Positions 1-64,000 of a stretch of 64,000 bases of DNA are shown one piece after another. The notes below the pieces were generated by a model. That model saw only the letters and a list, made by a program, of their open reading frames with translations. It did no database searches and was not told the DNA's origin. The stretch is from an uncultured Candidatus Saccharibacteria bacterium. GTDB taxonomy: Bacteria > Patescibacteriota > Saccharimonadia > Saccharimonadales > UBA4665. The number at the start of each line of letters is the position of its first letter. Position 1 is the stretch's first letter. Both the position numbers and the translations under genes were made by a program. The DNA lies in contig CAZBRP010000008.1 in NCBI GenBank assembly GCA_964494765.1, positions 4,069-68,068 on the forward strand, in the 5' to 3' direction.

Positions 1-1
1 T

Positions 2-115
2 GGTGCGGAGTTACATAATCTACTTAAACTTTTTGAATGGCTCGTTGAAGAGGGGCGACATACGGTTCCAGACTTGTCTGTTATGAATACGTCTTTAAGC
101 AATATTATTTACTGA
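2..115 (+). CDS. Partial ORF, 3' end only (GAELHNLLKLFEWLVEEGRHTVPDLSVMNTSLSNIIY*); possibly the displaced original C-terminus of the serine recombinase
   Basis: Open frame from the window edge to TGA at 113-115. Its frame is continuous with the recombinase frame if 11393-11400 is joined to 1-8. Confidence 0.2.
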   Translation, partial: GAELHNLLKLFEWLVEEGRHTVPDLSVMNTSLSNIIY

Positions 116-261
116 TAAAATCAAAACTAAATTCTAATCTTACTTGTTTTGATGCTTCTCTATTTCTGCCAACAGTTCAAAATAAGCAACCAACGATTCG
201 ATATCTTGTTGAGTAAGTTGGTCTGAGGTATTTTCAGAATTCCGGTTCATGAAAAAGTATC

Positions 262-1197
262 TTACTTATCGAATCTTAATTTGATTACCTGCCTAAATAT
301 ACTCATAGCGTAGTCAATGTCGTCTTCAGACTTCACATATAACAAACTTACCGGTGTGTTTTTTGATTCGAAACTGTTCTTTTTATATGACACTAGTGAT
401 AAAGGATCGTTAACTGATTCGGGTCTAATTCCTGGTATATCCAATCGTAAAGAACCTACTTGTGGGTGAACATACACCAATGTATCCCAACCGTTTTCTC
501 GCAGCGAAAAGCCTATGTACCCTCCTCTAGGGTTTTCATTTATGTTAGGGTATACGGTTGATAACTTATCTTTGAAGGTTTCGTAGAGTGAATATGTGTC
601 ATTTTTTGCCCCTGTAAAATGGTCAGACACATTATAAACTTTCACTTCATTGCTAACTTTTTGAACAGTAAAATCTTTTGTAACTGTTTTTATGGATTCT
701 GTAGTTTCTTTAGCCCGCAGTTGATTGAATAGGACGCTATCATTTTCGTACTGTTTTACCTGCCATAATTCGATAGGCATATCCCTGAAATTGATAGCCT
801 GTTGCTGGTGGATAGTAAAAGATTGCGCAACAAAAATAACTCTTGATTGAGTCCAATCTACTTGCGCCTTTGTAAGGGTCTTGCCAGTCTGTTCGTTATA
901 GAGCAGAATAAATTCTGCTTTGTTATTAAGTAATAGGGCTAAGTAAGCGTAGCCCTGGTCAACGACACTAAAACTTCTATCTCGCTTATATTCAATTATT
1001 ACAAAAGCATTGCTGTTATCATCGTAGGCGACCGTATCAAGTCTTAACCCATTATGTTCAAATTCTGTAGCAACGAACCTTAAACCAAATACGACTTCAA
1101 GATTTTCCTCGCATAATTGCTGTATGTGCTTTTCTAGACTTATTTTGGTCTCAGAAATTTCTTTAAGTTTGCCGTCAGTATTCTTAAATAATGCCAT
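262..1197 (-). CDS. PD-(D/E)xK nuclease-like N-terminal domain (NucS/DUF91-like) with an uncharacterised C-terminal domain (DUF5655-like)
   Basis: 311-aa ORF. Nuclease-like core LDTVAYDD...AFVIIEYKRD (D...ExK). It lies last in the same-strand string after the type I R-M genes. Confidence 0.5.
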   Translation of the reverse strand: MALFKNTDGKLKEISETKISLEKHIQQLCEENLEVVFGLRFVATEFEHNGLRLDTVAYDDNSNAFVIIEYKRDRSFSVVDQGYAYLALLLNNKAEFILLYNEQTGKTLTKAQVDWTQSRVIFVAQSFTIHQQQAINFRDMPIELWQVKQYENDSVLFNQLRAKETTESIKTVTKDFTVQKVSNEVKVYNVSDHFTGAKNDTYSLYETFKDKLSTVYPNINENPRGGYIGFSLRENGWDTLVYVHPQVGSLRLDIPGIRPESVNDPLSLVSYKKNSFESKNTPVSLLYVKSEDDIDYAMSIFRQVIKLRFDK

Positions 1198-1256
1198 ATC
1201 TCAACTGTACTCCCCTTAATAACATGTCATAAATTATTGCCTTTATTAACATAATG

Positions 1257-1964
1257 CTACTCATCCACTAAATTAATGGTTTCATCAATATTCATCGAAT
1301 CTAGCATCAAATACAGAGATGTAACTGACATTTTTAGTTTGAATATACTAATCGCAATTATAGTCTTCGCGGCATCAGTCAAATCTTTTCTAATTGGATT
1401 TATTGCTAACACAAATTCGAGTTCTTTATAATCAGCACGAACCTCTAATAATTTTATTCTTACTTCTAACGGTAGCGCAAAAGAGTAGAGTTGCATTATT
1501 TGATCTATCTCATAAATATTGTTCCGAGACTCTGACATTAATCTAGTAGGTAAGTTTTTAAAGTCAAGATCCGTCCTTGTATGTTTAATATCTTTTAACA
1601 TTTTTACTAAATCTAGTGTTTTATTTTCATGGTCCTCAAAGGAGCGCATTTTATAGAATTCATTCGGATCCATTGGATGCCCATAGATTTTACCCATATC
1701 AAGAATAGTGCCATATATTGTTGTGTGTATATTTGACTTAGCCAAGCGGTAAGCCGGTTTTGTTTTGTCGGTTGTGTTCTTGTGTCTTACATACCCTACG
1801 AAAACTAATGCTACCGACGCGGTTATTAAACTCGCACTTAGATTTATCAGGAGGTCACCTACGAACTGATACTTACCAAAACAATACGCGAGTATCAATA
1901 ATAGTACTGAACTTAATGCGCTGAGTATTATCAACTGCTTATTTATACGGTCAAAGTAATTCAT
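1257..1964 (-). CDS. Hypothetical membrane protein with two N-terminal TM helices and a helical C-terminal domain
   Basis: 235-aa ORF. Hydrophobic segments LIILSALSSVLLLILAYCFG and LLINLSASLITASVALVFVGYV. No recognisable catalytic motif. Confidence 0.55.
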   Translation of the reverse strand: MNYFDRINKQLIILSALSSVLLLILAYCFGKYQFVGDLLINLSASLITASVALVFVGYVRHKNTTDKTKPAYRLAKSNIHTTIYGTILDMGKIYGHPMDPNEFYKMRSFEDHENKTLDLVKMLKDIKHTRTDLDFKNLPTRLMSESRNNIYEIDQIMQLYSFALPLEVRIKLLEVRADYKELEFVLAINPIRKDLTDAAKTIIAISIFKLKMSVTSLYLMLDSMNIDETINLVDE

Positions 1965-2002
1965 AATTTTTCGTAATCATAGGATAGTAAATGAGAGTTT
2001 TA

Positions 2003-4168
2003 TCATTTCAACATATCTCTCAATGCTACCGGTAGTTGATCCAATTTTTGCAACGTCGACTTATGTCCTGTTTCAAAACTCAGATAGGTTATTCCATTCT
2101 TATCAAACTTATCAAAGAATAATAATTCAAGGCGCATACATGTCTGACATTCCTCAAGCACGATAAATGGATCAAGGTTAAGATAACCACCATCTTCCCG
2201 CATTATTAATACCGCATCGGTTTTTATAGGCTTTACGGTCTGTCTGGTTTGAATACTGAAATGACTGTTATCTCCCATCAAATCGTAATATTCAACTTCA
2301 AATGAATCGTCATCAAAAGTTAATTTGGTGGATTTTGCGAGTTTGTATTTATATACAAAACCCAATAAATTAATCGTATCTGAAATAATGGGTCTTAAGT
2401 TATCAAAGTGACGCCGATATTCTAGGTCGGGCATAGCAGCGCCATGACCTAATAAATCGTTCCTGTCCCTGATAACATCGTGAAATGTCTCTGCGTATTT
2501 ACCCAAACGGACATCTTTTAGTTCAGATAAAAAGGGTTGAGCATCAGGTTGATTTTTTAGTTTTGTCAGCGCGAAAAATATGTTTACCCAATCGCCCAAT
2601 GCTGGTCGTTGAAGCCTATCTATACCCATCCCAGGGTCCTCGCCCATATTTAGTCGAGTAAGGTAGTCAGAAACATTGATAAGTGCAGTGTACTTTATTA
2701 GGCTTTCAAAGAGTTCGACTAAGATGCTGTATTTATCCTTGTAGGTCTGCGCGTTATCAAGTTTGCGTTGAACAATAGCGATTGGGAAAGGAAGTAATTG
2801 AGAGTACGACTCCTCTGCCTTTAAATATAAGCCTTTTAGATTTGCATTCAATGATTCGTAAATGAATGGATTAGATTCGAAGGATTTCTTAGTATTATCT
2901 ATTACACTAATTAGTTTTTCACTTAAGGCTTCCATCTCTTTGTATGCAGATGCTATGTTCCACTGTATCTCGAGTTCAGGGACAATAATCTCCAGTAAGC
3001 CTAAATCTTTAACGGAAATATAAGGAATGGTTGAGCCTTTTACAATTTTAGATAGCGCATTGGCTCCTATTTCCGAATCAAGGAAAGCAATAAAGTAATC
3101 GGGGTCAATACTTTCATTGAACGTAATGAAAATCGAGTTTTTCTCATTGACCGTATGGTCATCAGCCTTTTTTATGTTACTCCCGGTTTTATTGATAGCA
3201 ATTTGAGAAGAATTCTGTTTTTTACTAACACTAAATGAGGCGACCTCTTCTAGATTCATAACCTGATGCGAATAAGGAAGGTTTTTGAGTTGTTCCGTAT
3301 TATCAATGGGTTCGTGGTACTTATAATCCCATCTGTCAGTTGCATCAACTTCTGCTAGAAATCCTATTTTAGGCTTCCTACCTTCTCGTAACTCATTTAT
3401 TGCCTGTATAACATGATTTAATTCACTTAAGTCTTCAACTTCAATGAATAGCGTATTCACGATTCTTGTATTTTTTCTCAATACAATTAAAGACGTTTTG
3501 ACTCCTGTATATGGAGAAAAGGTAGCAGACGGCAAAGATACAATAGCCTCTAAGCCAAAGTTTTTTAGATAAAACTGTCTTAACTTTTTCTGCCTATCGC
3601 CGTATAGGAACACTTCTGGAAGGATCAATATTGCTTGGTCATTTGTGCCCTCATTTATTGCTTCGGCGAGTTTAGTATCAAAATCACCTTTTATGCCAAA
3701 TGGGGGTATTGTTACTACATTTTCAAATTGTGTACTTCCACGCCAAGAAGTAGGATCATCTGCGACTAGGGTGGAAACTTTCGCATTACCGATACTTATT
3801 AAACGGCAAAAGTTCAGCAATTCTTGATTAGGCTCGACTCCTGTATATTCGACTCCTTGCGTTAGTTCACCGTATCGCGAAAACAAGTTCAGCGTTTTAC
3901 CGGGAACTAATAAGGAAACCACTAATCGATTTATATCTTTTGGTGTATATGGACTTCCAGAGGCAACACGGTTGCCCATGCCTGTTCTGCTTATGAGCCG
4001 TGCAGCAATTTCCTTAAATTCCTCACTCTGATATTCCTCTTTAGTGAATAGTTCGAAACGACCTGATGTGTAATCCTCCAGAAGTGGTGTCGCTTCAAAA
4101 CCATAAGGCAGATTACTGCGATGAGTTTCAAATTTCTTCCAAAGTGATTGAGTTGAGATGTTAGTCAT
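2003..4168 (-). CDS. Degenerate N6-adenine methylase-like domain, one HsdS-like target-recognition domain, and a helical C-terminal domain with an Rx5H (HEPN-like) motif
   Basis: 721 aa. SPYTPKDINRLVVSLL resembles the HsdM pre-motif I. The motif-I position reads LNLFSRYGEL instead of DPxxGSGGFL. Motif IV reads TIPPFG instead of NPPF. KGSTIPYISVKDLGLLEIIVPELEIQ resembles an HsdS TRD/conserved-region junction. The C-terminus contains IRDRNDLLGHG. Its start overlaps the hsdR stop by 8 nt. Confidence 0.6.
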   Translation of the reverse strand: MTNISTQSLWKKFETHRSNLPYGFEATPLLEDYTSGRFELFTKEEYQSEEFKEIAARLISRTGMGNRVASGSPYTPKDINRLVVSLLVPGKTLNLFSRYGELTQGVEYTGVEPNQELLNFCRLISIGNAKVSTLVADDPTSWRGSTQFENVVTIPPFGIKGDFDTKLAEAINEGTNDQAILILPEVFLYGDRQKKLRQFYLKNFGLEAIVSLPSATFSPYTGVKTSLIVLRKNTRIVNTLFIEVEDLSELNHVIQAINELREGRKPKIGFLAEVDATDRWDYKYHEPIDNTEQLKNLPYSHQVMNLEEVASFSVSKKQNSSQIAINKTGSNIKKADDHTVNEKNSIFITFNESIDPDYFIAFLDSEIGANALSKIVKGSTIPYISVKDLGLLEIIVPELEIQWNIASAYKEMEALSEKLISVIDNTKKSFESNPFIYESLNANLKGLYLKAEESYSQLLPFPIAIVQRKLDNAQTYKDKYSILVELFESLIKYTALINVSDYLTRLNMGEDPGMGIDRLQRPALGDWVNIFFALTKLKNQPDAQPFLSELKDVRLGKYAETFHDVIRDRNDLLGHGAAMPDLEYRRHFDNLRPIISDTINLLGFVYKYKLAKSTKLTFDDDSFEVEYYDLMGDNSHFSIQTRQTVKPIKTDAVLIMREDGGYLNLDPFIVLEECQTCMRLELLFFDKFDKNGITYLSFETGHKSTLQKLDQLPVALRDMLK

Positions 4169-6533
4169 TTATAGATACCGCCATATACAACTCACGTTGC
4201 AATTCCAGATAATCACTAACAATTTCTTCTGGTGACCCAAGATGCTTTATCGCATCAGGCATAGTGCGGTACTTAAGTTGCACTAATCCTCTTAAGTTCT
4301 CCATAGATAATTCATTCTCACCTGATTTTTCGTAGGTATCAAGTACAAAGGTCACGAAGTCCCGTTCATCTTCTTCTAGTTGGTCCAAATAGTAATCACG
4401 TATAATTCCAGCCCTTTCGTGTCGCGACATCGTCTCACGAGCGTAGGAAATGTATCGTAGAACGTCATATACATCACTATCCTCGGCGTCTACAAGTTCT
4501 TTCAACTTCTGTAGTTTTTCTTCATCGAAACCACGTTCCGCTAAGCCTTGCAGTAAGGCTTTGCGAGTGCGAGGATCAGACCATTGTTTCTGCAGGTCCT
4601 CTTCTGAAATATAAAATTCTGGCAACTTCCCATAGATTAGTTCCAAGAATTCGGCAGGACCTACGGGCTTTCCGTCCATATAGAATTGAGTCTCTACACT
4701 GTATTTAATTAATCTGCTTTTACCGTCTGCCAACCGAACAACGGTTTTCTGTTTTCTTTCCGTAGCATCAGGCTGTTCCTCACCGGTCCAGTCATTTTCT
4801 GGCTTATCTGTGTCTCCGCCTTCTTCATCGCCGCGTACAGCAGGACCCGCAGTAGTGGGCTCGGTAGGCACTCCAACATCAGTAGTGTCGATTTCGGTAG
4901 GATCGCCATCCCATTCAGGGTCTTCAAACTTCGTCTCATTACCGTAAAAATCTACAATCGTAAAATAATCTTTGCCATCATATATTCGCGTACCGCGTCC
5001 AATAATTTGCTTGAACTCGACCATACTGCCTACGTTGCGCATGAGAACGATAAACCTGACATTCCTAGCATCTACGCCAGTAGATAATTTTCGGCTAGTC
5101 GTTACAATGGTCGGGATTTGGCGTTCGTTATCTCGGAATTCCCTTAATCGCTGGTCACCTAACTCTTTTTCGCTAGCAGTAATCCTAACGCAATAGTTTG
5201 CGTTATCGCCAAGCGTGCCCTCTGGTTTGTACTTGTTTACCGCATCTCGCACCATCGCAGCATGCTTCTCGTCATTGCAGAATACAATTGTCTTTTGATT
5301 AGGATTAATCTGCTCGAGCATGATTTGAACCATTTTCTCTTCACGCTCTGGTAGATAAATCTTATTGTTAAAGTCACTCAAGGTATATTCACGTTCTTTA
5401 TCTACTTCGCCGCTCTCCACTAAATCGTAGGGGTGGAATATGTAGCGGTCCATAGTAGTTGTAACTCGTTTAACTTTAAACGGAGTTAGGAACCCATCCT
5501 CAATGCCTTCCTTTAAGGAGTAGGTGTATCGTGGGTTACCAAAGTAGGCATACGTATCAACGTTGTCATCTCTTTTGGGCGTTGCGGTAAGCCCAAGATG
5601 AGTTGCACCCGTGAAATGATCCAGGACAGCACGCCAGTTGCTTTCATTGCCTGCGCCACCACGGTGACATTCATCAATTATCACCAAGTCAAAAAAATCC
5701 GCGGGGTAATCTTTAAAATATGGGTTTTCTAGTGGTCCGCCAGTCATCGCTTGATAAATACTGAAAAATACATTGCCATTCGTTGGAATTTTTCCTGCCT
5801 TACGGACAGCCTCACCATTAATACGAACAATCTCGTCTTCGAGAGGATTAAAGTCGCCCATGGCTTGCTCTACAAGGACATTACGGTCGGCAAGAAAGAG
5901 CACACGAGGACGACGACCATCACCCTTCTTATCCCAACGTGCCTGGTATAGTTTCCAAACAATCTGAAAAGCGATTGTCGTTTTACCCGTACCCGTTGCT
6001 AGCGTCAGTAATACGCGGTTATCACCGGCTACAATCGACTCTATGGCTCGATTAACCGCATTCTCTTGATAATAGCGAGGGTTGAATTTGCTTCGCTGAA
6101 AAGGTTCAGTAAGAACTGTTTTTTGAGCCTCACTGTAACCCTCAAAAGTTTTGCCGAATAATTCATCTGGTGTGTGATAAGAATCTACATTCTCACCACG
6201 CCCTTTTTTCATATCGAAGAAATAAATACCATGACCGTTAGTACTGTATACAAACCGAATATTCAGGGACTCTGCGTATGCTTTGACTTGCTCAAGTCCA
6301 TCAGTTATCTCTTTATCTTCAGATTTTGCCTCTACGATAGCCATTTTTAAGTTTTTGTAAGCCAGTACGTAATCAGCCTTTTTTTGACGACCACGTTGTC
6401 CGGCACCAATTAAACGTCCATCAGTGAAAATATATTCAGCAATGACTTGCGAGCCAACTGTTTCATTCATGCCCCACCTGGCATCACGAATTTGAGGATC
6501 AATTAATTCACGTCGTGTAGTGGCTTCATTCAT
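4161..6533 (-). CDS. hsdR: Type I restriction enzyme R subunit
   Basis: 790 aa. N-terminal EATTRRELIDPQIRDARWG, Walker A LATGTGKT and a DEAH-type box IIDECHRG. The C-terminal region (DVYDVLRYISY) resembles the EcoEI R C-terminal domain. Confidence 0.9.
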   Translation of the reverse strand: MNEATTRRELIDPQIRDARWGMNETVGSQVIAEYIFTDGRLIGAGQRGRQKKADYVLAYKNLKMAIVEAKSEDKEITDGLEQVKAYAESLNIRFVYSTNGHGIYFFDMKKGRGENVDSYHTPDELFGKTFEGYSEAQKTVLTEPFQRSKFNPRYYQENAVNRAIESIVAGDNRVLLTLATGTGKTTIAFQIVWKLYQARWDKKGDGRRPRVLFLADRNVLVEQAMGDFNPLEDEIVRINGEAVRKAGKIPTNGNVFFSIYQAMTGGPLENPYFKDYPADFFDLVIIDECHRGGAGNESNWRAVLDHFTGATHLGLTATPKRDDNVDTYAYFGNPRYTYSLKEGIEDGFLTPFKVKRVTTTMDRYIFHPYDLVESGEVDKEREYTLSDFNNKIYLPEREEKMVQIMLEQINPNQKTIVFCNDEKHAAMVRDAVNKYKPEGTLGDNANYCVRITASEKELGDQRLREFRDNERQIPTIVTTSRKLSTGVDARNVRFIVLMRNVGSMVEFKQIIGRGTRIYDGKDYFTIVDFYGNETKFEDPEWDGDPTEIDTTDVGVPTEPTTAGPAVRGDEEGGDTDKPENDWTGEEQPDATERKQKTVVRLADGKSRLIKYSVETQFYMDGKPVGPAEFLELIYGKLPEFYISEEDLQKQWSDPRTRKALLQGLAERGFDEEKLQKLKELVDAEDSDVYDVLRYISYARETMSRHERAGIIRDYYLDQLEEDERDFVTFVLDTYEKSGENELSMENLRGLVQLKYRTMPDAIKHLGSPEEIVSDYLELQRELYMAVSIND

Positions 6534-6538
6534 AATGA

Positions 6539-7714
6539 TTATTTTACATCACTGCTAGAGAATGTACGTAATAGCATAGATTTTTTTAGAGCTCTTAAAT
6601 TTTTCATTTTTTCATCATATAAATGCACTAGTTCGGTCGTATTAGTGTGTGCTATTTCAATTTTTGATGAAATACTTTCCTGCACATCCAGTGGCGGTAT
6701 TAGAATATTTTGGTCTTTGAATATTTTATGGGTAATGTCAGGTTGTGCAGCACGAGAGGCAAGTTTAGTAATATTTTTTCTGAATTCTTTATCCTGTAAC
6801 CACCAATACAGATAGTTTTTAGAAAGTGTTGAGTCGGGAGATATTTTGAAACTATTATTATGCAGAATTCCGTAACGGTTCCTGAAGACTAATCCAATCT
6901 GTCCGGTGCGCGTATATATCAAATCATCGGGCATAACCAACGCTTTTTTTGGAAAGTTTTCTTCATCGACGAACTGTTCAGCACTACCCGATCTAAGGTC
7001 TTTTATTCTGAGAAGTGGAAGACTACTTTGCTGAACGAGTAGGTGTTTGGTCTTGGCATTTATAGCAAGTCCTTGCGCTAACTCGCAGACTTCTCCAATT
7101 TTTTTCTGGATCCAAAGCGACGAGTCAGCGCGCAATAGTGCTGAAGTTACGTTGTCAAACAATAATAAGGTATCCTCTCGACTAGTATCTGTCATATCAA
7201 CAGATAAGTTTATTTTTTCAAAAGCAGCGTCCAATTTCCTTACAATTTCTTTTTGCTCGTCGAGTGATTCATCGTAATGTATTACATACTCACCGATAGA
7301 CGCCCTTGGAAGTTCTGTTTGTCCACTCGTACCGGTAGCCATGCCGATAAAATCGTCTTCACACATACTAAATAAATAAGCCAGATAGCGCGGAATAAAC
7401 AAACCCGGCTTAGTGCGGATAATGGTGATGTGTGAATCGACCGACATTTTACTGACAACATCATTAACTAATGCTGTTCGACCTAATGTTCCTTGTCCGG
7501 TGGAGTTAATCAAGATATCTCCCGGCTTAAGGAGTTTTGTTTGCGAGACAGGTTTCAATGCAGAATCATGACGCCGGCTAAATTCGTATGATATTTTATG
7601 GTTACGTATACACCTTTGATTCAAAACGACCAAGCCGCTGGTTTCGTCCGTATACTTCGGCGATATTCCTCGCGTTATAATTTCACAGATATCTTTAAGT
7701 TGAGCAGATTTCAT
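6539..7714 (-). CDS. hsdS: Type I R-M specificity subunit
   Basis: 391 aa, located between hsdM and hsdR. Two variable halves are each followed by a helical conserved region (QKEIVRKLDAAFEKI; QESISSKIEIAHTNTTELVHLYDEKMKNLRALKKSML). Confidence 0.85.
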   Translation of the reverse strand: MKSAQLKDICEIITRGISPKYTDETSGLVVLNQRCIRNHKISYEFSRRHDSALKPVSQTKLLKPGDILINSTGQGTLGRTALVNDVVSKMSVDSHITIIRTKPGLFIPRYLAYLFSMCEDDFIGMATGTSGQTELPRASIGEYVIHYDESLDEQKEIVRKLDAAFEKINLSVDMTDTSREDTLLLFDNVTSALLRADSSLWIQKKIGEVCELAQGLAINAKTKHLLVQQSSLPLLRIKDLRSGSAEQFVDEENFPKKALVMPDDLIYTRTGQIGLVFRNRYGILHNNSFKISPDSTLSKNYLYWWLQDKEFRKNITKLASRAAQPDITHKIFKDQNILIPPLDVQESISSKIEIAHTNTTELVHLYDEKMKNLRALKKSMLLRTFSSSDVK

Positions 7715-9178
7715 CTAAACTTCTAGACCAGCAAGAATCTCTGCGACTCTTGCATCTATTTTTTTTATATCCTCAAGAATATTTTTTGGGTCTTTCAACT
7801 CCTCCGATTCTTCAACAAAAGGATTTCTCACTCCAAGGTCGGCAGAAGTTTTATCAATATCATTAATAGAAATTGTCCAACTATGGTCACTCTGCTCTCT
7901 GCTCTTGTACTTTTCTACAAAATCATACATGTCAGAAATATTTAGTGGTGCAGTCTTACCGAGCGCTCGGTCCACTTTCAACTGATAGTAAAATATCTCC
8001 TTAGTTGGTGCACCCTTTCGAAAAAATAATACGACTGTCTTGACACCTGTAGATCCTGTAGCGCTGAATACGCCACTGGGTAGGTCTAGAATAGTATGCA
8101 AATCAAAATTATCTAAAAGATGACGACGAATAGCGCCCGATGCGCCCGATGGCTCATTAGTTAGAAATGTGTTTTTTATTATAATTGCCGCTTCTCCACC
8201 AACACGAAGTTTTTTCATAAAATGCTGTAGAAAAAGGCTTGCTGTTTCTCGTGTTTTTACGTCAAAATTACGTTGAATTTCTGGATGTTCATTTCCCCCA
8301 AATGGCGGATTGGCTAAAATATAATCGTAACGATCCTTTTCTTGAATATCATGTGTGTCTTCTGTAAGAGTGTTGGTGTGAACCATATTTGGTGATTCGA
8401 TACCATGAAGAATCATATTCATTGTTCCAAGTAGATATGGTTCAGGATTCTTATTTTTACCAAAAAAGGTACTCTCTTTGAGAAACCTCAGTTCCGTAGG
8501 TGTTCCTGCCTTTTCGCGTAAGAATGCATAACTTTCGGTCAGGAAGCCCGCGGAACCCGCAGCACCATCGTAGATGGTTTTGCCTAGTTCAGGATCAATC
8601 GCTCTAATCATTGCCTGGATAAGTGGGCGTGGCGTGTAATACTCGCCGCTTCGACCAGCACCACCCATAAGTTTGAGACGATCCTCATATAGCGCAGAAA
8701 GTTCATCGAGTTCTTCCTGGGTTTTAAAATCTAACTTGTCAATTATATCGATAACTTCTCGGAGATTACGCCCGCTTTGAATCTTGTTGCCGACTTCACC
8801 AAAAATTTCACCAATTTTATAGAGTAAAGATTTAGGGTCCTGGGCTGTATTCTTAAATTCTTTCAGATATGGAAATAATTTTTGATTTACAAATTCGATT
8901 AAATCCTCGCCCGTAACTCGAGCATTGAGGTCTGGTGATCCATCCGTAAGTTTCTGCGCAGCCCAGTTATCCCATTGGAATTCGTCTTTGAAGAGCGGTT
9001 CATATTGTTTGCTTGAGAAGACCGCTTCCTGTTTTCTGATGTCTTCTAAATCGTCTAGGTATTTAAGGAAGAGTATCCATGACATTTGTGCCATATAGTC
9101 GTTGGCGCCGTTAGTACCAGCATCCTCAAAAAGTATATTATCTATTCTTTTAAATTCATTTTGTAATTTTGTTGACAT
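7715..9178 (-). CDS. hsdM: Type I R-M N6-adenine DNA methyltransferase subunit
   Basis: 487 aa. Motif I IYDGAAGSAGFL and motif IV ILANPPFGG, with an HsdM N-terminal helical domain. Its stop abuts the hsdS start. Confidence 0.9.
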   Translation of the reverse strand: MSTKLQNEFKRIDNILFEDAGTNGANDYMAQMSWILFLKYLDDLEDIRKQEAVFSSKQYEPLFKDEFQWDNWAAQKLTDGSPDLNARVTGEDLIEFVNQKLFPYLKEFKNTAQDPKSLLYKIGEIFGEVGNKIQSGRNLREVIDIIDKLDFKTQEELDELSALYEDRLKLMGGAGRSGEYYTPRPLIQAMIRAIDPELGKTIYDGAAGSAGFLTESYAFLREKAGTPTELRFLKESTFFGKNKNPEPYLLGTMNMILHGIESPNMVHTNTLTEDTHDIQEKDRYDYILANPPFGGNEHPEIQRNFDVKTRETASLFLQHFMKKLRVGGEAAIIIKNTFLTNEPSGASGAIRRHLLDNFDLHTILDLPSGVFSATGSTGVKTVVLFFRKGAPTKEIFYYQLKVDRALGKTAPLNISDMYDFVEKYKSREQSDHSWTISINDIDKTSADLGVRNPFVEESEELKDPKNILEDIKKIDARVAEILAGLEV

Positions 9179-9578
9179 GTTGTGTAATATTATACCTTAA
9201 ACTTGTCAAAACTCTTATTGCGCTTTAAAGGATTATTGACAAAAATGAAAGTAAGAATACAGGGGGGTAAGCGCCCTCTGTATCTGTTAGCACTACTCCG
9301 CCGTATAAATGCCGAATTTATGGGGGTAGAACTGCCAAGCGTTTTTTTGGGTGGTCCTAAATTTGTGGGGCTGAGTGCGAAAATGCACTTTTTTGTTACA
9401 ATAAAAGTACATTAAAAATCTATCGTAATTTATGTGGTTACCATTAGCGGAGACAGGACCGTCAAAAAGACTGGGGTAGCAATACACAAAAATTGTAAGA
9501 AAAACGAGATACGAACTCGGCAAAAAACGGGCTTACACGCGTACTAATCTGAAGCATTGCTTCAAGGAAGTTTTCGTG

Positions 9579-9710
9579 ATGCCCGTAAACGCAGATGAAA
9601 CCAATAACTCAGCAGTAGAGACCCTTTTAGATATGCTACGTAAATACATTGACGTTGAACCTGAAAACACGCCATTCCTCGTCAAAGACGGCGTAAAAAT
9701 CATCTTTTAG
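9579..9710 (+). CDS. Small ORF (43 aa) upstream of the recombinase; possible accessory or directionality factor, or spurious
   Basis: ATG preceded by AAGGAAG about 8 nt upstream. Below the ORF-track size cut-off and no recognisable motif. Confidence 0.2.
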   Translation: MPVNADETNNSAVETLLDMLRKYIDVEPENTPFLVKDGVKIIF

Positions 9711-9748
9711 TCAGTAGCCTAAGGTAGCTCTAACTACTACTCTCCGTA

Positions 9749-9754
9749 TATAAT
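9749..9754 (+). promoter_or_regulatory. -10 box TATAAT 7 nt upstream of the recombinase ATG (leaderless-type start)
   Basis: ccgTATAATcagacgcATG. Confidence 0.4.
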
Positions 9755-9761
9755 CAGACGC

Positions 9762-11450
9762 ATGGATGAGTTGAGCAAACAACAACAACTGCTAGAGATG
9801 CTTAAGGGCGGTGACTCAAATGAGGATACACTAGATAAGCAAAAAGTAAGGTATGCACTTTATGCTCGTAAATCAACTACAGGAGATGAAAAGCAGTCGT
9901 CATCTATCGAGGACCAGGTCCGGGATTGTATTGACCGTGTTATTGAACCGCAGGGTCTGAATTTAGTTGCGACCTACGAGGAGAAGTTTTCTGCCAAAGA
10001 GGCTGACACGCGCGAAGAATTTAAGCGACTCATAAACGATATTCAGCGTGGCAGGATAGACGGAGTGATTGCCTGGCATCCGGACCGGCTATCGCGGAAT
10101 ATGAAAGAGGCAGGTACGATTATTGACCTCGTTGATAAGGGTTCAATCAAGGATCTACAGTTTGCTACCTTCACTTTTGAGAATAACCCCGCAGGTAAGA
10201 TGTTACTCGGCATTACGTTCGTAATGGCAAAACAGTACTCGGAACACCTCAGCGAGTCGGTAGATAGAGGAAATCGCAGGGCTATTGAGGATGGAGAGTT
10301 TATCGGAAAATTCAAACATGGATACGTAATAGACGCTGAACGCCATTTCCAGCCCGACCCCGATAGTTTCATAAAGATTAAGCATATGTTCGAGATGGCG
10401 CTTGCTCGTAAATCTCAAAAAGAAATAAGGCTGTGGATCAATGAGCAGGACTACAAGGTCCAAAAGAAACAAGGAGCAGATCCAGTAGGTCATAAATGGA
10501 GCAAGGATGATGTGTCTGAACTCTTACGAGACTCTCATTATGCGGGTGTACACAAATGGGGTAAGAACTTAATTGCCATAGCAGAATTCTACGAGTTCCA
10601 GCCGATGATAACCGTTGACCAGTTTCTGGAAATTAATAAAATAGATAGCCTCAATTCTTCTAAGGTCCTGGCGCTGAGGCGACCGAGGACCGAAACAAGA
10701 GCGGACTTTCTAAGGGGCGTTGTCTACTGCGGACACTGCCACAAGACTCTGACATCAATGCTAATCGATAAAAAGAAAGATGGTGCGATAGTCAGTTCAA
10801 GGTATTACTACAAATGCGAAACGGCGGGTTGTGAAATGGAGGGTAAGTCCGCCCGTGCCAAGTACGTGATAGATGCTGCACAAGAATTTCTGGCAACTTA
10901 CCTATTTGTTAACAAATCGAACTATGCAACCTTTCTAAAGAGCGCAAAAGCCCAGATAAAACGCACCCAACACGACATAGACTCGGCGATTGCAAAACTA
11001 ACAAAGGACATCGCGAATAAGCAGTCTGCATACGAGAATATAAAGAGACTAATAGAAAGAGACGAGGCTGGCACACTTAAGCGGCATTATGACCTTGATG
11101 AAATATTGGCTGCTGTAACCGATATGCAAGAGCGACACGCTAAATTGGTACAGATGCGCAGGGATGCACCGAACGCACTGCCTACATTCGAGGAATATCT
11201 CAAACTATTTGAATCGACCTCTGTTATTTTGGGCAAAATACGCGATATGAAGCAGATGGACGCATTCATCAGGATTTTCTTCTCTAACTTTACAATTACA
11301 GCTACCGGAGAAGACTTCAGACGGGGGTCAACAGTAGTGTATAAACTAAACGAACCCTATGAAGGGTTCGTTAAAAATGGTGATTTCGTTCTTGGTGCGG
11401 GTCAGGGGACTCTAACCCCTGGCCTCATCCTTGGCAAGGATGCGCTCTAA
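9762..11450 (+). CDS. Large serine recombinase (integrase type)
   Basis: 562 aa. Resolvase catalytic domain YALYARKSTTGDEKQSSSIEDQ and DRLSRN, then a recombinase domain, a Cys-rich zinc ribbon (CGHCHK...YYKCETAGC) and a coiled-coil. The last 58 nt overlap tRNA-Gly on the opposite strand. Confidence 0.9.
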   Translation: MDELSKQQQLLEMLKGGDSNEDTLDKQKVRYALYARKSTTGDEKQSSSIEDQVRDCIDRVIEPQGLNLVATYEEKFSAKEADTREEFKRLINDIQRGRIDGVIAWHPDRLSRNMKEAGTIIDLVDKGSIKDLQFATFTFENNPAGKMLLGITFVMAKQYSEHLSESVDRGNRRAIEDGEFIGKFKHGYVIDAERHFQPDPDSFIKIKHMFEMALARKSQKEIRLWINEQDYKVQKKQGADPVGHKWSKDDVSELLRDSHYAGVHKWGKNLIAIAEFYEFQPMITVDQFLEINKIDSLNSSKVLALRRPRTETRADFLRGVVYCGHCHKTLTSMLIDKKKDGAIVSSRYYYKCETAGCEMEGKSARAKYVIDAAQEFLATYLFVNKSNYATFLKSAKAQIKRTQHDIDSAIAKLTKDIANKQSAYENIKRLIERDEAGTLKRHYDLDEILAAVTDMQERHAKLVQMRRDAPNALPTFEEYLKLFESTSVILGKIRDMKQMDAFIRIFFSNFTITATGEDFRRGSTVVYKLNEPYEGFVKNGDFVLGAGQGTLTPGLILGKDAL

Positions 11451-11469
11451 ACAACTGAGCTAGACCCGC
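11393..11469 (-). tRNA. tRNA-Gly (anticodon GCC), CCA encoded
   Basis: Hand-folded cloverleaf: GCGGGTC/GACCCGC acceptor, GCTC/GAGC D stem, CATCC-TTGCCAA-GGATG anticodon arm, AGGGG-TTAGAGT-CCCCT T arm, then ACCA. The T loop (A at position 56) and D loop (T at position 19) are atypical but can pair with each other. Confidence 0.8.
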
Positions 11470-11592
11470 ATTACGAGAGTGATTATACCGATATTTTGGC
11501 TTGTGTGCAAGGGGTGGGGTAACAATTACCACATGATTTGGGCGAAACGGGTGAAATATATGCGCCGCCGCGCCCCAGCAAAGTTCTTACGC

Positions 11593-11621
11593 TTGACTAT
11601 TTAGGCATTTTAAGGTATAAT
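11593..11621 (+). promoter_or_regulatory. Consensus sigma70-type promoter (TTGACT, 17 nt spacer, TATAAT) 6 nt upstream of ATG 11628
   Basis: -35 at 11593-11598 and -10 at 11616-11621. It lies inside the ORF-track TTG-extended reading frame, which argues for the downstream start. Confidence 0.6.
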
Positions 11622-11627
11622 AACTCT

Positions 11628-12710
11628 ATGATGAACTTGGGTGAGGCCAAGCAGGCCATGCCGTTTTCACGGATGCAAAAGGAGCAGAATGCACAGTTTG
11701 TTGTGGCTTCTGCTCGTCGTAAAACCCCCCGTTTACGACCCCTGTTTGTAGCAGCTTTTTTGGCTGTTATGGGTACGGGTATGATTTTGTGGGGCACTGG
11801 TGCTATACGTCCGGCTCATGTGCTGGGCGAAGCGACTGGTACGGGCACTTCGCAGTCTTCTGGCTCGGCTCCTGCTGTAGCAACAACTGGCTGCCAAGAA
11901 TCTCAACCTACTGCCGGGCAGCTTTTTGCCACGTGCCCAACTTTTACTCAGGACTATACAACGCAAAAGAATGGCTCAGTAAGTTCTAAAATCTTTAATA
12001 TTACCAATGGTAAGCCCGAGGCTAACCAAGAGGCCCAGTATTACACTGGTAATAGCAAAAACCTGCGTGTGCAGGATGGCAAATTGGTATTACAGGCCTT
12101 AAATGAATCTAAAGAAGGCTACAAATACACTTCGGCTCGTATTGATACCAAGGGTAAAAAAGACTTTTTGTACGGCAAGATTGTGGTGCGAGCCACATTG
12201 CCAACGGGTGTAGGCACTTGGCCAGCAATTTGGATGCTGCCCAGCGAGTCAAAATATGCATCGTTACGGCCCGAAAGCGATGTTAACCGCTACCTAAACG
12301 ACGGCGAAATGGACATTGCTGAATCAATTGGCACCGAGCCTCACCGTATATATGGCATTGCTCACTCACTTGTCTATGCTCAAAATAGTACTAATAAGGG
12401 CTACTTTAGCACGGTTAACGTGCCAGATAGCGACACGGCATTCCATGACTACCAGCTTGAATGGACACCTACCAAGCTTACCTTTAGCGTTGATGGTAAA
12501 GCATTTTTTACAATCAGCAAACAAGCCGGTGCCGATTATCGCTCATGGCCATACGACCAGCCATTTTACTTGGTCTTGAACCTTGCCCTTGGTGGTAGTT
12601 GGGGTGGCACCGACCGCGCCCACTTCCCAGAAGACGGCGTAGACAAGCAGGCATTACCTGCCGCACTTAACGTGCAATCTATAAACTACTACCCGTACGT
12701 CGGCCGTTAA
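11628..12710 (+). CDS. Membrane-anchored or secreted glycoside hydrolase family 16 (beta-glucanase/laminarinase-like)
   Basis: GH16 catalytic motif EMDIAE (ExDxxE). N-terminal TM/signal anchor PLFVAAFLAVMGTGMILWG. Start moved from TTG 11538 to ATG 11628 because of the internal promoter; ATG 11661 or 11676 are also possible. Confidence 0.8.
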   Translation: MMNLGEAKQAMPFSRMQKEQNAQFVVASARRKTPRLRPLFVAAFLAVMGTGMILWGTGAIRPAHVLGEATGTGTSQSSGSAPAVATTGCQESQPTAGQLFATCPTFTQDYTTQKNGSVSSKIFNITNGKPEANQEAQYYTGNSKNLRVQDGKLVLQALNESKEGYKYTSARIDTKGKKDFLYGKIVVRATLPTGVGTWPAIWMLPSESKYASLRPESDVNRYLNDGEMDIAESIGTEPHRIYGIAHSLVYAQNSTNKGYFSTVNVPDSDTAFHDYQLEWTPTKLTFSVDGKAFFTISKQAGADYRSWPYDQPFYLVLNLALGGSWGGTDRAHFPEDGVDKQALPAALNVQSINYYPYVGR

Positions 12711-12733
12711 TACTACGGCAACCATAAGCACTT

Positions 12734-12768
12734 AAACCACAAATTGCACATAAGGCAATTTGTGGTTT
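12734..12768 (+). terminator. Rho-independent terminator after the GH16 gene
   Basis: Perfect 14-bp stem aaaccacaaattgc/gcaatttgtggttt with a 7-nt loop and a T-rich 3' side. Confidence 0.65.
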
Positions 12769-12782
12769 ATAGTATGAATTAC

Positions 12783-14117
12783 ATGAAGTATAGGCTTGGC
12801 CATAAGGTGCAGAGGGGTGTTTTTGACCGTTTTGGTACAAAGCGTATTGCCTTGGGTGCGTTTGGGGGCTTTGCGGCTATTGCGCTAAGTATTGGTATTA
12901 TAGGCGGAGTTCCGGGCGTTTCTGGTCTGGGTGAGCATACAGCGGCTGCACCACAGGCAGGCGCTAGTACCACTGTAGCAACCAGTCAAAAGGGCAAGAG
13001 TACTACTGGTGGTAAACAGACTGCAAGTAGTAAAAAAACCACTCCTATGGCCTCTGATATCAAAACTTCGTCTGCTGAGACAGGCTTGCGCATAGCAAGC
13101 TGCACTGGCCACGCACCAAAGGTGTCTGGGCTTGATATAGCGGCTAATGCGCAGCTCCGTAAGCTGGCGCAGTACCAGCAGGTGTGTGGTGGTCAGTTAG
13201 CCAGCCGTTTGTCATTCTTTGTGCCTACTCCGGCTACTGTTGCCGATGCGCGTAGTTACGCTAACGACATTGTGGTAACGCTGCGGGCCTATGCCCAGTA
13301 TGGCGTGGCGCCACTTGTATTTATGGAGCCGGCCACTGCCACTGGCGCGCATTTAGATCTTGCACAGTACCAAAATGGTGCCTACGATGAAGCACTAGAT
13401 GCCTATTTTGCCGCCATTAAAGCAGCTGGCATAACAGATAGCGCAATGGGTATGTGGGTTATGTTGCCCGAGGGTAATTTGCCTATATGGACGAGCGTTG
13501 ACCCCAGCACATTTGCGGCCAGCGTTACTAAGGCGGCGCAGGCTCAAAAGAAGCATTTCCCGGGTAGTAAAACGTCGGTTATGTTGGATAGCAAAACCTA
13601 TCCGTCGGCTACATCATGGAGCGGCGGCGCCTACACCAGCCTGGTGCCTTACGTGCAGTCTATCCCTAAAGGCCTTATTGATAGTTTTGGTTTGCAGGGC
13701 TTCCCCTGGTCGCCGCCAGCTAACGAGCCAGGACCCAGTATCAACGACCCTAAGGCCTATTTGCAGATTGACCTGGCTGCCGCAGCTGCGCGGAGCCTTG
13801 GCGTAACCAATATTTGGCTCAACACGGGCACCTTTAGCCGCCAACACACCAATAATGCCGCGCAAACAGTTACGGCCACACCCATTGCCCGCCAGGCACT
13901 TTTAGACGGTGTTACTAGCCAAGCAAAGAGTCTGAACGGGCAGGGTTTTGCGGTAAGCGTGCACTTGTTTGCTCAAGACAAGACAGCCACAGGTGAAGCA
14001 ATAGACTGGTCGTACTGGCATGCACCGGGCGACAGTCCTAGCACCGATGTGTTTGCCACTTTTGCCCACGACCTTACGGCGGCAAACGTACCGCTGTGGA
14101 TTTTTGACACATATTAA
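12783..14117 (+). CDS. Membrane-anchored secreted protein, putative glycoside hydrolase-like (family unassigned)
   Basis: Signal anchor ALGAFGGFAAIALSIGIIGG, a Ser/Thr-rich linker, then a roughly 330-aa domain containing FPWSPPANEPG. It sits between GH16 and the deacetylase. The ORF track starts at TTG 12744; ATG 12783 lies 9 nt after TATAGT (12768-12773). Confidence 0.5.
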   Translation: MKYRLGHKVQRGVFDRFGTKRIALGAFGGFAAIALSIGIIGGVPGVSGLGEHTAAAPQAGASTTVATSQKGKSTTGGKQTASSKKTTPMASDIKTSSAETGLRIASCTGHAPKVSGLDIAANAQLRKLAQYQQVCGGQLASRLSFFVPTPATVADARSYANDIVVTLRAYAQYGVAPLVFMEPATATGAHLDLAQYQNGAYDEALDAYFAAIKAAGITDSAMGMWVMLPEGNLPIWTSVDPSTFAASVTKAAQAQKKHFPGSKTSVMLDSKTYPSATSWSGGAYTSLVPYVQSIPKGLIDSFGLQGFPWSPPANEPGPSINDPKAYLQIDLAAAAARSLGVTNIWLNTGTFSRQHTNNAAQTVTATPIARQALLDGVTSQAKSLNGQGFAVSVHLFAQDKTATGEAIDWSYWHAPGDSPSTDVFATFAHDLTAANVPLWIFDTY

Positions 14118-14153
14118 CAGACCGGATCACAGGGATCCGGTCTGTTAATTTTT
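14114..14153. terminator. Bidirectional rho-independent terminator between convergent genes
   Basis: Perfect 15-bp stem ttaacagaccggatc/gatccggtctgttaa with a 5-nt loop, followed by ttttt. Confidence 0.75.
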
Positions 14154-14166
14154 GGCGTAATAGCCC

Positions 14167-16374
14167 TTATTTTACTTGAGCAGTTACTTCTGCCAGTGCG
14201 GCTGCCTGAGTTTTTACAGTAATGCCAGACGACTTAATGTAGTTAAGCTGTGCGTCGAGGTCGGCAGTTTTAACGGCGTCGTCATCTTCTGGTGCAACTT
14301 GGTTTTCTACTTGGTGGTATACCAGTACCAACCAGGTTTTTTGAGCCATGGCTTGGTCTACCCACGCCTTAACTTGGGCGTTGGTGGTTGTGGCCATAAC
14401 GTTTTGCACCACGATGTTGTAGGGGTTAAAGTTGTCTTTGCTGTTAAAGCCCACATCAGTGGAGCGGTGAGATGTATAGTATTTCTTGATGTTAGTAATT
14501 ACGGTGGCATTGTAGCTACCATATGGGCTTGCAATCTCGGTGGCAACGCTACTGCCAAATTTGCTGCGCAGCGTTGTTTGCGATTGGCTAAGCTCGGTCG
14601 TGAGCTTAGCGCTCGTTAAGGTTGTTAGGTCTAAGTGGCTAACGGTGTGTGAGCCAATCTCGCTACCTTGAGTCTGGAAAGCCTTAACTTGGGCTGTGGT
14701 CATATAGCCGCTGGTGCCTATTTTGCCACTAATAATGTACTGCGTAGAAGGCATGCTGTACTTGGTGAGCAATGGTAGGCCATTGGTGTAAATGTTAGTC
14801 CAGCCGTCGTCAAAATCAAGGCTTACTAGCCCCTTAGTAAAGCCAGTTGGCGTGTAGGTAGACAGGCTGTAATCGTCGGTTTGTACCCAGCCGGTGCTGG
14901 CGATTAGCATATATACGGTTACAGATTGCGCATCGCTTGGGCCAGAGAAATTGGTTGTGTACTGGCTCCAGGTGGTTGCGTTCGTGCCCATTGGCAAGGT
15001 GAGGGTTTGGTAGATTACTGAACCGTCGGCCTTGGTAAAGGCGGCTACGGCGCGTACCTGAGTACTTGCCTTAATCCAGGTTGAAAAGCGGTAGCTATCG
15101 CCGTTTTTGAGGCCTGTTACGGGCTTAAATGCCCACTTAGCATCACCGTCGGTGTAGCTGGTAATGCTCGTTTTAATGCTCTTAGAGCCAGTGTGGGCGT
15201 CGCCCACGTAGCTAAAGCTGGCATTGTTTGTGCCCCATGAGCTGCGTTCCCAGTTATCTGGTGTGGTGCCATTGGCTGATGTCTCAACAGAGGGGTTGGC
15301 AATGGTAAGCGGTGTTGGAGTAGTAGGCGGCGTGGGGGTAGTAGGGGTTGTGGCCACAAGGCTCACGTCGTCAATAGAAAGGCTACCTACGCGGTCTAGC
15401 AAGTGGAAGATGGTCACATTTGTGGCGCCGGTAGGGGCGGTGAGCGAAGTAGAATAGGTGGCCCACGCGGCTGCGGCCGGTGCCTGGGCGAGTTCAACGT
15501 AGGCTGTAGTGCCGTCGGTTTTAGCGTAGGCAGCTACAACACGGGTTGCCACAGAACTGATGTAGCTATCGCTGTAAGTATAGGCTTGGCCAGCGGTAAC
15601 AGTAACAGGGTTGGCGTGCCATTTAGCATCACCGTCGGTGTAGCTAGTGATTTTTACTGTTGCGCTGCGGCTGCCAGTGTGACCGGTTTGGTCGTAGGTA
15701 AATGCGGCATTGTTTGTGCCCCAGCTGCCGGTTTGCCAGCTAGCAGGAGTATTGCCGTTTGCAGTTTCAAACGATGCGTTAGTAATCAGATTAGTGCCTG
15801 TAGGCTGCGTAGGAGTAGTGGGCGGTGTTACGACTGCTGCAGAAGTAAGACTGGCGTCATCAATAACTAAATTGCCTGTTGTTGGCAGAATGTGCAATAT
15901 AGAAACCTTTTTAGCGGTTGCAGGCACCGTAAAGGTTGCGCTCGTTTGCATCCAGCCTGTGGCAGGGTTTACTGCGCCCAGGTAGGCATAGGTAGCAACG
16001 CCGTTGGCGTCGGTGTATACCGCGTCGAGTTCCGTTGCAACAGATGCCTTATAAAAGTCGCTGTAGGTATATTGCTGGCCACCAGTTACGGTTACGGCGT
16101 CAGGTGTCCACTTGGCGTCGCCGCTGGTACGAGCTGTGCTGGTAATATTCAGTGCCTGGCTACCAGTGTGTGCATCGCTAGTTGGCTGCATGGTAGTCGT
16201 GCTTGTACCCCAGTTGTCGGCGGTCCAGTTAGCGGGCTTGCCACTAACGAGCGTTTCGGCAGATGGGTTATTGATAAGGTTTGTGCTATCAGCTGATACA
16301 GCTTGATGCAGTGCACCGGCTAGCAGTACAAAAAAGAGCATCGATGCCATTACTAAGGGAAACAGTCGCTTCAT
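14167..16374 (-). CDS. Secreted polysaccharide deacetylase (NodB/CE4 domain) with three N-terminal carbohydrate-binding-module-like repeats
   Basis: Signal peptide. Three repeats of about 147 aa (NLI(N/T)N(P/A)S(A/F)E...GDAKW...IDD(A/V)SL) separated by Pro/Thr linkers. C-terminal NodB motifs SLDFDDGW and GSHTVSH. Confidence 0.8.
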   Translation of the reverse strand: MKRLFPLVMASMLFFVLLAGALHQAVSADSTNLINNPSAETLVSGKPANWTADNWGTSTTTMQPTSDAHTGSQALNITSTARTSGDAKWTPDAVTVTGGQQYTYSDFYKASVATELDAVYTDANGVATYAYLGAVNPATGWMQTSATFTVPATAKKVSILHILPTTGNLVIDDASLTSAAVVTPPTTPTQPTGTNLITNASFETANGNTPASWQTGSWGTNNAAFTYDQTGHTGSRSATVKITSYTDGDAKWHANPVTVTAGQAYTYSDSYISSVATRVVAAYAKTDGTTAYVELAQAPAAAAWATYSTSLTAPTGATNVTIFHLLDRVGSLSIDDVSLVATTPTTPTPPTTPTPLTIANPSVETSANGTTPDNWERSSWGTNNASFSYVGDAHTGSKSIKTSITSYTDGDAKWAFKPVTGLKNGDSYRFSTWIKASTQVRAVAAFTKADGSVIYQTLTLPMGTNATTWSQYTTNFSGPSDAQSVTVYMLIASTGWVQTDDYSLSTYTPTGFTKGLVSLDFDDGWTNIYTNGLPLLTKYSMPSTQYIISGKIGTSGYMTTAQVKAFQTQGSEIGSHTVSHLDLTTLTSAKLTTELSQSQTTLRSKFGSSVATEIASPYGSYNATVITNIKKYYTSHRSTDVGFNSKDNFNPYNIVVQNVMATTTNAQVKAWVDQAMAQKTWLVLVYHQVENQVAPEDDDAVKTADLDAQLNYIKSSGITVKTQAAALAEVTAQVK
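14860..16284 (-). repeat. Three tandem in-frame coding repeats (CBM4/9-like modules) inside the deacetylase gene
   Basis: Protein residues about 31-177, 194-340 and 356-505 align with each other. Shared DNA strings such as ggcattgtttgtgcccca recur. Confidence 0.7.
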
Positions 16375-16542
16375 GAAAACTCCTTTTACATGAATATCGT
16401 AAAGTTATCTTTATAATACAATAATTTACAAAAATAGTCAATGTTTTACTCTGTTCGGGCTATATGCAGTACATACATATACTTTACATATTTGCACATA
16501 TAGGGTATAATAAGTCTAAGATTTGAGTACTACCTTGAGTGT

Positions 16543-16788
16543 ATGTTTGAGCATCCCCAAGGCGAGACGCAGATTGAGGTAAAGAGGCATAGTTTTATGT
16601 CTCACAATAAGGAGAGCCGTATGTACGGAAAGGGACTTGGTGTCACAAATGTGGCAACTGGTATTTCTTTGCTCACCCCTCGCCACAACCACGTGTTGTT
16701 TGCGATCGGTGCTACGTTGCTACTGAGCGGGATTGTAATCCTGGTGATCTCTTTTGCACTCAGCCGCAGGCAGCCAGTTGCTAAATAA
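16543..16788 (+). CDS. Small hypothetical membrane protein
   Basis: 81-aa ORF with one clear C-terminal TM (VLFAIGATLLLSGIVILVISFAL). A strong terminator follows. The start is uncertain. Confidence 0.3.
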   Translation: MFEHPQGETQIEVKRHSFMSHNKESRMYGKGLGVTNVATGISLLTPRHNHVLFAIGATLLLSGIVILVISFALSRRQPVAK

Positions 16789-16800
16789 AATTTAGTACAC

Positions 16801-16836
16801 AAAAAATAACGACCACAGATGTGGTCGTTATTTTTT
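16801..16836. terminator. Bidirectional rho-independent terminator
   Basis: Perfect 16-bp stem aaaaaataacgaccac/gtggtcgttatttttt with a 4-nt loop. Confidence 0.75.
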
Positions 16837-16924
16837 GTGTTAATGCATTTCTTGGTTGTGGCCTGAGGTTACTGGGTTATGGTAGGCAATGGTTTGCCGT
16901 GCGCAGCTATCTTATACCCTAGCC

Positions 16925-18220
16925 TCAGCTAATGTCTTGGAGGGCGGCAGTATTCAGTGCGTAACGGCGGCCTTCTGTGCCCCAACCCTTGATTTCTTCT
17001 TGGAAGCGGTGCAATACAAGGATCTCAAAGGCAGACCATAGGTAAATGCCAATCTCTACCCAGCGCAAGAAGTAAAAGTATGGTAATGCGCCTAGCATGT
17101 TCCAGCGGCGAATGGCTACCGAAGCCCAGAGTGCAATGATGCTATTTAAAATGAAGTCAACTGTAACGGCAACCGGGATATACATCAGGTCGTGCGTTAA
17201 CAGAATGGTCAGGGGAATTAGTACCAGCAATTGCAGTATAAAGAAGGCAGTTTGCAGCATCTGGAAGCCAAGACTTACGTCAATGCGTTGTTTACCAAGA
17301 CCAATGCCGTATTTTTTGACTCCCTGGAAGAAGCCACGCTGCCAGCGCTGGGTTTGCTTGCAAAAGTCATCAAAAGTTTGAGGATCTTGCGTGTAGTTAA
17401 CAGCCTGCGGGATAAACAAAATGTCACCTAGCTTTTGGCGGTGTACCTGCAGGGTAATGTCAAAGTCTTCAGTAAGCGTTTTAGCCTCAAAGTCGAGCTT
17501 AGATAGTATGTCGGTACGGAAACAGGTAATAGGGCCAGGGAACACCGATATCATGCCTAATTTGGCTTGAATACGACGGTTAACGTGCTGGCTAAAGGTG
17601 TAGGTAAGCGCTCGGTAGGTGCTAATCCAGTTACCACGCATACTTTGTACAAAACCTACGGCAACAGCGTACTTTTCGTGATCTAACTTGCTGCTATATA
17701 CGCGGAAATAGTCAGACGAGAACACACTGTCGGCATCTGCGATGTGCAACCACTGGTAGTCGCGTTCAATATTAAACTGCTTGATGGCTTTTTTAACAGC
17801 TAGGGCTTTACCGCTTCGTTCTACACTGAGTACGTTGCGCTTGCCAAGTAAACGAATGGCAATGGCTCGAGTTTGGTCGCTTGAGGCATCGTCGACAACA
17901 AAAATGTCGCGTTTGTTTTGGCCAGCCGCAATGGCTGACTGAATAGTAGTGGCAATAATCAACTCTTCGTTGTGGCCAGGTAGTAATAGTGCAAGTTTCT
18001 TTTGCGTTGGCTTAATAACTCGCTTGCGTACGGCTTGCACCTGCTTACGTGCTACCTGTACTTTGGCTTTGGTCGAGCGAGCTGCGCGCTTTTTAGGCGG
18101 CGCTACTGTACGACGGGTATAATCTGTAGGCATAGCCGCAGACTTCCCGTTTTTAAGGGGTCGATGTGCGTATTCTGCCTCGCCTCGCGGCGCTAGTGGC
18201 GTAATAACTGCTGCTCTCAT
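16925..18220 (-). CDS. Processive family-2 glycosyltransferase (PgaC/IcaA/NodC/cellulose-synthase-like)
   Basis: Motifs VVDDASSD, ADADS, TEDFD and QRWQRG (QxxRW), plus C-terminal TM helices. Basic N-terminal extension; a start at the internal Met (18133) is possible. Confidence 0.85.
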   Translation of the reverse strand: MRAAVITPLAPRGEAEYAHRPLKNGKSAAMPTDYTRRTVAPPKKRAARSTKAKVQVARKQVQAVRKRVIKPTQKKLALLLPGHNEELIIATTIQSAIAAGQNKRDIFVVDDASSDQTRAIAIRLLGKRNVLSVERSGKALAVKKAIKQFNIERDYQWLHIADADSVFSSDYFRVYSSKLDHEKYAVAVGFVQSMRGNWISTYRALTYTFSQHVNRRIQAKLGMISVFPGPITCFRTDILSKLDFEAKTLTEDFDITLQVHRQKLGDILFIPQAVNYTQDPQTFDDFCKQTQRWQRGFFQGVKKYGIGLGKQRIDVSLGFQMLQTAFFILQLLVLIPLTILLTHDLMYIPVAVTVDFILNSIIALWASVAIRRWNMLGALPYFYFLRWVEIGIYLWSAFEILVLHRFQEEIKGWGTEGRRYALNTAALQDIS

Positions 18221-18330
18221 GTATTACATATGATATCATAATTTTAGTAATTTTGCAAGTATTGGGCTGTATTGCAAGAGGCCTGGCCGGCCTAAAAAAT
18301 ACCTACGAGCCCATTAATTACAGATAAAAA

Positions 18331-19524
18331 ATGCTTGTAAGGTACAGCGCGACTGATTATGATGAGAACAGAATGGAAAATCTACAACAAAACTCAACGC
18401 CAAATCAGAATAGTTCGTACCCATCTCAGCCGCTAACATGGCAACCGCAGCCCTATGACACCTCTGTTGGTCCGCATAAAAAGAAGCCAAAATTTAAGTC
18501 AGTAGGCATTGCTTTGCTTGTGTTTGTGCTGGTAGCAAGTGCTATTGGCGTGCTGGTGTATATGCGCTTTTTTACCACTCCAAAGGCGGACTACACGGGG
18601 GCCACTCATGCTGTACAGAAGTCAATGCAGGTTAACGGCAGGGTCACTGATAGCGATTTGCAGGCTATTGATAAGACTGATCTGTTTTTGGCGGGTATGT
18701 ATGCTGCCAGCCGCCAGCCGATTCAGCACCTTATAAGCGCCCACGATAGCTTGGAGTCGGCCAAGGGCTTTAAGGGTAAAGAGCAATATCCAAAGCACCT
18801 GTTTGATGCAACATTTAACTACAGCAGCAAGGAGTTAAACTTAACGCATCAAGTATTGGCGGTGGCTAACGATCCTACACTGTCATTTAACCGCTGCGTA
18901 GATGGCCAACAGTACAGTTTTTATGACATTAAGGTGCGTAACAATGTTACTTGGCAATCCGATGGTAAAGATAATGACTATTGCGATACCAGCGAAACTG
19001 GCGCGCGTCTGGGCATAAATGACGGTCTTAATAGTGGCGGTCTTAACCAAGAGCAAGCCGATCGCTTTATCCAGAGTATTTTTAAGCAAACAGGCTTAGT
19101 GCAAGTGGGCGATGTGAGCTTAACTACTCGTGATAGTAAGCAATATATAAAGATTAAGGCGCAGATTGTGCCGGTAAAAAAGCTTATCGATGGCAAAACG
19201 TCGTATCATGGCACGCAAGCCTTAACGTGGGCTTTTAATGACACCGGGCTGGATTCTTTGCAGCACCCGTATTCTATATATGGCATTAACTCGGCAAGTA
19301 TGACTATCACCGAATATCTTGATCCAGCTACCATGCTGCCGGCTTATGCTGAATATGTAAAAGACACTGGCCTAGAAAACAACGGCAAAGCGCGTGCTAC
19401 CTCTGTAGATAACACCTATGATTTGCATCGAGTTCAGTACGATTTTGGCGGTAATGTATCGCGTGGCTCGGTAGATGCGGCGCCAACGCCAATCCTGTTA
19501 TCGTGGCCGGCAGAAAAACGTTAG
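18331..19524 (+). CDS. Hypothetical single-pass membrane protein (paralog of 19734..21149)
   Basis: Gln/Pro-rich N-terminus, TM IALLVFVLVASAIGVLVYM, and an extracytoplasmic domain sharing C(V/I)DGQQY(S/T)F, NDG(L/V)N(S/A)GGL and HPY...Y(L/V)DP(A/T)T(M/Q)LP(A/V)YA(E/Q) with the downstream gene. The start may be Met at 18373. Confidence 0.7.
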   Translation: MLVRYSATDYDENRMENLQQNSTPNQNSSYPSQPLTWQPQPYDTSVGPHKKKPKFKSVGIALLVFVLVASAIGVLVYMRFFTTPKADYTGATHAVQKSMQVNGRVTDSDLQAIDKTDLFLAGMYAASRQPIQHLISAHDSLESAKGFKGKEQYPKHLFDATFNYSSKELNLTHQVLAVANDPTLSFNRCVDGQQYSFYDIKVRNNVTWQSDGKDNDYCDTSETGARLGINDGLNSGGLNQEQADRFIQSIFKQTGLVQVGDVSLTTRDSKQYIKIKAQIVPVKKLIDGKTSYHGTQALTWAFNDTGLDSLQHPYSIYGINSASMTITEYLDPATMLPAYAEYVKDTGLENNGKARATSVDNTYDLHRVQYDFGGNVSRGSVDAAPTPILLSWPAEKR

Positions 19525-19571
19525 AAACATCTGTTAATATCGCGTGGTATACCGTATAATACTACGGTATT

Positions 19572-19645
19572 GGCGCCGTGGCGGAGTGGTTACGCAGAGG
19601 TCTGCAAAACCTTGTACACCGGTTCAAGTCCGGTCGGTGCCTCCA
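19572..19645 (+). tRNA. tRNA-Cys (anticodon GCA), CCA encoded
   Basis: GGCGCCG acceptor, anticodon loop CTGCAAA, canonical T arm ACCGG-TTCAAGT-CCGGT, 3' CGGTGCC-T-CCA. Confidence 0.9.
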
Positions 19646-19733
19646 ATGAATACGAGCGAATAGTTCACCGAGGGTGGGCTATTTTTGCGTTTATATCTGA
19701 TATACTAAGGATAAAGCTAAGAGCTATTGCACT

Positions 19734-21149
19734 ATGGACCCTAATTCAATAAACAATTCAAACCCTCAAAATAATCCTCAATTACCAAAAACGGAAGAGC
19801 TATTCGCGCCGCGCTACGCTACTCCTAACCAGCCGCAGCCGCATGGTTTTTCGTGGCAGCAAAATGAAGCTGCCCAGATTCAACAGCCCACGCAAACTGG
19901 CCAAGCGCCGCAGCAAGTAGCGCCAGGTGCTCCAGCGCCAGGCATGCCTGCAGGCCCTATGAGTCAGTTGCCACCCATGCCAGGTCAGGCTGGCCAATGG
20001 CAACCACGCCCATTGTCGCAAGCTGGCCAGGCACCAAATGCTACAGTAAATACCCCAGGAATGCCGCCGCAGTATGGTGAACCTATGGCTGAATTACCTC
20101 CACTTAACAGTGGTGCTCCAGGCCAAAAACCCCAGCACAAGTCGCGCCAAAAGCACAAGGTGGTTCTTATTAGTCTAGCGGCAATTGTTGGCCTAGCTTT
20201 GCTAACTGTTATAGCGCTTTTGGTGGTTTCAATCCTCAATGCCGACAAGAATAAGACGCCAAGCGTGCCTGCCGTAAGCTACATTAGCGACAAAATCGAT
20301 GAATTAGCCAAGAACAAGCAGGTAGATGTTGAGCACGTGCAGCAACTCGATAAAACTGCCGCTTTTTACACAGTATTTAAAAAAGCTTCTCAGCAGCCAA
20401 CAGCTCACACCAGGTGGAGCGTATATTACTCAACTACCGAGCAAGAAAAGCGCGCCGACCAGTTTACGATGTATGACGTATCTGTAGATTATCGCAGCAA
20501 GGCCTACGCCTATGCTGAGGATTCTAACAGTGTAATTGGTGTTATCCAGAGCCGCTGTATCGATGGCCAACAATATACTTTTAACGGCAGTAAATTGTCT
20601 GGTGGTAGCGGTTGGCAGCCTGCCAGCGATAGCTCTACTTGTAAGTTTGGTGTGGTAGCTACACGTATGAACGACGGCGTAAACGCTGGTGGACTAACAG
20701 ATGGCCAAGCTAATACATTTGTACAAAAGCTTAATGCTAGCCAGGTTGTGCATGTTAACGGTGTAACAGTCGAAACCGTTAAAGACGTGCCATACATGAA
20801 GTTTGACGTGAGCGTTACGCCGCGCCAAGCAGCCCAGGGTATTTACTGGGGTATGCAGAACTTTATGACGGCTTTCCAGGCTACTGGCCTAAGTCCACAA
20901 ACTCACCCATACACCTACTTTGGTACAGGCAACGAAGGCTTGCACCTTATTTATTACGTAGATCCAACTACGCAATTACCGGTATATGCGCAAATGACTT
21001 CAACGCCCGCCTACAACCAGATGGGCAAGCCAGTTACACCTGATAGCTGGAGCCATCGCTTTATTGAATATGAATTCCCAAGCAGCATTTCGCAGCCAAC
21101 GCTTAACGACAATGCAGCTATTGGCTTTAAGGCTTGGTCCGACCGCTAA
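19734..21149 (+). CDS. Hypothetical single-pass membrane protein with a long Pro/Gln-rich N-terminus (paralog of 18331..19524)
   Basis: 471 aa, TM VVLISLAAIVGLALLTVIALLVVSIL. The conserved C-terminal domain is shared with the upstream paralog. Confidence 0.75.
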   Translation: MDPNSINNSNPQNNPQLPKTEELFAPRYATPNQPQPHGFSWQQNEAAQIQQPTQTGQAPQQVAPGAPAPGMPAGPMSQLPPMPGQAGQWQPRPLSQAGQAPNATVNTPGMPPQYGEPMAELPPLNSGAPGQKPQHKSRQKHKVVLISLAAIVGLALLTVIALLVVSILNADKNKTPSVPAVSYISDKIDELAKNKQVDVEHVQQLDKTAAFYTVFKKASQQPTAHTRWSVYYSTTEQEKRADQFTMYDVSVDYRSKAYAYAEDSNSVIGVIQSRCIDGQQYTFNGSKLSGGSGWQPASDSSTCKFGVVATRMNDGVNAGGLTDGQANTFVQKLNASQVVHVNGVTVETVKDVPYMKFDVSVTPRQAAQGIYWGMQNFMTAFQATGLSPQTHPYTYFGTGNEGLHLIYYVDPTTQLPVYAQMTSTPAYNQMGKPVTPDSWSHRFIEYEFPSSISQPTLNDNAAIGFKAWSDR

Positions 21150-21171
21150 GGACTAGTAGTTTTAGCAATAT

Positions 21172-21200
21172 AAAAGACCGGCATGCAAGCCGGTCTTTTT
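21172..21200 (+). terminator. Rho-independent terminator
   Basis: Stem aaaagaccggc/gccggtctttt with a 6-nt loop and a T-run. Confidence 0.7.
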
Positions 21201-21285
21201 AAGTAATTTGAGTCCGGAGAGGAATCGTTTAATTTAATCATCTTCGCAGCAAGCGCTCCAGACTCAGATTCCCGCTTGATTTAAC

Positions 21286-21328
21286 CCATCTAAAAAGAGC
21301 CAACGCAAGGTTGACTCTTTTTAGATGG
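21286..21328 (-). terminator. Long hairpin immediately 3' of tRNA-Leu (its stem includes the encoded CCA)
   Basis: Perfect 14-bp stem ccatctaaaaagag/ctctttttagatgg, with an inner caac/gttg stem in the loop. Confidence 0.55.
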
Positions 21329-21412
21329 TGGGCGAGGAGGGACTCGAACCCTCAAGGCTGTAAGGCCAGCGGATTTTAAGTCCACCGCGTATACCAATTC
21401 CGCCACTCGCCC
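21326..21412 (-). tRNA. tRNA-Leu (anticodon UAA), long variable arm, CCA encoded
   Basis: Reverse complement is GGGCGAG...GTGGA-CTTAAAA-TCCGC...GAGGG-TTCGAGT-CCCTC-CTCGCCC-A-CCA, 87 nt. Confidence 0.9.
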
Positions 21413-21497
21413 TAAAATGTTACCTGGCTATTGTACCAGATCGACCCCTAAAAGAAAACGTCTTTACAGCGCTCAAGACAAAATACATACTAAGCGT

Positions 21498-22361
21498 ATG
21501 CGTAATAATTCAGCCACCGAAAGAGTAACCGAACTACACCAACAATATTTGGCATTTGGCGAGCAGCAGCCACCTTACGAAGCACTTGTTGACCTCCGAC
21601 ACGGCATACTAGGCGCAGATGGATTAACAACTAGCAGAGAGCATTCCCTGTACGGGCAGATTTGCTTAGAAATGGCCACCATTTTAGGCGACCCAGCGGA
21701 GTGCGATGCGCTCCTGGACTCTAGCGAGCAATGCTTTAAAGAAGCGGTTAGCCTTGGCGATCCCAAGAAGCATAGCAGTGCAGACTTATTTTTGGCGCAT
21801 CTACCAAAGTATAGGGCGCAGCTGGCAGAGGGTCGAAATCCTGGTATGGAAGAGGAAAAGCTGACTCTAGATAGCTTGAGGCAGTTAGCTGGTAGGATAG
21901 AGTTGAATTTTGGTTGGAGAACTGCTGATTTCGTCGAGCGCCAAGAACTTGCATGCCATATTGTTTTAGGCCGCACCAACTTACGGAGCGGCGAGATACT
22001 TGCATCATCTTGGCCAGCCTTAACGCGCCAGCGCCAAGGTAGCTGGACAGTGGCAGCTAGCAAGCGTGGTTTTTTGGGCCAGAACTTTATGCGGCTCAAC
22101 ACTGCAGGCGGTGAGCCTTTACCCAAGACTACGATTAAGCAAGTGCAAGTAAGAGCCCAACGCGGCGGTGATATGTCGATGGCTTTTTTGCAGCTTGTGC
22201 GCCTTGAGCATGAGTTGCAGCAGAATCTAGCCGATCCAGTGCATGGCCAGCAAAATCGCAGTGAGCTTGCCGAACGCAGTTTGCAGCTAGATAAGCTAAG
22301 TAAGCGAGCTTTATATCGTATGGGAATAAGCTACAAGGGTCTAAGTACAGGAGGCGAATAA
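21498..22361 (+). CDS. Hypothetical protein (tandem paralog 1)
   Basis: The ORF track starts at 21417, 5 nt from the tRNA-Leu 5' end; the internal ATG at 21498 is more plausible. Shares SWP(A/S)(L/F)(T/L)RQ...(S/A)S(K/R)RGF and N-terminal (H/R)(Q/A)QY(L/V)..G blocks with the next gene. Confidence 0.55.
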   Translation: MRNNSATERVTELHQQYLAFGEQQPPYEALVDLRHGILGADGLTTSREHSLYGQICLEMATILGDPAECDALLDSSEQCFKEAVSLGDPKKHSSADLFLAHLPKYRAQLAEGRNPGMEEEKLTLDSLRQLAGRIELNFGWRTADFVERQELACHIVLGRTNLRSGEILASSWPALTRQRQGSWTVAASKRGFLGQNFMRLNTAGGEPLPKTTIKQVQVRAQRGGDMSMAFLQLVRLEHELQQNLADPVHGQQNRSELAERSLQLDKLSKRALYRMGISYKGLSTGGE

Positions 22362-23272
22362 TGACAGAAATACCACACGAACACCACCAGGCAGACCACC
22401 AGCGTATTGGGGAGCTGCGGGCGCAGTACGTGCAGCTTGGCACCGAATTGCCGGAGGGCGAGGGGCTTAGGGGGTTTTGGGCCGAGCTACGTGAGATAGC
22501 TACCGGGGACTCTAAGCCATCGCTGCTGCTTGGGTCTCATGTTGCGCTTGACCTAGCGCACTCCACGCTAACTGAGCCGTCTGAAGCACGTGCGCTCACG
22601 CACCGCGTGCGCAATTATTTGCAGGATTGGTCAGATGTGCCGATTACACCCCAAGAAGCTCACTCAGCGGATGCACTGCGCTTCCAGTTGGTGCGAGCAT
22701 TTTTGGGCAAGCAGTTTGTTCTGTTTGATCACGAACACAAGAAGCCAGAAAGAGTCCAGATGGCTGAGCGGCGAGTGGTTGATAAGCTTAGGGATAATAT
22801 TCGACACCCTAATTTTTGGGATACTATGCATCGTCCAGCGGACGGGCCTGTCCAACTTACTGCTGCTCATCAGGCGTCGGTGACTCATTTGTTGGTGGCT
22901 CGCTATTCTATGAAAAGCGAGCATGCCAGGGTGCACTCTTGGCCGTCCTTTTTGCGCCAAGAAAAAGCCTCAGCCGGCTGGGATTTATCGGTGAGCAGCC
23001 GAGGTTTTTATGCCAAAGATGCAGTAAAAGTTAAATTCGCCGAGCAGACATCGCCTGAGCCAATAGATGGTGTACGACACGTCTCGACCGGTGATTGGGG
23101 CATGCCACTCGACCGCGTGGCAGGCATGTTGGCTCATGAGGCTAAAGTGCTTCTTAATTTAGAGGCCCTACGCCGAGCACCAGCTAACGAACGTACTAAG
23201 TTTAGTAATTTGCAGGGTGCACTCGATACTTATAGTAAAGGCGTGTTAGCACACCTAGGTGTTTTATCGTAA
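22361..23272 (+). CDS. Hypothetical protein (tandem paralog 2)
   Basis: 303 aa. The start overlaps the previous stop (TAATG). Collinear similarity to 21498..22361. Confidence 0.6.
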   Translation: MTEIPHEHHQADHQRIGELRAQYVQLGTELPEGEGLRGFWAELREIATGDSKPSLLLGSHVALDLAHSTLTEPSEARALTHRVRNYLQDWSDVPITPQEAHSADALRFQLVRAFLGKQFVLFDHEHKKPERVQMAERRVVDKLRDNIRHPNFWDTMHRPADGPVQLTAAHQASVTHLLVARYSMKSEHARVHSWPSFLRQEKASAGWDLSVSSRGFYAKDAVKVKFAEQTSPEPIDGVRHVSTGDWGMPLDRVAGMLAHEAKVLLNLEALRRAPANERTKFSNLQGALDTYSKGVLAHLGVLS

Positions 23273-23461
23273 ATGTACCGCTTTTTGGCAATATGGGCCA
23301 TATTCTGGCCTAAAACAGATAAAAAGTATATAATTGCTACCATGATCGTAGGAATAACACTCCCTACCGCTGCCAAAATGCACCTCATGCCCCCGCGGGC
23401 ATAGTTTTCTCTCCTCTATATTTATGTATAAAGATTTCCGTTAAACAGGTAGACTGTAAGT

Positions 23462-24928
23462 ATGAATTATTTTGTAACCACCTCAATTCCGTATGCCAAT
23501 GGCGAGCCACATGTTGGCCATGCGATGGAATTTATCATGGCCGACGTGCTGGCGCGCCAAGCCCGTAAAGATGGCAAGACCACGATTTTCTCGACTGGTA
23601 GCGATGAGCATGGCTCTAAAATTGCCGAAAAGGCAGAATCCTTAGGTATTACACCCCAGGAATTGGCTAATCAGATGAGTGATCGTTTTCGCATACTAGC
23701 CCAAGATCTCAACATCAGTAACGATCGTTTTATCCGCACAACCGATAAGCCACACGAGCAACGTGCTCAACTTATTTGGAAGGCGCTCGAACACGACATT
23801 TATAAAGACACTTACACTGGCTGGTATGATGTTACGCAAGAAGAATTTGTTCCTGAGTCTAAGGCAGATCCTGCACGCATGCAGCCAGACCACCCTAAGG
23901 CTTATCGTAAAATCCAAGAAGAGAACTACTTTTTTCGTCTGAGTAACTACACAGCCCAAATTAAAGAAGCTATCGAGAGCGGTGCTTTTAAGGTTGTTCC
24001 CGAAACACGCCGTAATGAGATTTTAGCCGTGCTTACTGAGGGCCTGGACGATATTAGTATTTCTCGCCCTAAAGACAAGTTAGAGTGGGGTATTGCCGTG
24101 CCTGGTGATTCAAATCAGGTGATGTATGTGTGGTTTGAGGCTTTGATGAACTATATTACGGTGCTTGGCTACCCAGAGCATGACGACTTTAAGCAGTTTT
24201 GGCCTGCTCATACGCAAGTAATTGGCAAGGATATTATTCGTTTCCACGCCGCTATTTGGCCGGGTATGCTGCTGTCGCTTAACCTACCACTGCCTAAGCA
24301 GCTGTATGTTCACGGTTTTATTAACATGAACGGCGAAAAGATGAGCAAGTCTGTGGGCAATGTGGTGGCCCCGCACGAAATTATCAATAAGTATGGCCCA
24401 GACGCTTTCCGTTATTACTTTTTGCGCCATATTCCAAGCTATAACGACGGCGACTTCAGCTGGGATACCTTTGAGGCTGCATATAACAACGAGCTAGCTA
24501 ACGAGCTGGGCAATGCCGTGCAGCGTACTGCAGCCATGATTATGAAGTACCAAAATGGTATTATTGGCGATATACCTGTGGCCTCACACGATAGTGAGCC
24601 TATTACAAGAGCTATCCAGGAGTGTCGATTTGACCGTGCCCTTGATGAAATTTGGGACCAAGTACGTGGCCTCAACCAATATATTGACGAAACAAAGCCA
24701 TGGGCTATTGCTAAAACCGACGACGAAGAGCATTTGCAGGAAGTTTTAGCCTATCAAGCTGGTTGCTTGATAGAAGTCGCTGACTTACTCGAGCCATTTT
24801 TGCCAGACACAGCTGCCAAAATTAAGGCTGTTTTTGAAGAGGGCGTTGTGCGTCCAATCCAGGGCACGCTATTCCCTAAGCACGAAACCCCAGAAGACCA
24901 ACAAGCTCAACAACCCCAGAAAGCGTAG
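23462..24928 (+). CDS. metG: Methionyl-tRNA synthetase (short form, no C-terminal tRNA-binding appendix)
   Basis: HIGH motif PHVGH and KMSKS present. 488 aa. Confidence 0.95.
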   Translation: MNYFVTTSIPYANGEPHVGHAMEFIMADVLARQARKDGKTTIFSTGSDEHGSKIAEKAESLGITPQELANQMSDRFRILAQDLNISNDRFIRTTDKPHEQRAQLIWKALEHDIYKDTYTGWYDVTQEEFVPESKADPARMQPDHPKAYRKIQEENYFFRLSNYTAQIKEAIESGAFKVVPETRRNEILAVLTEGLDDISISRPKDKLEWGIAVPGDSNQVMYVWFEALMNYITVLGYPEHDDFKQFWPAHTQVIGKDIIRFHAAIWPGMLLSLNLPLPKQLYVHGFINMNGEKMSKSVGNVVAPHEIINKYGPDAFRYYFLRHIPSYNDGDFSWDTFEAAYNNELANELGNAVQRTAAMIMKYQNGIIGDIPVASHDSEPITRAIQECRFDRALDEIWDQVRGLNQYIDETKPWAIAKTDDEEHLQEVLAYQAGCLIEVADLLEPFLPDTAAKIKAVFEEGVVRPIQGTLFPKHETPEDQQAQQPQKA

Positions 24929-24933
24929 GAGAT

Positions 24934-25749
24934 ATGCAACTCGTTGATACTCATTGTCACATCCAAGAATCTGACAAACTTTTAAAGACGAATGACGAAA
25001 CTCGTAAACGCTGGGAGAAAGCCGGCTTTCCTACGGCTCAAAAGTTGATTGACGACGCTGCAAAAGCAGACGTCACACGCATGATTTGCGTTGGCTGTAG
25101 CCTGGACGATAGCAAAAGAGCGGTGGAGTTAGCGCCAAAGCATGATGAGCTGCTGGTATCAATCGGTATTCATCCACACGAGGCTCAAGGACACATTGAA
25201 AGCCCACAGTGCTTGGCTGATTTTAGCGCTTTGGCCACGCGGCCTAAAGTGGTTGCGGTGGGTGAGTGCGGTTTGGACTATTATTACCAGCATTCACCCA
25301 AAGAAGCGCAAGAAAAAATACTACGTTTCCAGATTGAGCTGGCACTTAAATATGATTTGCCACTAATTTTTCATGTGCGTGATGCCTTTGATGACTTTTG
25401 GGCTATTTTTGACGAATATGAAGGTATTCGCGGAGTGATCCATAGCTTTAGCGCTGGCACTAAAGAACTTGATCAGATTTTGGCTCGTGGGCTGCATGTG
25501 GGCCTTAACGGCATTATGACCTTTAGTAAAAATGCCGACCAGTTGGCTGCCGCCAAAGCAGTGCCGCTCAGCCATTTACTTCTTGAAACCGATGCGCCAT
25601 TCTTGACACCTGCACCTTATCGTGGTACTATTTGTGAGCCAAAGCATGTGCGAGTTACGGCTGAATTTTTAGCCGAATTGCGCGGTGAGACCGTAACGGA
25701 TATCGCCAAAGCCACCACGCATAACGCGCAGATGCTCTTTGATTTTTAA
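24934..25749 (+). CDS. tatD: TatD-family metal-dependent hydrolase/DNase
   Basis: VDTHCHI, GECGLDY and LETDAPFL motifs. Confidence 0.9.
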   Translation: MQLVDTHCHIQESDKLLKTNDETRKRWEKAGFPTAQKLIDDAAKADVTRMICVGCSLDDSKRAVELAPKHDELLVSIGIHPHEAQGHIESPQCLADFSALATRPKVVAVGECGLDYYYQHSPKEAQEKILRFQIELALKYDLPLIFHVRDAFDDFWAIFDEYEGIRGVIHSFSAGTKELDQILARGLHVGLNGIMTFSKNADQLAAAKAVPLSHLLLETDAPFLTPAPYRGTICEPKHVRVTAEFLAELRGETVTDIAKATTHNAQMLFDF

Positions 25750-25758
25750 CGAGGTAGT

Positions 25759-26004
25759 ATGAATCTTTTCGCACGTAACACCGGCCGCGAGTCAATTAAG
25801 CAAGCCCAAACGGTTGAACCACATACCGCCCGCCGCGCCGTACGCTACGCCGCCGCCGACAATGCACAAGCTGCCTTGCAGCGTCAATTTCCAGGCGCAT
25901 CCTTTGTGATGAGCCATGCGGCTATGCCCGCGCAGCCAGTGGGCAAGCAAGCTATGCAAACTAATGTAGTTGGAGTCCAGGATGACTTTACTCAAGCTGC
26001 TTAG
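25759..26004 (+). CDS. Small hypothetical protein
   Basis: 81-aa ORF in the operon gap with no motif. Overlaps the next ORF by 35 nt. Confidence 0.3.
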   Translation: MNLFARNTGRESIKQAQTVEPHTARRAVRYAAADNAQAALQRQFPGASFVMSHAAMPAQPVGKQAMQTNVVGVQDDFTQAA

Positions 26005-26347
26005 CAACACACAGCAAGACGAAGAGCGTCGCCAAGAGGCATATCGTAATCTTATTCGTAATGAAGCTAAAATTGGTGGCGGTTTATTTGGCCCTGTGTC
26101 TCATAATGGTCGCCGTGAATTCTTTTGCCTCGACGAATCCACCTGGGTTTGGCACGAAGAATGGACTGACGCCGAGGGCCGCAAACACTCTGTGACAACC
26201 CGTTACGACGTTCGCCCTAACGGTATCCTTAAGGCTCAAGACCAGCAGCCATACCAATACATTGGTCTTGATGAGGCTCGTCGCTTATTCCAGGCTGTTT
26301 CGATGTACAACAAGCAGATTGATGCTGAACTGTACGCCGTAGCCTAA
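25970..26347 (+). CDS. Hypothetical protein
   Basis: 125-aa ORF with plausible globular composition (GGLFGPVSHNGRREFFCLDESTWVWHEEW). The start could be ATG 25982. Confidence 0.5.
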   Translation: MESRMTLLKLLSNTQQDEERRQEAYRNLIRNEAKIGGGLFGPVSHNGRREFFCLDESTWVWHEEWTDAEGRKHSVTTRYDVRPNGILKAQDQQPYQYIGLDEARRLFQAVSMYNKQIDAELYAVA

Positions 26348-26352
26348 AACGC

Positions 26353-26358
26353 TATACT
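26353..26358 (+). promoter_or_regulatory. -10 box TATACT 7 nt upstream of ATG 26366
   Basis: gcTATACTagtacgtATG. Confidence 0.4.
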
Positions 26359-26365
26359 AGTACGT

Positions 26366-27502
26366 ATGAACACGATCTACCTAGATTACGCCGCTGCAAC
26401 ACCGATGGATAAATCGGTGTTTGTTGCTATGCAGCCATATTTTACTGAACGGTTTTACAATCCTTCAGCCACCTACTTGGCTGCGCAAGCGGTGCGTAAA
26501 GACCTAGAGGCCGCTCGCGCTAAAGTGGCCCACTGGCTGGGCGCCCGCCCGAGTGAGATCATTTTTACAGCTGGCACAACCGAAGCTAATAATTTGGCAA
26601 TCAACGGTGTTATGCATCAGTATCCTAACGCCAAGATTGTGGTAAGTAGCATCGAGCACGAGTCGGTGTTGGCTCCAGCTCATCAGTATGACTATACAGA
26701 GACGCCCGTTACAAAAACCGGGATTGTTGAACCGGAGGCTGTAGGCCAGACCATTGACGACCAGACGGTACTAGTGAGCGTGATGTATGCCAATAATGAA
26801 GTGGGCACCATTCAGCAAATCCATAAAATGGGCCAGCTGGTGGCTGACATTCGCCGCGATCGACGAGCTCGTGGTGTTACTTTGCCGTTATATTTGCACA
26901 CCGACGCTGCCCAAGCAGCTAACTATTTAGATTTGCACGTTGCACGGTTAGGAGTCGATTTTATGACCATAAACGGCGGTAAAATCTATGGTCCCAAACA
27001 AGCTGGTGTGCTGTACGTTAATGCGCATGCACGCTTACAGCCTCAAATTAAGGGCGGCGGGCAAGAACGTGGCCTGCGTAGCGGCACCGAGAATATTGCG
27101 GGTGCTATTGGCCTAAGCGTGGCCCTAGATATGGTGCAGACAGATCGCCACCAGGAAGCAGCACGTTTACAGGCGCTCCAGAAATACTTTATTGGGTTAC
27201 TTGCACAAGCTATTCCGAGCGCTATTTTAAATGGTTCTCGCAATCATCGTTTGCCAAATAACGTGCATATTACGATTCCCGGCCAAGACAACGAGCGCAT
27301 CTTGATGGCCTTAGACGAAGCCGGTATTTTATGCGCCGCTGGATCGGCTTGCAGTGCGAGTAACGAAGAGCCATCGCATGTTTTGCGTGCTATGGGTTTG
27401 AGCGATGCTGATGCCCAGGCTAGCTTGCGGTTTACTTTTGGGCGGCAAACGACTAAAGACGAGTTGACTCGCACTGTCGAAGTTTTGGCTTCTTTGATCT
27501 AG
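26366..27502 (+). CDS. Cysteine desulfurase (class V aminotransferase, NifS/IscS family)
   Basis: PLP-lysine region INGGKIYGPKQAG, LRSGTEN, and active-site Cys loop AAGSACSA. Confidence 0.9.
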   Translation: MNTIYLDYAAATPMDKSVFVAMQPYFTERFYNPSATYLAAQAVRKDLEAARAKVAHWLGARPSEIIFTAGTTEANNLAINGVMHQYPNAKIVVSSIEHESVLAPAHQYDYTETPVTKTGIVEPEAVGQTIDDQTVLVSVMYANNEVGTIQQIHKMGQLVADIRRDRRARGVTLPLYLHTDAAQAANYLDLHVARLGVDFMTINGGKIYGPKQAGVLYVNAHARLQPQIKGGGQERGLRSGTENIAGAIGLSVALDMVQTDRHQEAARLQALQKYFIGLLAQAIPSAILNGSRNHRLPNNVHITIPGQDNERILMALDEAGILCAAGSACSASNEEPSHVLRAMGLSDADAQASLRFTFGRQTTKDELTRTVEVLASLI

Positions 27503-27524
27503 CCCAAGCAGGGCGGGATTGTTG

Positions 27525-28196
27525 CTAAAGTAGGCTGCCGCAGTTACCAGTAGTAGCGCCTTGCATATATGCGGGCGCCTGCGTGGTGGGGTGAGCCGAA
27601 TGATCAAGCTTCGCAAGGTAGTCATGGACGGGCTTTATAGATCGTGGTTCAAATTCATTGGCAATAATGCCAGCAAAACAGGCGGCTTGCGTCTGGAGCT
27701 TACCTAAACGCTTTTCGTCAAAGAGCATCTCTGGCTTCAAATCGCCTTTAGCATACTGAACGGCACTGCCCACTAGGTGGTCTAGGGCGTAGTCTGCACT
27801 TTTTTGGCCAACTCCTTCTGTTAACTCGATGTCTAGTGTAATGCCGGTGAATACAACGGTATTTTTAGTGGCGCAAAAGTTACTCATGCTATTGGCTTTG
27901 TAATGAGCGGTGCCTTTGTCTTTGCCCAAGGGGCAGTCAAACTTGGCTTGGTTGCCACTCAAAATAACGAGCTTGGTAGCGGCAATTTTGCCAACACTAT
28001 GCGATTTCCAGTAGGCAACGTCTCGCTCAAAGTTTGTGCGGATATGCTTTTGTTGGCTAGGGTATAGCTTGGTGCTGTATGTGCCGGTGGCACGAGGGTC
28101 GACAACTTGACCAGGCTGGTCACCCTGTTCGGCACAGCCAAATAGGAGGGGCAGGGCCGCTCCGGTGGCTAGAAGTTCACGGGTTCGTCGTTTCAT
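27525..28196 (-). CDS. Hypothetical lipoprotein
   Basis: Lipobox LPLLFGC after a basic N-terminus. No catalytic motif recognised. Confidence 0.6.
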   Translation of the reverse strand: MKRRTRELLATGAALPLLFGCAEQGDQPGQVVDPRATGTYSTKLYPSQQKHIRTNFERDVAYWKSHSVGKIAATKLVILSGNQAKFDCPLGKDKGTAHYKANSMSNFCATKNTVVFTGITLDIELTEGVGQKSADYALDHLVGSAVQYAKGDLKPEMLFDEKRLGKLQTQAACFAGIIANEFEPRSIKPVHDYLAKLDHSAHPTTQAPAYMQGATTGNCGSLL

Positions 28197-28265
28197 GCTG
28201 AAGACTATATCACATTATGTGCCATTTACCACTGTTGCCGTCTTTTGTGGTTGGTGGTAATGCGG

Positions 28266-28271
28266 TATACT
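28266..28271 (+). promoter_or_regulatory. -10 box TATACT 7 nt upstream of ATG 28279
   Basis: cggTATACTgaacgtaATG. Confidence 0.4.
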
Positions 28272-28278
28272 GAACGTA

Positions 28279-29115
28279 ATGTTCAAGCGTAAGCGTTTAT
28301 TTAAAGCACTCGTTGTAAGCGCACTTGTGGTTTGTGGCTTTATGACGATGCCCGCTAACGCCCAAGAAGTTACCCAAGGGTATCAGAGCGAAACAACTTT
28401 GCAACCGGGTATTATCGTGCGGCTTAAATCGGGCGATGCCACAATTGTTGAGCCGCTCAACCAAGATAGCGAAACAAACATGCTTGGAGTGGTGGTTGCC
28501 CCTAACGATGCTCCTGTGTCGCTGTCAGGCGACCAGGCAAAGGCGCAGACTTATGTTGCTACCTACGGCCAGTACGATGTACTGGTGAGCAACCAGAATG
28601 GCCCTATTAAGGCCGGTGAGAGCATTACGATATCGTCAATTGATGGCGTGGGTATGAAAGGTGACACAGGCCACGAAGTTGTGCTTGGTAAGGCCGTGGA
28701 AGCCTTTGACGGCAAGAGCGATGCCCAGAGCACATCTATTTTGACGACTTCTGGTGGTAAGCGAACGGTAACTATTGGCCGTATCCAGGTAAATATTAAT
28801 GTTGCCCACAATCCTGATTACAAACCGGTGGCGGTTTCGGCTGGCGTTCCTGGCTGGTTGGCCCAGGCGGCAGATGTGGTTACCGACAAACCAGTGGGCG
28901 CGGCACGTATATATGCTGGACTGGTTGTTCTTATTTTGTGCACATTTATCGCTGGTAGTATTTTGTACGCGGGTGTGCGAACAAGTATGATTGCAATCGG
29001 CCGCAACCCTCTGGCTAAAAAATCTATCGTTCGTAATTTGTTGCAAGTAATTTTAATATCACTGATTATTTTCACAATTGGCTTAATTGCGGTATATTTA
29101 TTATTGAAGATCTAA
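28279..29115 (+). CDS. Secreted-domain protein with a C-terminal two-TM hairpin resembling an ATP synthase c subunit but lacking the carboxylate
   Basis: Signal peptide ALVVSALVVCGFMTMPANA and an extracytoplasmic domain of about 180 aa. The C-terminus reads IYAGLVVLILCTFIAGSILYAGVRTSMIAIGRNPLAKKSIVRNLLQVILISLIIFTIGLIAVYLLL (compare the c-subunit loop (I/A)ARQPE). It sits directly upstream of the ATPase genes. Confidence 0.6.
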   Translation: MFKRKRLFKALVVSALVVCGFMTMPANAQEVTQGYQSETTLQPGIIVRLKSGDATIVEPLNQDSETNMLGVVVAPNDAPVSLSGDQAKAQTYVATYGQYDVLVSNQNGPIKAGESITISSIDGVGMKGDTGHEVVLGKAVEAFDGKSDAQSTSILTTSGGKRTVTIGRIQVNINVAHNPDYKPVAVSAGVPGWLAQAADVVTDKPVGAARIYAGLVVLILCTFIAGSILYAGVRTSMIAIGRNPLAKKSIVRNLLQVILISLIIFTIGLIAVYLLLKI

Positions 29116-29151
29116 AATGCTTGTGTTTTGAGGGATGGGTAGTTTTATAGC

Positions 29152-29781
29152 ATGACATTAGGGTGGCTGGTACTTATTCTTAGCTTCATATGGGTGGGCG
29201 GCGCTGCCTTTATCTATTTGATTATTATGCTTCACCGCGCTGGCGGTGGTGGCAAGCGTGCGTCTGCGCTGAGCGAGTCCGTCCAGCGCTCTGCCGAAGA
29301 AGACGTAGATCATATCTTTAATGAGGAATTCCGCGAAGAGCTTCGTAACAGGGGCCGCTTGCACTTTGAGAAGATTTTGGGCGAAAATGCTATGTTCTTG
29401 CAGCAGGACTTGCGCCTTACGACGTCGCAACTTAACGACTATATGAAACAGGAGATCAGCAAAGAACTTAAAGAGGCATTTGCTAATTACGAAAGTGCTA
29501 TTGGTGATGCTAAGCAGCTGGCTGTTGAATCTATCGAAAAGACTAAAACAGCTATCGACGAGCAGCGCCAAGCCATGAGCGCCCAGCTAGAAAAAGAAAT
29601 TGCCGCCGAAAAAGTACGGCGCATTGCCTTGTTCGAGAACAACATGGCTCAAGTGGTTAACCACTATGTACTGGCCGCTGTTGGCAACCAGATTGATCTT
29701 AACGACCAGCTCGAGTATATCTTGGGTGAGCTTGAGGTTAACAAGCTGGCCATAATTGAGGACATTACAAATGGAGCCTAA
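29152..29781 (+). CDS. ATP synthase b-like stalk subunit (one TM plus a long coiled-coil)
   Basis: N-terminal TM WLVLILSFIWVGGAAFIYLIIML followed by a charged helical region. It occupies the position of atpF before delta. Confidence 0.45.
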   Translation: MTLGWLVLILSFIWVGGAAFIYLIIMLHRAGGGGKRASALSESVQRSAEEDVDHIFNEEFREELRNRGRLHFEKILGENAMFLQQDLRLTTSQLNDYMKQEISKELKEAFANYESAIGDAKQLAVESIEKTKTAIDEQRQAMSAQLEKEIAAEKVRRIALFENNMAQVVNHYVLAAVGNQIDLNDQLEYILGELEVNKLAIIEDITNGA

Positions 29782-30349
29782 ACAGGCTGCGCCCGTGGCT
29801 GGTGCGGTTGCTGGCCAGTCCGCTGCTGGGGCAGTGCAGCCAGCCCCTGCCGCAAAGGAAGCGCCAAAAATGGTGCTGCCTACCTTAGTTTTTGGCGCAG
29901 TAGAAATACATCGTTTACAGCGTGAAATAGAGTCCTTAGAAGATTTTTTACAGCAGGCGGCCTTGAGGCAGACCGGCGAAAAAAATGCCGAAGCTTTGCC
30001 GCGTGTTAGCCGTTTGCTAGATGCCTTGGCCTCAGAAAATAGCTGTAATTTACTCAAGAAAGCAGAGCGCGAGCGTTTAGTGCAGTTTTTGCAAACCGTT
30101 AGCCAGTCTGCACCATCTATCCATATGAGTTTTGCTACTGATCCGTCGGCAGCCTTTATCGCCAAAATTGTTAGTTGGCTGCGCGCAAATATTCACCCTT
30201 TGGTGCTTTTGCAGATTGGCCTCCAGCCTTCAATTGCTGCCGGCACTGTTATTCGTACCACTAATCATGTGTTCGATCTTAGTTTGCGTAGTCACTTTGA
30301 CGCACAAAAGGCTCAGCTTATTGCGTCACTTGAAAGTGGTGCCAAATGA
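29756..30349 (+). CDS. atpH: ATP synthase delta (OSCP)-like subunit
   Basis: C-terminal pattern [32 protein letters not shown] resembles the delta C-terminus (..GG..v..gd.v.D.S.r..L). ATGA overlap with atpA. The start may be ATG 29771. Confidence 0.5.
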
Positions 30350-31769
30350 GCGATAACCGCCATTTTGACCAACTTGTACAGGCTGGCAAGCCCGTTGGTG
30401 AGGTTATATCAGTTGAACGCTTTATTGTACGTATTAAAGGACTCCAGCCGGTTAACGTACACGCTTTAGTACTCTTTGAGGATGGCAGTAAGGGTTACGT
30501 GCATCACGTATTTGAAGATCACGTGGTAGTGTTGCATCTTGGCTTGGAGCATGCTCGAGTTGGTATGGTGGTAGTTGTGCAACACGACCAGCTAGTGACT
30601 AAAGTTGGTAAAGATTTTATTGGGCGAGTTATTTCGGTAACCGGTGATCCGCTTGACGGTAAGGGTCCGATTGCCGCTGACAGCGTGTGGCCAGTGTTTA
30701 ACCCGGCGCCCTTGTTATACGAACGTGAGTTGCTTGATAAGCAACTCGAAACGGGCATTACAGTAGCCGACACACTTTTCCCCTTAATGCGCGGCCAACG
30801 TATTGCTGTGCTTGGTGATGGCAAGTCTGGTAAAACTACGCTTGCTACCCAGTTGGCAATTAATCAAAAGAACACCGATATTGTGGTAGTGTATGTGCTT
30901 ATTGCTAAGCGTCGTAGCGATGTTGACATGCTACTTAATCGCCTACAGGCTAACGATTCCCTTAAAAATTCTATAGTAGTGGTTTCTACCATGTCAGATT
31001 CGCTCATTATGAGCTATTTGGCACCGTATGTGGCGTGTAGTATTGCCGAATATTTGTGGCAAAAAGCTGGGCAAGACACGTTAATCATCTATGACGACCT
31101 CACGGCGCATGCCCATACCTACCGTGAAATTGCCTTGTTGTCTGGCATGAGTCCGGGCCGTGATTCGTACCCGGGTGACATGTTTTATGTACACTCATCA
31201 CTTTTGGAACGGGCCGGCAAGCTGGCTCACAACCACAAAACCCTAACGAGTGTTCCTATTGTGTTCACGGCAAGCGGCGACATTACCGCGTACTTACCAA
31301 CCAACGTTATGTCTATTACAGATGGTCAGTGGATTTTGGATATGGACATCTTCCGCGATACCATGCGCCCTGCTGTAAGCGTTGGTTTGAGCGTGTCTCG
31401 TGTTGGTGGCCGTGGCCAAGGCAAGCGCCAAAAGGCCCTTGCCACGCAGATGTTTAAAGCGCTTACCACCTATGCCCAGGCTCAGGAATTTGCGCACTTT
31501 GGTTCGGAGCTAGCCCTAAGCGCCAAGCAGGACTTAGCCCGCGGTGAGCTTTTGTATAAGCTCCTCAACCAGGCCCCTGGCGAAAGTTATACATTTATGG
31601 CCCAAACACTGATGCTAGATATTGTGCTTAATATGCAAGAAGGTGAATCAATTAGTATTGAGGCGCTTAAGAAGTCGGTGGTTGAGGCTGCAACTAAGGT
31701 AACCGATGATGCCCAGTTTGAAAAAGTGCGTGATGACCTTAAAAAGATCAGCTTAGTGGAGGCCAAACG

Positions 31770-31773
<4 letters not shown>
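30346..31773 (+). CDS. atpA: F1 ATPase alpha subunit (divergent, short)
   Basis: [31 protein letters not shown] (P-loop GDGKSGKT versus the usual GDRQTGKT) and [41 protein letters not shown]. 475 aa. Confidence 0.88.
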
Positions 31774-34257
<2,484 letters not shown>

Positions 34258-34414
34258 GCTACGTAGTCTTAATACGCTAGATAGCACAAGGCCAATTTAC
34301 CATGCTCAAACAGCCGCCTCGCGGTGCCTTTGGCACCCGGGCGGAACTGCGCGTGGCAAATGACCTTGCCGTCATCTAGCGCGCCAAAGCTGCAGTGTAT
34401 GGCTAATGCGCGTA

Positions 34415-35443
34415 CTAGTTTAAGATAATATAGTCGAAGCCAAAGGTTTGTGAGCCAGGGGCCGGATTTATAGTGCAAACGCTAAAGCTGCTACTGGAGC
34501 GGTTCACGTAATAATCTACCGAAGCAGCACTGGCACCAATCGGTGTAACAACTACGTGGGGTGTGCCGTTAAAAGCGCGCGTGAAGTTAATGGTTGCAAA
34601 ACAGCCGGCACCCGGAGAGCTACCGGTGTTGACAGTAATTGACCCGGTAGTGTCTGAACCGCTGACTGAGGCCGTACCGCCGCCGCCCAAGGCAATGCCT
34701 TGGCTAATACCGGGTATAGGCCCACCGGCTGTAATGTGCCTAGTAAGTACGAGGTCGCCGTTAAGCTGTAAAGCTCCGGTAGTAATTTGGGTGGCCGAAA
34801 CGTTACCGCTAAAGTTGCTATTGCCCGAGACGTTAATGCCACTACGGGCTGTAAGTGCTCCTTGTACGGTTGCGGCCCCGGTAATTCCTAGGGTGCTTGC
34901 CTGGATCTGATTAAAGTTACTAGTGCCAGATACGGTAATGCCAGGTAAGGCAAGAGCGCCGTTAACACGAATCGTGCCGGCTACTTCTAGGTCGTTACGC
35001 ACTAAAACAGTGCCCGAAAAGATGGCATTAGACTCAATATTAAGCGTTTGCTTGGCGCTGCCAATGGTAGAGTCGGTGCTGGCCAGCTGCTTAAGTTCGC
35101 TTTCGGATAGGCCTTGTGTTGTAACAGTGTTGCTGGTGGTTTTTTGCTTGTCTTTAACGGTAAAGAACACTACCACAGCAATGGCAACTAGTACGATCAA
35201 TACAAAGAGTAGTAGGTATATGTTAAAGCGGTGCCAGATGCGTTTAAAAATAGGCGGCTTAGGTGACGGTGTATCGGGAGTGACATTAGTGTCTTCAAGT
35301 GTACTCAAAGAAGAGTCACCGCTGGTGGGCGTAGAAGCGGTTACGTACGGACTGGCTGCGGGCGCAGCGTGAACTGCCGGCTCTTCACGCTCCAGCGAAG
35401 TACTATCGTTATCGGTGTCGGATTGTAGTTGTGATGGGTCCAT
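34415..35443 (-). CDS. Membrane-anchored surface protein with beta-helix-like G/T/S/N-rich repeats
   Basis: Acidic/Ser-rich N-terminus, TM IYLLLFVLIVLVAIAVVVFF, then repeated (V/I)xG(N/T/A)xx(V/I/F)xG units and a C-terminal globular domain. Confidence 0.65.
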   Translation of the reverse strand: MDPSQLQSDTDNDSTSLEREEPAVHAAPAASPYVTASTPTSGDSSLSTLEDTNVTPDTPSPKPPIFKRIWHRFNIYLLLFVLIVLVAIAVVVFFTVKDKQKTTSNTVTTQGLSESELKQLASTDSTIGSAKQTLNIESNAIFSGTVLVRNDLEVAGTIRVNGALALPGITVSGTSNFNQIQASTLGITGAATVQGALTARSGINVSGNSNFSGNVSATQITTGALQLNGDLVLTRHITAGGPIPGISQGIALGGGGTASVSGSDTTGSITVNTGSSPGAGCFATINFTRAFNGTPHVVVTPIGASAASVDYYVNRSSSSFSVCTINPAPGSQTFGFDYIILN

Positions 35444-35539
35444 TGCTCTTGTATTACTGCTTATAGTAATAATACTAAACTCTGGCTAAAAAGCGTAAAC
35501 GGATTGTGTTTATGTTCGCATTGGGGCACAATAAAAAGC

Positions 35540-36283
35540 ATGCAACGCAGGCTTGCGAGGGTAACAATGGCCATACTTACTGCGGCAGTATTAGTGTACT
35601 GTCCTTTTGCGGCCGCTCAACAATCTTCGTCGAGCCATTACAGTGTCGATGAGGTCTTTTTTGGATCTGGCGGTGAGCTTAACGCCTGTTCTACTAACTA
35701 TTGTTCTAAGCAATCGGCCGGCGAAATGGGTTCCGGGCGCTCGGCCTCTACAAACTATACAGCGCAAACCGGATTCAATACTGACCGTGCGCCTTTTATC
35801 GCATTTAATGTTACTGGCGGTAGTACCGACTTGGGCGTACTTTCTACAGGTTCAACCGCCACCGCCACGGCTACTTTTTCGGTAAAAACATATTTGGCGG
35901 GTGGCTATGTGGTGCAGACCGCATCTGATCCCCCTACAAATACTTTGCCAAATAGCCCCATGCTCCACAATCTAACTTCGGCCACGGCATCATCGGCGGG
36001 AACAGAGCAGTTTGGTATGAACCTTGTGGCTAATACTAGTCCGACTACTTTTGGCGCTAATCCAATCCAGGTACCCGATAGTAGCTTTAGCTTTGGTAAC
36101 GCAGCTGCCGGCTACAATACGGCCAATCTATTTAAGTACGTTAAAAATGATACGGTGGCTTCTTCTACTAAGAGTAGTGGTGAGACTGACTACACTATTT
36201 CGTACATTTTTAACATCTCAAATGTTACGGCTGCTGGTGAGTACCAATTCCATCATGTCCTCGTAGCTACGTCTACTTTCTAG
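35540..36283 (+). CDS. Secreted surface-locus protein A (paralog family, C-terminal ...ATSTF)
   Basis: Signal peptide MQRRLARVTMAILTAAVLVYCPFAAA. Shared blocks GTEQFGMNL and TAAGEYQFHHVLVATSTF*. The ORF track starts at TTG 35504. Confidence 0.7.
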   Translation: MQRRLARVTMAILTAAVLVYCPFAAAQQSSSSHYSVDEVFFGSGGELNACSTNYCSKQSAGEMGSGRSASTNYTAQTGFNTDRAPFIAFNVTGGSTDLGVLSTGSTATATATFSVKTYLAGGYVVQTASDPPTNTLPNSPMLHNLTSATASSAGTEQFGMNLVANTSPTTFGANPIQVPDSSFSFGNAAAGYNTANLFKYVKNDTVASSTKSSGETDYTISYIFNISNVTAAGEYQFHHVLVATSTF

Positions 36284-36415
36284 GCGTCAAGGTCTCCACA
36301 AATAATTAAAAAGCTGTGGATAATTTACTTTTGCTCGTTGTTTTGTTTGCATAAGCATGATAACGTTAAGTCATAAATTAAAACATCAAAAATGAAAATA
36401 AGGGAGAGATCCGTT

Positions 36416-37519
36416 ATGTCGATCAAAAAAAGAGGATTGCGTCTTGCAGCGTACAGCGCACTCGCGCTTGTACTTTCCGTTGCTGCTGTACTTCCAAGCC
36501 TTAACCAGCACGCTTATGCTGCTCAGCTTACGAGCCGTAGTATTGAAATGAGCAGCTCAACCGCTGGTGCAACGGGGACCACTTACCTTATTAGTTTTAC
36601 AACCGCTACGGCCGGCGTGCTTAAGGGCATTGTTATTGATTTTTGTGATAACACCCCAATCATCGGTGATAGCACGTGTACTGCACCTACGGGTTTTAGT
36701 GTTGGTACGCCAACTGCTAGCACATCTGGTTTGCCAGGTTCCTGGACGGCTGCATCAGCTAACACTAACCGTACGCTAACACTTGTTAACGCAAGCAACA
36801 GCACGTCAGTTGGTGCAAGCACGGCTATTACTATTACATTAACAACCGCTACTAATCCAAACACCGATAACCACAGCTTCTATGCACGTGCCTTAACATA
36901 CCTTAACTCAAGTGGTGCTAACAGCCCTGCAACATATGCGCCAGGTACAGAAGGCACCTATGTTGATGCCGGTGGTATGGCAATGAGCACTGGTAAGGTG
37001 ATTAACATTACTGCTCGCGTTATGGAAAGCTTGGCATTCTGTGTATACAACGCATCTTGTGGTGATGACCCAAGTGTAACTATCGGTCACGGCGCCAACA
37101 ATATTTTGGACGCCACTGCCGTTGACACTAAAACAGCAAACTTCAGCATTTCTACTAACGCCCAGTCCGGCGCAACCATACGCTTAAAGGGTACAACACT
37201 TATAAGCGGACCCAATGATATTGATGCCGCTGGCGCGTCGGCTATTACCTTCGCGGCTGGCACCGAAAAGTTTGGTGTACGTGTCTCAAGTGCTGGTACT
37301 AACATTACAGCAACATCGCCATACGACGGCGGTTCGGGCTCACAATACGCCTTTAACACAACTAATACCACCAGTACTTATGGCGACAACATCGCCACTC
37401 TCAGCGGCCCCGTAAACAGCTCAGTAACAACCCTAACTTTTGCGGCAACTGCTGCTAACACAACTGCGGCCGGAATCTATACTGCCGCTCAGCAGTTAAT
37501 CGCAACTGGTCAATTCTAA
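36416..37519 (+). CDS. Secreted surface-locus protein B (paralog family, C-terminal ...ATGQF)
   Basis: SD GGGAGAG 7 nt upstream of ATG 36416. Signal peptide ending AYAAQLTSRS. Blocks GTEKFGVRV and TAAGIYTAAQQLIATGQF*. Confidence 0.75.
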   Translation: MSIKKRGLRLAAYSALALVLSVAAVLPSLNQHAYAAQLTSRSIEMSSSTAGATGTTYLISFTTATAGVLKGIVIDFCDNTPIIGDSTCTAPTGFSVGTPTASTSGLPGSWTAASANTNRTLTLVNASNSTSVGASTAITITLTTATNPNTDNHSFYARALTYLNSSGANSPATYAPGTEGTYVDAGGMAMSTGKVINITARVMESLAFCVYNASCGDDPSVTIGHGANNILDATAVDTKTANFSISTNAQSGATIRLKGTTLISGPNDIDAAGASAITFAAGTEKFGVRVSSAGTNITATSPYDGGSGSQYAFNTTNTTSTYGDNIATLSGPVNSSVTTLTFAATAANTTAAGIYTAAQQLIATGQF

Positions 37520-37523
37520 AGTA

Positions 37524-38597
37524 GTGCTTTGGCGCAGAAAGGCAGCTGTCCCGGTGCGCTTGCATAAAAAGCTTACCGTTACTATACTCGCGATCTCCCT
37601 ATTAATAGGGGGGTCGCTGTATGCTTCTTTTGCGCAAGCCGCACAAATTACCTCGCGGTCGTTACAGCTTGGCTCTAACATTGCCGGAGAACACAATGTT
37701 AACTACAAAGTTGGCTTTTCTATCGCAACTGCTGGTTCCATCCAGTCAATTGCTATTGAGTTTTGTGGTAACTCAGCACTTATCGAGGATCCTTGCGTGG
37801 CTCCATATGGCTTTGACGCCCTCAATGCGAATTTAGTCAATTCCACGGGCATATCAGGCTTTATCATATCGCCCAGCTCTACAGTTAATAAGATTGTGCT
37901 AACCCACGCTCCCTCGGGTCCGGTAAGCGCTGGGCCAGTGGGCTTTGAATTTGGCAACATTGTAAACCCAACAGACCCAGAGTCGTACTACACCAAGATA
38001 TCTACCTATACCAGCACCGATGCTACGGGTTCGCCTGTTGACTTTGGTGCGTTGGCTTTTTCAATTAACAGGAGTTTTGACGTAAGTGTTGAGGTGCCGC
38101 CTTATTTGTTATTCTGCCAAGGGGTGTCTATCGATGGCTATGACTGCTCCACAGCTCAGGGGGACTTGCTTAACCTGGGCCAGCTCAGCGATGAACTGCC
38201 CAGCGCTGCCCAATCGCAAATTTTGGCTGCAACTAATGCATCCGGTGGCTATAACGTTTCTATGAATGGCGGTACGATGACTTCCGGTAATAACATTTTG
38301 CCTGCTATGGCTGGAACGGCGTCGGCAGTCGGCACTAGCCAATTTGGTGTAAACTTACGCTCTAATGCTAACCCCGACATTGGTATTGACCCTGATGGTC
38401 CCGGTACGGGAACGGCAACCGCAGGTTATAATCTTCCCAATCGTTTTAGGTTTAATAATGGCGACGTAATCGCTGTTGCCTCCGGTGTACAAGATTACAA
38501 AAAGTATACTATTAGTTATTTAGTCAATGTTGCCAAAGATCAAGCTCCAGGGGTGTACTCGACTACGCTCACGTATATTTGCTTGGCAAATTTCTAA
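37524..38597 (+). CDS. Secreted surface-locus protein C (paralog family, C-terminal ...CLANF)
   Basis: Signal peptide ending FAQAAQITSRS (parallel to protein B). Blocks GTSQFGVNL and APGVYSTTLTYICLANF*. The start is uncertain (GTG 37524, GTG 37554 or TTG 37560). Confidence 0.72.
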   Translation: MLWRRKAAVPVRLHKKLTVTILAISLLIGGSLYASFAQAAQITSRSLQLGSNIAGEHNVNYKVGFSIATAGSIQSIAIEFCGNSALIEDPCVAPYGFDALNANLVNSTGISGFIISPSSTVNKIVLTHAPSGPVSAGPVGFEFGNIVNPTDPESYYTKISTYTSTDATGSPVDFGALAFSINRSFDVSVEVPPYLLFCQGVSIDGYDCSTAQGDLLNLGQLSDELPSAAQSQILAATNASGGYNVSMNGGTMTSGNNILPAMAGTASAVGTSQFGVNLRSNANPDIGIDPDGPGTGTATAGYNLPNRFRFNNGDVIAVASGVQDYKKYTISYLVNVAKDQAPGVYSTTLTYICLANF

Positions 38598-38642
38598 TGC
38601 TTTGTGCTAGTATAAGCTAAAGAAGTTTAAAAAGGGGAAGTA

Positions 38643-39656
38643 ATGTTACGACGAAAGATCGCTTCGTTGGGATTCGTGCTTGGTGCATCTGCTATATTGT
38701 TTAGCGCCAGTACGGCCTTCGCTGCCACACAAACTGCCGCAACGGCAACATCACAGAGTACCGGTAATGCACTTAAGGTGTCGCCAGTACGAACAGACGT
38801 AGAAATTAAGGCAGGCACTAGTCAGACTGTTGAAATCTATGTTCAAAATATGACTGATGACGCCACAAAGCTGCGCGGAATCATTAACGACTTCGTAGCT
38901 GGTAAGGGTGAGAATGGTACACCAAACATTATTCTCGATGCAGATCAGGCGGCCCCCAGCCATAGCTTAAAGCAATATGTTGAGCCGGTTGGTGATTTTA
39001 CTTTGGCTGCCAACGAACAAAAGACCATTAAAGTTAAAATTACTATTCCAGCTTCAGCTTCGGCTGGTGGTTATTATGGGGCTGTACGTTTTGCTCCTGC
39101 CTCTTCAACCAGTGACCAAAACGTGACTTTATCGGCGAGCGTCGGTTCGTTGTTGCTCGTAAAGGTGCCTGGTGATATCAAAGAAGACCTAAGTATCGCA
39201 AGCTTTGATGTGCGCAAAGACGACCACCCCGGCAGCTTCTTTACCTCGGGTAAAGACCTAAAGTCTATTGTTCGCTTCCAAAACAAGGGTGATGTGCAAG
39301 AAGCACCTTTTGGTAAGGTATTGCTTAAAAAAGGCAATAAAACTCTGGCAAGCTACGAGATCAACAATGAGCAGCCACGTGGTAACGTTTTGCCTGACAG
39401 CGTGCGCCGTTTTAGTGTTGACCTTGATAAAGTAGACTCTTTTGGTAAGTATAAGCTTGAGGGCAACTTTGGCTATGGTGCCAAAGGCCAGCTACTTGCT
39501 GCGAGCCAAACATTTTACGTTGTACCTATCCCTATTATCGTTATCACGGTAGCGGTAATCCTGCTTATCTTAGCTGCCATCTTCGTGATCCCACGAATGG
39601 TAAAGGGCTACAATAAGCGTATTGTACAAAAAGCAACCGGCAGCAAGCGCAAGTAA
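38643..39656 (+). CDS. Two-Ig-domain cell-surface protein with a C-terminal TM anchor (DUF916/DUF3324-like, as in Gram-positive WxL loci)
   Basis: Signal peptide, then VSPVRTDVEIKAGTSQTVEIYVQNMTDD...ITIPASASAGGYYGAVRF. A second beta-rich domain follows, then C-terminal TM IPIIVITVAVILLILAAIFVI and a basic tail. SD-like GGGGAAG upstream. Confidence 0.6.
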   Translation: MLRRKIASLGFVLGASAILFSASTAFAATQTAATATSQSTGNALKVSPVRTDVEIKAGTSQTVEIYVQNMTDDATKLRGIINDFVAGKGENGTPNIILDADQAAPSHSLKQYVEPVGDFTLAANEQKTIKVKITIPASASAGGYYGAVRFAPASSTSDQNVTLSASVGSLLLVKVPGDIKEDLSIASFDVRKDDHPGSFFTSGKDLKSIVRFQNKGDVQEAPFGKVLLKKGNKTLASYEINNEQPRGNVLPDSVRRFSVDLDKVDSFGKYKLEGNFGYGAKGQLLAASQTFYVVPIPIIVITVAVILLILAAIFVIPRMVKGYNKRIVQKATGSKRK

Positions 39657-39675
39657 AACTGCGAATGCTTACAAC

Positions 39676-39708
39676 AAAGGCTGTTCCTGGCTCTGGAGCA
39701 GCCTTTTT
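39676..39708 (+). terminator. Rho-independent terminator after 38643..39656
   Basis: 12-bp stem (one G-U) aaaggctgttcc/ggagcagccttt with a 7-nt loop and a T-run. Confidence 0.5.
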
Positions 39709-39750
39709 ATATTGCTTAAGGCTATATTGACAGGTAAAGTAGTGGTAGAC

Positions 39751-40665
39751 ATGAAGAATATCCTGGTAGCATTCCGACGGATACTTGCCGCTACAGTGGT
39801 GAGTAGCTTAGTGGTGCTGCAAGCCGCATCAGGATGGGTGGGGGTCGCCTCGGCAGCAGCCCCAGCACCCGAAAACCCTAAGTCAGGTTCAATGGGTCTT
39901 ACTGGCACACTTGCTAGCGCACCACCCACAACAGGTGCTACGATTACGGCGCCGCGTAATGGCCAGAGCTTTACAAACTTGCCTGTAACAGTAGCTGGCT
40001 TGTGCCCTCGTGGCCTGATGGTTAAGGTGTTTGATAACAATGTGTTTATGGGCTCGGTATTGTGTGCTTCGGGCAGCTATTCTATTCAAATCGACTTATT
40101 TAGTGGCCAAAACGACCTTATTGTACGGGTATATGATTCTTTGGATCAAGCTGGTCCGGACTCTAATATTGTAACGGTTAACTTTAACGATGCGCAGTTT
40201 AACCCCTCTGGATCACCGCTACTAAGTCTTACGAGCGACTTTGCTCGCCGTGGTGCTAACCCTGGCGACACCTTGGTGTGGCCTATTATCCTGGGCGGCG
40301 GTACAGGCCCTTATGCTATTAGTGTGGACTGGGGCGACAACAAAGCACAAGACCTTATCAGCCAGCAGTTCCAGGGTGTCGTTGATCTTAAGCATATTTA
40401 CGATACGGCTGGCGTATATAGCGTTATTATTAAGGCTACCGACAAAAATGGCCTCACTGCTTACTTGCAGGTAATTGGCGTAGCCAACGGGGCTGTGACT
40501 CAGTCGGCAGGCACTGGTGGCACAGGCTCCGAGATTATTACGGTTGAAAAGGTGTTATGGTTACCAGCCATGATTATGATTCCGTTTATCATCGTGTCGT
40601 TTTGGCTCGGCCGCCGCTTTGAATTATCTACACTCCGCAAGCATATCCAAGAATCTGACTATTAG
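39751..40665 (+). CDS. Surface protein with Ig-like and PKD domains and a C-terminal TM anchor
   Basis: Signal/anchor ILAATVVSSLVVLQAASGWVGVASA. PKD-like WGDN...HIYDTAGVYSVIIKATDKNG. C-terminal TM LPAMIMIPFIIVSFWL. The start is set at ATG 39751 because the ORF-track start (39622) lies inside the preceding gene. Confidence 0.7.
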   Translation: MKNILVAFRRILAATVVSSLVVLQAASGWVGVASAAAPAPENPKSGSMGLTGTLASAPPTTGATITAPRNGQSFTNLPVTVAGLCPRGLMVKVFDNNVFMGSVLCASGSYSIQIDLFSGQNDLIVRVYDSLDQAGPDSNIVTVNFNDAQFNPSGSPLLSLTSDFARRGANPGDTLVWPIILGGGTGPYAISVDWGDNKAQDLISQQFQGVVDLKHIYDTAGVYSVIIKATDKNGLTAYLQVIGVANGAVTQSAGTGGTGSEIITVEKVLWLPAMIMIPFIIVSFWLGRRFELSTLRKHIQESDY

Positions 40666-40692
40666 CAGTGGCACTAAACCTCTGTAATTTGA

Positions 40693-40698
40693 TATAAT
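40693..40698 (+). promoter_or_regulatory. -10 box TATAAT 9 nt upstream of ATG 40708
   Basis: gaTATAATaagtatattATG. Confidence 0.4.
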
Positions 40699-40707
40699 AA
40701 GTATATT

Positions 40708-41754
40708 ATGGCCAAAAAAGTATTTGTTGGTATGAGCGGTGGTGTAGACAGTTCGGTAACTGCGGCGCTTTTGCTAGAGCAGGGTTACGAAGTCACCGGC
40801 GTGTACATGAAAAACTGGAGTCAGGATCTACCTGGCTTTGATTGCCCATGGAAAGAAGATTACCAAGACGCCAAGCGCGTTGCTGTACAGCTGGGTATTC
40901 CGTTTAAAATGTATGATTTTGAGACCGAATATCGCCAAAAGGTGGTTGAGTACATGCTGGAGGGCTACAAAGCCGGCCGTACACCGAACCCCGATATTAT
41001 GTGCAACCAAGAGGTAAAATTTAAGCTTTTCCTAAACACAGCTTTGCGAGATGGCGCCGACATGGTTGCCACTGGCCACTACGCACGCATCAAAGATGGC
41101 CAGCTGCTAACTGGCGTAGATACTAACAAAGACCAGAGCTACTTTTTATACCGCGTTACCGAAGACGCCCTACGCAAATCATTAATGCCAATTGGCGAAT
41201 ATCAAAAGCCTCAAATACGTGATATGGCTAAAAAGCTTGGCTTAGCCACGGCCGAAAAGAAAGACTCACAAGGTATCTGTTTTGTAGGCAAGGTAGGTAT
41301 TAAAGAATTCTTACAGGCGTTTGTGCAGACCGAGCCTGGTAATATTATCGACCATTACGGGCGTGTTATTGGGCAGCATGACGGGGCCTTATTTTACACT
41401 ATCGGCCAGCGACATGGCCTTAATGTTGGCGGCGGCTTGCCATATTACGTAGTTGGCAAAGACATGGCCAAAAATGAAGTATACGTAACGGCCGACTTGC
41501 AAGACGAAAACTTATGGAGCAGCAGCCTACATCTAACAGACGCTCACTGGATTAACGACGCTCCAGATACTGCCAAGACCTACCAAATCCGCACACGTTA
41601 CCGTGCTGCTCTGGTTGAGGCTCAAAACCTGCGCTTTGAAGAAGATGGAAGCTTGCGCCTAGATCTAGGCGAAGAAGTACGCGCCATTACCCCAGGGCAA
41701 TCAGCTGTTATCTACGACGGCGAGCGCGTTGTGGGCGGCGGCATCGTAATTTAA
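40708..41754 (+). CDS. mnmA: tRNA-specific 2-thiouridylase
   Basis: PP-loop VGMSGGVDSSV, NPDIMCN and SQGICFVG motifs. Confidence 0.92.
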   Translation: MAKKVFVGMSGGVDSSVTAALLLEQGYEVTGVYMKNWSQDLPGFDCPWKEDYQDAKRVAVQLGIPFKMYDFETEYRQKVVEYMLEGYKAGRTPNPDIMCNQEVKFKLFLNTALRDGADMVATGHYARIKDGQLLTGVDTNKDQSYFLYRVTEDALRKSLMPIGEYQKPQIRDMAKKLGLATAEKKDSQGICFVGKVGIKEFLQAFVQTEPGNIIDHYGRVIGQHDGALFYTIGQRHGLNVGGGLPYYVVGKDMAKNEVYVTADLQDENLWSSSLHLTDAHWINDAPDTAKTYQIRTRYRAALVEAQNLRFEEDGSLRLDLGEEVRAITPGQSAVIYDGERVVGGGIVI

Positions 41755-41815
41755 GCCCAGGATATTTGGCCAGCAGGCGTTGGTTTAGCGGTAATTTTAC
41801 CAATAGGTTCACCTC

Positions 41816-41824
41816 TGTTATAAT
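41816..41824 (+). promoter_or_regulatory. Extended -10 box TGTTATAAT 7 nt upstream of ATG 41832
   Basis: ctcTGTTATAATatcttttATG. Confidence 0.5.
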
Positions 41825-41831
41825 ATCTTTT

Positions 41832-43742
41832 ATGAACGCACAACAAATCCGCACCGCATATCTCGACTTCTTTAAAAAACGTGGTCACGCAGCGGTTCCA
41901 CGTGCGCTGTTGGTGCCTCAAAACGACCCAACAACTCTGTTTACCGGCTCCGGCATGCAGCCAATGATCCCATATCTTTTGGGTGAAGAGCACCCGGAAG
42001 GCACTCGTATTGTAGATAGCCAGACCTGCTTGCGCGCTCAAGATATCGACGAAGTGGGTGACAACCGTCACACTACCTTTTTTGAAATGCTTGGTAACTG
42101 GAGCTTGGGCGATTACACCAAGGCCGACCAAGTGCCATGGATGTTTGAGTTTTTGACCGAAGTTGTAGGTTTAGACGCTTCCAAACTGTACATTACGTGC
42201 TTTATTGGTGCCCCTGAATATGACATTCCTAAAGATACCGAGGCTGCCCAGATGTGGCAGAAGCTTTTTGCAGCAAAGGGGCTAAGCTCGGGCATTGCTG
42301 ATATTGGTTCCGAAGAAGATGGCTACCGCCGCGGCGTTAAAGAAGGTGAGCGTATTTTTTATTACGACGGCAGTAAAAACTGGTGGAGTCGCAATGGTGG
42401 CCCCGAAAATACACCTGTTGGTGACCCGTGCGGCCCAGATAGCGAAATGTTCTATGACTTTGGCACACCGCACAATCCTGAATATGGCGAGCACTGCCAC
42501 CCTAACTGTGACTGTGGGCGCTTTATGGAAATTGGCAACAATGTCTTTATGTCGTACCGCAAAGAAGCCGAAGGCAAGTTTGTACTTCTTGAAAAGCCAA
42601 ACATCGACCATGGCTCTGGCTTAGAGCGCATTGCCGCTGCAGCTCTCGACGAGCCGGACGCTTACAAAATTAGCTTACTGTGGCCAATTATCGAAAAACT
42701 CGAAGCCCTATCTGGTAAAAAGTACGATAGCAACACAAACGCCATGCGTATTATTGCCGATCACTTACGTGCCGCAACTTTCTTGGCTGTAGACGGTATC
42801 GTGCCCAGCAATAAAGAGCAGGGCTATGTTATGCGCCGCATGGTTCGCCGCGCTATTATGCGATCCTTTAACTTGGGCATCGAACAGAACTTCCTCGAAG
42901 AGCTAGTGCCAGTAATTGCTGATTTATACCACCAGGACTTCCCCGAAGTTGCTACCAAGCGCGAAACAGTCGTTGCTATTTTGGTAAAAGAAGAAAAAGT
43001 CTTCCGCCAAACGCTGCGCAAGGGCCTTGCCGAGCTCAACAAGTTTGTTGACCGCAACCAAAAAGACGAGAGCGGAAAGGTTGTCGTACCTGGCGACTTT
43101 GTATTTACCCTGTACGACACCTACGGCTACCCTGTTGAACTTTCGGAAGAGGTTGTCGCTATGCACGAAAGCGCAGACTTAGCAGAAGACTGGAAAACAG
43201 TATTTGAGGCCAAGATGGCTGAGCAAAAAGCCCGTTCCCAAGGTGCCACTAAAGGTGTATTTAAGGGCGGTTTAGGTGGCCAAACACTACAGCACAAAAA
43301 ATACCACACCGCTACGCACTTAATGTACCAGGCGCTCCGTGATGTACTCGGTAGTCACGTTATTCAGCGCGGTTCAAACATTACCGAAGAGCGTTTGCGC
43401 TTTGACTTTTCACACGACGCTAAAATGACGCCGGAGCAGATTGAGCAAGTTGAGGTTATTGTTAATGCTCAAATTGATAAAGACTTGCCAGTATTCTGGA
43501 AAGAATACCCAACTAAGCAGGCCCTAGAAATGGGTGCTTTAGGCGCCTTTGGTGATCGCTACGGTGAAGTAGTTAAAATCTACCAAATGGGTGAGGGTGA
43601 CAATCGCTTTAGCTTTGAAATTTGTGGCGGCCCACACGTTGACCACACCGGTCAGCTAGGTGAAGAAGGCAAGCGCTTTAAGATTCTCAAAGAAGAAGCA
43701 AGCTCGGCAGGCATTCGCCGCGTTAAAGCCGTATTGCGCTAG
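41832..43742 (+). CDS. alaS: Alanyl-tRNA synthetase, short form (catalytic, tRNA-recognition and editing domains; no C-Ala/DHHA1-like tail)
   Basis: Starts MNAQQIRTAYLDFFKKRGH. HTTFFEMLGNWS, editing-site HTATHLM and CGGPHV. 636 aa from ATG 41832 (the ORF-track start at 41766 lies upstream of the promoter-like box). Confidence 0.9.
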   Translation: MNAQQIRTAYLDFFKKRGHAAVPRALLVPQNDPTTLFTGSGMQPMIPYLLGEEHPEGTRIVDSQTCLRAQDIDEVGDNRHTTFFEMLGNWSLGDYTKADQVPWMFEFLTEVVGLDASKLYITCFIGAPEYDIPKDTEAAQMWQKLFAAKGLSSGIADIGSEEDGYRRGVKEGERIFYYDGSKNWWSRNGGPENTPVGDPCGPDSEMFYDFGTPHNPEYGEHCHPNCDCGRFMEIGNNVFMSYRKEAEGKFVLLEKPNIDHGSGLERIAAAALDEPDAYKISLLWPIIEKLEALSGKKYDSNTNAMRIIADHLRAATFLAVDGIVPSNKEQGYVMRRMVRRAIMRSFNLGIEQNFLEELVPVIADLYHQDFPEVATKRETVVAILVKEEKVFRQTLRKGLAELNKFVDRNQKDESGKVVVPGDFVFTLYDTYGYPVELSEEVVAMHESADLAEDWKTVFEAKMAEQKARSQGATKGVFKGGLGGQTLQHKKYHTATHLMYQALRDVLGSHVIQRGSNITEERLRFDFSHDAKMTPEQIEQVEVIVNAQIDKDLPVFWKEYPTKQALEMGALGAFGDRYGEVVKIYQMGEGDNRFSFEICGGPHVDHTGQLGEEGKRFKILKEEASSAGIRRVKAVLR

Positions 43743-43762
43743 CCTTTTATAGGTTGCCCCTC

Positions 43763-43768
43763 TATAAT
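43763..43768 (+). promoter_or_regulatory. -10 box TATAAT 7 nt upstream of ATG 43776
   Basis: ctcTATAATagggggtATG. Confidence 0.4.
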
Positions 43769-43775
43769 AGGGGGT

Positions 43776-44240
43776 ATGAAACAAACTCCCACTAAGCCTC
43801 AGAATAAGCCTATGCAAGGCTGGATTTCGCAAAACAAGCGATCCATTATGTTCACGTCACTCGCAGTAAATATTGTATTTGTTGTTGGCCTTGTTGCTGC
43901 CTATGTTATGACTCACACCAGCAACTACTGGACTGCTAAAATGGCCTACCAAACCATGCAGCGCACATGCCCAACAGACATTGCTTCTCGCATGGAAACA
44001 AAGCGCGAGGGCGACATCACTAAAACCGAATACTACGTAGGCGTTAAGGCTTTGGAATCTGGCTGTGCTGATTACCTAATCCAGACGGCGCAAATTGACG
44101 ACTTCCGTGCCTATCCAGACCACGCTAAGACTTCAGCCGATGCCCTTAAGCCACTGTCACCAGACAAGACACTGCAAGTTACAATTGTAAAATCGCTGGA
44201 GAATGGGCGACAATTATCGCCAATTAAGTTTGATAAGTAG
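43776..44240 (+). CDS. Hypothetical single-pass membrane protein
   Basis: 154 aa, TM IMFTSLAVNIVFVVGLVAAYVM. Confidence 0.6.
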   Translation: MKQTPTKPQNKPMQGWISQNKRSIMFTSLAVNIVFVVGLVAAYVMTHTSNYWTAKMAYQTMQRTCPTDIASRMETKREGDITKTEYYVGVKALESGCADYLIQTAQIDDFRAYPDHAKTSADALKPLSPDKTLQVTIVKSLENGRQLSPIKFDK

Positions 44241-44290
44241 GGGAAACAGCTGCGGCGCTATAAACGCTTATGCTATAATAATGGGCAATT

Positions 44291-45625
44291 ATGCTTAATC
44301 TTAATAAAGTTAAATCCTTAGGCCAAAGCATGGCCAGCAAAGTTGCCGATAAAGCTAACGAGGTTAATACCAAAGTAGCTAGTCGCACGCCTGCCGAAGA
44401 GCAGTATATTGTTGGACTCGACATTGGTACTGAGTTTGTAAAAGCCTTAATTGGTAAAGTTAATGGTGATCATATCGAGATCATTGGTGTTGGCCGCCAG
44501 CACCAGGGCTTGGCCGACATGCAAGCCGGCGCGATTGCTGATATTGGCCGTGTGGTACAAAACTGCGACACTGCCTTGGCTCGAGCCGAAGAGCAGGCTG
44601 GTGTAAGCGCCCGCTCAGCGGTGATTGGCATTGCAGGCGAGCTAGTTAAAGGTACAACTACCACCGTGCGTGTTACGCGCAAAGACCCCGAAAAAACACT
44701 CGACCTACCGGAGGTAGAACGCATTATCAAGCTTGTGCAGCAGCGCGCCCAAGCCAAAGCTAAGCAGCAGCTTACCTGGGAACTCGGCGGCAAAGATGTT
44801 GATATTCGCTTGGTTAACAGTGCCTTAGTGGGCATGGAAATTGATGGTTACCGGGTAACCAGTCCGGTTGGCTTCCAGGGTCGCGATATAGTTGTACAGC
44901 TTTACACCGCTTTTGCGCCGCTTATTCACATTGGTGCCCTAGAGCGTACTGCTCAGCAGCTTGACCTTGACCTACTAGCGGTGGCCGCAGAGCCATTTGC
45001 TGTTTCGCGCTCAGTTATTGGTGATGACACTAGCGCCACAATGAGCGCCATTTTGATGGACATTGGTGGCGGCACTACCGATATCGCCGTTATTAACGAA
45101 GGCGGCGTGCAAGGTACTAAGATGTTTGGTATTGGTGGCCGGGCCTTTACTCGCTCTATTGAGCGTGAACTCGGCGTAGAGTTTGAGCAGGCTGAAGAAT
45201 TTAAAATTAACGTTTCTAGCCCAAGTATGCCTCAAAATAAGTCAGCTGCCACACTTGGCGCGCTGCAAAAAACACTAGATGTTTGGGCAAGCGGCGTTGA
45301 GCTGGCATTGAGTGAATTCGACAAGCTTGATCATTTGCCACACCGTGTATTGCTATGTGGTGGTGGTTCTAGTCTAGAGTCACTTGTGGACTGCCTCGAA
45401 AAGAGCGACTGGTACACCAAGTTGCCATTTACCCGCAAGCCAATTGTGCAGCATATTCACCCCGACCAAGTTATTGGCATAGTTGATAAAACAGGCCAGG
45501 TAGACGACCACACCTTTATTACGGCAATGGGCTTACTGCGCGTTGGGCTCGACACTATGCAATTCTCCGGGACTGACCCCGGTGGCTCAATTCGTGAAAA
45601 ACTTGATAGGATGTTGCGCACATGA
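44291..45625 (+). CDS. ftsA: Actin-like cell-division ATPase FtsA
   Basis: Phosphate-1 GLDIGTEFVKA and phosphate-2 DIGGGTTDIAV. The C-terminal amphipathic tail GSIREKLDRMLRT is consistent with a membrane-targeting helix. Confidence 0.8.
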   Translation: MLNLNKVKSLGQSMASKVADKANEVNTKVASRTPAEEQYIVGLDIGTEFVKALIGKVNGDHIEIIGVGRQHQGLADMQAGAIADIGRVVQNCDTALARAEEQAGVSARSAVIGIAGELVKGTTTTVRVTRKDPEKTLDLPEVERIIKLVQQRAQAKAKQQLTWELGGKDVDIRLVNSALVGMEIDGYRVTSPVGFQGRDIVVQLYTAFAPLIHIGALERTAQQLDLDLLAVAAEPFAVSRSVIGDDTSATMSAILMDIGGGTTDIAVINEGGVQGTKMFGIGGRAFTRSIERELGVEFEQAEEFKINVSSPSMPQNKSAATLGALQKTLDVWASGVELALSEFDKLDHLPHRVLLCGGGSSLESLVDCLEKSDWYTKLPFTRKPIVQHIHPDQVIGIVDKTGQVDDHTFITAMGLLRVGLDTMQFSGTDPGGSIREKLDRMLRT

Positions 45626-47364
45626 ACAGTATTCCCGCTAAAGATGTTATTTACATCGATGTCGATGACGAAATAACCGCCATTATCGATAAGGTACGTA
45701 CGTCACAAAGCAAAATTGTTGCTTTGGTGTTGCCAAAACGCGCTACCACACTGCAGAGCATCGTTAATATGAAGCTGCTAAAGCGCAGTGCAGATGCCGA
45801 CAAAAAGCACCTAGTGCTGATTAGCTCGGAAGTCGGCCTGATGCCGTTGGCTGCTGCCACTGGCGTGTATGTTGCCAAAAACTTACAGTCTAAGCCCGAA
45901 ATCCCCGAAGCAAACGCTGCCGCAGCAGAATTACCCGAAGACTTAGAGGAGTCGGTAACTCTCGAGGACGAACCCCTTAACAAAAACACCAGTGTCGGTG
46001 ATTTAGCACGCACTCGCGGCGCTGCGGGTGCGGTGGTAAGTCCATCCGCGCAAGACCTAGATGCCCCAATTGAACTTGATAATACTACGGCGCCTAAGCC
46101 ATCTGCCTCCGGCGTTATCGCTGGTGCCCGTGATGACGGCAAAAAAGACAAAAAAACCCCATTTGGCGGCAAAAAAGATAAAAGCCTTAAGGTGCCAAAC
46201 TTTAATAACTTCCGCAAATGGCTCATGATTGGCGGCGCAGCCTTAGTAGTACTGGTATTTGGCCTATACTTGGCCTTAGGCGTGATGCCAAAGGCCAATG
46301 TACTGGTTAAAACCGACAGCCAGGCAATTGATAGCTCGGTACAACTGTCGCTTAACACTAAAGCCAGCAAGGTAGATGCCGACATGGGCATTGCTCCGGC
46401 TAAGTCCCAGGAAATGCAAAAAACCTATTCCCAGCAAGCTCCAGCTACTGGCCAGAAAAACAACGGTCAAAAGGCCTCAGGTAACATTACAGTTATCAAC
46501 TGTAATGACGACACAGTAACCTTGCCGGCTGGTACTGGCTTTAGTTCTGGCAGCAACACCTTTATCAGTCGAACTAGCATTTCCATTCCTGGCAGCAACT
46601 TTAAGAGCGGCGGCGACTGTAAAAATGACGGTAAAGAAGTGGTGAGTGTGGTGGCCCAAAACGGTGGTGCTAGCTATAACATTGGTGCTACTAATTACAG
46701 CATTGCCAACTCGCCATCTAAGCTTTCGGCTTCTGGCGATGCAATGACTGGCGGTACCGACGATATCACCAAGATTATCCAGCAATCAGACATTGACGCT
46801 GCTAAGCAAAAGATTACCAGCCAAGATACCAGCGATGTTAAAAAGCAGCTGCAAAGCCAACTGAATAGTGCTGGATATTTCCCAATTGTTGCTTCGTTTA
46901 CTAGCGAAGAACCAGCTGTATCGGCTAGTGCCAGCGTGGGCGATGCCGCCGAAAATGTTACGGTAACCGAAAAAGTTACCCATACTATGTATGGTGCTAA
47001 AAAGGCCGACCTCGAGAAGATTGTTAAAGACAGTGTTAAGGATAATATCGACACCAGTAAACAGAGTATTCTTGATTACGGTATTGACGGCGCCAACTAC
47101 TCTACGCCAAGTCCAATACCTAACGGCGTAAGTACGACTATGCAAGTAACTGTTGTGGCTGGTCCAGACATTGACGCCGAGGTGCTGGCTAAGCAGGTGT
47201 TAGGCAAGAAGTCTGGCGAAGCCAAGTCTATCATCAAGAACTACCCTGGCGTAACCGACGTAGAAATCTCGTACAGTCCATTCTGGGTTACCAAAATGCC
47301 AGGCAAGGCAAATAAAATCACGATTACTATTGATAAGCCTCAAACCCGAACGAATGCAAAATAA
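45622..47364 (+). CDS. Hypothetical single-pass membrane protein co-translated with ftsA
   Basis: 580 aa with an ATGA overlap with ftsA. Cytoplasmic N-domain, basic linker, TM LMIGGAALVVLVFGLYLALGV, and a large extracytoplasmic beta-rich domain. Confidence 0.7.
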   Translation: MNSIPAKDVIYIDVDDEITAIIDKVRTSQSKIVALVLPKRATTLQSIVNMKLLKRSADADKKHLVLISSEVGLMPLAAATGVYVAKNLQSKPEIPEANAAAAELPEDLEESVTLEDEPLNKNTSVGDLARTRGAAGAVVSPSAQDLDAPIELDNTTAPKPSASGVIAGARDDGKKDKKTPFGGKKDKSLKVPNFNNFRKWLMIGGAALVVLVFGLYLALGVMPKANVLVKTDSQAIDSSVQLSLNTKASKVDADMGIAPAKSQEMQKTYSQQAPATGQKNNGQKASGNITVINCNDDTVTLPAGTGFSSGSNTFISRTSISIPGSNFKSGGDCKNDGKEVVSVVAQNGGASYNIGATNYSIANSPSKLSASGDAMTGGTDDITKIIQQSDIDAAKQKITSQDTSDVKKQLQSQLNSAGYFPIVASFTSEEPAVSASASVGDAAENVTVTEKVTHTMYGAKKADLEKIVKDSVKDNIDTSKQSILDYGIDGANYSTPSPIPNGVSTTMQVTVVAGPDIDAEVLAKQVLGKKSGEAKSIIKNYPGVTDVEISYSPFWVTKMPGKANKITITIDKPQTRTNAK

Positions 47365-47779
47365 CTTAGTAGTCCTACTGGCCTTGGACGTCGGTACACA
47401 GCGTATTGGCGTGGCTGAGGCCAACAGTATTGCGCGCATTGCGCATCCACTGACTACCTTAACGCATGGCGACACTATTATGACTGATATCGCCGAGCTT
47501 ATTAAAAAACACGACGCCACTATGCTCGTAGTTGGCCTACCGCGTGGTATGCAGAGTCAGGATACGCAGCAAACACAGTACGTAAAAGACTTTGTAGAAA
47601 AGCTTAAGATCACTATTTCTACCCCAGTTTTTTGGCAAGACGAAGCGCTTACCTCACATAAAGCCGAAGAAGAGCTCAAGTCGCGCAAAAAGCCCTACCA
47701 AAAGGGCGACATCGACGCTTTGGCGGCAACATATATCCTGGAGGATTTTTTACGAGATTATAACGGAGCGCAGCTATGA
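47354..47779 (+). CDS. ruvX: YqgF/RuvX-family nuclease (pre-16S rRNA / Holliday-junction resolvase-like)
   Basis: LALDVGTQRIGVAEA near the N-terminus. The start is set to ATG 47354. Confidence 0.8.
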   Translation: MQNNLVVLLALDVGTQRIGVAEANSIARIAHPLTTLTHGDTIMTDIAELIKKHDATMLVVGLPRGMQSQDTQQTQYVKDFVEKLKITISTPVFWQDEALTSHKAEEELKSRKKPYQKGDIDALAATYILEDFLRDYNGAQL

Positions 47780-48819
47780 GATATTCAGCAAAAGCCAAGC
47801 GACACCGTTGGCCACAGCGTCTTACACTTATTTTGGTAATTGGGTTGGTACTGGTTGTTGGCGCCACTGTTGCGGTGCGCAAAGTGTATAACGAAAAGCT
47901 TTTACCTGTTAGTAGCAGCCAGGCTACTAAGCTGGTTACGGTTGGTGATGGCGCATCGGTGGATGCTATTGGCCAGCAGCTCGAAAAAGATGGCCTTATT
48001 AGAAGTGCCTGGGCTTTTAAATTGTACGTGAGCACCAAGCAGCTCAGGGCTAATTTGCAAGCCGGCACCTACGCATTGTCGCCTAGCCAGTCGGTGAGCG
48101 AAATAGTCTCGCAGCTTACGAGCGGCAAGATTGCTACCGATAACATTACAATTTTGCCAGGTAAACGTATCGACCAAATTAAGGCCACACTTATTAATAG
48201 TGGTTTTGCGCCTAAAGATGTCGACATTGCCCTTGACCCTGCCACCTACGCCTCCAACCCAGCATTAGTTGATAAGCCGGCGGGTGCAACGCTAGAGGGG
48301 TATATTTTTCCAGACTCTTTCCAAAAAGATGCAGCCACTACTGCAACGTCGGTAGTGGAGCGTAGTTTAGCCGAAATGCAGTCGGCGCTTACGCCTGATT
48401 TGCGTGCGGCCTTTGCCAAGCAGGGCCTTAGCACGTACCAGGGCATTATCCTGGCATCGATAGTCGAAAAAGAAGTTTCTAAGAGCGACGATCGTCGCCA
48501 GGTAGCGCAGGTATTCTTGTCGCGGCTCAAGCAGGGTATGTCTTTGGGGTCAGATGTTACTGCCTATTACGGGTCGATCGCAGACGGCAAAGAACCTTCG
48601 GTAAACTACGATACGCCTTTTAATACACGCCTGCACAAAGGCTTGCCGCCAACTCCTATCAGTAACGTGAGTGTTGATTCGCTCAAGGCAGTGGCATATC
48701 CATCAAATACCGACTGGCTGTTCTTTGTAAGCGGTGACGATGGCCAAACGTACTTCTCTAAGACACTACAAGAGCACGACGCGCTTACTAAGCAACACTG
48801 CCAAAAGCTCTGCGAATAA
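47776..48819 (+). CDS. mltG: Endolytic murein transglycosylase (YceG family)
   Basis: N-terminal TM and YceG-like blocks ILPGKRIDQI, EGYIFPDSF and ILASIVEKE. Confidence 0.88.
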   Translation: MRYSAKAKRHRWPQRLTLILVIGLVLVVGATVAVRKVYNEKLLPVSSSQATKLVTVGDGASVDAIGQQLEKDGLIRSAWAFKLYVSTKQLRANLQAGTYALSPSQSVSEIVSQLTSGKIATDNITILPGKRIDQIKATLINSGFAPKDVDIALDPATYASNPALVDKPAGATLEGYIFPDSFQKDAATTATSVVERSLAEMQSALTPDLRAAFAKQGLSTYQGIILASIVEKEVSKSDDRRQVAQVFLSRLKQGMSLGSDVTAYYGSIADGKEPSVNYDTPFNTRLHKGLPPTPISNVSVDSLKAVAYPSNTDWLFFVSGDDGQTYFSKTLQEHDALTKQHCQKLCE

Positions 48820-49168
48820 GTGTAATCCTACCTCTGTTAAAAAGAGTAAGCATATTGGCAAAAAAGGTAGATTTGTTATAATCATATACGAAGTGCAGGC
48901 GATGTAACTCTAATTTAGGGTTATCTGGCACACTTCCTTCGTGGATGTCCCACTTTTGCATCTAATCCATTCATGAAGCCGGCCTACGTGCCAGGAGTAG
49001 ACTATCAGTAACTCACTCATACAAACGGCTGCGACGTCTAAGACAACGCAAAACCGTCGATCCATTCGTTCGGGCCGTGTATACAAGCGATTTACCAAGT
49101 TTATATCGCAGCGTCGTACCATTCGGTACGGTCTTCTTATTGCTAATTTCCTCGTACTTGGCGGTATT

Positions 49169-50113
49169 GTGGCATTTGTTGCGTATGGCAACACCGGTCC
49201 ACACCAGTCGGTGCGTACCTCACTTAACTCCGCCAGCGGTAATGTAAGCGACCCAATCGACCAATTATCGTCAGCCGACATTGCAGCCAGCATCTCGCGC
49301 AGCGTAAGCTTGCCAGAGGCAACGGCTGTTACCAACCAGGCCGACACTGTTAAGGCCGAAATGGTGGTAACTGCGACTAATAATATTATTACTAAGCCCC
49401 AGGTTGTAGCCACCTCACTTAAGTCGCGCCGCGACATTCAAACCTACACAACCAAGGCAGGCGACACTGTAACCAGTATTGCGGCGGCATTTAACGTAAC
49501 ATCAGACAGTATTCGTTGGTCTAACGATATTACCGGCGATGCTGTGGGCGTGGGCGTGAGCCTTAAGATTCCACCAGTTAACGGCATTGTATATACTGTA
49601 GCAAATGGCGATACCGCCCAGAGCTTGGCATCTAAATTTAATGCCAACGCTGATCAAATTATTGCCTACAACGACGCCGAAATTAACGGTCTTAAGCAAG
49701 GTGAGCAGATTATTGTACCTAACGGCCAAGTACAGCGGGCTGTGTCTGTTTCTCGCCCAAGCTATGCCTTCTCGTTTGGTTCAACGCCAAGCTATGGCTA
49801 CAACGGCTATGACTACGGCTTTTGTACCTGGTACGTGGCTAATCGCATTAGCGTGCCGAACAACTGGGGCAATGCCAACACCTGGGACAACCTAGCGCTG
49901 TTAAGTGGTTGGACAGTAAGCAGTACGCCACGTGCTGGCGCTATTGGCCAGACCGACCGTGGTAGTTTTGGGCACGTAGCTTATATCGAAGAAGTATCGG
50001 CTGACGGCACCAAAATTAAGTACAGCGACATGAATGGTCTGGCAGGCTTTGCCCGCGTAGGCCACAGTGACTGGACCGATGCTTCTCGCTTCCCGCACTA
50101 CATTTATCGCTAG
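49169..50113 (+). CDS. Peptidoglycan hydrolase with two LysM repeats and a C-terminal CHAP domain
   Basis: LysM repeats YTTKAGDTVTSIAAAFNV and YTVANGDTAQSLASKFNA. CHAP Cys in GFCTWYV and His in GHVAYIEEV. The GTG at 49169 truncates an in-frame upstream signal anchor (see findings). Confidence 0.85.
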   Translation: MAFVAYGNTGPHQSVRTSLNSASGNVSDPIDQLSSADIAASISRSVSLPEATAVTNQADTVKAEMVVTATNNIITKPQVVATSLKSRRDIQTYTTKAGDTVTSIAAAFNVTSDSIRWSNDITGDAVGVGVSLKIPPVNGIVYTVANGDTAQSLASKFNANADQIIAYNDAEINGLKQGEQIIVPNGQVQRAVSVSRPSYAFSFGSTPSYGYNGYDYGFCTWYVANRISVPNNWGNANTWDNLALLSGWTVSSTPRAGAIGQTDRGSFGHVAYIEEVSADGTKIKYSDMNGLAGFARVGHSDWTDASRFPHYIYR

Positions 50114-50183
50114 ACTAGGTAACCACCTAGCATCTCTACTTACATGAGCGGTAAAGTACAGCAACAGCCTGTATACTTAAAGC

Positions 50184-50714
50184 ATGATTGAACGCTTTGA
50201 TGAAATGCTTATGGCAGGCGGTAAATCCAATTCGCTTGGCCGCGTTAACGAAGTAATTGCCCTTGTGTTGGTCGACAGGTCCCGGCTCGACGAATTATAC
50301 AATTGTTTGTTTGTTGAGGATGCCTGGGCTAGGATGCGTGCCGCCGACGCACTAGAAAAAGTCTGTCGCCAGCACCCCGAGTGGCTTGTGGACTATATCG
50401 ATAGATTCTTTAGCGACTTAGCCGATAGCACGCAGCCGTCTATACAATGGCATTTGGCTCAAATATATGCCCAGGTTCAACTTTCTACAGCGCAAAAGCG
50501 CACTGTAATTGCGTGGCTTAAGCATATATTGGCAAGTCCGCAGGTTGACTGGATCGTTGCTGCCAACGCAATGGACACCTTGGTACAGTTTGCGCAGGAC
50601 GGATCTGTGTCGGTTGCTCAAGTTATTCCGTTACTTAAAGTGCAACAAAAGCATAAGTCAAAAGCTGTTATCAGGCGCGCAGATAAGCTACTAGCGACAC
50701 TCCAAGCCGCGTAG
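50184..50714 (+). CDS. HEAT-repeat protein, DNA alkylation repair (AlkD-like) family candidate
   Basis: 176 aa, all-helical repeat composition. The assignment comes from general resemblance only. Confidence 0.4.
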   Translation: MIERFDEMLMAGGKSNSLGRVNEVIALVLVDRSRLDELYNCLFVEDAWARMRAADALEKVCRQHPEWLVDYIDRFFSDLADSTQPSIQWHLAQIYAQVQLSTAQKRTVIAWLKHILASPQVDWIVAANAMDTLVQFAQDGSVSVAQVIPLLKVQQKHKSKAVIRRADKLLATLQAA

Positions 50715-50761
50715 TACACAGCGGATATGCGCTTACAGTAGTCTTTCATCTGTTTTTATGG

Positions 50762-50767
50762 TATAAT
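50762..50767 (+). promoter_or_regulatory. -10 box TATAAT (preceded by TGG) 11 nt upstream of ATG 50779
   Basis: tatggTATAATtatctggatatATG. Confidence 0.4.
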
Positions 50768-50778
50768 TATCTGGATAT

Positions 50779-52071
50779 ATGAGTTTTATCGACAAAGCAA
50801 CAGTTTTGATTACGGCAGGCAATGGCGGCAACGGCAAGGTCAGTTTTCGTCATGAGAAATTTATTGACCGAGGCGGCCCAGATGGTGGTGATGGCGGCAA
50901 TGCCGGTAATGTTGTATTTGTAGCTAGTCGAAACCAAAACACCTTAGCTAACTTCCGCTACCAGCGTAAGCTTAAGGCCGAAGATGGCCAGGCAGGCGGT
51001 AGCCAGCGCAAGCACGGTAAGGCCGGCGCCGACTTGATTGTTGAAGTGCCTGTAGGTACCGTTGTTATTAACGAGCAAGGTTTGGCTGTTGCCGACCTGA
51101 GCGTTGATGGCCAGCGCGCTATTATCGCCAAAGGTGGTCAGGGTGGATTTGGTAACGCTCACTTTGTAAGTTCAGTACGCCAGGCGCCACGTGTTGCCGA
51201 AAAGGGCGAGCTGGGCCAAGAAATGCAGGCTGAACTCGAACTTAAAATGATTGCCGATGTAGGGTTGGTAGGTATGCCAAATGCCGGTAAATCAACACTA
51301 CTTAGCGTTACTAGCAACGCTACTCCCGAAATTGCCAACTATCCGTTTACGACCCTTAAGCCAAACTTAGGCGTTGTTACAGTTGATAAAGAAAACAGCT
51401 TACTGATTGCCGACATTCCTGGCCTTATCGAAGGCGCAGCCGAAGGCAAGGGGCTTGGCGATGAATTTTTGCGCCACGTTGAGCGCACTGCTGTGCTGAT
51501 GCACATGATTGACGCCTACCAGCCAGATGTTGCCGAGGCCTATAAAGTGATTCAGCAAGAGCTTAAGGCCTACAAAATTGACCTTTCGGGCAAGCCACAG
51601 ATTGTAGTATTGACCAAAATCGAGGCACTCGACCAAGAAATTATTGACGACTTGCTTAAGCAGCTCAAAAAAGCCGCCCCAAAGGGCACGCCAGTATTTG
51701 CCATTTCAGCACAGACTCACCAGGGCCTTAAAGAACTATTGCAGGCTACCAACCAATTGGTAGTTGCCGAGCGCGCCCGCGTTAGCGAGCTTGAAGAGGC
51801 TGGCAAGGCTCCTGAGCAGGGTTTGCCTGTGCTTAAGCTAGCCGACGATAACTTGGCTTGGACTGTCGAGCCTGTGGGCCAAGGGCGCTTTGTGGTTACT
51901 GGCCGCAAGATTGAAAAATTTGCTGCTCGTACTGACTTTAATGACGAACACGGTGTGGCACGCATCCGCGATATTATGAAAAAAATGGGCATTATGCACG
52001 CGCTCATCCGCAAGCGCATTAATGCTGGCGACACCATTCAAATTGCTACCTACGGCAGTTTTGAGTACTAG
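50779..52071 (+). CDS. obg: GTPase Obg/CgtA
   Basis: Gly-rich Obg fold (GNGGNGKVSFRHEKF, GGDGGNAGNV), G1 GMPNAGKST, G3 DIPGLIEGA, and a C-terminal OCT-like domain. Confidence 0.93.
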   Translation: MSFIDKATVLITAGNGGNGKVSFRHEKFIDRGGPDGGDGGNAGNVVFVASRNQNTLANFRYQRKLKAEDGQAGGSQRKHGKAGADLIVEVPVGTVVINEQGLAVADLSVDGQRAIIAKGGQGGFGNAHFVSSVRQAPRVAEKGELGQEMQAELELKMIADVGLVGMPNAGKSTLLSVTSNATPEIANYPFTTLKPNLGVVTVDKENSLLIADIPGLIEGAAEGKGLGDEFLRHVERTAVLMHMIDAYQPDVAEAYKVIQQELKAYKIDLSGKPQIVVLTKIEALDQEIIDDLLKQLKKAAPKGTPVFAISAQTHQGLKELLQATNQLVVAERARVSELEEAGKAPEQGLPVLKLADDNLAWTVEPVGQGRFVVTGRKIEKFAARTDFNDEHGVARIRDIMKKMGIMHALIRKRINAGDTIQIATYGSFEY

Positions 52072-52081
52072 GAGTTAGCAA

Positions 52082-52588
52082 GTGCTAGTCCCAACTCACC
52101 CAAATCAACTTCCACAGCAGGCTGCTTTTGACGTGTTGTCAGATGGCGCGCAGTCGTACGTTGCTGGCATACGTCAGCAGCAACAGATTGCCCGGGGTGA
52201 ACATTATGGCCGTGGCTATCTGTTATACGGCGACTACCAGGGCTACTTTTTTGAACCTTTCTTGCCAGCGCCAATCTTGGCCGGGGCGACCCGGGAGAGT
52301 CGTGACGATTTAGAAATAACTGGCCGCTTACGGTTAGATTTTAATGGCCGTGCCCAATTTAGGGATGAATTTCCTTCCACAGAATGGGATAAGTTAGACA
52401 TAGTGCCTAACGCTATTGGTGAAGCTGCAAGCGACATGGCCGTAACGCTCGTATTTTCAGGCCTCAATGGTCAGCTCAGTAGGCCACAGCGTATCCGCAG
52501 GTGGCTCGAACGCAAGCTTGCTGGTCAACAGCCACAAACCCAGGCAGTTGTTAGGCGAATTGGCAGTATCGCAGCTGGCGAAGCCTAG
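52082..52588 (+). CDS. Hypothetical protein
   Basis: 168-aa ORF with a GTG start directly after obg. No motif. Confidence 0.45.
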   Translation: MLVPTHPNQLPQQAAFDVLSDGAQSYVAGIRQQQQIARGEHYGRGYLLYGDYQGYFFEPFLPAPILAGATRESRDDLEITGRLRLDFNGRAQFRDEFPSTEWDKLDIVPNAIGEAASDMAVTLVFSGLNGQLSRPQRIRRWLERKLAGQQPQTQAVVRRIGSIAAGEA

Positions 52589-52634
52589 GCCTAAGTCGTA
52601 ACACTGGTGAGCGCGTCCGTGCTACACTGGTACA

Positions 52635-54080
52635 ATGAGTGCTAGCCTTTTCTTTTACGACCTCGAAACCAGCGGTATTAGCCCGCGCAATTCTCGCATT
52701 ATGCAATTTGCAGGTCAGCGTACTGACCTAAACTTGAATCCGATTGGTGAGCCAATTGATCTGTATGTTGCAATGACTCCCGACATTCTACCTGATCCAG
52801 AAGCAGTGCTGATAACCGGTATTACCCCACAAAAGACACTCGCCGACGGCTTAACCGAAGCTGAGTTTTTGCGGTATTTTACTGATGAAGTTGCCACCCC
52901 AGGCACAGTATTTATGGGCTTTAACACCGTGCGTTTTGACGATGAGTTCATCCGCTTTTTGCACTACCGCAACTTTTTTGACGCCTATGAGTGGCAGTGG
53001 CAAGATAACCGAGGTAAATGGGATATGCTCGACGTAGTGCGCATGACACGCGCATTGCGCCCCGATGGCATAAAGTGGCCGTTTGACTCCAAGGGCCGGG
53101 CCTCCAACCGCTTAGAGCTACTAACTGGCATCAACGGCCTTAATCACGAACACGCTCACGACGCCCTAAGCGATGTGTTTGCAACCATAGAGGTGGCACG
53201 GCTTATCCGCAACAAACAACCAAAGCTTTTTGATTTTATGTTTACCATGCGCGACAAGCGAAAAGTAGCCGACTTGGTCGAAAAAGATCAACCATTTGTA
53301 TATACCAGCGGGCAATATAGCAGCGAGTTCGAAAAAACCACTGTTGCTATTCGTATTTGCGAAAATCCTAAAAAGCAGGGTGTATTTGTGTACGACTTGC
53401 GCTTTGATCCCACGCCATATAAAGATATGACCTCGGAGCAAATGGTAGACGCCTGGAAATGGAAAAAAGACCGTGACCCTAGCGACTTGCGCTTGCCGGT
53501 AAAAACACTGCAGTACAACAAGTGTCCCGCAGTTGCGCCTCTTGGCGTGCTGGACGAAGCCAGCAAAAAACGTTTGGCACTAGACATGGACGTTATTAAA
53601 AAACACGCTACTATCTTAGCTAGCATGTCTGATTTTGAAGCTCGCTTAAGTAAGGCCGCCGAAATAATGGACCGCCAAATGCAAGCCAGTATGTTTAGTG
53701 CGGATACGCAAGTCGATAGCCAGCTATACGACGGATTCTTTGGTCCTCAAGATAAAAACGCAATGAGTGTTGTGCGTGCTGCTGACCCTAAAGAACTTAG
53801 CGACCTCAACTTACACTTTAAAGACGATCGTTTAACCGAACTATTGCCGTTATACAAAGCCCGCAACTTTCCGCGAACACTTTCGAGCGAAGAGCGAGAG
53901 TCGTGGGACGAATTTTGCAAACGGCAGCTTGTGCAGGGTGGTCAGCACAGCCGAATGGCTAAATACCTTGGTATATTGCAACAGATTTCCCAGCGTGATG
54001 GCCTAACTGGCCATCAGCAATACTTAGTTGAAGAGCTGAAGCTATATGCCGAGAGCATTATGCCCACCGACGATATATAG
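52635..54080 (+). CDS. sbcB: Exodeoxyribonuclease I
   Basis: DEDDh Exo motifs FYDLETSG, GFNTVRFDDEF and HDALSDV. The length (481 aa) and a C-terminal SH3-like/helical region are typical of ExoI. Confidence 0.85.
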   Translation: MSASLFFYDLETSGISPRNSRIMQFAGQRTDLNLNPIGEPIDLYVAMTPDILPDPEAVLITGITPQKTLADGLTEAEFLRYFTDEVATPGTVFMGFNTVRFDDEFIRFLHYRNFFDAYEWQWQDNRGKWDMLDVVRMTRALRPDGIKWPFDSKGRASNRLELLTGINGLNHEHAHDALSDVFATIEVARLIRNKQPKLFDFMFTMRDKRKVADLVEKDQPFVYTSGQYSSEFEKTTVAIRICENPKKQGVFVYDLRFDPTPYKDMTSEQMVDAWKWKKDRDPSDLRLPVKTLQYNKCPAVAPLGVLDEASKKRLALDMDVIKKHATILASMSDFEARLSKAAEIMDRQMQASMFSADTQVDSQLYDGFFGPQDKNAMSVVRAADPKELSDLNLHFKDDRLTELLPLYKARNFPRTLSSEERESWDEFCKRQLVQGGQHSRMAKYLGILQQISQRDGLTGHQQYLVEELKLYAESIMPTDDI

Positions 54081-54102
54081 AGCCGTGGAAGCACATAATA
54101 AT

Positions 54103-54131
54103 AAAAACCAGCGAGAAATACGCTGGTTTTT
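54103..54131. terminator. Bidirectional rho-independent terminator
   Basis: Stem aaaaaccagcg/cgctggttttt with a 7-nt loop. Confidence 0.7.
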
Positions 54132-54163
54132 ATATTTCCTAGACGACATAGCCGTAATTAAAG

Positions 54164-54352
54164 CTAAAATTGGCGACGCTGCGTTTCGATGCTGATGCTG
54201 GTTGCAATCACCCACGCATGAAATAAACGAGCGCGATATCCACTGCGCAGCGTAATATAGCCGGTAACGCCAATAAGAATTACCAACCAAGAAATAAATG
54301 TTATTTGCATTTGGGTGCCCGGAATAAGGCCCAAAACAATAAACTCTGACAC
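54164..54352 (-). CDS. Small hydrophobic protein (two TM)
   Basis: 62-aa ORF (VLGLIPGTQMQITFISWLVILIGVTGYITL) downstream of the PGPGW protein. Confidence 0.35.
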   Translation of the reverse strand: MSEFIVLGLIPGTQMQITFISWLVILIGVTGYITLRSGYRARLFHAWVIATSISIETQRRQF

Positions 54353-54452
54353 GTTTTTGCCACCTTTTTACACTAATTTAATACAGCTCTTAAGCTCTAT
54401 TTTACATGTAATTGTGCTTGAGTCAAATATATTGCTATACAGCTTATGCTTA

Positions 54453-54728
54453 CTACTTTTTGGGCTGTTTTTTGACTACTTTTTGCCACCATTTTTGGGT
54501 AACGGCAAAGAGTTTTTTAAATTGATCCACCATCCAATTGCGCACCTTGTCGGCAAAGGCAAATTCGGTAGCTAAAATTGCAAAGCCTAAGAAGATAGCA
54601 GCCCAGCCAGGGCCGGGTAAAACGAGCATAGCTATTCCTGCAATAATCACGGCTGTGCCGACCATAAAAACAAGAGGTTGACGAATGGGGCGGGGTATAT
54701 GCTTCCACCAGCGCTTTAGTGATTCCAT
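54453..54728 (-). CDS. PGPGW-motif small membrane protein
   Basis: VLPGPGWAAIFLGFAILATEFAFA motif typical of the PGPGW transmembrane family. Confidence 0.6.
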   Translation of the reverse strand: MESLKRWWKHIPRPIRQPLVFMVGTAVIIAGIAMLVLPGPGWAAIFLGFAILATEFAFADKVRNWMVDQFKKLFAVTQKWWQKVVKKQPKK

Positions 54729-54789
54729 AGGTACAGTATAGCATTGTCAATTTGGCGAAGTCGTGATGTTCTTGTAGAATAGCCTAAAT

Positions 54790-55833
54790 ATGGCAGAATT
54801 TATTAATCTCCAAGTATCGAACCTCTGTTTGCCCAAAGCCGATGCAAGCTTAGGTGGCATCGGCACGCACGTTAAGTTCCTAGAGGCAGTCGATTATTAC
54901 GCAACTCAAGAGGGCTTTGATGGCTATGATGCAGGATACGAAATAACCCCGGCACGTGTGCTCATGGGTTCAATCGCCACACGGTCTTTGCTTAACAGGG
55001 ACGTACACGCATGGCATTATGGTGCCCGAACAGTGGACGGCCTACGTGCCCGTCCTATCTGGACTTCATCGCATGCCTCATTTGCTCAGTTTGGTTCAAA
55101 ATATAGCGGCCCACTCGAAACGGAAGCTAGCTCCTTTGGCTCCATGCGCTACCTAGATGATTCCCGAAGGTTGCATTTGCCTAAGGTGGTGTTTGGTGAT
55201 TCGCGTAATCGCAAGGGTCAGCTGCGAGACTACCGCGCCGAAGGGTTAAGTCGGGCGATAACTCAGATTCACCCTGAGCTTCTTGAGGCTTGGCGTATTA
55301 CATTACCTGGTCAATACACCAGCATTAAAGACCGCATGGACGAGCAGGGTATTACGGAGATTGTTGCCGACCCGTCGCATGTTGAGCGCTCACACCGAAA
55401 GATTGAGGGCAACAAAGTCAATGCTAATCGTTTATTAGACGTAATTGATGCTAAGGGCATTCAGGTTAGGCGAGCCCACCTTGCCTTGGCTCGCACCGAT
55501 TTTCCACATAAAAAGGATGTTGAGCATTCGGTAGATAATCTCAAGGCGCTTATCGATAGTCCTGAGAAATTTGCTAAGACAAAAGCAGGCAAGTTTTTGG
55601 CGCAGTGTTTTGATATTTGGCTAGCCCGTGATGAAGCCGAGCGGAAGGTTCGCTGCGGTCCAACATATGATGCGTTTACCGTGACCACAGAGATCACAGT
55701 GGACGGTATGAACGCAGTAAGTGGTCATAGTGAAGAATTTGACAAGCTAAGCCTGCCACAAAAGCATGCCTTTATCATTGGGCGAACCCGCGGTTTCTTT
55801 GCAGAAATTGAACAGCAAGGCCGCACCACCTAA
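54790..55833 (+). CDS. Hypothetical protein
   Basis: 347-aa ORF with soluble composition and no recognised motif. Confidence 0.55.
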   Translation: MAEFINLQVSNLCLPKADASLGGIGTHVKFLEAVDYYATQEGFDGYDAGYEITPARVLMGSIATRSLLNRDVHAWHYGARTVDGLRARPIWTSSHASFAQFGSKYSGPLETEASSFGSMRYLDDSRRLHLPKVVFGDSRNRKGQLRDYRAEGLSRAITQIHPELLEAWRITLPGQYTSIKDRMDEQGITEIVADPSHVERSHRKIEGNKVNANRLLDVIDAKGIQVRRAHLALARTDFPHKKDVEHSVDNLKALIDSPEKFAKTKAGKFLAQCFDIWLARDEAERKVRCGPTYDAFTVTTEITVDGMNAVSGHSEEFDKLSLPQKHAFIIGRTRGFFAEIEQQGRTT

Positions 55834-55864
55834 CCAGCCAGTGGATAACTTTTCTCTTTTGGCG

Positions 55865-55870
55865 TATACT
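55865..55870 (+). promoter_or_regulatory. -10 box TATACT 11 nt upstream of ATG 55882
   Basis: gcgTATACTtaaatgcgtctATG. Confidence 0.35.
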
Positions 55871-55881
55871 TAAATGCGTCT

Positions 55882-58692
55882 ATGGCTGAGAAGATTATTG
55901 TTAAAGGTGCGCGCGAGCATAACCTCAAAAATATTGATGTTGAACTACCCCGCGAAAAGCTGGTAGTTATTACTGGTTTGTCCGGCTCGGGCAAATCATC
56001 TTTAGCGTTTGATACAATCTATGCCGAAGGCCAACGCCGCTATGTTGAATCACTTAGTTCTTACGCGCGCCAGTTTTTGGGCCTTATGGAAAAGCCCGAC
56101 GTTGACCAAATCGATGGCCTGTCGCCAGCAATCTCAATCGATCAAAAATCTACCAGCCGCAACCCACGTTCCACGGTAGCCACTGTTACCGAAATTTACG
56201 ATTATCTACGTTTGTTGTTTGCGCGCATTGGTGTGCCGCACTGCCCAGTTTGTGGCAAGCCGGTAACGCGTCAAACTACGCAAAACATTGTTGACCAAAT
56301 TGTGCATGTGGATGCCGATGCTCGCCTAATGCTTTTGGCCCCAGTTATATCGGCTAAAAAAGGTGCTTTTGAGCACATTCCCGAACAGTACATGCGCGCC
56401 GGTTTTGCCCGTGCCCGCGTAGATGGTGTGGTATATGCTCTTGATGAATTCCCGGTGCTTGACAAAAACTACAAGCACACTATTGAAGTAGTCATTGACC
56501 GCCTCGTAAATAACGAAGAAAGCCGTTCACGCTTAGCACAATCTGTTGAACAAGCTCTAGAAGTGGCCGAGGGTAAAATCCGCGTGGTTAACGCCGACTC
56601 AGCCGAAGAGTATCAATACAGCTTAATGTACGCTTGTATTGATCACCCGGACGTTGTGATTCCAGAGCTTGAGCCACGCACCTTTAGCTTTAACTCGCCG
56701 CAAGGTGCCTGCCCAGTATGTACTGGCTTAGGTTCACGCCTAGAAGTTGACCCCGAGCTAGTAATACCTAATGGCCGGCTAACTATTGCTGAGGGTGCCA
56801 TTAGGCCTTTTAACCGCGTTAACGCCGACGCTTGGTATATGAAAAAGATGCAAGCAGTGGCCGATGAATACGGTTTTAGTTTGCACGTGCCAACTGGCCA
56901 GTTAACCGAAGACAATCTTAATAAGCTGCTATACGGCACTGGCAACCAAAAGTACCGCGTGTCCCTTGGCAGCGGCCGCAGTTTTGAAACAACCTACGAA
57001 GGTGTTATCCCTAACTTAGAGCGCCGCCACAAAGAAACCGACAGCGACTTTATTCGCCACGACATAGAGCGCTTTATGCAAGAAAAGCCATGCTATTCAT
57101 GCAAAGGCCGCCGCTTAAAGCCAGAAGTTTTGGCCATTACCATTGCCAAACACTCCATTATGGACATCTGTGAATTCTCAATCGACGAAGCCATTGAGTA
57201 CTTTAATTCGCTCACCCTCAACGACAAAGAAACGCAAATTGCCAACCTGGTACTTAAGGAAGTGTGTGCTCGCCTGAGCTTTTTGCAAGATGTTGGCCTT
57301 AATTACCTAACGCTGCTGCGTGGTGCCACAACCCTGAGTGGCGGTGAGGCCCAGCGTATCCGTTTGGCTACCCAAATTGGCTCCGGCTTGCAGGGTGTGT
57401 TGTACGTTTTGGATGAGCCAAGCATTGGTTTACACCAGCGTGACAACGACCGCTTAATTGCTACGCTCATGCACCTTAAGGAACTCGGTAACACGGTTGT
57501 AGTGGTAGAACACGACGAAGATACAATCCGTACAGCCGACTACTTGCTGGATATTGGCCCAGGTGCTGGTATCCATGGTGGGCATGTTGTAGCCGCTGGC
57601 ACACCAGACGAAGTGGCTAAAAATCCAAAGAGCATTACCGGCCAGTACCTATCTGGTAAAAAGACTATTGCTGTGCCTAAAAAGCGCCGCAAGGGCAACG
57701 GTAAATCTTTGGTTATTCGCGGCGCGCGCGAAAACAACCTTCGCGGCGTTGACGTAGAAATTCCACTCGGCCAGCTGGTGGTAGTATCTGGTGTATCTGG
57801 TTCGGGTAAGTCATCGCTAATCAACGACATTTTGGCCAAAGAACTTCAGGCCCGCCTAATGCGTGCCAACACCGTGCCAGGCAAGCACGACGACATCGAG
57901 GGAATTAAAGAACTCGACAAAGCCATTATTATCGACCAATCACCAATTGGCCGCACACCGCGCTCTAACCCCGCAACCTACACCGGGCTATTTACTCCAA
58001 TCCGTGAACTGTTTGCCCAAACCCCCGAAGCAAAACTACTCGGCTACATCCCCGGCCGTTTTATCTTTAACGTTAAGGTCGGCCGCTGCGAAAACTGCGC
58101 CGGCGATGGCATTATCAAGATTGAGATGCACTTTTTGCCCGACGTATACGTACAATGTGAAGTATGCCATGGCCGCCGCTATAACCGCGAAGCTCTAGAA
58201 ATTCACTTTAAGGGCAAAACTATTAGTGACGTGCTAGAAATGAACTGTGAACAGGCCCTGGAATTCTTTGGCAACATTCCGTCTATCGCCCGCAAGCTGC
58301 AAACACTTGTGGACGTGGGATTAGGCTACATTAGTTTGGGTCAACCTGCAACACAATTATCGGGCGGTGAAGCGCAGCGCATTAAGTTAGCGACCGAACT
58401 TTCACGCCGACCCACAGGTCGCACATTATATATCCTCGACGAGCCAACAACCGGCTTGCACATGGCCGACGTTGATCGCCTACTCAAAGTGTTACACGCC
58501 CTAGTGGACACCGGTAACAGCATGGTAGTTATTGAGCACAACCTAGACGTTATTAAGTCCGCCGACCACATTATCGACATGGGCCCTGAGGGCGGTTCGG
58601 GCGGTGGTTACGTTGTGGCAATCGGCACACCAGAGCACATCGCCACCGTTAAAGAGTCACACACCGGCCACTTCCTTAAGCGCATGCTGTAG
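55882..58692 (+). CDS. uvrA: Excinuclease ABC subunit A
   Basis: Two ABC modules (GLSGSGKSS; GVSGSGKSS), two LSGGE signatures, and zinc modules (CPVCGK; CxxC...CxxC). Confidence 0.95.
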
Positions 58693-58723
58693 ATGCTGCA
58701 GTATTGGCAAAACAGCTAAAAAT

Positions 58724-58758
58724 AAACACGCCTTTCGGAGATATGAAAGGCGTGTTTT
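58724..58758. terminator. Bidirectional rho-independent terminator between uvrA and the convergent gene
   Basis: Perfect 13-bp stem aaacacgcctttc/gaaaggcgtgttt with an 8-nt loop. Confidence 0.75.
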
Positions 58759-58815
58759 GTTGAATACTGCATAATGCCCAAGAAGAGTGGAGGGGACTCT
58801 TGGGGATCTAGGGCG

Positions 58816-59388
58816 TTATGCAGCGGCCAAGGCAATGTCAGCAAGTGCTTCTTGAGAAGGGGCGGCTTCGGAGGAAACCAAATCACGCAGGTGGTTGCGT
58901 ACTTTTGAGCGAATCAAAATATTGTCGTGAATATTCAACGAATAATCAATTTTAGAAGCATTATTGAGATAACGCAGGGCAGAGCCAATAGACTGCTTGT
59001 CGCCACGCGTTAAATTAGAAATCGAGAAATTGTGCAAACGACTGGCAATGATACGCTGTGAAAACGTATCAACATCGTCCGCGAAAGAAGGCAATTCGTT
59101 CAAAATGATAGGTTTTGACTTTTGCATTGCATACATAATCTGCAACGCAAGCTCGCGCGAAATAATGCCGTAGTCACAGTACACAACATGGAAAGAATTG
59201 TTGGCAATTGACTCGTACACGTTAATACGAAAATCGTGGCTGTGCCAAGGGTTAGACTGGTGTTCGGTGCTTAAAAAATCTGGCTCAAGATCTAAAAGCG
59301 CCACCTGCACTTGTTGCTCTTCGAGGATACGCTTAAGCGCGGCCATTTTAGTTTGATTATTTCCACTAATCTGAGTAACAAGATGCAT
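58816..59388 (-). CDS. Distant DNPH1/nucleoside 2-deoxyribosyltransferase-like domain protein (no RHH tail)
   Basis: The core SFHVVYCDYGIISRELALQIMYAMQKSKPIIL follows the pattern (beta-strand)-x-G..E(L/I)(G/A)...KP(I/V)L seen in the five genes downstream of folE. Confidence 0.5.
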   Translation of the reverse strand: MHLVTQISGNNQTKMAALKRILEEQQVQVALLDLEPDFLSTEHQSNPWHSHDFRINVYESIANNSFHVVYCDYGIISRELALQIMYAMQKSKPIILNELPSFADDVDTFSQRIIASRLHNFSISNLTRGDKQSIGSALRYLNNASKIDYSLNIHDNILIRSKVRNHLRDLVSSEAAPSQEALADIALAAA

Positions 59389-59416
59389 GACGAATCACCT
59401 ATTTACGTTATACGCA

Positions 59417-59449
59417 TAGTATACACATAATCACCGAATGTGTATACTA
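59417..59449. promoter_or_regulatory. Perfect 11-bp inverted repeat (tagtatacaca, 11 nt spacer, tgtgtatacta) in the divergent intergenic region; candidate operator or paired -10 boxes
   Basis: Each arm contains TATAC(T) when read outward toward the flanking gene. A related tagtatacaaa occurs at 60806-60816. Confidence 0.4.
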
Positions 59450-59541
59450 AATATTAATGATCTCTAGGCTTTTTGTTTTGACGGTTATTTATGATATGGT
59501 GTATATTCCACATTAGAGATGTGTGTTTTTAGAGAGATGCG

Positions 59542-60093
59542 ATGAATAAAACAAACGTTGAAAAGCTGATTTACCGATTATTGTCGGAGCTTGAGAGTAA
59601 TCCCGACAGGGAAGGACTCTGGGACACCCCGAGCCGTGTAGCTAAGGCATATGCTGAGACTTTAAGCGGCTACGATAGGTCACTTGCTAGTGAGATGACT
59701 GTATTTAAGAATGAGTATGGCTATAAGGACATAATCTATTCAGGAAAAATTAACTTTTACTCAACATGCGAGCACCACCTCCTGCCTTTTTTCGGTGAGG
59801 CGCACATTGCCTATATCCCCAAAGATAAAATAGCAGGAATAAGTAAGCTCGCCAGGGCAATTGATATTTTTGCACGTCGCCTGCAGGAGCAGGAGCGTAT
59901 AACTGTACAGGTAGCGAACGAGCTAGAAAAAGTATTAGAACCCCTAGGGGTCGCTGTTATGCTTAATGCAAAGCACTTTTGCAATATGTCTAGAGGAGTT
60001 CACCAGCAGGACTTTGAGCTCAAGACCTTTGCTTATCGCGGTAACTTTGCTGATAGCACCGAGTTGAAGTCGCATTTCTTGAGGCTTATGTAA
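59542..60093 (+). CDS. folE: GTP cyclohydrolase I (FolE type)
   Basis: STCEHHLLPF zinc/active-site motif and QERLT-like QERITVQ. 183 aa. Confidence 0.9.
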   Translation: MNKTNVEKLIYRLLSELESNPDREGLWDTPSRVAKAYAETLSGYDRSLASEMTVFKNEYGYKDIIYSGKINFYSTCEHHLLPFFGEAHIAYIPKDKIAGISKLARAIDIFARRLQEQERITVQVANELEKVLEPLGVAVMLNAKHFCNMSRGVHQQDFELKTFAYRGNFADSTELKSHFLRLM

Positions 60094-60188
60094 TTAGATC
60101 TCAAATCCTTAAGTTACACAACGATTGTCACAAATTTGGCGTATTACTTTTCTTCTTGTGAAAACAAGGATGCTATGTTAGAAACATG

Positions 60189-60197
60189 TGATAGAAT
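60189..60197 (+). promoter_or_regulatory. Extended -10 TGaTAGAAT 11 nt upstream of ATG 60209
   Basis: catgTGATAGAATaggaactgattATG. Confidence 0.4.
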
Positions 60198-60208
60198 AGG
60201 AACTGATT

Positions 60209-60799
60209 ATGATAATACACTTTATTGCAGCCAAGGGAAGTATAGTTCGGGAAATCGATAATTACAGAGAGATTGTTAAATATATTAAGGATAGTGGCCA
60301 TAGCTTGGCTCGTGACTGGGTTGAGGATTACTATAAGTTTGCTAAGGGCAGCAGCGCAGCTGAGGAGAGTGAGACACAAGTTGACTGGGGCAAGATGGAC
60401 GTTGAGAATATGGCGGCCATCTCAAAGGCAGATATAATTATCGCTGAGGCGACTGAACGCAGTTTTTTTGTTGGCTACCAAGTCGCTCAAGCAGTTAACC
60501 AGAAAAAGCCAGTTCTAATCCTTGCTAGAGGCCAGACCTTTGCTGGTGTTCACGACCTCCATGTATCTTCTGATTTCATGAAAGGCAAGGTCTACACTCC
60601 AGAGACGTTGAAGCAGATTATAGACGCATTTATTAGTGAAAATACGATCGAAAATAAAGACCTACGCTTCAACTTCTTTATTGACCGTAAAATATATAAC
60701 TACTTGAGGTGGGCATCATTCAAGACTGGTAAGACTAAGGCGGAAATTCTCCGCGATCTAGTACAACATGAGATTGAGCAGCAGGATTACCACCCTTAA
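60209..60799 (+). CDS. DNPH1/Rcl-like (nucleoside 2-deoxyribosyltransferase superfamily) domain fused to a C-terminal ribbon-helix-helix-like tail; array member 1 (GYQ variant)
   Basis: MIIHFIAAKGS...LARDWVE...ADIIIAEATERSFFVGYQVAQAVNQKKPVLILAR. Compare DNPH1 ADVVVAEVTQPSLGVGYELGRAVALGKPILCLFR (recalled from memory). C-terminus RFNFFIDRKIYNYLRWASFKTGKTKAEILRDLVQHEI. Confidence 0.7.
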   Translation: MIIHFIAAKGSIVREIDNYREIVKYIKDSGHSLARDWVEDYYKFAKGSSAAEESETQVDWGKMDVENMAAISKADIIIAEATERSFFVGYQVAQAVNQKKPVLILARGQTFAGVHDLHVSSDFMKGKVYTPETLKQIIDAFISENTIENKDLRFNFFIDRKIYNYLRWASFKTGKTKAEILRDLVQHEIEQQDYHP

Positions 60800-60893
60800 G
60801 AGTTTTAGTATACAAAATACTTCACAAAAACTAACCTTCTAGTATAATACGTAATTATCTGTATAAATCGTCATATGACGCTAGGAGCTTTTA

Positions 60894-61490
60894 GTGATCG
60901 TACATATTGGAGGCGGTGCCCGCTCACTGGGTGATGATCTGCCTTACCTTCGCAAAATTATTGATGTTGTCCGCGAGGGTGGTGACGAAATCTCGCGAAA
61001 CTGGATAGAAATAACTAACCACAACGTGACGGTTAAAGAAATAAAGCCAGAGCAAGTTGACTGGAAAGATATTGCCAGCCAGAACAAATTAGCGCTTGCT
61101 CGTGCTGACGTATACATCGCGGATGTTACGGCATACAGGCTTTCAAACGGTTATGAACTTGCCCAGGCCCTACAGCAAAACAAGCCTGTGCTATTAGTAG
61201 CGCGCAAGTCGTTTAAGCAGTTTGCTATTTCTGGTGTCCAGAATGATCTGCTTACCATGCAAGAATATTCTACCCAGGAAGAGCTTAGCGAAATTGTTGC
61301 GAAATTTTTAGAGCAAAATAGAATACCTACAGACCTGAAAACTGTTGAAATTCCTCTGGATTTAGAACTGTATAGGTATATAAAACAACAAGAAACTAAC
61401 ACTGGCAGGGCAACTAGTGATATCCTGTACGAGCTCGCCAAAAGGGGGCTTAAAAAAGACTTAACAACAGTAAAGGATATGCCATGTTAG
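60894..61490 (+). CDS. DNPH1/Rcl-like domain plus RHH-like tail; array member 2 (GYE retained)
   Basis: GTG start with AGGAG 6 nt upstream. ADVYIADVTAYRLSNGYELAQALQQNKPVLLVAR. C-terminus VEIPLDLELYRYIKQQETNTGRATSDILYELAKRGL. Confidence 0.7.
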   Translation: MIVHIGGGARSLGDDLPYLRKIIDVVREGGDEISRNWIEITNHNVTVKEIKPEQVDWKDIASQNKLALARADVYIADVTAYRLSNGYELAQALQQNKPVLLVARKSFKQFAISGVQNDLLTMQEYSTQEELSEIVAKFLEQNRIPTDLKTVEIPLDLELYRYIKQQETNTGRATSDILYELAKRGLKKDLTTVKDMPC

Positions 61491-62053
61491 TTCACTTAAC
61501 CGGTAGTGCGCGAAATCTACAAAATGATCTTCAATTTTTACGTGCAATAACCCAAGCAATTCATGAATCTGATTCGAGTCTGGCCCGCAACTGGATTGAA
61601 GCAGCGGCTAACCGCGTTTTACGCGGTGGTCTGCCCGACAGGGAAGTTGACTGGACGCATGTAATTGACGATAACGAGCGCGCCGTGCGTGATGCTGATG
61701 TTTTAGTTGTTGAAGCATCAACCGGTGGCTTCTTGCTTGGTTACGAAGTATGCTACGCACTATCCCTCAACAAGCCGATACTCATTGTTAGCCGCCCTGA
61801 CGTAAGGGCACGGGCACTTTACGGTTTAAAGGACAGGGAAATAGAGATCAAGGAATATACTACCGAGCGTGAGCTTTATAAGATCGTTAGGGCATTTATT
61901 AGCGAGCACACAGTTCCCGAGCAAAGCGTTGAGCAGGCGATACCTGTGACCCCAGCTCTTCATCGATATCTTGAGGCTGAATACAAGAAGACTAACTTAG
62001 ACAAGTCAGAGATTTTGTTAGCTCTTGCGGAGCGTGGGCTTAACAGCAAATAG
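61484..62053 (+). CDS. DNPH1/Rcl-like domain plus RHH-like tail; array member 3 (GYE retained)
   Basis: 7-nt overlap with member 2. ADVLVVEASTGGFLLGYEVCYALSLNKPILIVSR. C-terminus IPVTPALHRYLEAEYKKTNLDKSEILLALAERGL. Confidence 0.7.
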   Translation: MLVHLTGSARNLQNDLQFLRAITQAIHESDSSLARNWIEAAANRVLRGGLPDREVDWTHVIDDNERAVRDADVLVVEASTGGFLLGYEVCYALSLNKPILIVSRPDVRARALYGLKDREIEIKEYTTERELYKIVRAFISEHTVPEQSVEQAIPVTPALHRYLEAEYKKTNLDKSEILLALAERGLNSK

Positions 62054-62060
62054 GATATAT

Positions 62061-62636
62061 ATGGTCATTCATTTAGTTTCAAGTTTCAGGCAATGGAATG
62101 GTAATTTTGAGTTTTTAGAGAAAATTGTAGAAACAGTTCACCAAAATAATGGTGAGTTAGCGCGAAATTGGCTGGATTTGGTAGCCGCAAAGGTAAAGAA
62201 TGACACACTCATTAAGGAGAACTGGAAGCAGGTAGTTCAAGAGAACATTGAAGCTATTGCTCGCTGCGATGCCGTAATTGTCGAGGCTAGTGATTACGGA
62301 TTTTTGGATGGCTTTCAGATGGCAACTGCTCTTCGATACGACAAGCCCATTCTAGTAGTTGGTAGGATAAGCTTAGACGACTGGGCGATATCTGGGCTAA
62401 AAAGTGAATCAGTGATTATCGAGCAATATCAGAATAAGGAAGAACTGGAGCAGTTAGTTGTCAACTTCTTGAGTAGCGATATGGTTGCCGCTCAACCAGA
62501 GGTAAAAACAGCCCTAGGTCCACAGTTATATGAAGCAGTGCGCAGCGCGGCAACCAGAGCCGGGGTTAGCGAATCGCAGGCGCTGCGTGATCTCGCGCGA
62601 GCTGGACTGGAAGCAACGACTACATCAGGCAAATAG
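62061..62636 (+). CDS. DNPH1/Rcl-like domain plus RHH-like tail; array member 4 (GFQ variant)
   Basis: Start set to ATG 62061 (MVIHLVSS, parallel to the other members). CDAVIVEASDYGFLDGFQMATALRYDKPILVVGR. C-terminus ALGPQLYEAVRSAATRAGVSESQALRDLARAGL. Confidence 0.68.
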   Translation: MVIHLVSSFRQWNGNFEFLEKIVETVHQNNGELARNWLDLVAAKVKNDTLIKENWKQVVQENIEAIARCDAVIVEASDYGFLDGFQMATALRYDKPILVVGRISLDDWAISGLKSESVIIEQYQNKEELEQLVVNFLSSDMVAAQPEVKTALGPQLYEAVRSAATRAGVSESQALRDLARAGLEATTTSGK

Positions 62637-62704
62637 ACTCAATCTGTATAACTGGTATTTACACACGCTAAAGGGGTGCTATAATCAGGGCTTGGAGTCT
62701 TTTT

Positions 62705-63271
62705 ATGATTATTCATCTTACAGGTAGTGCACACAACATCGAAAAAGATATGCCTTTTTATAGAAGGATGATTCAGGTTATTCACGAGAGTGACGGCATT
62801 CTTGCACGAGACTGGCTTGAGACAGCATTTCATAGCCGAAGCAAAAAAGGCAGTGCTAGTGACGAAGAGGCAGTATCTGACGCTGATCTTGCAGCTATTA
62901 GCCGTTCCGACATTGTGATTATAGACATCACTCACCATGCTTTTTCGCAAGGTTTTCAATCTGCAATAGCTATCAACCAAAAGAAGCCGCTGCTTCTTGT
63001 TTCGCGTACGCCAATTAAAAAGCATGCTATTTCTGGCTACAAGAGCAAGCTGCTTACTACTGCTGAGTACAAAACCGAGGAAGATTTAGACAAGATTGTT
63101 AAGGACTTTATTGTTGCTAACACTATTGCAACTAAAGACCTGCGATTTAACATGTTTATCGATCGTCCAATTTATAACTATTTGCGCAGTGTTTCTTACG
63201 AGTCGGGCAAGAATAAGTCTGAGATTATTCGTGAGCTTATTGAGCGCGAAATCCGTAAGCAAAAAGATTAG
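62705..63271 (+). CDS. DNPH1/Rcl-like domain plus RHH-like tail; array member 5 (GFQ variant)
   Basis: TGcTATAAT at 62677-62685 and GGAG 7 nt upstream of the ATG. SDIVIIDITHHAFSQGFQSAIAINQKKPLLLVSR. C-terminus RFNMFIDRPIYNYLRSVSYESGKNKSEIIRELIEREI. Confidence 0.7.
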   Translation: MIIHLTGSAHNIEKDMPFYRRMIQVIHESDGILARDWLETAFHSRSKKGSASDEEAVSDADLAAISRSDIVIIDITHHAFSQGFQSAIAINQKKPLLLVSRTPIKKHAISGYKSKLLTTAEYKTEEDLDKIVKDFIVANTIATKDLRFNMFIDRPIYNYLRSVSYESGKNKSEIIRELIEREIRKQKD

Positions 63272-63306
63272 CGAGTAATTTTTAGCCAGTTGTGGATTTT
63301 TGTAAG

Positions 63307-63329
63307 ACGGGCCCTGATGGGCTCGTTTT
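63307..63329 (+). terminator. Rho-independent terminator after the array
   Basis: 8-bp stem acgggccc/gggctcgt (one G-U) with a 4-nt loop, followed by tttt. Confidence 0.5.
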
Positions 63330-63407
63330 GTGTGTGTAGCAATCGCTAGCAAGCGCTAAGGCTGCGAGCGCGCGCCATGGTAATACGCAGGCCCCATAGT
63401 GTAAACA

Positions 63408-63752
63408 CTAGTCAAAAGTAATATGGCAAGGTTCGCGGCAGCACCGAATGGTGTAGCCGGCAATGTACTGTGTGAGCGCCTTGGGCGGTGAAAAATTGCC
63501 TTGTGGGCTATTTTTAAGGCTCCTGTGGCTTTCTGGTATCCTGTGTGCGTAATTATGTGGCTTGGTGTCTGGCACAGACAGCGCAAGGCCACAGAAGGCG
63601 CAGGCGCGGCCCTGCAGTTGGTCTTCTGTGAGTAGCTGCTTGAGCCTTGTGTGCCAGTATACCCAGGCGGTGTCGTTAAGAAAGAGTGTGTCATGAAAGT
63701 GGTATGAGTACCATTCGGCCGCCGCATCGTCCATAGTTAATAATAATTGCAT
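63408..63752 (-). CDS. Small Cys/His-rich protein, possible HNH-like nuclease
   Basis: CAFCG...HNYAHRIP...CCREPCH spacing is reminiscent of an HNH/zinc-finger nuclease. A second long ORF (63356..63727) overlaps in another frame, so the coding frame is uncertain. Confidence 0.3.
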   Translation of the reverse strand: MQLLLTMDDAAAEWYSYHFHDTLFLNDTAWVYWHTRLKQLLTEDQLQGRACAFCGLALSVPDTKPHNYAHRIPESHRSLKNSPQGNFSPPKALTQYIAGYTIRCCREPCHITFD

Positions 63753-63845
63753 ACAGTTAAGTCCGGTCAGTGTGGTAAGGTGAGTACGTAATTATACGTA
63801 CGTATGCGGATAATACAATTGAACCGGCATTCTTGCAAGTGCAAA

Positions 63846-63878
63846 ATAAAAAATAGCCCTGGCTTTGGGCTATTTTTT
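63846..63878. terminator. Bidirectional rho-independent terminator
   Basis: Stem aaaaaatagccc/gggctatttttt with a 7-nt loop. It lies downstream of the partial minus-strand ORF at the window end. Confidence 0.7.
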
Positions 63879-63922
63879 AGATTTCCTACATAAAGCTTGC
63901 TTTTGCAGCTCAGCCTATGGTT

Positions 63923-64000
63923 TTATTTTTTGGCCTCAGGAGTAGAGGCAGCCTTTTCGTAACGCTTAAATACTCGTTTAAACTGGCCAGCTACAAACTT
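63923..64000 (-). CDS. Partial ORF, 3' end only (...KFVAGQFKRVFKRYEKAASTPEAKK*)
   Basis: Open to the window edge. Lys-rich C-terminus followed by a strong terminator. Confidence 0.25.
   Translation of the reverse strand, partial: KFVAGQFKRVFKRYEKAASTPEAKK

Follow-up and report, generated by a model that had tools for sequence, protein, structure and literature searches.

PrrC, an anticodon nuclease of the HEPN type, is encoded in the EcoprrI type Ic R-M locus and has been proposed to serve as a second line of defense when a phage inhibits restriction. Enzymes of types IIG, IIL and ISP unite a methylase domain with one TRD in a single polypeptide; they carry DNA nucleases or translocases and have active NPPF/NPPY motifs. 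In the Hma or "type-1 BREX-related" systems a HEPN domain (Swt1-like, of the Ava_2192 type) is fused to a DUF499 ATPase, and this placement of a Swt1-clade HEPN on a core part of an R-M-like system has been read as that of a back-up suicide effector. Ronin comprises an hsdS-hsdM decoy together with the 61-aa protein RonA, and the catalytic activity of its methylase is dispensable (Silas et al., bioRxiv 10.1101/2023.04.06.535777).

The window analyzed here, a 64,000-nucleotide stretch of DNA from an uncultured Candidatus Saccharibacteria bacterium, encodes on its minus strand an hsdM-hsdS-hsdR operon of type IB (EcoAI family), which is followed by a gene for a 721-aa fusion protein (Table 1). 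The hsdM product has both its AGSAGF and its NPPFGG motif intact (alignment A6). Between the ATG of the fusion gene (4168-4166) and the TAA of hsdR (4163-4161; minus strand ...ATA AAT GAC TAA) there is an overlap of 8 nt, and the translational coupling to hsdR that had been proposed in the preliminary description is borne out by the sequence. Since every domain of the fusion evolves under purifying selection (dN/dS 0.04-0.14 in comparison with an 87%-identical relative, namely 0.14 in the methylase-like part, 0.065 in the TRD and 0.039 in the HEPN domain), this open reading frame represents more than a chance occurrence.

Table 1. Features of the R-M locus and its surroundings, in nucleotides of the window
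Feature	Coordinates	Strand	Basis
311-aa PD-(D/E)xK + DUF5655-like ORF	262..1197	-	PADLOC PDC-S18 profile
235-aa 2-TM protein ORF	1257..1964	-	
721-aa fusion gene: degenerate MTase, one TRD, HEPN + beta domain	2003..4168	-	Pfam, PADLOC, alignments
Beta-rich domain, residues 611-705, with C674-x2-C677 and H702	2054..2338	-	DSSP of model
Predicted helical HEPN-like domain, residues 455-610	2339..2806	-	AF2 models; profile matches of relatives; fold search
R569-N570-DLLG-H575, putative Rx5H HEPN-type catalytic motif	2444..2464	-	Homolog alignment; AF2 models
E488-x3-K492, Ex3[KR] motif of HEPN helix 2	2693..2707	-	Invariant in alignment A1
Single HsdS-like TRD with conserved helix, residues 290-440	2849..3301	-	PADLOC Specificity_I, mad5
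HsdM-like Rossmann domain, residues 49-262	3383..4024	-	BLASTP to neighboring HsdM; Pfam and PADLOC matches
Degenerate motif IV IPPF, residues 154-157	3698..3709	-	In place of (N/D)PPF; alignment A6
Degenerate motif I LNLFSRYGEL, residues 93-102	3863..3892	-	A6 against HsdM and canonical relatives with DPxCGxG
hsdR, type IB (EcoAI/EcoEI) family, 790 aa	4161..6533	-	NCBIfam restrict_EcoAI 1.1e-246; Pfam ResIII + EcoEI_R_C
hsdS, two TRDs, 391 aa	6539..7714	-	Pfam Methylase_S 4.5e-21 across two stretches; PADLOC Specificity_I 5e-35
hsdM, canonical type I methylase, 487 aa	7715..9178	-	Pfam N6_Mtase 4e-54 + HsdM_N; PADLOC MTase_I 6e-144
Large serine recombinase	9762..11450	+	Pfam Resolvase 2.8e-23, Recombinase 1.9e-10
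tRNA-Gly	11393-11469	-	Overlapped by recombinase 3' end

The N-terminal part of the fusion shares 25% identity with the neighboring HsdM across 236 aa (BLASTP, E 5e-8) and matches both the Pfam N6_Mtase profile, above its curated cut-off in residues 178-262 (E 4.8e-9), and PADLOC MTase_I (E 1.6e-13). Active type I HsdM proteins are characterized by a motif I of the form xxGxG, a motif IV of the form (N/D)PP(F/Y/W) and an HsdM_N domain. In the fusion an arginine takes the place of the first glycine of GxG, the N/D of motif IV is lost and a Pfam search detected no HsdM_N (PF12161), a domain that the neighboring HsdM does contain. Across the clade of the window protein motif IV reads [ILVC]PPFG, or NVPIG in P0022, as against NPPFGG in HsdM (A6), and the glutamate of motif II (G-V-E-P-N) is invariant, with the aromatic PPF loop also being kept. 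Motif I has lost GxG only in the window protein and its 87%-identical relative (FSRYG), the other members of the clade having SGxG. The HsdM-like N-terminal half with degenerate motifs I and IV that was noted earlier is therefore confirmed in this protein, and the loss of the N/D is a feature of the entire clade whereas that of GxG is not. The methylase-like part has lost a catalytic motif IV while retaining the fold. One could regard the protein as a second methylase with no special function, a surplus specificity subunit or a remnant in the course of decay, along the lines of the N6_Mtase match above the cut-off and of the PGAP annotation of a distant relative as "N-6 DNA methylase"; given the altered motifs I and IV, the missing HsdM_N, the strong purifying selection in all domains and a C-terminal module that is conserved and widely shared, we consider this highly improbable.

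The middle of the protein contains a single TRD, as the preliminary description had it: residues 302-407 match PADLOC Specificity_I (E 2e-8), the TRD is also recovered by mad5 (2.7e-9) and, under the curated cut-off, by Pfam Methylase_S (1.2e-3), and there is one such region (residues 300-420) rather than the two TRDs with conserved helices that typify HsdS. Sequence comparison found it to be similar to neither TRD of the neighboring HsdS. Across the clade it is conserved, with the signatures IAINKTGS and GSTIPYIS; a TRD that is thus conserved and yet unrelated to those of the partner HsdS is easier to reconcile with a shared ligand than with a DNA site that is specific to the strain.

HEPN domains are defined by an Rx4-6H motif in which N, D or H, as a polar residue, directly succeeds the arginine and which is located where a helix ends and a loop starts, along with an acidic residue upstream, in the Ex3[KR] of helix 2 (PMC3710099). 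The RNase activity expected of a HEPN protein does not depend on metal. Both sequence signatures are seen in the fusion, as RNDLLGH, at the place indicated in the preliminary description, and, upstream thereof, E488-SLI-K492. The former has its R569, N570 and H575 invariant in 28/28 diverse homologs and maintains Rx4-6H spacing throughout the family, while the latter conforms to a consensus, LFExxxK[FY], in alignments A5 and A9. Two AF2 models of the region (pLDDT 91.7 and 88.3) place the Ex3K in a long helix (37-67 in model numbering), which is followed by an insert (68-115), a helix (116-134) that ends with the R and N, a loop bearing the H and a further helix (142-162). In a Foldseek search the first rank was taken by the PaREP1 HEPN 2q00_A (E 0.44, probability 0.51, non-significant), HEPN structures occupied ranks 1, 6, 7, 13, 24, 35 and 36, and MtlR and the HEPN toxin 7ae6 were among the top 36; the two-domain model comprising the HEPN and the beta domain had no significant match in the fold search. 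A profile search with the 721-aa protein itself gave no match to any HEPN profile. Among its relatives, P0069 matched HEPN_RiboL-PSP (E 2.2e-6, 28.2 bits, cut-off 28.4), P0105 and P0048 matched HEPN_Swt1 (E 2.4e-4 and 1e-3) and P0046 matched HEPN_MAE_28990 (E 7e-3), the last three being likewise under the Pfam cut-off, and PADLOC Csx1 and CARF_HEPN were hit with E 0.006-0.04. All the sub-threshold Pfam matches of the relatives are to HEPN profiles and lie within the HEPN-like domain. Hence, the profile and structure searches that had been suggested for the C-terminal region point to HEPN through relatives, under the Pfam cut-offs, and through the top fold rank, which is non-significant, and it is the convergence of several lines of support, each of them individually weak, by which we predict a HEPN domain from sequence and model. 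The invariant R/N/H and the helix-end position of the motif sustain the earlier reading of the C-terminal third as HEPN, except that this "third" is in fact two domains.

The second of these is a beta-rich domain, with nine strands according to DSSP on the AF2 model, in which the CxxC is invariant and the histidine at least 90% conserved (A5). In the fold search there were weak matches to small beta-barrels and uL2, and with its CxxC...H signature it may bind zinc or RNA. Together, the divergent HEPN and the beta domain constitute a C-terminal module of 280 aa, which is widespread (2182 clusters) and for which there is no Pfam model. In STAND, receiver (REC), cNMP-binding and Macro proteins it occupies the position of the effector domain.

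This architecture sets the fusion apart from each of the systems introduced above. Like PrrC it is a HEPN-type RNase, though a predicted one, whose gene belongs to a type I R-M locus; however, PrrC has an ABC-ATPase regulatory N-terminal domain and its gene lies between hsd genes, whereas the fusion has an HsdM-like domain and a TRD in that part, its HEPN is of another family than that of PrrC and is followed by the beta/CxxC domain, and searches of Pfam, PADLOC and NCBIfam detected no ATPase domain of the kind that characterizes PrrC and RloC. In the DUF499 systems, too, the carrier is an ATPase, with the HEPN at its N-terminus, as opposed to a methylase/TRD carrier with an additional beta domain. 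The type IIG, IIL and ISP enzymes differ in their DNA-directed effectors and active motif IV; the fusion carries a predicted RNase instead and lacks the catalytic N/D. The comparison with PrrC that had been drawn before is reasonable, but Ronin provides a closer precedent: there, too, the role assigned to the type I methyltransferase parts is that of a sensor and not of a methylase, and the loci are likewise of the type I/IV composite or BREX kind. The differences are that Ronin has separate, canonical HsdM and HsdS, usually without hsdR, and a small single-TM membrane toxin, RonA, as effector, while in the fusion a single polypeptide, encoded next to a full hsdMSR set, unites the putative sensor parts with the HEPN-like effector. 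The membrane protein of the window, with 235 aa, two TM segments and no co-inheritance with the fusion, is set apart by the description of RonA.

The synteny of the fusion with type I R-M genes is upheld on many unrelated contigs. Homologs are found within type I R-M operons at no fewer than eight loci besides the window (L001/2/5/7, L003, L004, L009, L010, L011, L019, L049/50), where their position varies, being after hsdR, before hsdM or after hsdM; a relative with an hsdR of at least 90% identity has no fusion. At one locus a PglZ-domain protein and a methylase stand in place of the type I R-M system. GmrSD-like genes are often found downstream of the fusion, which parallels the reported surroundings of Ronin (type I/IV and BREX). 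Deeper members of the family combine the same HEPN module with fully canonical methylase motifs (DPxCGxG with NPPF, DPPF or NIPW), and one of them, on a Streptomyces plasmid, stands alone; because of this neither the "dead" state of the methylase nor the linkage to R-M is universal. It is in this light that a PrrC-like guard should be weighed, in which the methylase/TRD part would dock on HsdMSR and keep the HEPN latent until inhibition or disassembly of the complex frees it. The precedent of PrrC in EcoprrI, the recurrent location within R-M operons and the 8-nt overlap with hsdR, which suggests stoichiometric co-production, speak for such an arrangement. Nevertheless, the partner systems include at least two HsdR families (the EcoEI_R_C type in the window, L010 and L049, the T1RH-like_C type in L001 and L003), and with some members beside non-type-I systems or alone, a conserved docking surface is not obvious; accordingly, we deem the guard rather improbable.

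Somewhat less doubtful, though still unlikely in our estimate, is that the protein reads the state of DNA, as a sensor akin to types IIG and IV whose output is the cutting of RNA: the methylase-TRD part would bind DNA and flip a base into its impaired pocket, and the HEPN would be turned on at an unmodified site or by a phage-type modified adenine. The retention of the TRD, the PPF loop and the motif II glutamate, along with SGxG in most of the clade, favors such a reading in that base flipping or nucleotide binding could persist. The frequent GmrSD neighbor suits a theme of modified DNA, and the deeper members, which look like active methylases joined to the same HEPN module, could mark self DNA. 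In the dead clade, however, there is no cognate methylase to protect host sites, and the TRD, which does not match the neighboring HsdS, is conserved among hosts whose partner HsdS TRDs differ.

Downstream of the fusion lie the genes for the 2-TM and PD-(D/E)xK proteins, and it had been suggested that they might be effectors or partners for which the fusion acts as the sensor. All three genes are on the same strand, separated by just 38 and 59 nt, with no terminator-like site on that strand in between, and in the 87%-identical relative (locus L004) the fusion is likewise succeeded by the 2-TM gene. Yet this is the sole other locus at which the 2-TM gene adjoins it, the ORF that comes next there being a different one on the opposite strand, and neither neighbor is present at more distant fusion homologs. 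Two hydrophobic segments (residues about 10-30 and 37-58) are present in the 235-aa protein, for which Pfam, PADLOC and NCBIfam gave no family match; its homologs elsewhere occur after a KAP NTPase or amid housekeeping genes, and the DNA homology with L039 and L004 is confined to the 235-aa ORF. The 311-aa protein, which carries a D...EYK and weakly matches DUF5655 (E 7e-5), HSDR_N_2 and NucS (NucS_C) in Pfam, is covered almost entirely by PDLC04945 (PDC-S18; E 1.3e-96, residues 1-305, profile positions 1-301 of 302). PDC-S18 is a single-gene defense candidate of PADLOC-DB v2, for which a literature search found no reported function, and its gene never adjoins the fusion at other loci. The window also encodes a large serine recombinase, 59% identical to that of L039. 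The 2-TM gene is an independent backbone or cargo gene of this serine-recombinase island, with no obligate partnership with the fusion, and the PDC-S18 gene is separate cargo of the same island, both being outside the fusion system; a three-gene system is thus very improbable.

We are left with a reading that we favor at about even confidence, namely that the 721-aa protein is sensor and effector in one chain, functioning in R-M-linked abortive infection, probably as a back-up suicide switch against phages that disable restriction. The fusion would dimerize via its HsdS-type helix and the HEPN domain, and the dimer would form an M2-TRD2 body resembling an M2S1 methyltransferase. The RNase would remain silent as long as the DNA-binding groove is empty. 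The likeliest ligands of the groove would be anti-restriction proteins that mimic DNA, Ocr and ArdA among them, with which phages counter type I R-M and BREX; Ocr is reported to inhibit both (PMC7261183). Once activated, the predicted RNase would cut cellular RNA and the infection would be aborted. The fusion would thereby take on, as one polypeptide, the part that PrrC plays for EcoprrI and that HsdMS plus RonA play in Ronin. More tentatively, we propose the fusion as a one-chain type I methyltransferase decoy, whose dimeric M2S1-like groove, when bound by mimics of the Ocr/ArdA type, possibly switches on a HEPN RNase of an uncatalogued family; the HEPN + beta/CxxC module would then be a suicide effector of general use, shared by thousands of proteins of the STAND, receiver, cNMP and Macro kinds.

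The preliminary description had read the left end of the window as a type I R-M operon extended by a fusion gene, and the gene order, the overlap of this gene with hsdR and the three motifs quoted for its 721-aa product all hold: LNLFSRYGEL (motif I), IPPF (motif IV) and the HEPN-like RNDLLGH are residues 93-102, 154-157 and 569-575 of the protein, and in the string ATGACTAA the ATG of the 721-aa ORF (4168-4166) overlaps the TAA of hsdR (4163-4161). The latter gene encodes an EcoAI/type IB enzyme (NCBIfam E 1.1e-246; EcoEI_R_C). Promoter and terminator scans of the operon returned counts equal to the shuffle level, and are hence uninformative regarding operon structure.

Features in the window and at loci with homologs (L-numbers)
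Locus	Feature or gene order	Coordinates	Strand	Length or residues
Window	hsdM	7715-9178	minus	487 aa
Window	hsdS	6539-7714	minus	391 aa
Window	hsdR	4161-6533	minus	790 aa
Window	fusion ORF	2003-4168	minus	721 aa
Window	HEPN plus beta/CxxC module	2054-2806		residues 455-705
Window	2-TM ORF	1257-1964	minus	235 aa
Window	PD-(D/E)xK plus DUF5655-like ORF	262-1197	minus	311 aa
Window	large serine recombinase	9762-11450		562 aa
L001/2/5/7 (Clostridia MAGs)	hsdM-S-R-fusion-GmrSD
L001	GmrSD-like gene	12200-14323
L003	fusion-hsdM-S-R
L004	R-fusion-2TM
L004	segment homologous to 2-TM ORF	3225-3932
L009, L011	R-fusion-GmrSD
L010	M-S-R-fusion-GmrSD
L010	GmrSD-like gene	6964-9036
L014 (soil contig)	N-terminally shorter fusion homolog	4121-6715
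L016 (soil contig)	N-terminally shorter fusion homolog	9122-11716
L019	S-fusion
L039	segment homologous to 2-TM ORF	8001-8717
L047	hsdMSR	2240-8686
L048 (NZ_CP109471.1)	WP_329529687.1	7294-10185		963 aa
L049/50	hsdR-UvrD-hsdS-TIR-hsdM-fusion (canonical-motif member)
L049	interrupted type I operon	1-10175

The N-terminal part of the fusion protein is related to type I methylases: residues 178-262 match Pfam N6_Mtase (E 4.8e-9), PADLOC MTase_I matches the protein with E 1.6e-13, and BLASTP aligns it to the neighboring HsdM at 25% identity over 236 aa (E 5e-8); no HsdM_N domain was detected in it by profile search. Residues from about 300 to 430 match HsdS profiles (PADLOC Specificity_I, E 2e-8; mad5, E 2.7e-9; Pfam Methylase_S at E 1.2e-3, under its cut-off), and this region corresponds to one TRD plus its conserved helix. 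We rejected the idea that it shares the specificity of the neighboring HsdS, as it resembles neither TRD of that protein. In two soil contigs (L014 and L016) the homolog is without the first 160 or so residues of the methylase part and its ORF runs upstream through a DUF3631-like segment, which is either a real fusion or an ORF-calling artefact.

An alignment of true HsdM with twelve members of the fusion family separated two groups. In the clade including the window protein (with P0003, P0004, P0008, P0013 and P0022) motif IV reads [ILVC]PPFG or worse, with no N/D; in motif I most members retain SGxG, with FSRYG in the window protein and its 87%-identical relative from L004. The deeper branches (P0020, P0032, P0045, P0039 and P0035) show N/D-x-P-[WFYL] in motif IV and DPxCGxG in motif I. 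A stand-alone copy from a Streptomyces linear plasmid, WP_329529687.1, has HsdM_N, DPTCGMGG, NPPF and a TRD preceding the same C-terminal module (RNKIRH); adjoining hsdR or hsdS genes are absent, and it may be a self-contained methylase-RNase system. It is the one relative found in an annotated record, where NCBI PGAP labels it 'N-6 DNA methylase', and none of the sources searched names these proteins. The two motif groups, together with this canonical relative, show that the window protein is a degenerate derivative of a family of MTase-TRD-effector fusions. Comparison with the 87% relative gave low dN/dS values in all domains (methylase-like 0.14, TRD 0.065, helical domain 0.039, beta domain 0.073), indicating that this is not a decaying gene. 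Moreover, its TRD is conserved within the window clade, which is unusual among TRDs. The retention of PPF, and in most of the window clade of the motif II glutamate, as well as the existence of canonical-motif relatives, supports one of the two main rivals to the mechanism that we favor, namely that the MTase-TRD part reads the state of the DNA and thereby controls the HEPN domain.

An exhaustive profile search with the C-terminal 280 residues recovered 2182 representative clusters at E <= 1e-3, 509 of them at E <= 1e-10; P0007-P0153 belong to this family, whose signature is PFPIA...LFExxxK...PSLGxW...RNx(3-5)GHG...LMGxNPxF...CxxC...GH, with the R, N and H of RNx(3-5)GHG invariant in 28/28 diverse sequences. 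Confident AlphaFold models, at pLDDT 91.7 (whole module) and 88.3 (helical part), show a helical domain at residues 455-610 and, after it, a beta domain of nine strands bearing the CxxC. The module is mobile between architectures: it is C-terminal in MTase-TRD proteins and likewise in receiver, cNMP-binding and Macro proteins, it is N-terminal in NACHT/STAND plus TPR proteins, and it is also present in proteins with protein-kinase or TIR domains.

HEPN domains are defined by Rx4-6H in which a polar residue comes next to the R, by Ex3[KR] on helix 2 and by an insert separating helices 2 and 3 (PMC3710099). The module carries both motifs, and the secondary structure of its models would be compatible with the insert and with the published placement of the R and H where a helix gives way to a loop. 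The backing from databases is weak yet one-sided. The C-terminal 282 aa of the window protein have no match in Pfam or PADLOC, and against PDB sequences yield nothing but a spurious S3a match. The best match from a relative, P0069, is to HEPN_RiboL-PSP (E 2.2e-6; 28.2 bits against a cut-off of 28.4), and other relatives match HEPN_Swt1, HEPN_MAE_28990, Csx1 and CARF_HEPN within the module, with no other family recurring. In Foldseek searches of the PDB the helical model recovered HEPN structures, among them PaREP1 (2q00), MtlR (6kcr, 3c8g) and a HEPN toxin (7ae6), at ranks 1, 6, 7, 13, 24, 35 and 36, all at non-significant E >= 0.44; the two-domain model gave uL2 and beta-barrel noise, none significant, and the helical model had zero matches in BFVD. 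The motif, its placement on the helices and the sub-threshold matches of relatives speak for the HEPN domain proposed in the preliminary description, against which stand the window protein's want of a profile match and the non-significant fold matches; on balance, we regard it as quite probable that the helical domain is a HEPN domain. The HEPN plus beta/CxxC module is without a Pfam model. With a definition of it, many proteins of STAND, two-component and cyclic-nucleotide-linked type could be annotated as candidate RNase effectors.

Homologs with the full architecture are rare: a word-indexed search found five, about a dozen 50% clusters have it, a third such search with the helical alignment as query returned one protein, already known, and scanning the genome collection with a 5-sequence alignment gave 3 loci only. 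A phage origin was considered and rejected, as neither viral contigs nor the phage collection contained a relative. The homologs usually lie inside type I R-M operons, and the anticipated synteny with such loci is seen for the fusion gene rather than for the trio (L001/2/5/7, L003, L004, L009-L011, L019 and L049/50), with partner HsdR proteins of at least two families, EcoEI_R_C and T1RH-like_C. Other contexts include a PglZ-domain protein, a methylase and a HerA-like ATPase (L018), an AAA_13-like gene (L013) and an SF1 helicase (L021). At L049 the operon is split by genes for a UvrD-like helicase and a TIR-domain protein, and an nSTAND3 gene lies downstream. A GmrSD-like gene (DUF262-type, type IV) repeatedly lies 3' of the fusion (L001, L009-L012), which makes these loci composites of type I, fusion and type IV genes. 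Locus L047 encodes an HsdR at least 90% identical to that of the window, in an hsdMSR operon without the fusion; the hsdS there differs (373 aa), and downstream, on the opposite strand, lies a reverse-transcriptase gene. This places the fusion in a variable slot, the 3' end of the hsdMSR operon being a site where accessory defence genes are exchanged.

The proposal that the fusion, the 2-TM gene and the PD-(D/E)xK gene form one system did not survive this comparison. The 311-aa protein has a full-length match to PDC-S18, a single-gene candidate of PADLOC (E 1.3e-96) on which the papers searched are silent, and the gene of this protein is beside no other fusion homolog in the loci examined. The 2-TM protein belongs to no family in Pfam, NCBIfam or PADLOC, and homologous genes come after a KAP NTPase (L039/40) or lie among housekeeping genes (L041, L043/44). 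DNA homology between the window, L039 and L004 begins and ends exactly at the 2-TM ORF, and the serine recombinase of the window, whose 3' end lies inside an opposite-strand tRNA-Gly (to 11469), is 59% identical to that of L039. These observations place the 2-TM gene not with the fusion but in a family of recombinase-borne islands with exchangeable cargo. In the L039 island it lies at the far end of the cargo, with a KAP NTPase replacing the R-M genes plus fusion. The block of R-M, fusion, 2-TM and PDC-S18 genes looks like the cargo of an integrative island; no att-like repeat joining the tRNA-Gly side to the left part was found within the window, and the left end of the island probably lies outside it.

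Alongside the directly supported architecture, motif conservation, purifying selection, effector-type distribution of the module and R-M linkage, we propose that the fusion protein would dimerise and mimic M2S1, and that this dimer would sense a ligand in its DNA groove, switching on the HEPN RNase and causing abortive infection. As the trigger we favor DNA-mimic anti-restriction proteins, because catalysis has been lost while the fold and TRD are conserved, and because this TRD is common to hosts of differing R-M specificity. Further, Ocr-type mimics, which according to the title of PMC7261183 act on type I R-M and BREX, target these hosts (varied type I families and a PglZ/methylase locus), and Ronin provides a precedent in which HsdMS can serve as a decoy with no need of methylation (Silas et al., bioRxiv 10.1101/2023.04.06.535777). 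The other main rival to such a mimic-triggered sensor is a docked guard resembling PrrC, the already known HEPN back-up embedded in an R-M locus. Likewise already known are DUF499/Hma, in which HEPN is fused to an R-M-like component, and the HsdMS decoy of Ronin; the searched literature yielded no case of a degenerate HsdM-TRD joined directly to a HEPN module inside hsdMSR operons.

No phage defence is more common than R-M, and DNA mimics are a routine means by which phages overcome it. To our knowledge, the devices of 'anti-anti-restriction' that are understood are few, namely PrrC, PARIS, Ronin and some retrons. If true, the above proposal would add a compact example whose sensor is a crippled version of the attacked enzyme, wired to an RNase, with the canonical motifs of the deeper branches as against the dead ones of the R-M-embedded clade marking a gradient from modification enzyme to sensor.

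Follow-up and report, generated by a model that had tools for sequence, protein, structure and literature searches.

The closest described system to the locus analysed here is the Pam pilus of Candidatus Mycosynbacter amalyticus, which comprises the pilins PamT, PamA, PamB and PamE, the chaperones PamC and PamD, and PamR (Troman et al., bioRxiv 10.64898/2026.03.03.709456, PMC13278184). Pam filaments have been characterised by cryo-EM structures and proteomics, and cryo-EM of PamA and PamB identified the interdomain linker as the donated strand; the chaperone role of PamC/PamD in CPR bacteria rests on AlphaFold models (Troman et al., PMC13278184). A second system is the WxL (Elr) pilus of Enterococcus faecalis, in which ElrE is a DUF916/DUF3324 chaperone, ElrD and ElrC are WxL pilins, ElrA forms the tip and ElrB is an LPxTG terminator. 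According to an October 2026 preprint, ElrE acts as a chaperone of donor-strand exchange; genetics, biochemistry and cryo-EM showed that it primes and nucleates the polymerisation (Sleutel et al., bioRxiv 10.64898/2026.10.17.759780). The third point of comparison is the Gram-negative chaperone-usher pili (Pap/Fim, Caf1, Csu, CFA/I), which share with the Pam system incomplete Ig-like subunits that are completed by a strand of the chaperone and then by that of a neighbour.

Layout and neighbourhood of the locus

The window, a 64,000-nucleotide stretch of DNA from an uncultured Candidatus Saccharibacteria bacterium, carries at positions 35540-40665 five open reading frames on the plus strand, all for putative secreted proteins (A to E) and all where the initial annotation had placed them. 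The features discussed below are as follows.

34415-35443, minus strand: divergent membrane protein, tail fibre/beta-helix-like, a conserved neighbour of the operon
35540-36283, plus strand: PamT, predicted tip pilin (protein A; 247 aa, mature ~23 kDa)
36416-37519, plus strand: predicted shaft pilin B (367 aa, mature ~33 kDa), in the pamA slot
36995-37039, plus strand: candidate donor strand of pilin B, by homology (residues 194-208, KVINITARVMESLAF)
37524-38597, plus strand: pilin C, a two-domain Pam pilin (357 aa, GTG start, mature ~33 kDa), in the pamE slot
38643-39656, plus strand: membrane-anchored assembly chaperone D, PamC/PamD-type (337 aa)
39066-39167, plus strand: candidate donor element of chaperone D (residues 142-175: F1 strand GGYYGAVRFAP, variable loop, G1 strand VTLSASVGSLLLVKV)
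39676-39706, plus strand: terminator-like hairpin (12 bp stem followed by a T-rich tail), located after the chaperone stop and before the start of PamR
39751-40665, plus strand: PamR, predicted terminator and membrane anchor (protein E; 304 aa, likely ATG start in an open frame spanning 39622-40665)

An alternative upstream TTG start is possible for protein A at 35504, and pilin B has an alternative ATG at 36392. By sequence inspection, each of the five proteins begins with a basic, hydrophobic N-terminus followed by an AxA-type site, which supports putative signal peptides throughout, including those proposed earlier for A, B and C. No W-x-L motif or C-terminal LPxTG signal was found in any of proteins A to E.

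The initial annotation had read these genes as a dedicated surface-fibre assembly unit, of interest should the organism be an epibiont. The source is indeed a Saccharimonadia (CPR) bacterium, and the NCBIfam models bear the reading out: protein A matches the equivalog NF058579 (CPR_pilus_PamT; 325.4 bits, cut-off 240), pilins B and C the pilin C-terminal-domain model NF058581 (92.5 and 163.9 bits, cut-off 55) and protein E the equivalog NF058578 (CPR_pilus_PamR; 420.7 bits, cut-off 300). The locus is thus very probably a compact Pam pilus operon of Saccharimonadia, in a one-chaperone, two-pilin form. It is not itself new, the Pam system of ultrasmall parasitic bacteria (CPR/Saccharibacteria) having been named, with cryo-EM structures, by Troman et al. 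(2026). This genome holds one chaperone gene and three pilin-CTD genes, all at this locus; since it is 78% complete, a second locus could have been missed.

Compared with the type Pam pilus, the protein families agree: PamT and PamR match at equivalog level, and A, B and C all carry the pilin C-terminal domain. The two systems also have in common two-domain pilins whose linker is conserved and whose cysteines are paired (as in PamA and PamB), a membrane-anchored two-Ig chaperone, an anchor protein held by a transmembrane (TM) helix, and ATP-synthase-like and fibre-like genes nearby, and the order T, pilin, pilin, chaperone, R is that of the first five genes of the type operon, as judged for the latter from accession order and locus L065. 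In contrast to the two chaperones and three pilins of the type, however, this locus has a single chaperone and two two-domain pilins; it lacks the trailing PamB-PamC pair, and its shaft pilin is shorter (~33 kDa mature versus 55 kDa for PamA and 39 kDa for PamB).

We surveyed synteny in 80 Saccharimonadia species loci, limiting counts to those with enough flanking sequence. The conserved order is ATPase, fibre gene (minus strand), PamT, B, C, chaperone, PamR and mnmA: PamT, B and C precede the chaperone in 53 of 56 species loci, PamR follows it in 72 of 73, and the one-chaperone, two-pilin layout is the usual form in the sampled loci. Rather than being scattered, which would have spoken against a dedicated unit, the homologs of A, B and C show nearly invariant linkage across the 80 species. 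Of the Patescibacteria genomes sampled more widely, 36 of 301 (25 families) have a DUF916 match at most 10 kb from a Pam pilin C-terminal domain, and in every case the two share a strand.

The divergent tail-fibre-like gene keeps its position and orientation in 52 loci, and its product gave weak Pfam matches only (Bactofilin-like, 2e-4; H_lectin, 0.018); it is a conserved neighbour and at most a candidate member of the pilus. One reading of this neighbourhood is that the five genes are not self-sufficient and that the adjacent F1-like ATPase operon and the fibre-like protein provide energy or a conduit for pilus export, anchoring or retraction. Among those of the 80 loci that reach far enough, the large majority do have ATPase beta, epsilon and the fibre-like gene immediately upstream. 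The same conserved neighbourhood, a 'tail fibre-like protein' and ATP synthase genes, surrounds pam across CPR bacteria, for which no retraction machinery was found (Troman et al., PMC13278184). Such a larger machine nevertheless seems unlikely, because donor-strand exchange in chaperone-usher systems requires no external energy, ElrE and ElrD suffice for polymerisation in E. coli (Sleutel et al.), and small streamlined genomes may inherit gene order without functional coupling; the downstream mnmA and alaS are equally conserved. Moreover, chaperone-pilin pairs outside Saccharimonadia were identified from the pairs themselves, independently of this neighbourhood.

Subunits of the predicted fibre

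Residues 91-247 of protein A match NF058581, and its N-terminal module (~65 aa) is strongly conserved among orthologs and contains a C-x4-C pair. PamT was found in 53 of the 56 orthologous loci whose flanks are long enough; its C-terminal domain is an acceptor, and it lacks a donor linker.

Alignment of A, B and C recovered every motif that had been listed for them from the sequence: an internal block (GTEQFGMNL in A, GTEKFGVRV in B, GTSQFGVNL in C), a C-terminal block (A/P)(A/G)G(E/I/V)Y...F immediately before the stop in all three, and a mature N-terminus AAQ(L/I)TSRS common to B and C. The common blocks are not due to chance: they rank with the best-conserved columns in 55-76 orthologs per protein and fall within the NCBIfam Pam pilin C-terminal-domain model. 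That the three proteins form a cargo family different from WxL proteins, as the initial annotation had proposed, also holds: the WxL, Fimbrial and SCPU Pfam models had no match in 30 pilin orthologs, and HHalign gave 1-2% against WxL and 0.4% against FimA.

The AF2 model of pilin B (pLDDT 82) predicts an N-terminal beta-sandwich (residues 39-191), a low-confidence linker (194-201) and a truncated-Ig C-terminal acceptor domain (206-365). A whole-chain fold search returned only generic two-Ig adhesins with low TM-scores, from a PDB set that contained no Pam structure. Pilin B is the most variable gene of the operon (37% median identity to orthologs) and is often duplicated, with 2-6 copies in about a dozen loci. 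The C77/C88 pair and C209 are invariant; C215 lies six residues beyond the latter. No part of the B family is better conserved than the linker (consensus ITITARVMETLTFC), which in this protein alternates hydrophobic and small residues (I-x-I-x-A-x-V-x-E-x-L-x-F). Its low pLDDT in the monomer model would be expected of a strand that folds only inside a neighbouring subunit. Across the pilins, conservation is highest in the linker and the C-terminal strand, and conservation of the donated linker and its binding site has also been reported by Troman et al. (PMC13278184). By analogy with the Pam cryo-EM structures, in which the linker is donated, the donor strand is probably the interdomain linker rather than the C-terminal strand that the initial annotation had put forward for testing. 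The C-terminal strand may instead line the acceptor groove, as suggested by comparison with chaperone-usher and WxL pilins.

Where the upstream sequence is long enough, the gene immediately before the chaperone is pilin C in essentially all loci; it is single-copy in nearly all. Its cysteines C81, C91, C198 and C208 are invariant, and its linker, AEVPPYLLFC, is conserved; the protein is probably a basal adaptor subunit. In PamR, a putative signal peptide precedes an N-terminal strand (SGSMGLTGTLAS), which is followed by two FnIII/PKD-like domains and, at the C-terminus, a TM helix; its Pfam matches, to Glucodextran_B and PKD_4, are sub-threshold only. The initial annotation had called it a PKD/Ig protein with its own anchor. 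PKD was matched only below threshold (E = 0.0025), and the protein is identified as PamR, which has been described as RbmA-like with two FnIII-like domains.

The chaperone belongs to the WxLIP family

The AF2 model of chaperone D (pLDDT 80) contains beta-sandwich domains at residues 44-152 and 167-293 and, C-terminal to them, a TM helix at 296-332 with a basic tail behind it; the N-terminus is a putative signal peptide. PF06030 (DUF916) matches D with 34.2 bits, which exceeds its gathering score (27.3), and matches 28 of 28 orthologs. Consistently, the best Foldseek hit in the PDB was E. faecium WxLIP (EfmWxLIP; E = 1e-11 over 270 columns; top entries 9i25_C and 9i1y, E = 1e-11). HHalign of D against six Bacillota WxLIPs gave 97.5% (E = 5.7e-12) over 214 columns that cover both Ig domains, and 89.7% against a single WxLIP sequence, compared with 0.1% for FimC and 1.2% for a Pam pilin (unrelated family) as controls. 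Chaperone D is thus a member of the WxLIP (DUF916-DUF3324-TM) family, homologous to the enterococcal WxL-pilus chaperone, a link made in neither Troman et al. nor Sleutel et al. The DUF916/DUF3324 assignment in the initial annotation, which hinged on a relationship to these folds, was therefore well founded.

The F1 and G1 strand residues of D are the most conserved in the chaperone family, and the loop between them (156-159) is poorly conserved and has low pLDDT. This segment directly follows the DUF916 match, and the donor strand of ElrE (141-152) occupies the same position relative to its own DUF916 domain (Sleutel et al., bioRxiv 10.64898/2026.10.17.759780); by this analogy, residues 142-175 are a candidate donor element.

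The resemblance to the Elr pilus of E. faecalis and other Bacillota extends beyond the homologous chaperone, with a C-terminal TM helix in both, to genes clustered on one strand and to an usher-free logic: a tip without donor strand, a donor-strand-exchanged shaft and a strand-donating terminator without acceptor domain. The Pam pilins, however, do not belong to the WxL domains (HHalign 1-2%; W-x-L motif absent), they donate the internal linker that joins their two domains rather than an N-terminal extension, the fibre is anchored by the TM protein PamR rather than by a sortase-linked LPxTG protein, and PF11797 (DUF3324) did not detect the second domain of the Pam chaperone. Chaperone-usher pili likewise have a two-domain beta-sandwich chaperone of similar fold (Foldseek E = 1e-8 to 1e-7) and the same split of tip, shaft and terminator roles, but the Pam system has no usher, outer membrane or periplasm, its chaperone is membrane-tethered, its filament is linear with two-domain pilins, and no relation is detectable at the sequence level (no match to PF00345 or PF00419; HHalign 0.1-0.4%).

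From these features we infer how the fibre might assemble. All five proteins would be exported across the membrane through Sec, and chaperone D, held by its C-terminal helix, would cap the incomplete Ig-like C-terminal domain of new pilins with its own strand. [quoted passage not shown] Because PamR can give an N-terminal strand but offers no acceptor domain, growth would end with it, its TM helix retaining the fibre in the membrane. The fibre would probably make first contact with the host bacterium. The role of ElrE as a donor-strand-exchange chaperone supports this proposed mechanism.

A static display platform, in which D, as a WxLIP-type scaffold, would keep A, B and C at the membrane or wall as individual adhesin units by strand complementation without any fibre, would also accommodate the family membership of D; it was the accepted reading of the WxLIP family and WxL clusters until 2026 (Hassan et al. 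2023, PMC10599100). We nonetheless consider it very improbable, given that strand exchange joins homologous Pam pilins into filaments with lengths of hundreds of nanometres (cryo-EM) and that these are among the most abundant proteins (Troman et al.), that the WxL model itself has been revised to a donor-strand pilus (Sleutel et al.), and that a tip without donor strand and a terminator without acceptor domain represent the labour division expected of a polymerising system. Least credible is a classical chaperone-usher system without its usher, with a chaperone descended from PapD/FimC rather than WxLIP as the Pam naming suggests: CfaA, Caf1M, SafB, CsuC and FimC were significant in Foldseek (E = 5e-9 to 5e-7) and Troman et al. 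name PapD/FimC as structural homologues, yet every chaperone-usher chaperone ranked below WxLIP in that search, PF00345 (PapD_N) matched none of 28 orthologs even when E values up to 1 were allowed, HHalign strongly favoured one WxLIP sequence over FimC (89.7% versus 0.1%), the C-terminal TM helix is common to WxLIPs and present in no chaperone-usher chaperone, the pilins have no Fimbrial or SCPU match (HHalign against FimA 0.4%), and both usher gene and outer membrane are absent.

Within the Pam operon as we read it, 13 of the 80 loci have a stem of 10 bp or more after the stop codon of the chaperone gene, versus 2% of coding controls. The nearest relatives (L005, L007 and L012) carry the hairpin at the same offset with differing stem sequences. 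It is a clade-level feature and may act as an attenuator that keeps the terminating subunit scarce.

The Pam operon and its layout in Saccharimonadia

Window positions 35540-40665 hold a typical Pam pilus operon, which adds a member from an uncultured soil Saccharimonadia to a known system. Its five genes, which the initial annotation had described as a cell-surface locus, are separated by short gaps, and on reading of the sequence each product starts with a basic and hydrophobic leader followed by an AxA-type site:

35540-36283, + strand, A (PamT)
36416-37519, + strand, B (two-domain pilin)
37524-38597, + strand, C (two-domain pilin)
38643-39656, + strand, D (chaperone)
likely start 39751, end 40665, + strand, E (PamR)

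The products were named using NCBIfam release 20, which has models for four of the five proteins and none for D. A matched the PamT equivalog of CPR-type pilus proteins (NF058579) over the full model length, at 325.4 bits against a cut-off of 240, and E matched the PamR equivalog, an RbmA-like anchor (NF058578), at 420.7 bits against 300; a conserved C-terminal hydrophobic helix provides E with a transmembrane (TM) helix end. The Pam pilin C-terminal domain (NF058581, cut-off 55 bits) was detected in A (156 bits), B (92.5 bits) and C (163.9 bits). Across the window's genome (1.29 Mb, 78% complete), this domain occurs in these three genes only and there is one chaperone gene, all located at 35540-40665; NF058581 matched none of 14 control genomes. 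NF058580, which we had guessed to be the Pam chaperone model, is an unrelated lipase family.

Cryo-EM of filaments from Candidatus Mycosynbacter amalyticus revealed two-domain pilins, PamA and PamB, each of which passes the strand linking its two domains into the truncated Ig-like C-terminal domain of its neighbour; AlphaFold models in the same study assign the tip to PamT, a basal position to the pilin PamE, a membrane-anchored chaperone role to both PamC and PamD, and termination and anchoring to PamR (Troman et al. 2026, PMC13278184). That study also reports ATP-synthase genes and a tail-fibre-like gene as conserved pam neighbours, and the neighbourhood in the window is as published: the genes for ATPase beta and epsilon extend to position 34257, and next to them lies a gene that is divergent from PamT and kept in 52 related loci:

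34415-35443, - strand, fibre-like gene

In the published neighbourhood its counterpart encodes the 'tail fibre-like protein'. The product is a membrane protein of type II that has a region rich in Gly, Asn and Thr and resembling a beta-helix.

When one genome was scanned per species, 209 relatives of D were recovered, and the best 80 of these loci all came from Saccharimonadia or Saccharibacteria MAGs and had common flanks, with the gene order ATPase beta/epsilon, fibre gene (minus strand), PamT, B, C, chaperone, PamR, mnmA and alaS. Linkage of the genes, implied when they were first read as one dedicated unit, proved to be conserved: PamT, B and C lie upstream of the chaperone in 53 of the 56 loci whose flanks are long enough, while in the other three extra B copies put PamT beyond range, and PamR lies 3' of the chaperone in 72/73 loci. 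C is nearly always single-copy and adjoins the chaperone. Conservation is lowest for B (median identity 37%, versus 53-56% for PamT, chaperone and PamR), which is duplicated in a dozen or so loci and reaches 4-6 copies in two of them (L037 and L062); its divergence is as expected of an exposed, possibly host-specific subunit. Given these counts of gene order and copies across Saccharimonadia loci, the five-gene form is the usual layout in this class and is simpler than the type operon. In one related locus, L065, PamR is followed by an additional pilin and another chaperone, an order matching the seven genes inferred for the type operon. Gene order and L065 would together place B in the PamA slot and C in the PamE slot; B is probably the shaft subunit, and C probably the basal adaptor.

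Between the chaperone gene and PamR lies a potential regulatory element:

39676-39706, hairpin of 12 bp with a T-rich tail

This hairpin may lower expression of the terminating subunit PamR. Stems of ≥10 bp occur between the two genes in 16% of loci, compared to 2% of coding controls, and in the nearest relatives the hairpin has the same offset and a different stem sequence. It is a clade-level feature only; a universal chaperone-PamR terminator was rejected, as a loose folding-energy scan gave values similar to those of coding controls (median -17.4 vs -16.0 kcal/mol). A scan for sigma-70 promoters returned sites no more frequently than in shuffled sequence. With respect to base composition, window positions 1-10000 have a G+C content of 35-44%, against about 46-51% over most of the remaining window, and this segment may have been acquired horizontally.

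A chaperone of the WxLIP family

Protein D had been likened to the membrane-anchored DUF916/DUF3324 proteins of Gram-positive WxL loci (WxLIPs), and the combined evidence of Pfam, fold matching and profile-profile comparison identifies it as a true member of that family. PF06030 (DUF916, WxLIP_PGBD) matched D at 34.2 bits, above the gathering score of 27.3, as well as all 28 D orthologs tested (best E = 1.3e-10). The model for the second domain (PF11797, DUF3324 or WxLIP_HBD) matched 0/28 orthologs at E values up to 1; despite this silence, the second domain of D aligns with that of Bacillota WxLIPs in both HHalign (columns up to 276) and Foldseek (270 columns), indicating that it is divergent, not absent.

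The AlphaFold2 (AF2) model of D (pLDDT 80) comprises two beta-sandwich (Ig) domains, a long C-terminal helix at residues 296-332 that corresponds to the TM segment, and a basic tail; a C-terminal TM helix is present in 96.7% of WxL chaperones (Sleutel et al.). When this model was compared with the whole PDB using Foldseek, the top match was Enterococcus faecium WxLIP (9i25_C, 9i1y; E = 1e-11), with CfaA, Caf1M, SafB, CsuC and FimC ranked below it. Architecture and fold matches agree with the PapD-fold chaperone, anchored in the membrane, that is characteristic of Pam operons. Searches of PDB chains with the D sequence and the D profile recovered EfmWxLIP1 weakly (E = 0.65 and 0.07, respectively). 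The references for profile-profile comparison were taken from plasmid records and comprised six Bacillota WxLIPs at full length together with seven small WxL proteins. The Pam chaperones aligned with the six WxLIPs at 97.5% probability (E = 5.7e-12, 214 columns), over a region that spans both Ig domains and leaves the leader and TM helix outside, and with one Listeria WxLIP at 89.7%, versus 0.1% for FimC and 1.2% for the Pam pilin family.

Just after the DUF916 match, residues 142-175 of D are strongly conserved and consist of GGYYGAVRFAP, a variable loop and VTLSASVGSLLLVKV. In ElrE, the chaperone of the Enterococcus faecalis WxL pilus, the donor strand is located just after the DUF916 domain (Sleutel et al.). 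Judging from this relative position, we propose residues 142-175 as a candidate chaperone donor strand.

The pilin cargo and its putative strand exchange

The motifs initially recognized in A, B and C were all seen in an alignment of the three proteins, and they form the best-conserved columns in 55-76 orthologs per protein: B and C have the mature N-terminus AAQ(L/I)TSRS in common, and all three share the GT(E/S)(Q/K)FG block and a G-x-Y...F-stop ending. The AF2 monomer model of B (pLDDT 82) contains an N-terminal beta-sandwich (residues 39-191) and a C-terminal domain (206-365), joined by a linker of low confidence (194-201). This linker has the consensus ITITARVMETLTFC, in which hydrophobic positions alternate, and it ranks with the linker of C (AEVPPYLLFC) and the C-terminal strands among the best-conserved pilin segments; each pilin also has two conserved cysteine pairs. 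The initial annotation had suggested that the C-terminal strand might act as the donor. Because the conservation matches the published Pam mechanism, the interdomain linker is instead the most likely donated strand, and the C-terminal strand with its final Phe most likely forms the edge of the acceptor groove, by analogy to chaperone-usher and WxL pilins. The filament would then grow as each linker strand enters the C-terminal domain of the adjacent subunit, a model suggested by the high conservation of linker and C-terminal strand. [quoted passage not shown] Two of its cysteines are spaced as C-x4-C (NACSTNYCSK), and the pattern S-x-(H/N)-Y...G-F recurs in two similar segments; at the tip, this module may serve as a cap or as a site of ligand binding.

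We considered whether the C-terminal domains of Pam pilins could be diverged WxL domains. PF13731 (WxL) did not match A, B, C or 30 B orthologs, and there are no W-x-L motifs in A-E. In HHalign comparisons, the C and B families reached 2% and 1%, respectively, against Bacillota WxL proteins, and Pam pilins reached 8% against the WxL-like proteins of CPR; the relationship being undetectable, this hypothesis was dropped. The locus thus combines a WxLIP-family chaperone with Pam-type, non-WxL pilins, in line with the original reading of a WxL-locus-like scaffold carrying a different cargo family. Nor did the hallmarks of classical chaperone-usher pili, namely a PapD_N chaperone, an usher and pilins of the Fimbrial or SCPU type, turn up here: PF00345 (PapD_N) matched 0/28 D orthologs, Fimbrial and SCPU Pfam models matched none of the Pam pilins, the locus has no usher-sized ORF, and HHalign of Pam pilins against FimA gave 0.4%. 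In whole-chain Foldseek, all matches of B were generic two-Ig adhesins (SdrE, ClfB, integrins, CfaE and FimH; TM 0.1-0.27), a result that is silent on ancestry, and sequence searches against PDB chains, in a copy of the PDB without Pam structures, returned nothing for B and one chance match for C.

The last strand of the C-type pilin (window 38550-38597), PGVYxTTLTYICLANF, resembles the region of the second WxL motif in Bacillota, YxTTLTWxL, and is the sole segment that HHalign paired between pilins and WxL proteins, at 2% probability. This likeness could reflect convergent evolution of strands that line a groove, or else be a faint remnant of common descent.

Attachment differs as well. The WxL pilus is completed by a tip subunit and an LPxTG terminator (Sleutel et al.), which is sortase-anchored, whereas the Pam locus encodes PamR with its TM-helix end, and no C-terminal LPxTG signal was found in A-E. 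Elsewhere in the window's genome there are three genes with sortase domains (G000:C9:38144-38548, C5:78624-79016 and C4:57290-57640), one of these domains lying within an open frame of 521 aa; none is near pam.

DUF916 chaperones in Patescibacteria and the relation of Pam to WxL pili

We surveyed 301 Patescibacteria genomes for chaperones and pilins of these types. PF06030 matched 111 of them (67 over the Pfam cut-off), and the model of the Pam pilin C-terminal domain matched 91, both counts being lower bounds, since the two models are weak for distant CPR. Matches to the two models lie ≤10 kb apart in 36 genomes, which represent 25 families; the paired genes share one strand in every case, and in 26 of the 36 the pilin is directly upstream of the chaperone. 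In about half of the DUF916-positive genomes, the Pam pilin was not detected. Three loci from such genomes, each in a different family outside Saccharimonadia, were examined:

L091, G121:C1:360000-374000, WxL/DUF916 cluster of a non-Saccharimonadia CPR genome
L092, G177:C2:4000-16000, WxL/DUF916 cluster of a non-Saccharimonadia CPR genome
L093, G055:C2:213000-227000, WxL/DUF916 cluster of a non-Saccharimonadia CPR genome

The DUF916 chaperone homologs in these clusters are 466-536 aa long and at least three of the four carry two LysM domains, which in the proteins of L091 follow a TM-like segment. Their small neighbours match the Pfam WxL model (25.4, 22.4 and 20.8 bits), and as a group they align with Bacillota WxL proteins at 96.1% in HHalign (E = 3e-9), versus 8% with Pam pilins. 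A single family of chaperones therefore appears to serve two families of cargo in CPR, either Pam-type two-domain pilins or genuine proteins with a WxL domain.

The WxL pilus has been stated to be confined to Bacillota, with CPR unmentioned (Sleutel et al.), and WxL and DUF916 are unmentioned in the description of Pam pili (Troman et al., PMC13278184); no paper joining the two systems was found in the searchable literature. The Pam system itself is known and current NCBI models would name the operon automatically, so that little is at stake in the locus as such. The more useful outcome is the link between two 2026 preprints, neither of which cites the other's system. The Pam chaperone is a sequence- and fold-level relative of ElrE/WxLIP, a relationship that is solid as homology and may stem either from shared ancestry or from horizontal transfer. 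The family extends beyond Bacillota to about a third of the sampled Patescibacteria genomes. On balance, we cautiously favour the view that CPR Pam pili and Bacillota WxL pili are two branches of one old, usher-less class of pili in single-membrane bacteria, defined by a membrane-tethered DUF916-DUF3324 chaperone. If so, experiments on ElrE would carry over directly to the host-attachment fibres of CPR, in which the Pam system is thought to make the first host-bacterium contact. Among chaperones of this type, donor-strand priming has been proven genetically and biochemically for ElrE/WxLIP alone (Sleutel et al.). The link to it offers CPR pili an experimentally grounded mechanism and a cheap assay, namely chaperone-pilin co-expression in E. 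coli with SDS-stable ladders as the readout. With matches in 111/301 sampled CPR genomes, PF06030 would also be a better family marker in the search for such pili.

One of the CPR WxL/DUF916 clusters, L092, includes a gene for a PMT_2-type glycosyltransferase (L092:8280-9962, - strand; PF13231, E = 3.5e-9). Given the extra density reported on PamA Ser356 (Troman et al., PMC13278184), this enzyme may be linked to pilin glycosylation.

Follow-up and report, generated by a model that had tools for sequence, protein, structure and literature searches.

Five related genes lie side by side on one strand next to folE in the 64,000-nt Saccharibacteria stretch analysed here (the window), and the locus raises the question of what such an array of paralogs does. 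The array reported in the preliminary description is real: all seven ORFs of the region (orfA, folE and the paralogs W1-W5) were confirmed with unchanged boundaries (Table 1), and W1-W5 are collinear, with pairwise identities of 23-42%. The sequence motifs originally listed for the paralogs are present across W1-W5, apart from the VDW motif, which is missing from W5. The W2 and W3 reading frames share an overlap of 7 nt. For W4, a start at the upstream TTG (62025) was rejected, the public gene call taking the downstream ATG. W5 represents the orthologue type with the widest conservation in the family. The hairpin beyond the 3' end of orfA is terminator-like on the minus strand.

Table 1 Genes and candidate regulatory features of the orfA-folE-W1-W5 locus, in window coordinates.
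Feature	Position	Strand	Description
Hairpin, 13-bp perfect arms	58724..58757	.	Between convergent uvrA and orfA; repeat search, terminator scan
orfA	58816-59388	-	190 aa; tail-less distant DNPH1-like relative
Perfect 12-bp inverted repeat TAGTATACACAT-N9-ATGTGTATACTA	59417..59449	.	Repeat search; candidate operator over putative orfA promoter
Promoter-like site TTGACG-18-TATATT	59478..59507	+	Upstream of folE; 10/12 matches
folE	59542-60093	+	GTP cyclohydrolase I (Pfam and NCBIfam)
Imperfect inverted repeat GTTACACAAcgaTTGTCACAA	60113..60133	.	Upstream of W1; candidate operator, TACACAA type
W1	60209-60799	+	DNPH1-like domain, His/Asn/Gln; canonical RHH tail KDLRFNFFIDR...
Strong promoter-like site TTCACA-16-TATAAT	60821..60848	+	Upstream of W2
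TCTGTATAA element	60858-60866		Downstream of W2 promoter-like site
W2	60894-61490	+	GTG start; GYE kept, His/Asn/Glu; divergent RHH tail
W3	61484-62053	+	GYE kept, His/Asn/Glu; divergent RHH tail
W4	62061-62636	+	DNPH1-like domain, His/Asn/Gln; divergent RHH tail
W5 promoter region	62643..62685	+	TCTGTATA-N7-TTTACACA over -35 hexamer, then extended -10 TGcTATAAT
W5	62705-63271	+	DNPH1-like domain, His/Asp/Gln; canonical RHH tail

The N-terminal domain was compared with known structures by profile and by fold. A W1-W5 profile matches DNPH1/Rcl, a 2'-deoxynucleoside 5'-phosphate N-hydrolase, in the PDB with E=2e-8, and the alignment spans the GSxR loop, the aD...E strand, G(Y/F)(E/Q) and KP.L..R. 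When the AF2 model of W5 (pLDDT 86.5) was searched against the PDB with Foldseek, all of the top 50 matches were DNPH1, with E-values down to 6e-7 and TMt, the TM-score normalised to the target, of 0.7-0.8. The DNPH1/Rcl-like assignment made earlier therefore holds; the DNPH1 peptide quoted in its support corresponds residue for residue to PDB 4fyh in a HMMER alignment. Scores of W1-W5 against PF05014 (Nuc_deoxyrib_tr) are 12.8-17.8 bits (E 0.004-0.13), below the gathering cut-off of 28.8 bits, and a few homologues carry a precomputed PF05014 match.

The C-terminal tails had been described as ribbon-helix-helix (RHH) domains, and this assignment was borne out by matches in Pfam and the PDB. 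Among 35 non-redundant family tails, 21 match RHH_1 (best E 4.4e-6) and 13 match RHH_3 (2.3e-5), with SeqA_N and RepB-RCR_reg matched as well; in the array itself, the W4 tail matches RHH_1 (0.042) and the W2 tail SeqA_N (0.0056). The tail profile retrieves NikR residues 3-44 and the SeqA N-domain from the PDB, the latter being the best single match. The W5 model exhibits an extended segment followed by helices 154-167 and 171-187; the strand segment is of low confidence in the monomer, the pLDDT of block 141-150 averaging 60. It is the tail, not the pocket, that is the most conserved segment of the protein. R-x-N-x-F, the canonical DNA-reading strand, is found in W1 and W5, and the strands of W2, W3 and W4 are divergent. 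The canonical strand L-R-F-N-M-F-I and the helix-2 cap G-K-N-K-S-E appear to match the classical RHH DNA-contact positions, the R/N alternation and the cap presumably being equivalent to the contacts of Arc, CopG and NikR.

Catalytic positions were counted over 130 full-length representatives at 50% identity. The Glu nucleophile of DNPH1 (rat E93, human E104; G-Y-E) is found only in W2 and W3, with Gln in W1, W4 and W5; family-wide, the position is occupied by Gln (84/130, 65%), Glu (10/130, 8%), Leu (10/130) and other residues including Tyr, Phe and Met. At the Asp position (rat D69, human D80), W1-W4 have Asn and only W5 has Asp, and the representatives have mostly Asn, Ser, Val or Thr and rarely Asp. 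The Tyr position (rat Y13, human Y24) is His in all five W proteins and His, Tyr or Phe in 74, 20 and 16 of the representatives, respectively. The 5'-phosphate loop G-S-x-R retains Ser in 85/130 and Arg in part, W1 having A-A-x-G instead, and S-G at positions 113-114, the site of the trans-subunit phosphate Ser, is partly conserved. Because the DNPH1 Tyr/Asp/Glu are mostly His/Asn/Gln, most family members would be pseudoenzymes, and the DNPH1-like domain appears mostly catalytically disabled across the family. Since the Glu persists in W2, W3 and ~8% of the family, in some members together with the Tyr, some of these Glu-type members may be enzymes; the retained nucleophile counts against a repressor role.

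These substitutions bear on the possibility that the array encodes active nucleotide N-glycosidases or deoxyribosyltransferases, which would sanitise or salvage the (d)NMP pool in an episymbiont auxotrophic for nucleotides while the RHH tail only oligomerises or tethers the enzyme to DNA. Consistent with this, DNPH1 is the closest relative in sequence and fold, GYE persists in two of the five proteins, and the tail's best PDB match, the SeqA N-domain, serves oligomerisation. Nucleotide-handling genes (NUDIX, CYTH, HAD, thymidylate and guanylate kinases, Ham1) are frequent neighbours of the family, and at one locus (L003) tail-less members with both Tyr and Glu adjoin NUDIX and thymidylate kinase genes. 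However, Gln replaces Glu in three of the five window genes and in most representatives, with Leu, Tyr, Phe or Met elsewhere; Asp is seldom retained at its position, and His has mostly taken the place of Tyr. E-to-Q and D-to-N are, by their PDB entry names, the changes of inactive substrate traps in DNPH1/NDT structures, and the tail is better conserved than the pocket. We consider the enzymatic explanation unlikely.

The family to which W1-W5 belong is uncharacterised and so far comes only from Saccharibacteria (Saccharimonadales), the source of all named matches. It comprises 1728 clusters at 50% identity, and neither Pfam nor NCBIfam has a model for it; the fusion is the norm in the best 150 of the 1728 representatives. 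Copy number ranges from 1 to 5; most often there is just one copy, related genomes have arrays of 2-4, and as a kind of array the fivefold one is not unique. Five tandem regulators are a lot for a genome of ~1 Mb, which speaks against a repressor model. The usual position is downstream of uvrA in a conserved housekeeping setting (uvrA ... L25, ABC exporters) and not in a mobile island, with RuvA as a frequent neighbour. A sixth, more distant member without a tail had been proposed on the other side of folE, and orfA proved to be such a relative: hhalign aligns it to the family over 59 core columns (probability 84%, E=7e-6), the next-best matches of its HMM are family members (E 1.3e-5), and it has no complete RHH tail. 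Its AF2 model (pLDDT 76.6) gives weak Foldseek matches to flavodoxin-like folds, NDT and DNPH1 among them. orfA is a conserved partner gene, present at ~21/49 related loci, and adjoins uvrA in most loci.

A conserved palindrome, TGTGTATA-N-TATACACA, covers the orfA -10 box. In at least 14 loci this 17-bp palindrome is centred on the -10 box, 22-26 nt 5' of the orfA start; of the 28 best PWM matches in 861 kb, 14 are these orfA sites, and no other conserved site was found within ~10 kb. In the window, the putative orfA promoter hexamers (TATACA-17-TATACT, minus strand) are overlapped by the perfect inverted repeat of Table 1, whose half-site is the one that recurs before orfA at those loci. Upstream DNA of the family and orfA (9.4 kb) contains 21 copies of the 8-mer TGTGTATA and other intergenic DNA (55 kb) contains 5 (~25-fold enrichment), and the density of TACACAA is 1.41 per kb upstream of family genes versus 0.15 per kb in the remaining intergenic DNA (~9-fold), figures that are optimistic because the motif cores were defined after viewing the same upstream regions. 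TACACA half-sites, related to the orfA palindrome, are enriched 5' of the fusion genes, and in the candidate operators the half-sites come in pairs whose spacing varies (N1, N3 or N9). The extended -10 element of W5 is common to W5 orthologues. The palindrome is present with at most one mismatch at 21 of 64 family-gene promoters; the clear form belongs to orfA promoters and is not consistent at those of the family genes, which again counts against a repressor model.

The five genes are probably nucleotide-sensing gene switches. Three options had been offered in the preliminary description, and a bank of nucleotide-sensing repressors fits best because Gln replaces the catalytic Glu in W1, W4, W5 and 65% of representatives and because conserved palindromes lie on adjacent promoters; the function itself we infer from these features. 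With about even confidence, the W proteins are nucleotide-binding RHH repressors regulating orfA and their own genes, the DNPH1 fold serving as a mostly triad-less sensor. The nucleotide-handling genes common around the family would fit such a role. The RHH tails would pair as dimers, and the DNPH1-like domains, which in DNPH1 are dimeric, would join two RHH dimers in a NikR-like build. This assembly would bind paired TACACA-type half-sites at the promoters of orfA and the family genes, and a nucleoside monophosphate-like ligand in the former active site would modulate DNA binding. The tandem paralogs would supply different ligand and operator specificities.

The protein that binds the orfA palindrome could be encoded elsewhere. 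Were it an unrelated regulator, e.g. a LexA-type SOS repressor, the fusions would have other DNA targets or none. The palindrome is similar to the SOS box of E. coli (CTGT-N8-ACAG), the proximity of orfA to uvrA and the frequent presence of RuvA agree with such a regulator, and the full palindrome is missing from most family-gene promoters. Nevertheless, the PWM yields no convincing site at any of 26 uvrA promoters, the TGT-to-ACA spacing is 7 rather than 8, and the related TACACA(A) half-sites are enriched 5' of family genes. Moreover, so nearly invariant an RHH reading strand implies that its target is conserved too, and within ~10 kb no conserved site other than the orfA palindrome was found. 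An unrelated regulator is, on this evidence, rather improbable.

In the repressor model, folE would be one of many variable genes at the locus with no functional partnership. The gene itself is readily identified (Pfam GTP_cyclohydroI PF01227, 3.9e-62; TIGR00063, 193.7 bits against an equivalog-level cut-off of 181.6). A family gene lies near folE at 3 of ~50 loci (the window, L038 and L026), in a different arrangement each time; for a single-copy gene, chance placement would give ~1 such locus. The emphasis originally placed on folE is not sustained by this pattern, and folE looks like a chance neighbour, a variable occupant of the locus rather than a functional partner. It is highly improbable that the array and folE form a nucleotide conflict system (anti-phage or toxin-antitoxin) with folE feeding 7-deazaguanine or pterin chemistry: folds of the NDT/TIR/SLOG type are met repeatedly among defence effectors, a TIR protein is among the weak viral fold matches, L026 has a queE-queD-folE-queC cluster next to its single family gene and the window holds a type I restriction-modification system elsewhere, but the reading is largely refuted already by the comparative data, with no PADLOC component match for the array (one chance-level match, E 0.016), no meaningful PHROGs match for the family, no family relatives on viral contigs, no queC/D/E within the window, the scattered folE linkage and the housekeeping context.

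The proposed repressors can be compared with several known systems. The family shares with DNPH1/Rcl (NDT fold, PF05014 clan) its fold, the collinear aDvvv.E, G-(Y/F)-(E/Q) and K-P-x-L..R motifs and, with partial conservation, the collinear G-S-x-R phosphate loop and a Ser-Gly where the trans-subunit phosphate Ser lies. It differs in that the triad is mostly replaced (Tyr by His, Asp by Asn/Ser/Val/Thr, Glu by Gln in 65%), that a C-terminal RHH segment of ~45 aa and two near-invariant, family-specific Trp residues are added, and that PF05014 scores stay below the gathering cut-off. NikR likewise fuses RHH to a small-ligand-binding oligomerisation domain, its residues 3-44 match the tail profile, and its tetramer binds an operator of two half-sites with a spacer, comparable to the paired candidate half-sites found here. 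In contrast to NikR, the domain order is reversed, with RHH at the C-terminus, and the sensor has the DNPH1 fold instead of an ACT-like metal-binding domain. In Bacillus subtilis PurR a PRT-fold pseudoenzyme domain senses PRPP, and PutA combines RHH with an enzyme; the family would resemble both in reusing a nucleotide-metabolism enzyme fold, with catalysis lost or kept, as the sensor of a one-component DNA-binding regulator. The sensor fold is a different one, as is the DNA-binding domain of PurR, and no homology of the family to PurR or PutA was detected. The SeqA N-domain is the best single PDB and Pfam match for some family tails; the SeqA module, however, oligomerises without DNA binding, whereas in the canonical tails the side of the strand predicted to face DNA carries Arg and Asn. 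The fusion of a DNPH1 fold to RHH constitutes an unannotated family, and a regulator with an enzyme-derived sensor, as proposed here, would follow a logic that is already known.

W1-W5, the five tandem genes downstream of folE (the gene for GTP cyclohydrolase I), were proposed in the preliminary description to encode DNPH1/Rcl-like domains fused to a ribbon-helix-helix (RHH) tail. The gene positions given there for orfA, folE and W1-W5 match the ORF list exactly, and its motifs are present in the alignment of the five collinear paralogs, which share 23-42% pairwise identity. A Pfam search yielded only sub-threshold matches to PF05014 for all five. When compared with the PDB, the five-paralog profile matched DNPH1/Rcl with E=2e-8, aligning through the phosphate loop, the aDvvv.E strand, G-Y-E/Q and K-P-x-L..R; this alignment also confirmed the DNPH1 peptide quoted in the preliminary description. 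The AlphaFold2 model of W5, calculated from 122 homologues, has a pLDDT of 86.5, and its best 50 PDB fold matches are all DNPH1/Rcl, with TM-scores normalised to the target (TMt) of 0.7-0.8. The tail comprises ~45 C-terminal residues, modelled in W5 as an extended segment followed by two helices. Pfam RHH_1 is matched by 21 of 35 non-redundant tails (best 4.4e-6) and RHH_3 by 13 of the 35, and among PDB entries the tail profile matched NikR and the N-domain of SeqA. Thus, the profile, fold and tail matches show that both domain calls were correct.

An exhaustive HMMER search over 1.84 billion representatives returned 1728 clusters at E<=1e-3, 819 of them at E<=1e-10. The DNPH1-like/RHH fusion is the rule, as the best 150 of the 1728 matches are nearly all full-length (~190 aa). 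No member has been named or is covered by a Pfam or NCBIfam model. The window itself belongs to a Candidatus Saccharimonadales genome, and Saccharibacteria are the source of all 49 related genome loci and of all named protein hits. The literature search found no relevant paper on DNPH1 or a deoxyribosyltransferase with a ribbon-helix-helix, nor on either in Saccharibacteria. The 49 species-level loci hold one to four copies each, with a single copy in ~28, and the five copies of the window are the maximum seen. Arrays with a similar subtype order occur in relatives, for example at locus L010, which indicates that the array is older than the species of the window.

Features of the window, with the residues of W1-W5 at the three DNPH1 catalytic positions
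Feature	Position	Strand	Tyr position	Asp position	Glu position	Source or remark
N6-methylase-like gene, additional	2003-4168	-				low-GC block
hsdR	4161-6533	-				type I restriction-modification, low-GC block
hsdS	6539-7714	-				type I restriction-modification, low-GC block
hsdM	7715-9178	-				type I restriction-modification, low-GC block
tRNA-Gly	11393-11469					near restriction-modification block
orfA	58816-59388	-				ORF list
Perfect inverted repeat	59417-59449					orfA-folE spacer; repeat search
folE	59542-60093	+				ORF list
W1	60209-60799	+	His	Asn	Gln	ORF list
W2	60894-61490	+	His	Asn	Glu	ORF list
W3	61484-62053	+	His	Asn	Glu	ORF list
W4	62061-62636	+	His	Asn	Gln	ORF list
W5 extended -10 promoter	62677-62685					~20 nt 5' of start codon
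W5	62705-63271	+	His	Asp	Gln	ORF list
114-aa ORF	63408-63752	-				directly downstream of W5

The catalytic positions of DNPH1, which we take to be Y13, D69 and E93 of the rat enzyme, are consistent with the mutant names in the matched PDB entries. Across 130 full-length family representatives, the nucleophile position is most often Gln (84), followed by Glu (10) and Leu (10), and the Tyr position most often His (74), followed by Tyr (20) and Phe (16). Asp is almost never found at the Asp position. Residues conserved elsewhere are two Trp, the aD motif, the Gly before Y/F, K-P-x-L and a Tyr at position 125, and the strongest conservation of all is that of the tail, KDLRFN(M/F)FIDRxIYNYLRxxSYETGKNKSEIIRELIEREI. 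Because the catalytic residues are mostly replaced and the tail is conserved above all, the family looks like a nucleotide-binding pseudoenzyme domain joined to a strongly constrained DNA-binding module, in which a minority of members may have kept catalysis. That the W proteins are active nucleotide N-glycosidases, their tails serving for oligomerisation or tethering, is unlikely, and plausible mainly for W2 and W3. In a related locus, L003:5361-6209 (+), GYE is retained by two neighbouring family members that have no tail (140 and 141 aa), one of which also has the Tyr at the DNPH1 position. They adjoin NUDIX and thymidylate kinase genes and may resemble an enzyme-competent ancestor of the fusion family.

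W2 runs 7 nt into W3, and W4 begins 8 nt beyond the end of W3. Sequence scanning located strong sigma-70-like promoters 5' of W2 and W5 and a weaker one 5' of folE. Together, the predicted promoter positions and the gene overlap and spacing suggest three transcription units, namely folE(-W1), W2-W3-W4 and W5. The extended -10 promoter of W5, GGTGCTATAAT, is conserved among W5 orthologues at the equivalent positions of loci L006-L009 and L013. The 114-aa ORF beyond W5 contains a CxxC ... H-N-x-x-H-like pattern that recalls small HNH nucleases and has no match in Pfam or PHROG. The low-GC block at 2003-9178 (GC content 0.35-0.40, versus ~0.48 in the remainder) carries the genes of a type I restriction-modification system and was possibly acquired as an island.

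The 190-aa product of orfA, on the other side of folE, had been described as a sixth, more distant and tail-less member. Homologues occur in ~21 loci and at least three different contexts. Profile-profile comparison relates orfA to the family with 84% probability (E 7e-6) over the core W...aD...KKP.L region, and the orfA HMM, self-matches aside, hits family members best (E 1.3e-5). The protein does lack the second RHH helix, as well as the catalytic residues. An AlphaFold2 model from an 8-sequence alignment shows a flavodoxin-like alpha/beta domain at medium confidence (pLDDT 76.6). Its fold matches are weak and not decisive, comprising nucleoside 2-deoxyribosyltransferases and DNPH1 (TMt 0.5-0.6) and also ArsH and receiver domains, and a sequence search against the PDB gave no match. 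These data support, without proving, that orfA is a distant relative lacking the tail.

In the orfA-folE spacer, the arms of the perfect inverted repeat, TAGTATACACAT-N9-ATGTGTATACTA, fall on the two hexamers (-35-like and -10-like) of the putative orfA promoter. The element TGTGTATA is found, with at most one mismatch, in 19 of 21 orfA upstream regions at a fixed distance to the ATG, and at least eight such regions carry a 17-bp palindrome, TGTGTATA-N-TATACACA, with a TATAAT box at its centre. The motif statistics are optimistic because the cores were chosen after inspection of the same data: the 8-mer TGTGTATA has 21 occurrences in 9.4 kb upstream of orfA and family genes, compared with 5 in 55 kb of other intergenic sequence and 21 in 796 kb of coding sequence; 14 of the 28 best PWM matches over 861 kb sit 22-26 nt upstream of orfA start codons; TGTRYA-core inverted repeats are present in 10 of 74 orfA/family upstream regions versus 0 of 353 other intergenic regions; and TACACAA is ~9-fold enriched upstream of family genes, as in GTTACACAAcgaTTGTCACAA upstream of W1. 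The W2 and W5 promoters share the element TCTGTATAA. A de novo k-mer search of family-gene upstream regions gave weak AT-rich signals only, and the spacing of GTATAC pairs was not informative.

Judged from sequence, the positional constancy of the orfA palindrome across loci is striking. An RHH repressor and its operator would be expected to show just this pairing of a near-invariant RHH reading strand with a conserved palindrome in one neighbourhood, and the palindrome is a candidate operator. Its being the site of another regulator, such as a LexA-type protein acting at an SOS box, appears quite improbable, given that the PWM found no convincing site at uvrA promoters. Further intergenic GTATAC palindromes, for example GTATACATAC-N6-GTATGTATAC, lie at L010:10993-11018 and L011:6116-6154, outside the immediate upstream regions of orfA and the family genes; these sites could extend the same putative regulon or have no connection to it. 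A good match to the orfA-type palindrome (PWM score 17.3) is also present at L026:5871-5887, 16 nt ahead of an unannotated gene (281 aa) that directly follows the family gene, in a locus without a recognisable orfA.

The commonest genomic context is uvrA(+), orfA(-), one or two variable genes, family gene(s)(+), a VTT-domain protein(-), ribosomal protein L25 and two ABC exporters; in a second context the family gene accompanies HAD/PRTase, SIS and PRK-family genes. The most frequent of the variable genes (n=74) encode SAM methyltransferases (15), RuvA (7), NUDIX (6), CYTH (4) and HAD hydrolases (4). The folE product is a genuine GTP cyclohydrolase I (PF01227, E 3.9e-62; TIGR00063 above the equivalog cut-off). 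Its suggested role as a conserved partner was not borne out: beyond the window, folE lies near a family gene in only two of the 49 species-level loci. In L038, folE and the family gene are directly divergent neighbours, and in L026:275-4060 (-) folE belongs to a compact cluster of queE-like, queD (PTPS), folE, Ham1, queC and thymidylate kinase genes, with a single family gene transcribed divergently from the cluster. Because L026 holds this que/folE cluster, the preQ0 (7-deazaguanine) pathway is predicted to be encoded by some Saccharibacteria. Since chance would place folE there in ~1 of 50 loci and the window, unlike L026, contains no queC/D/E, folE is therefore an incidental occupant of the variable slot. 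A conflict system involving folE is highly improbable and a defence or phage origin of the family was rejected, as PADLOC, PHROGs, a viral contig scan and a BFVD fold search returned nothing specific.

Nucleotide-sensing repression is the most likely of the three functions first offered (repressor bank, salvage or conflict). There is, in our estimate, an even chance that W1-W5 are ligand-sensing RHH repressors that regulate orfA and themselves. The dimeric DNPH1-like domains would hold RHH dimers together on paired half-sites with variable spacers, repressing orfA and the family genes, and a nucleoside-monophosphate-like ligand would occupy the former active site. A broader proposal is more doubtful: the proteins could be a class of one-component regulators that Saccharibacteria evolved for themselves by fusing a DNPH1 pseudoenzyme to an RHH domain, with paralogs sensing different host-derived (d)NMPs or damaged/modified nucleotides, and TACACA-type operators controlling orfA and the variable nucleotide-handling genes (folE, NUDIX, kinases, methyltransferases) that insert at the locus. 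If true, it would constitute a lineage-specific sensory system for the episymbiotic lifestyle. To our knowledge, Saccharibacteria have very few recognisable transcription factors and no nucleotide synthesis of their own.

Saccharibacteria, like other CPR bacteria, live as obligate episymbionts and have reduced genomes; most of their lineage-specific proteins are "hypothetical", and as far as we know next to nothing has been described of how they regulate nucleotide scavenging. For a large annotation-free family (1728 clusters at 50% identity), there are now a domain assignment that can be tested, a candidate operator and a partner gene that the family may regulate. The nucleophile position varies naturally between Gln and Glu, a ready-made comparison of binding and catalysis that is of interest because DNPH1 is a drug target. 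Should some members prove active instead, these would be DNA-tethered nucleotide sanitisers of the DNPH1 type in bacteria.

The combination of a DNPH1 pseudoenzyme with an RHH domain, its confinement to Saccharibacteria, the tandem expansion and the associated orfA candidate operator appear to be undescribed so far. Both domains are well known singly, as is the logic of enzyme-derived sensor domains in regulators (NikR, PutA, B. subtilis PurR), and the DNPH1 fold would join the enzyme folds recycled in this manner. As putative ligand-sensing RHH repressors, the proteins would resemble NikR in build, with the domain order reversed.
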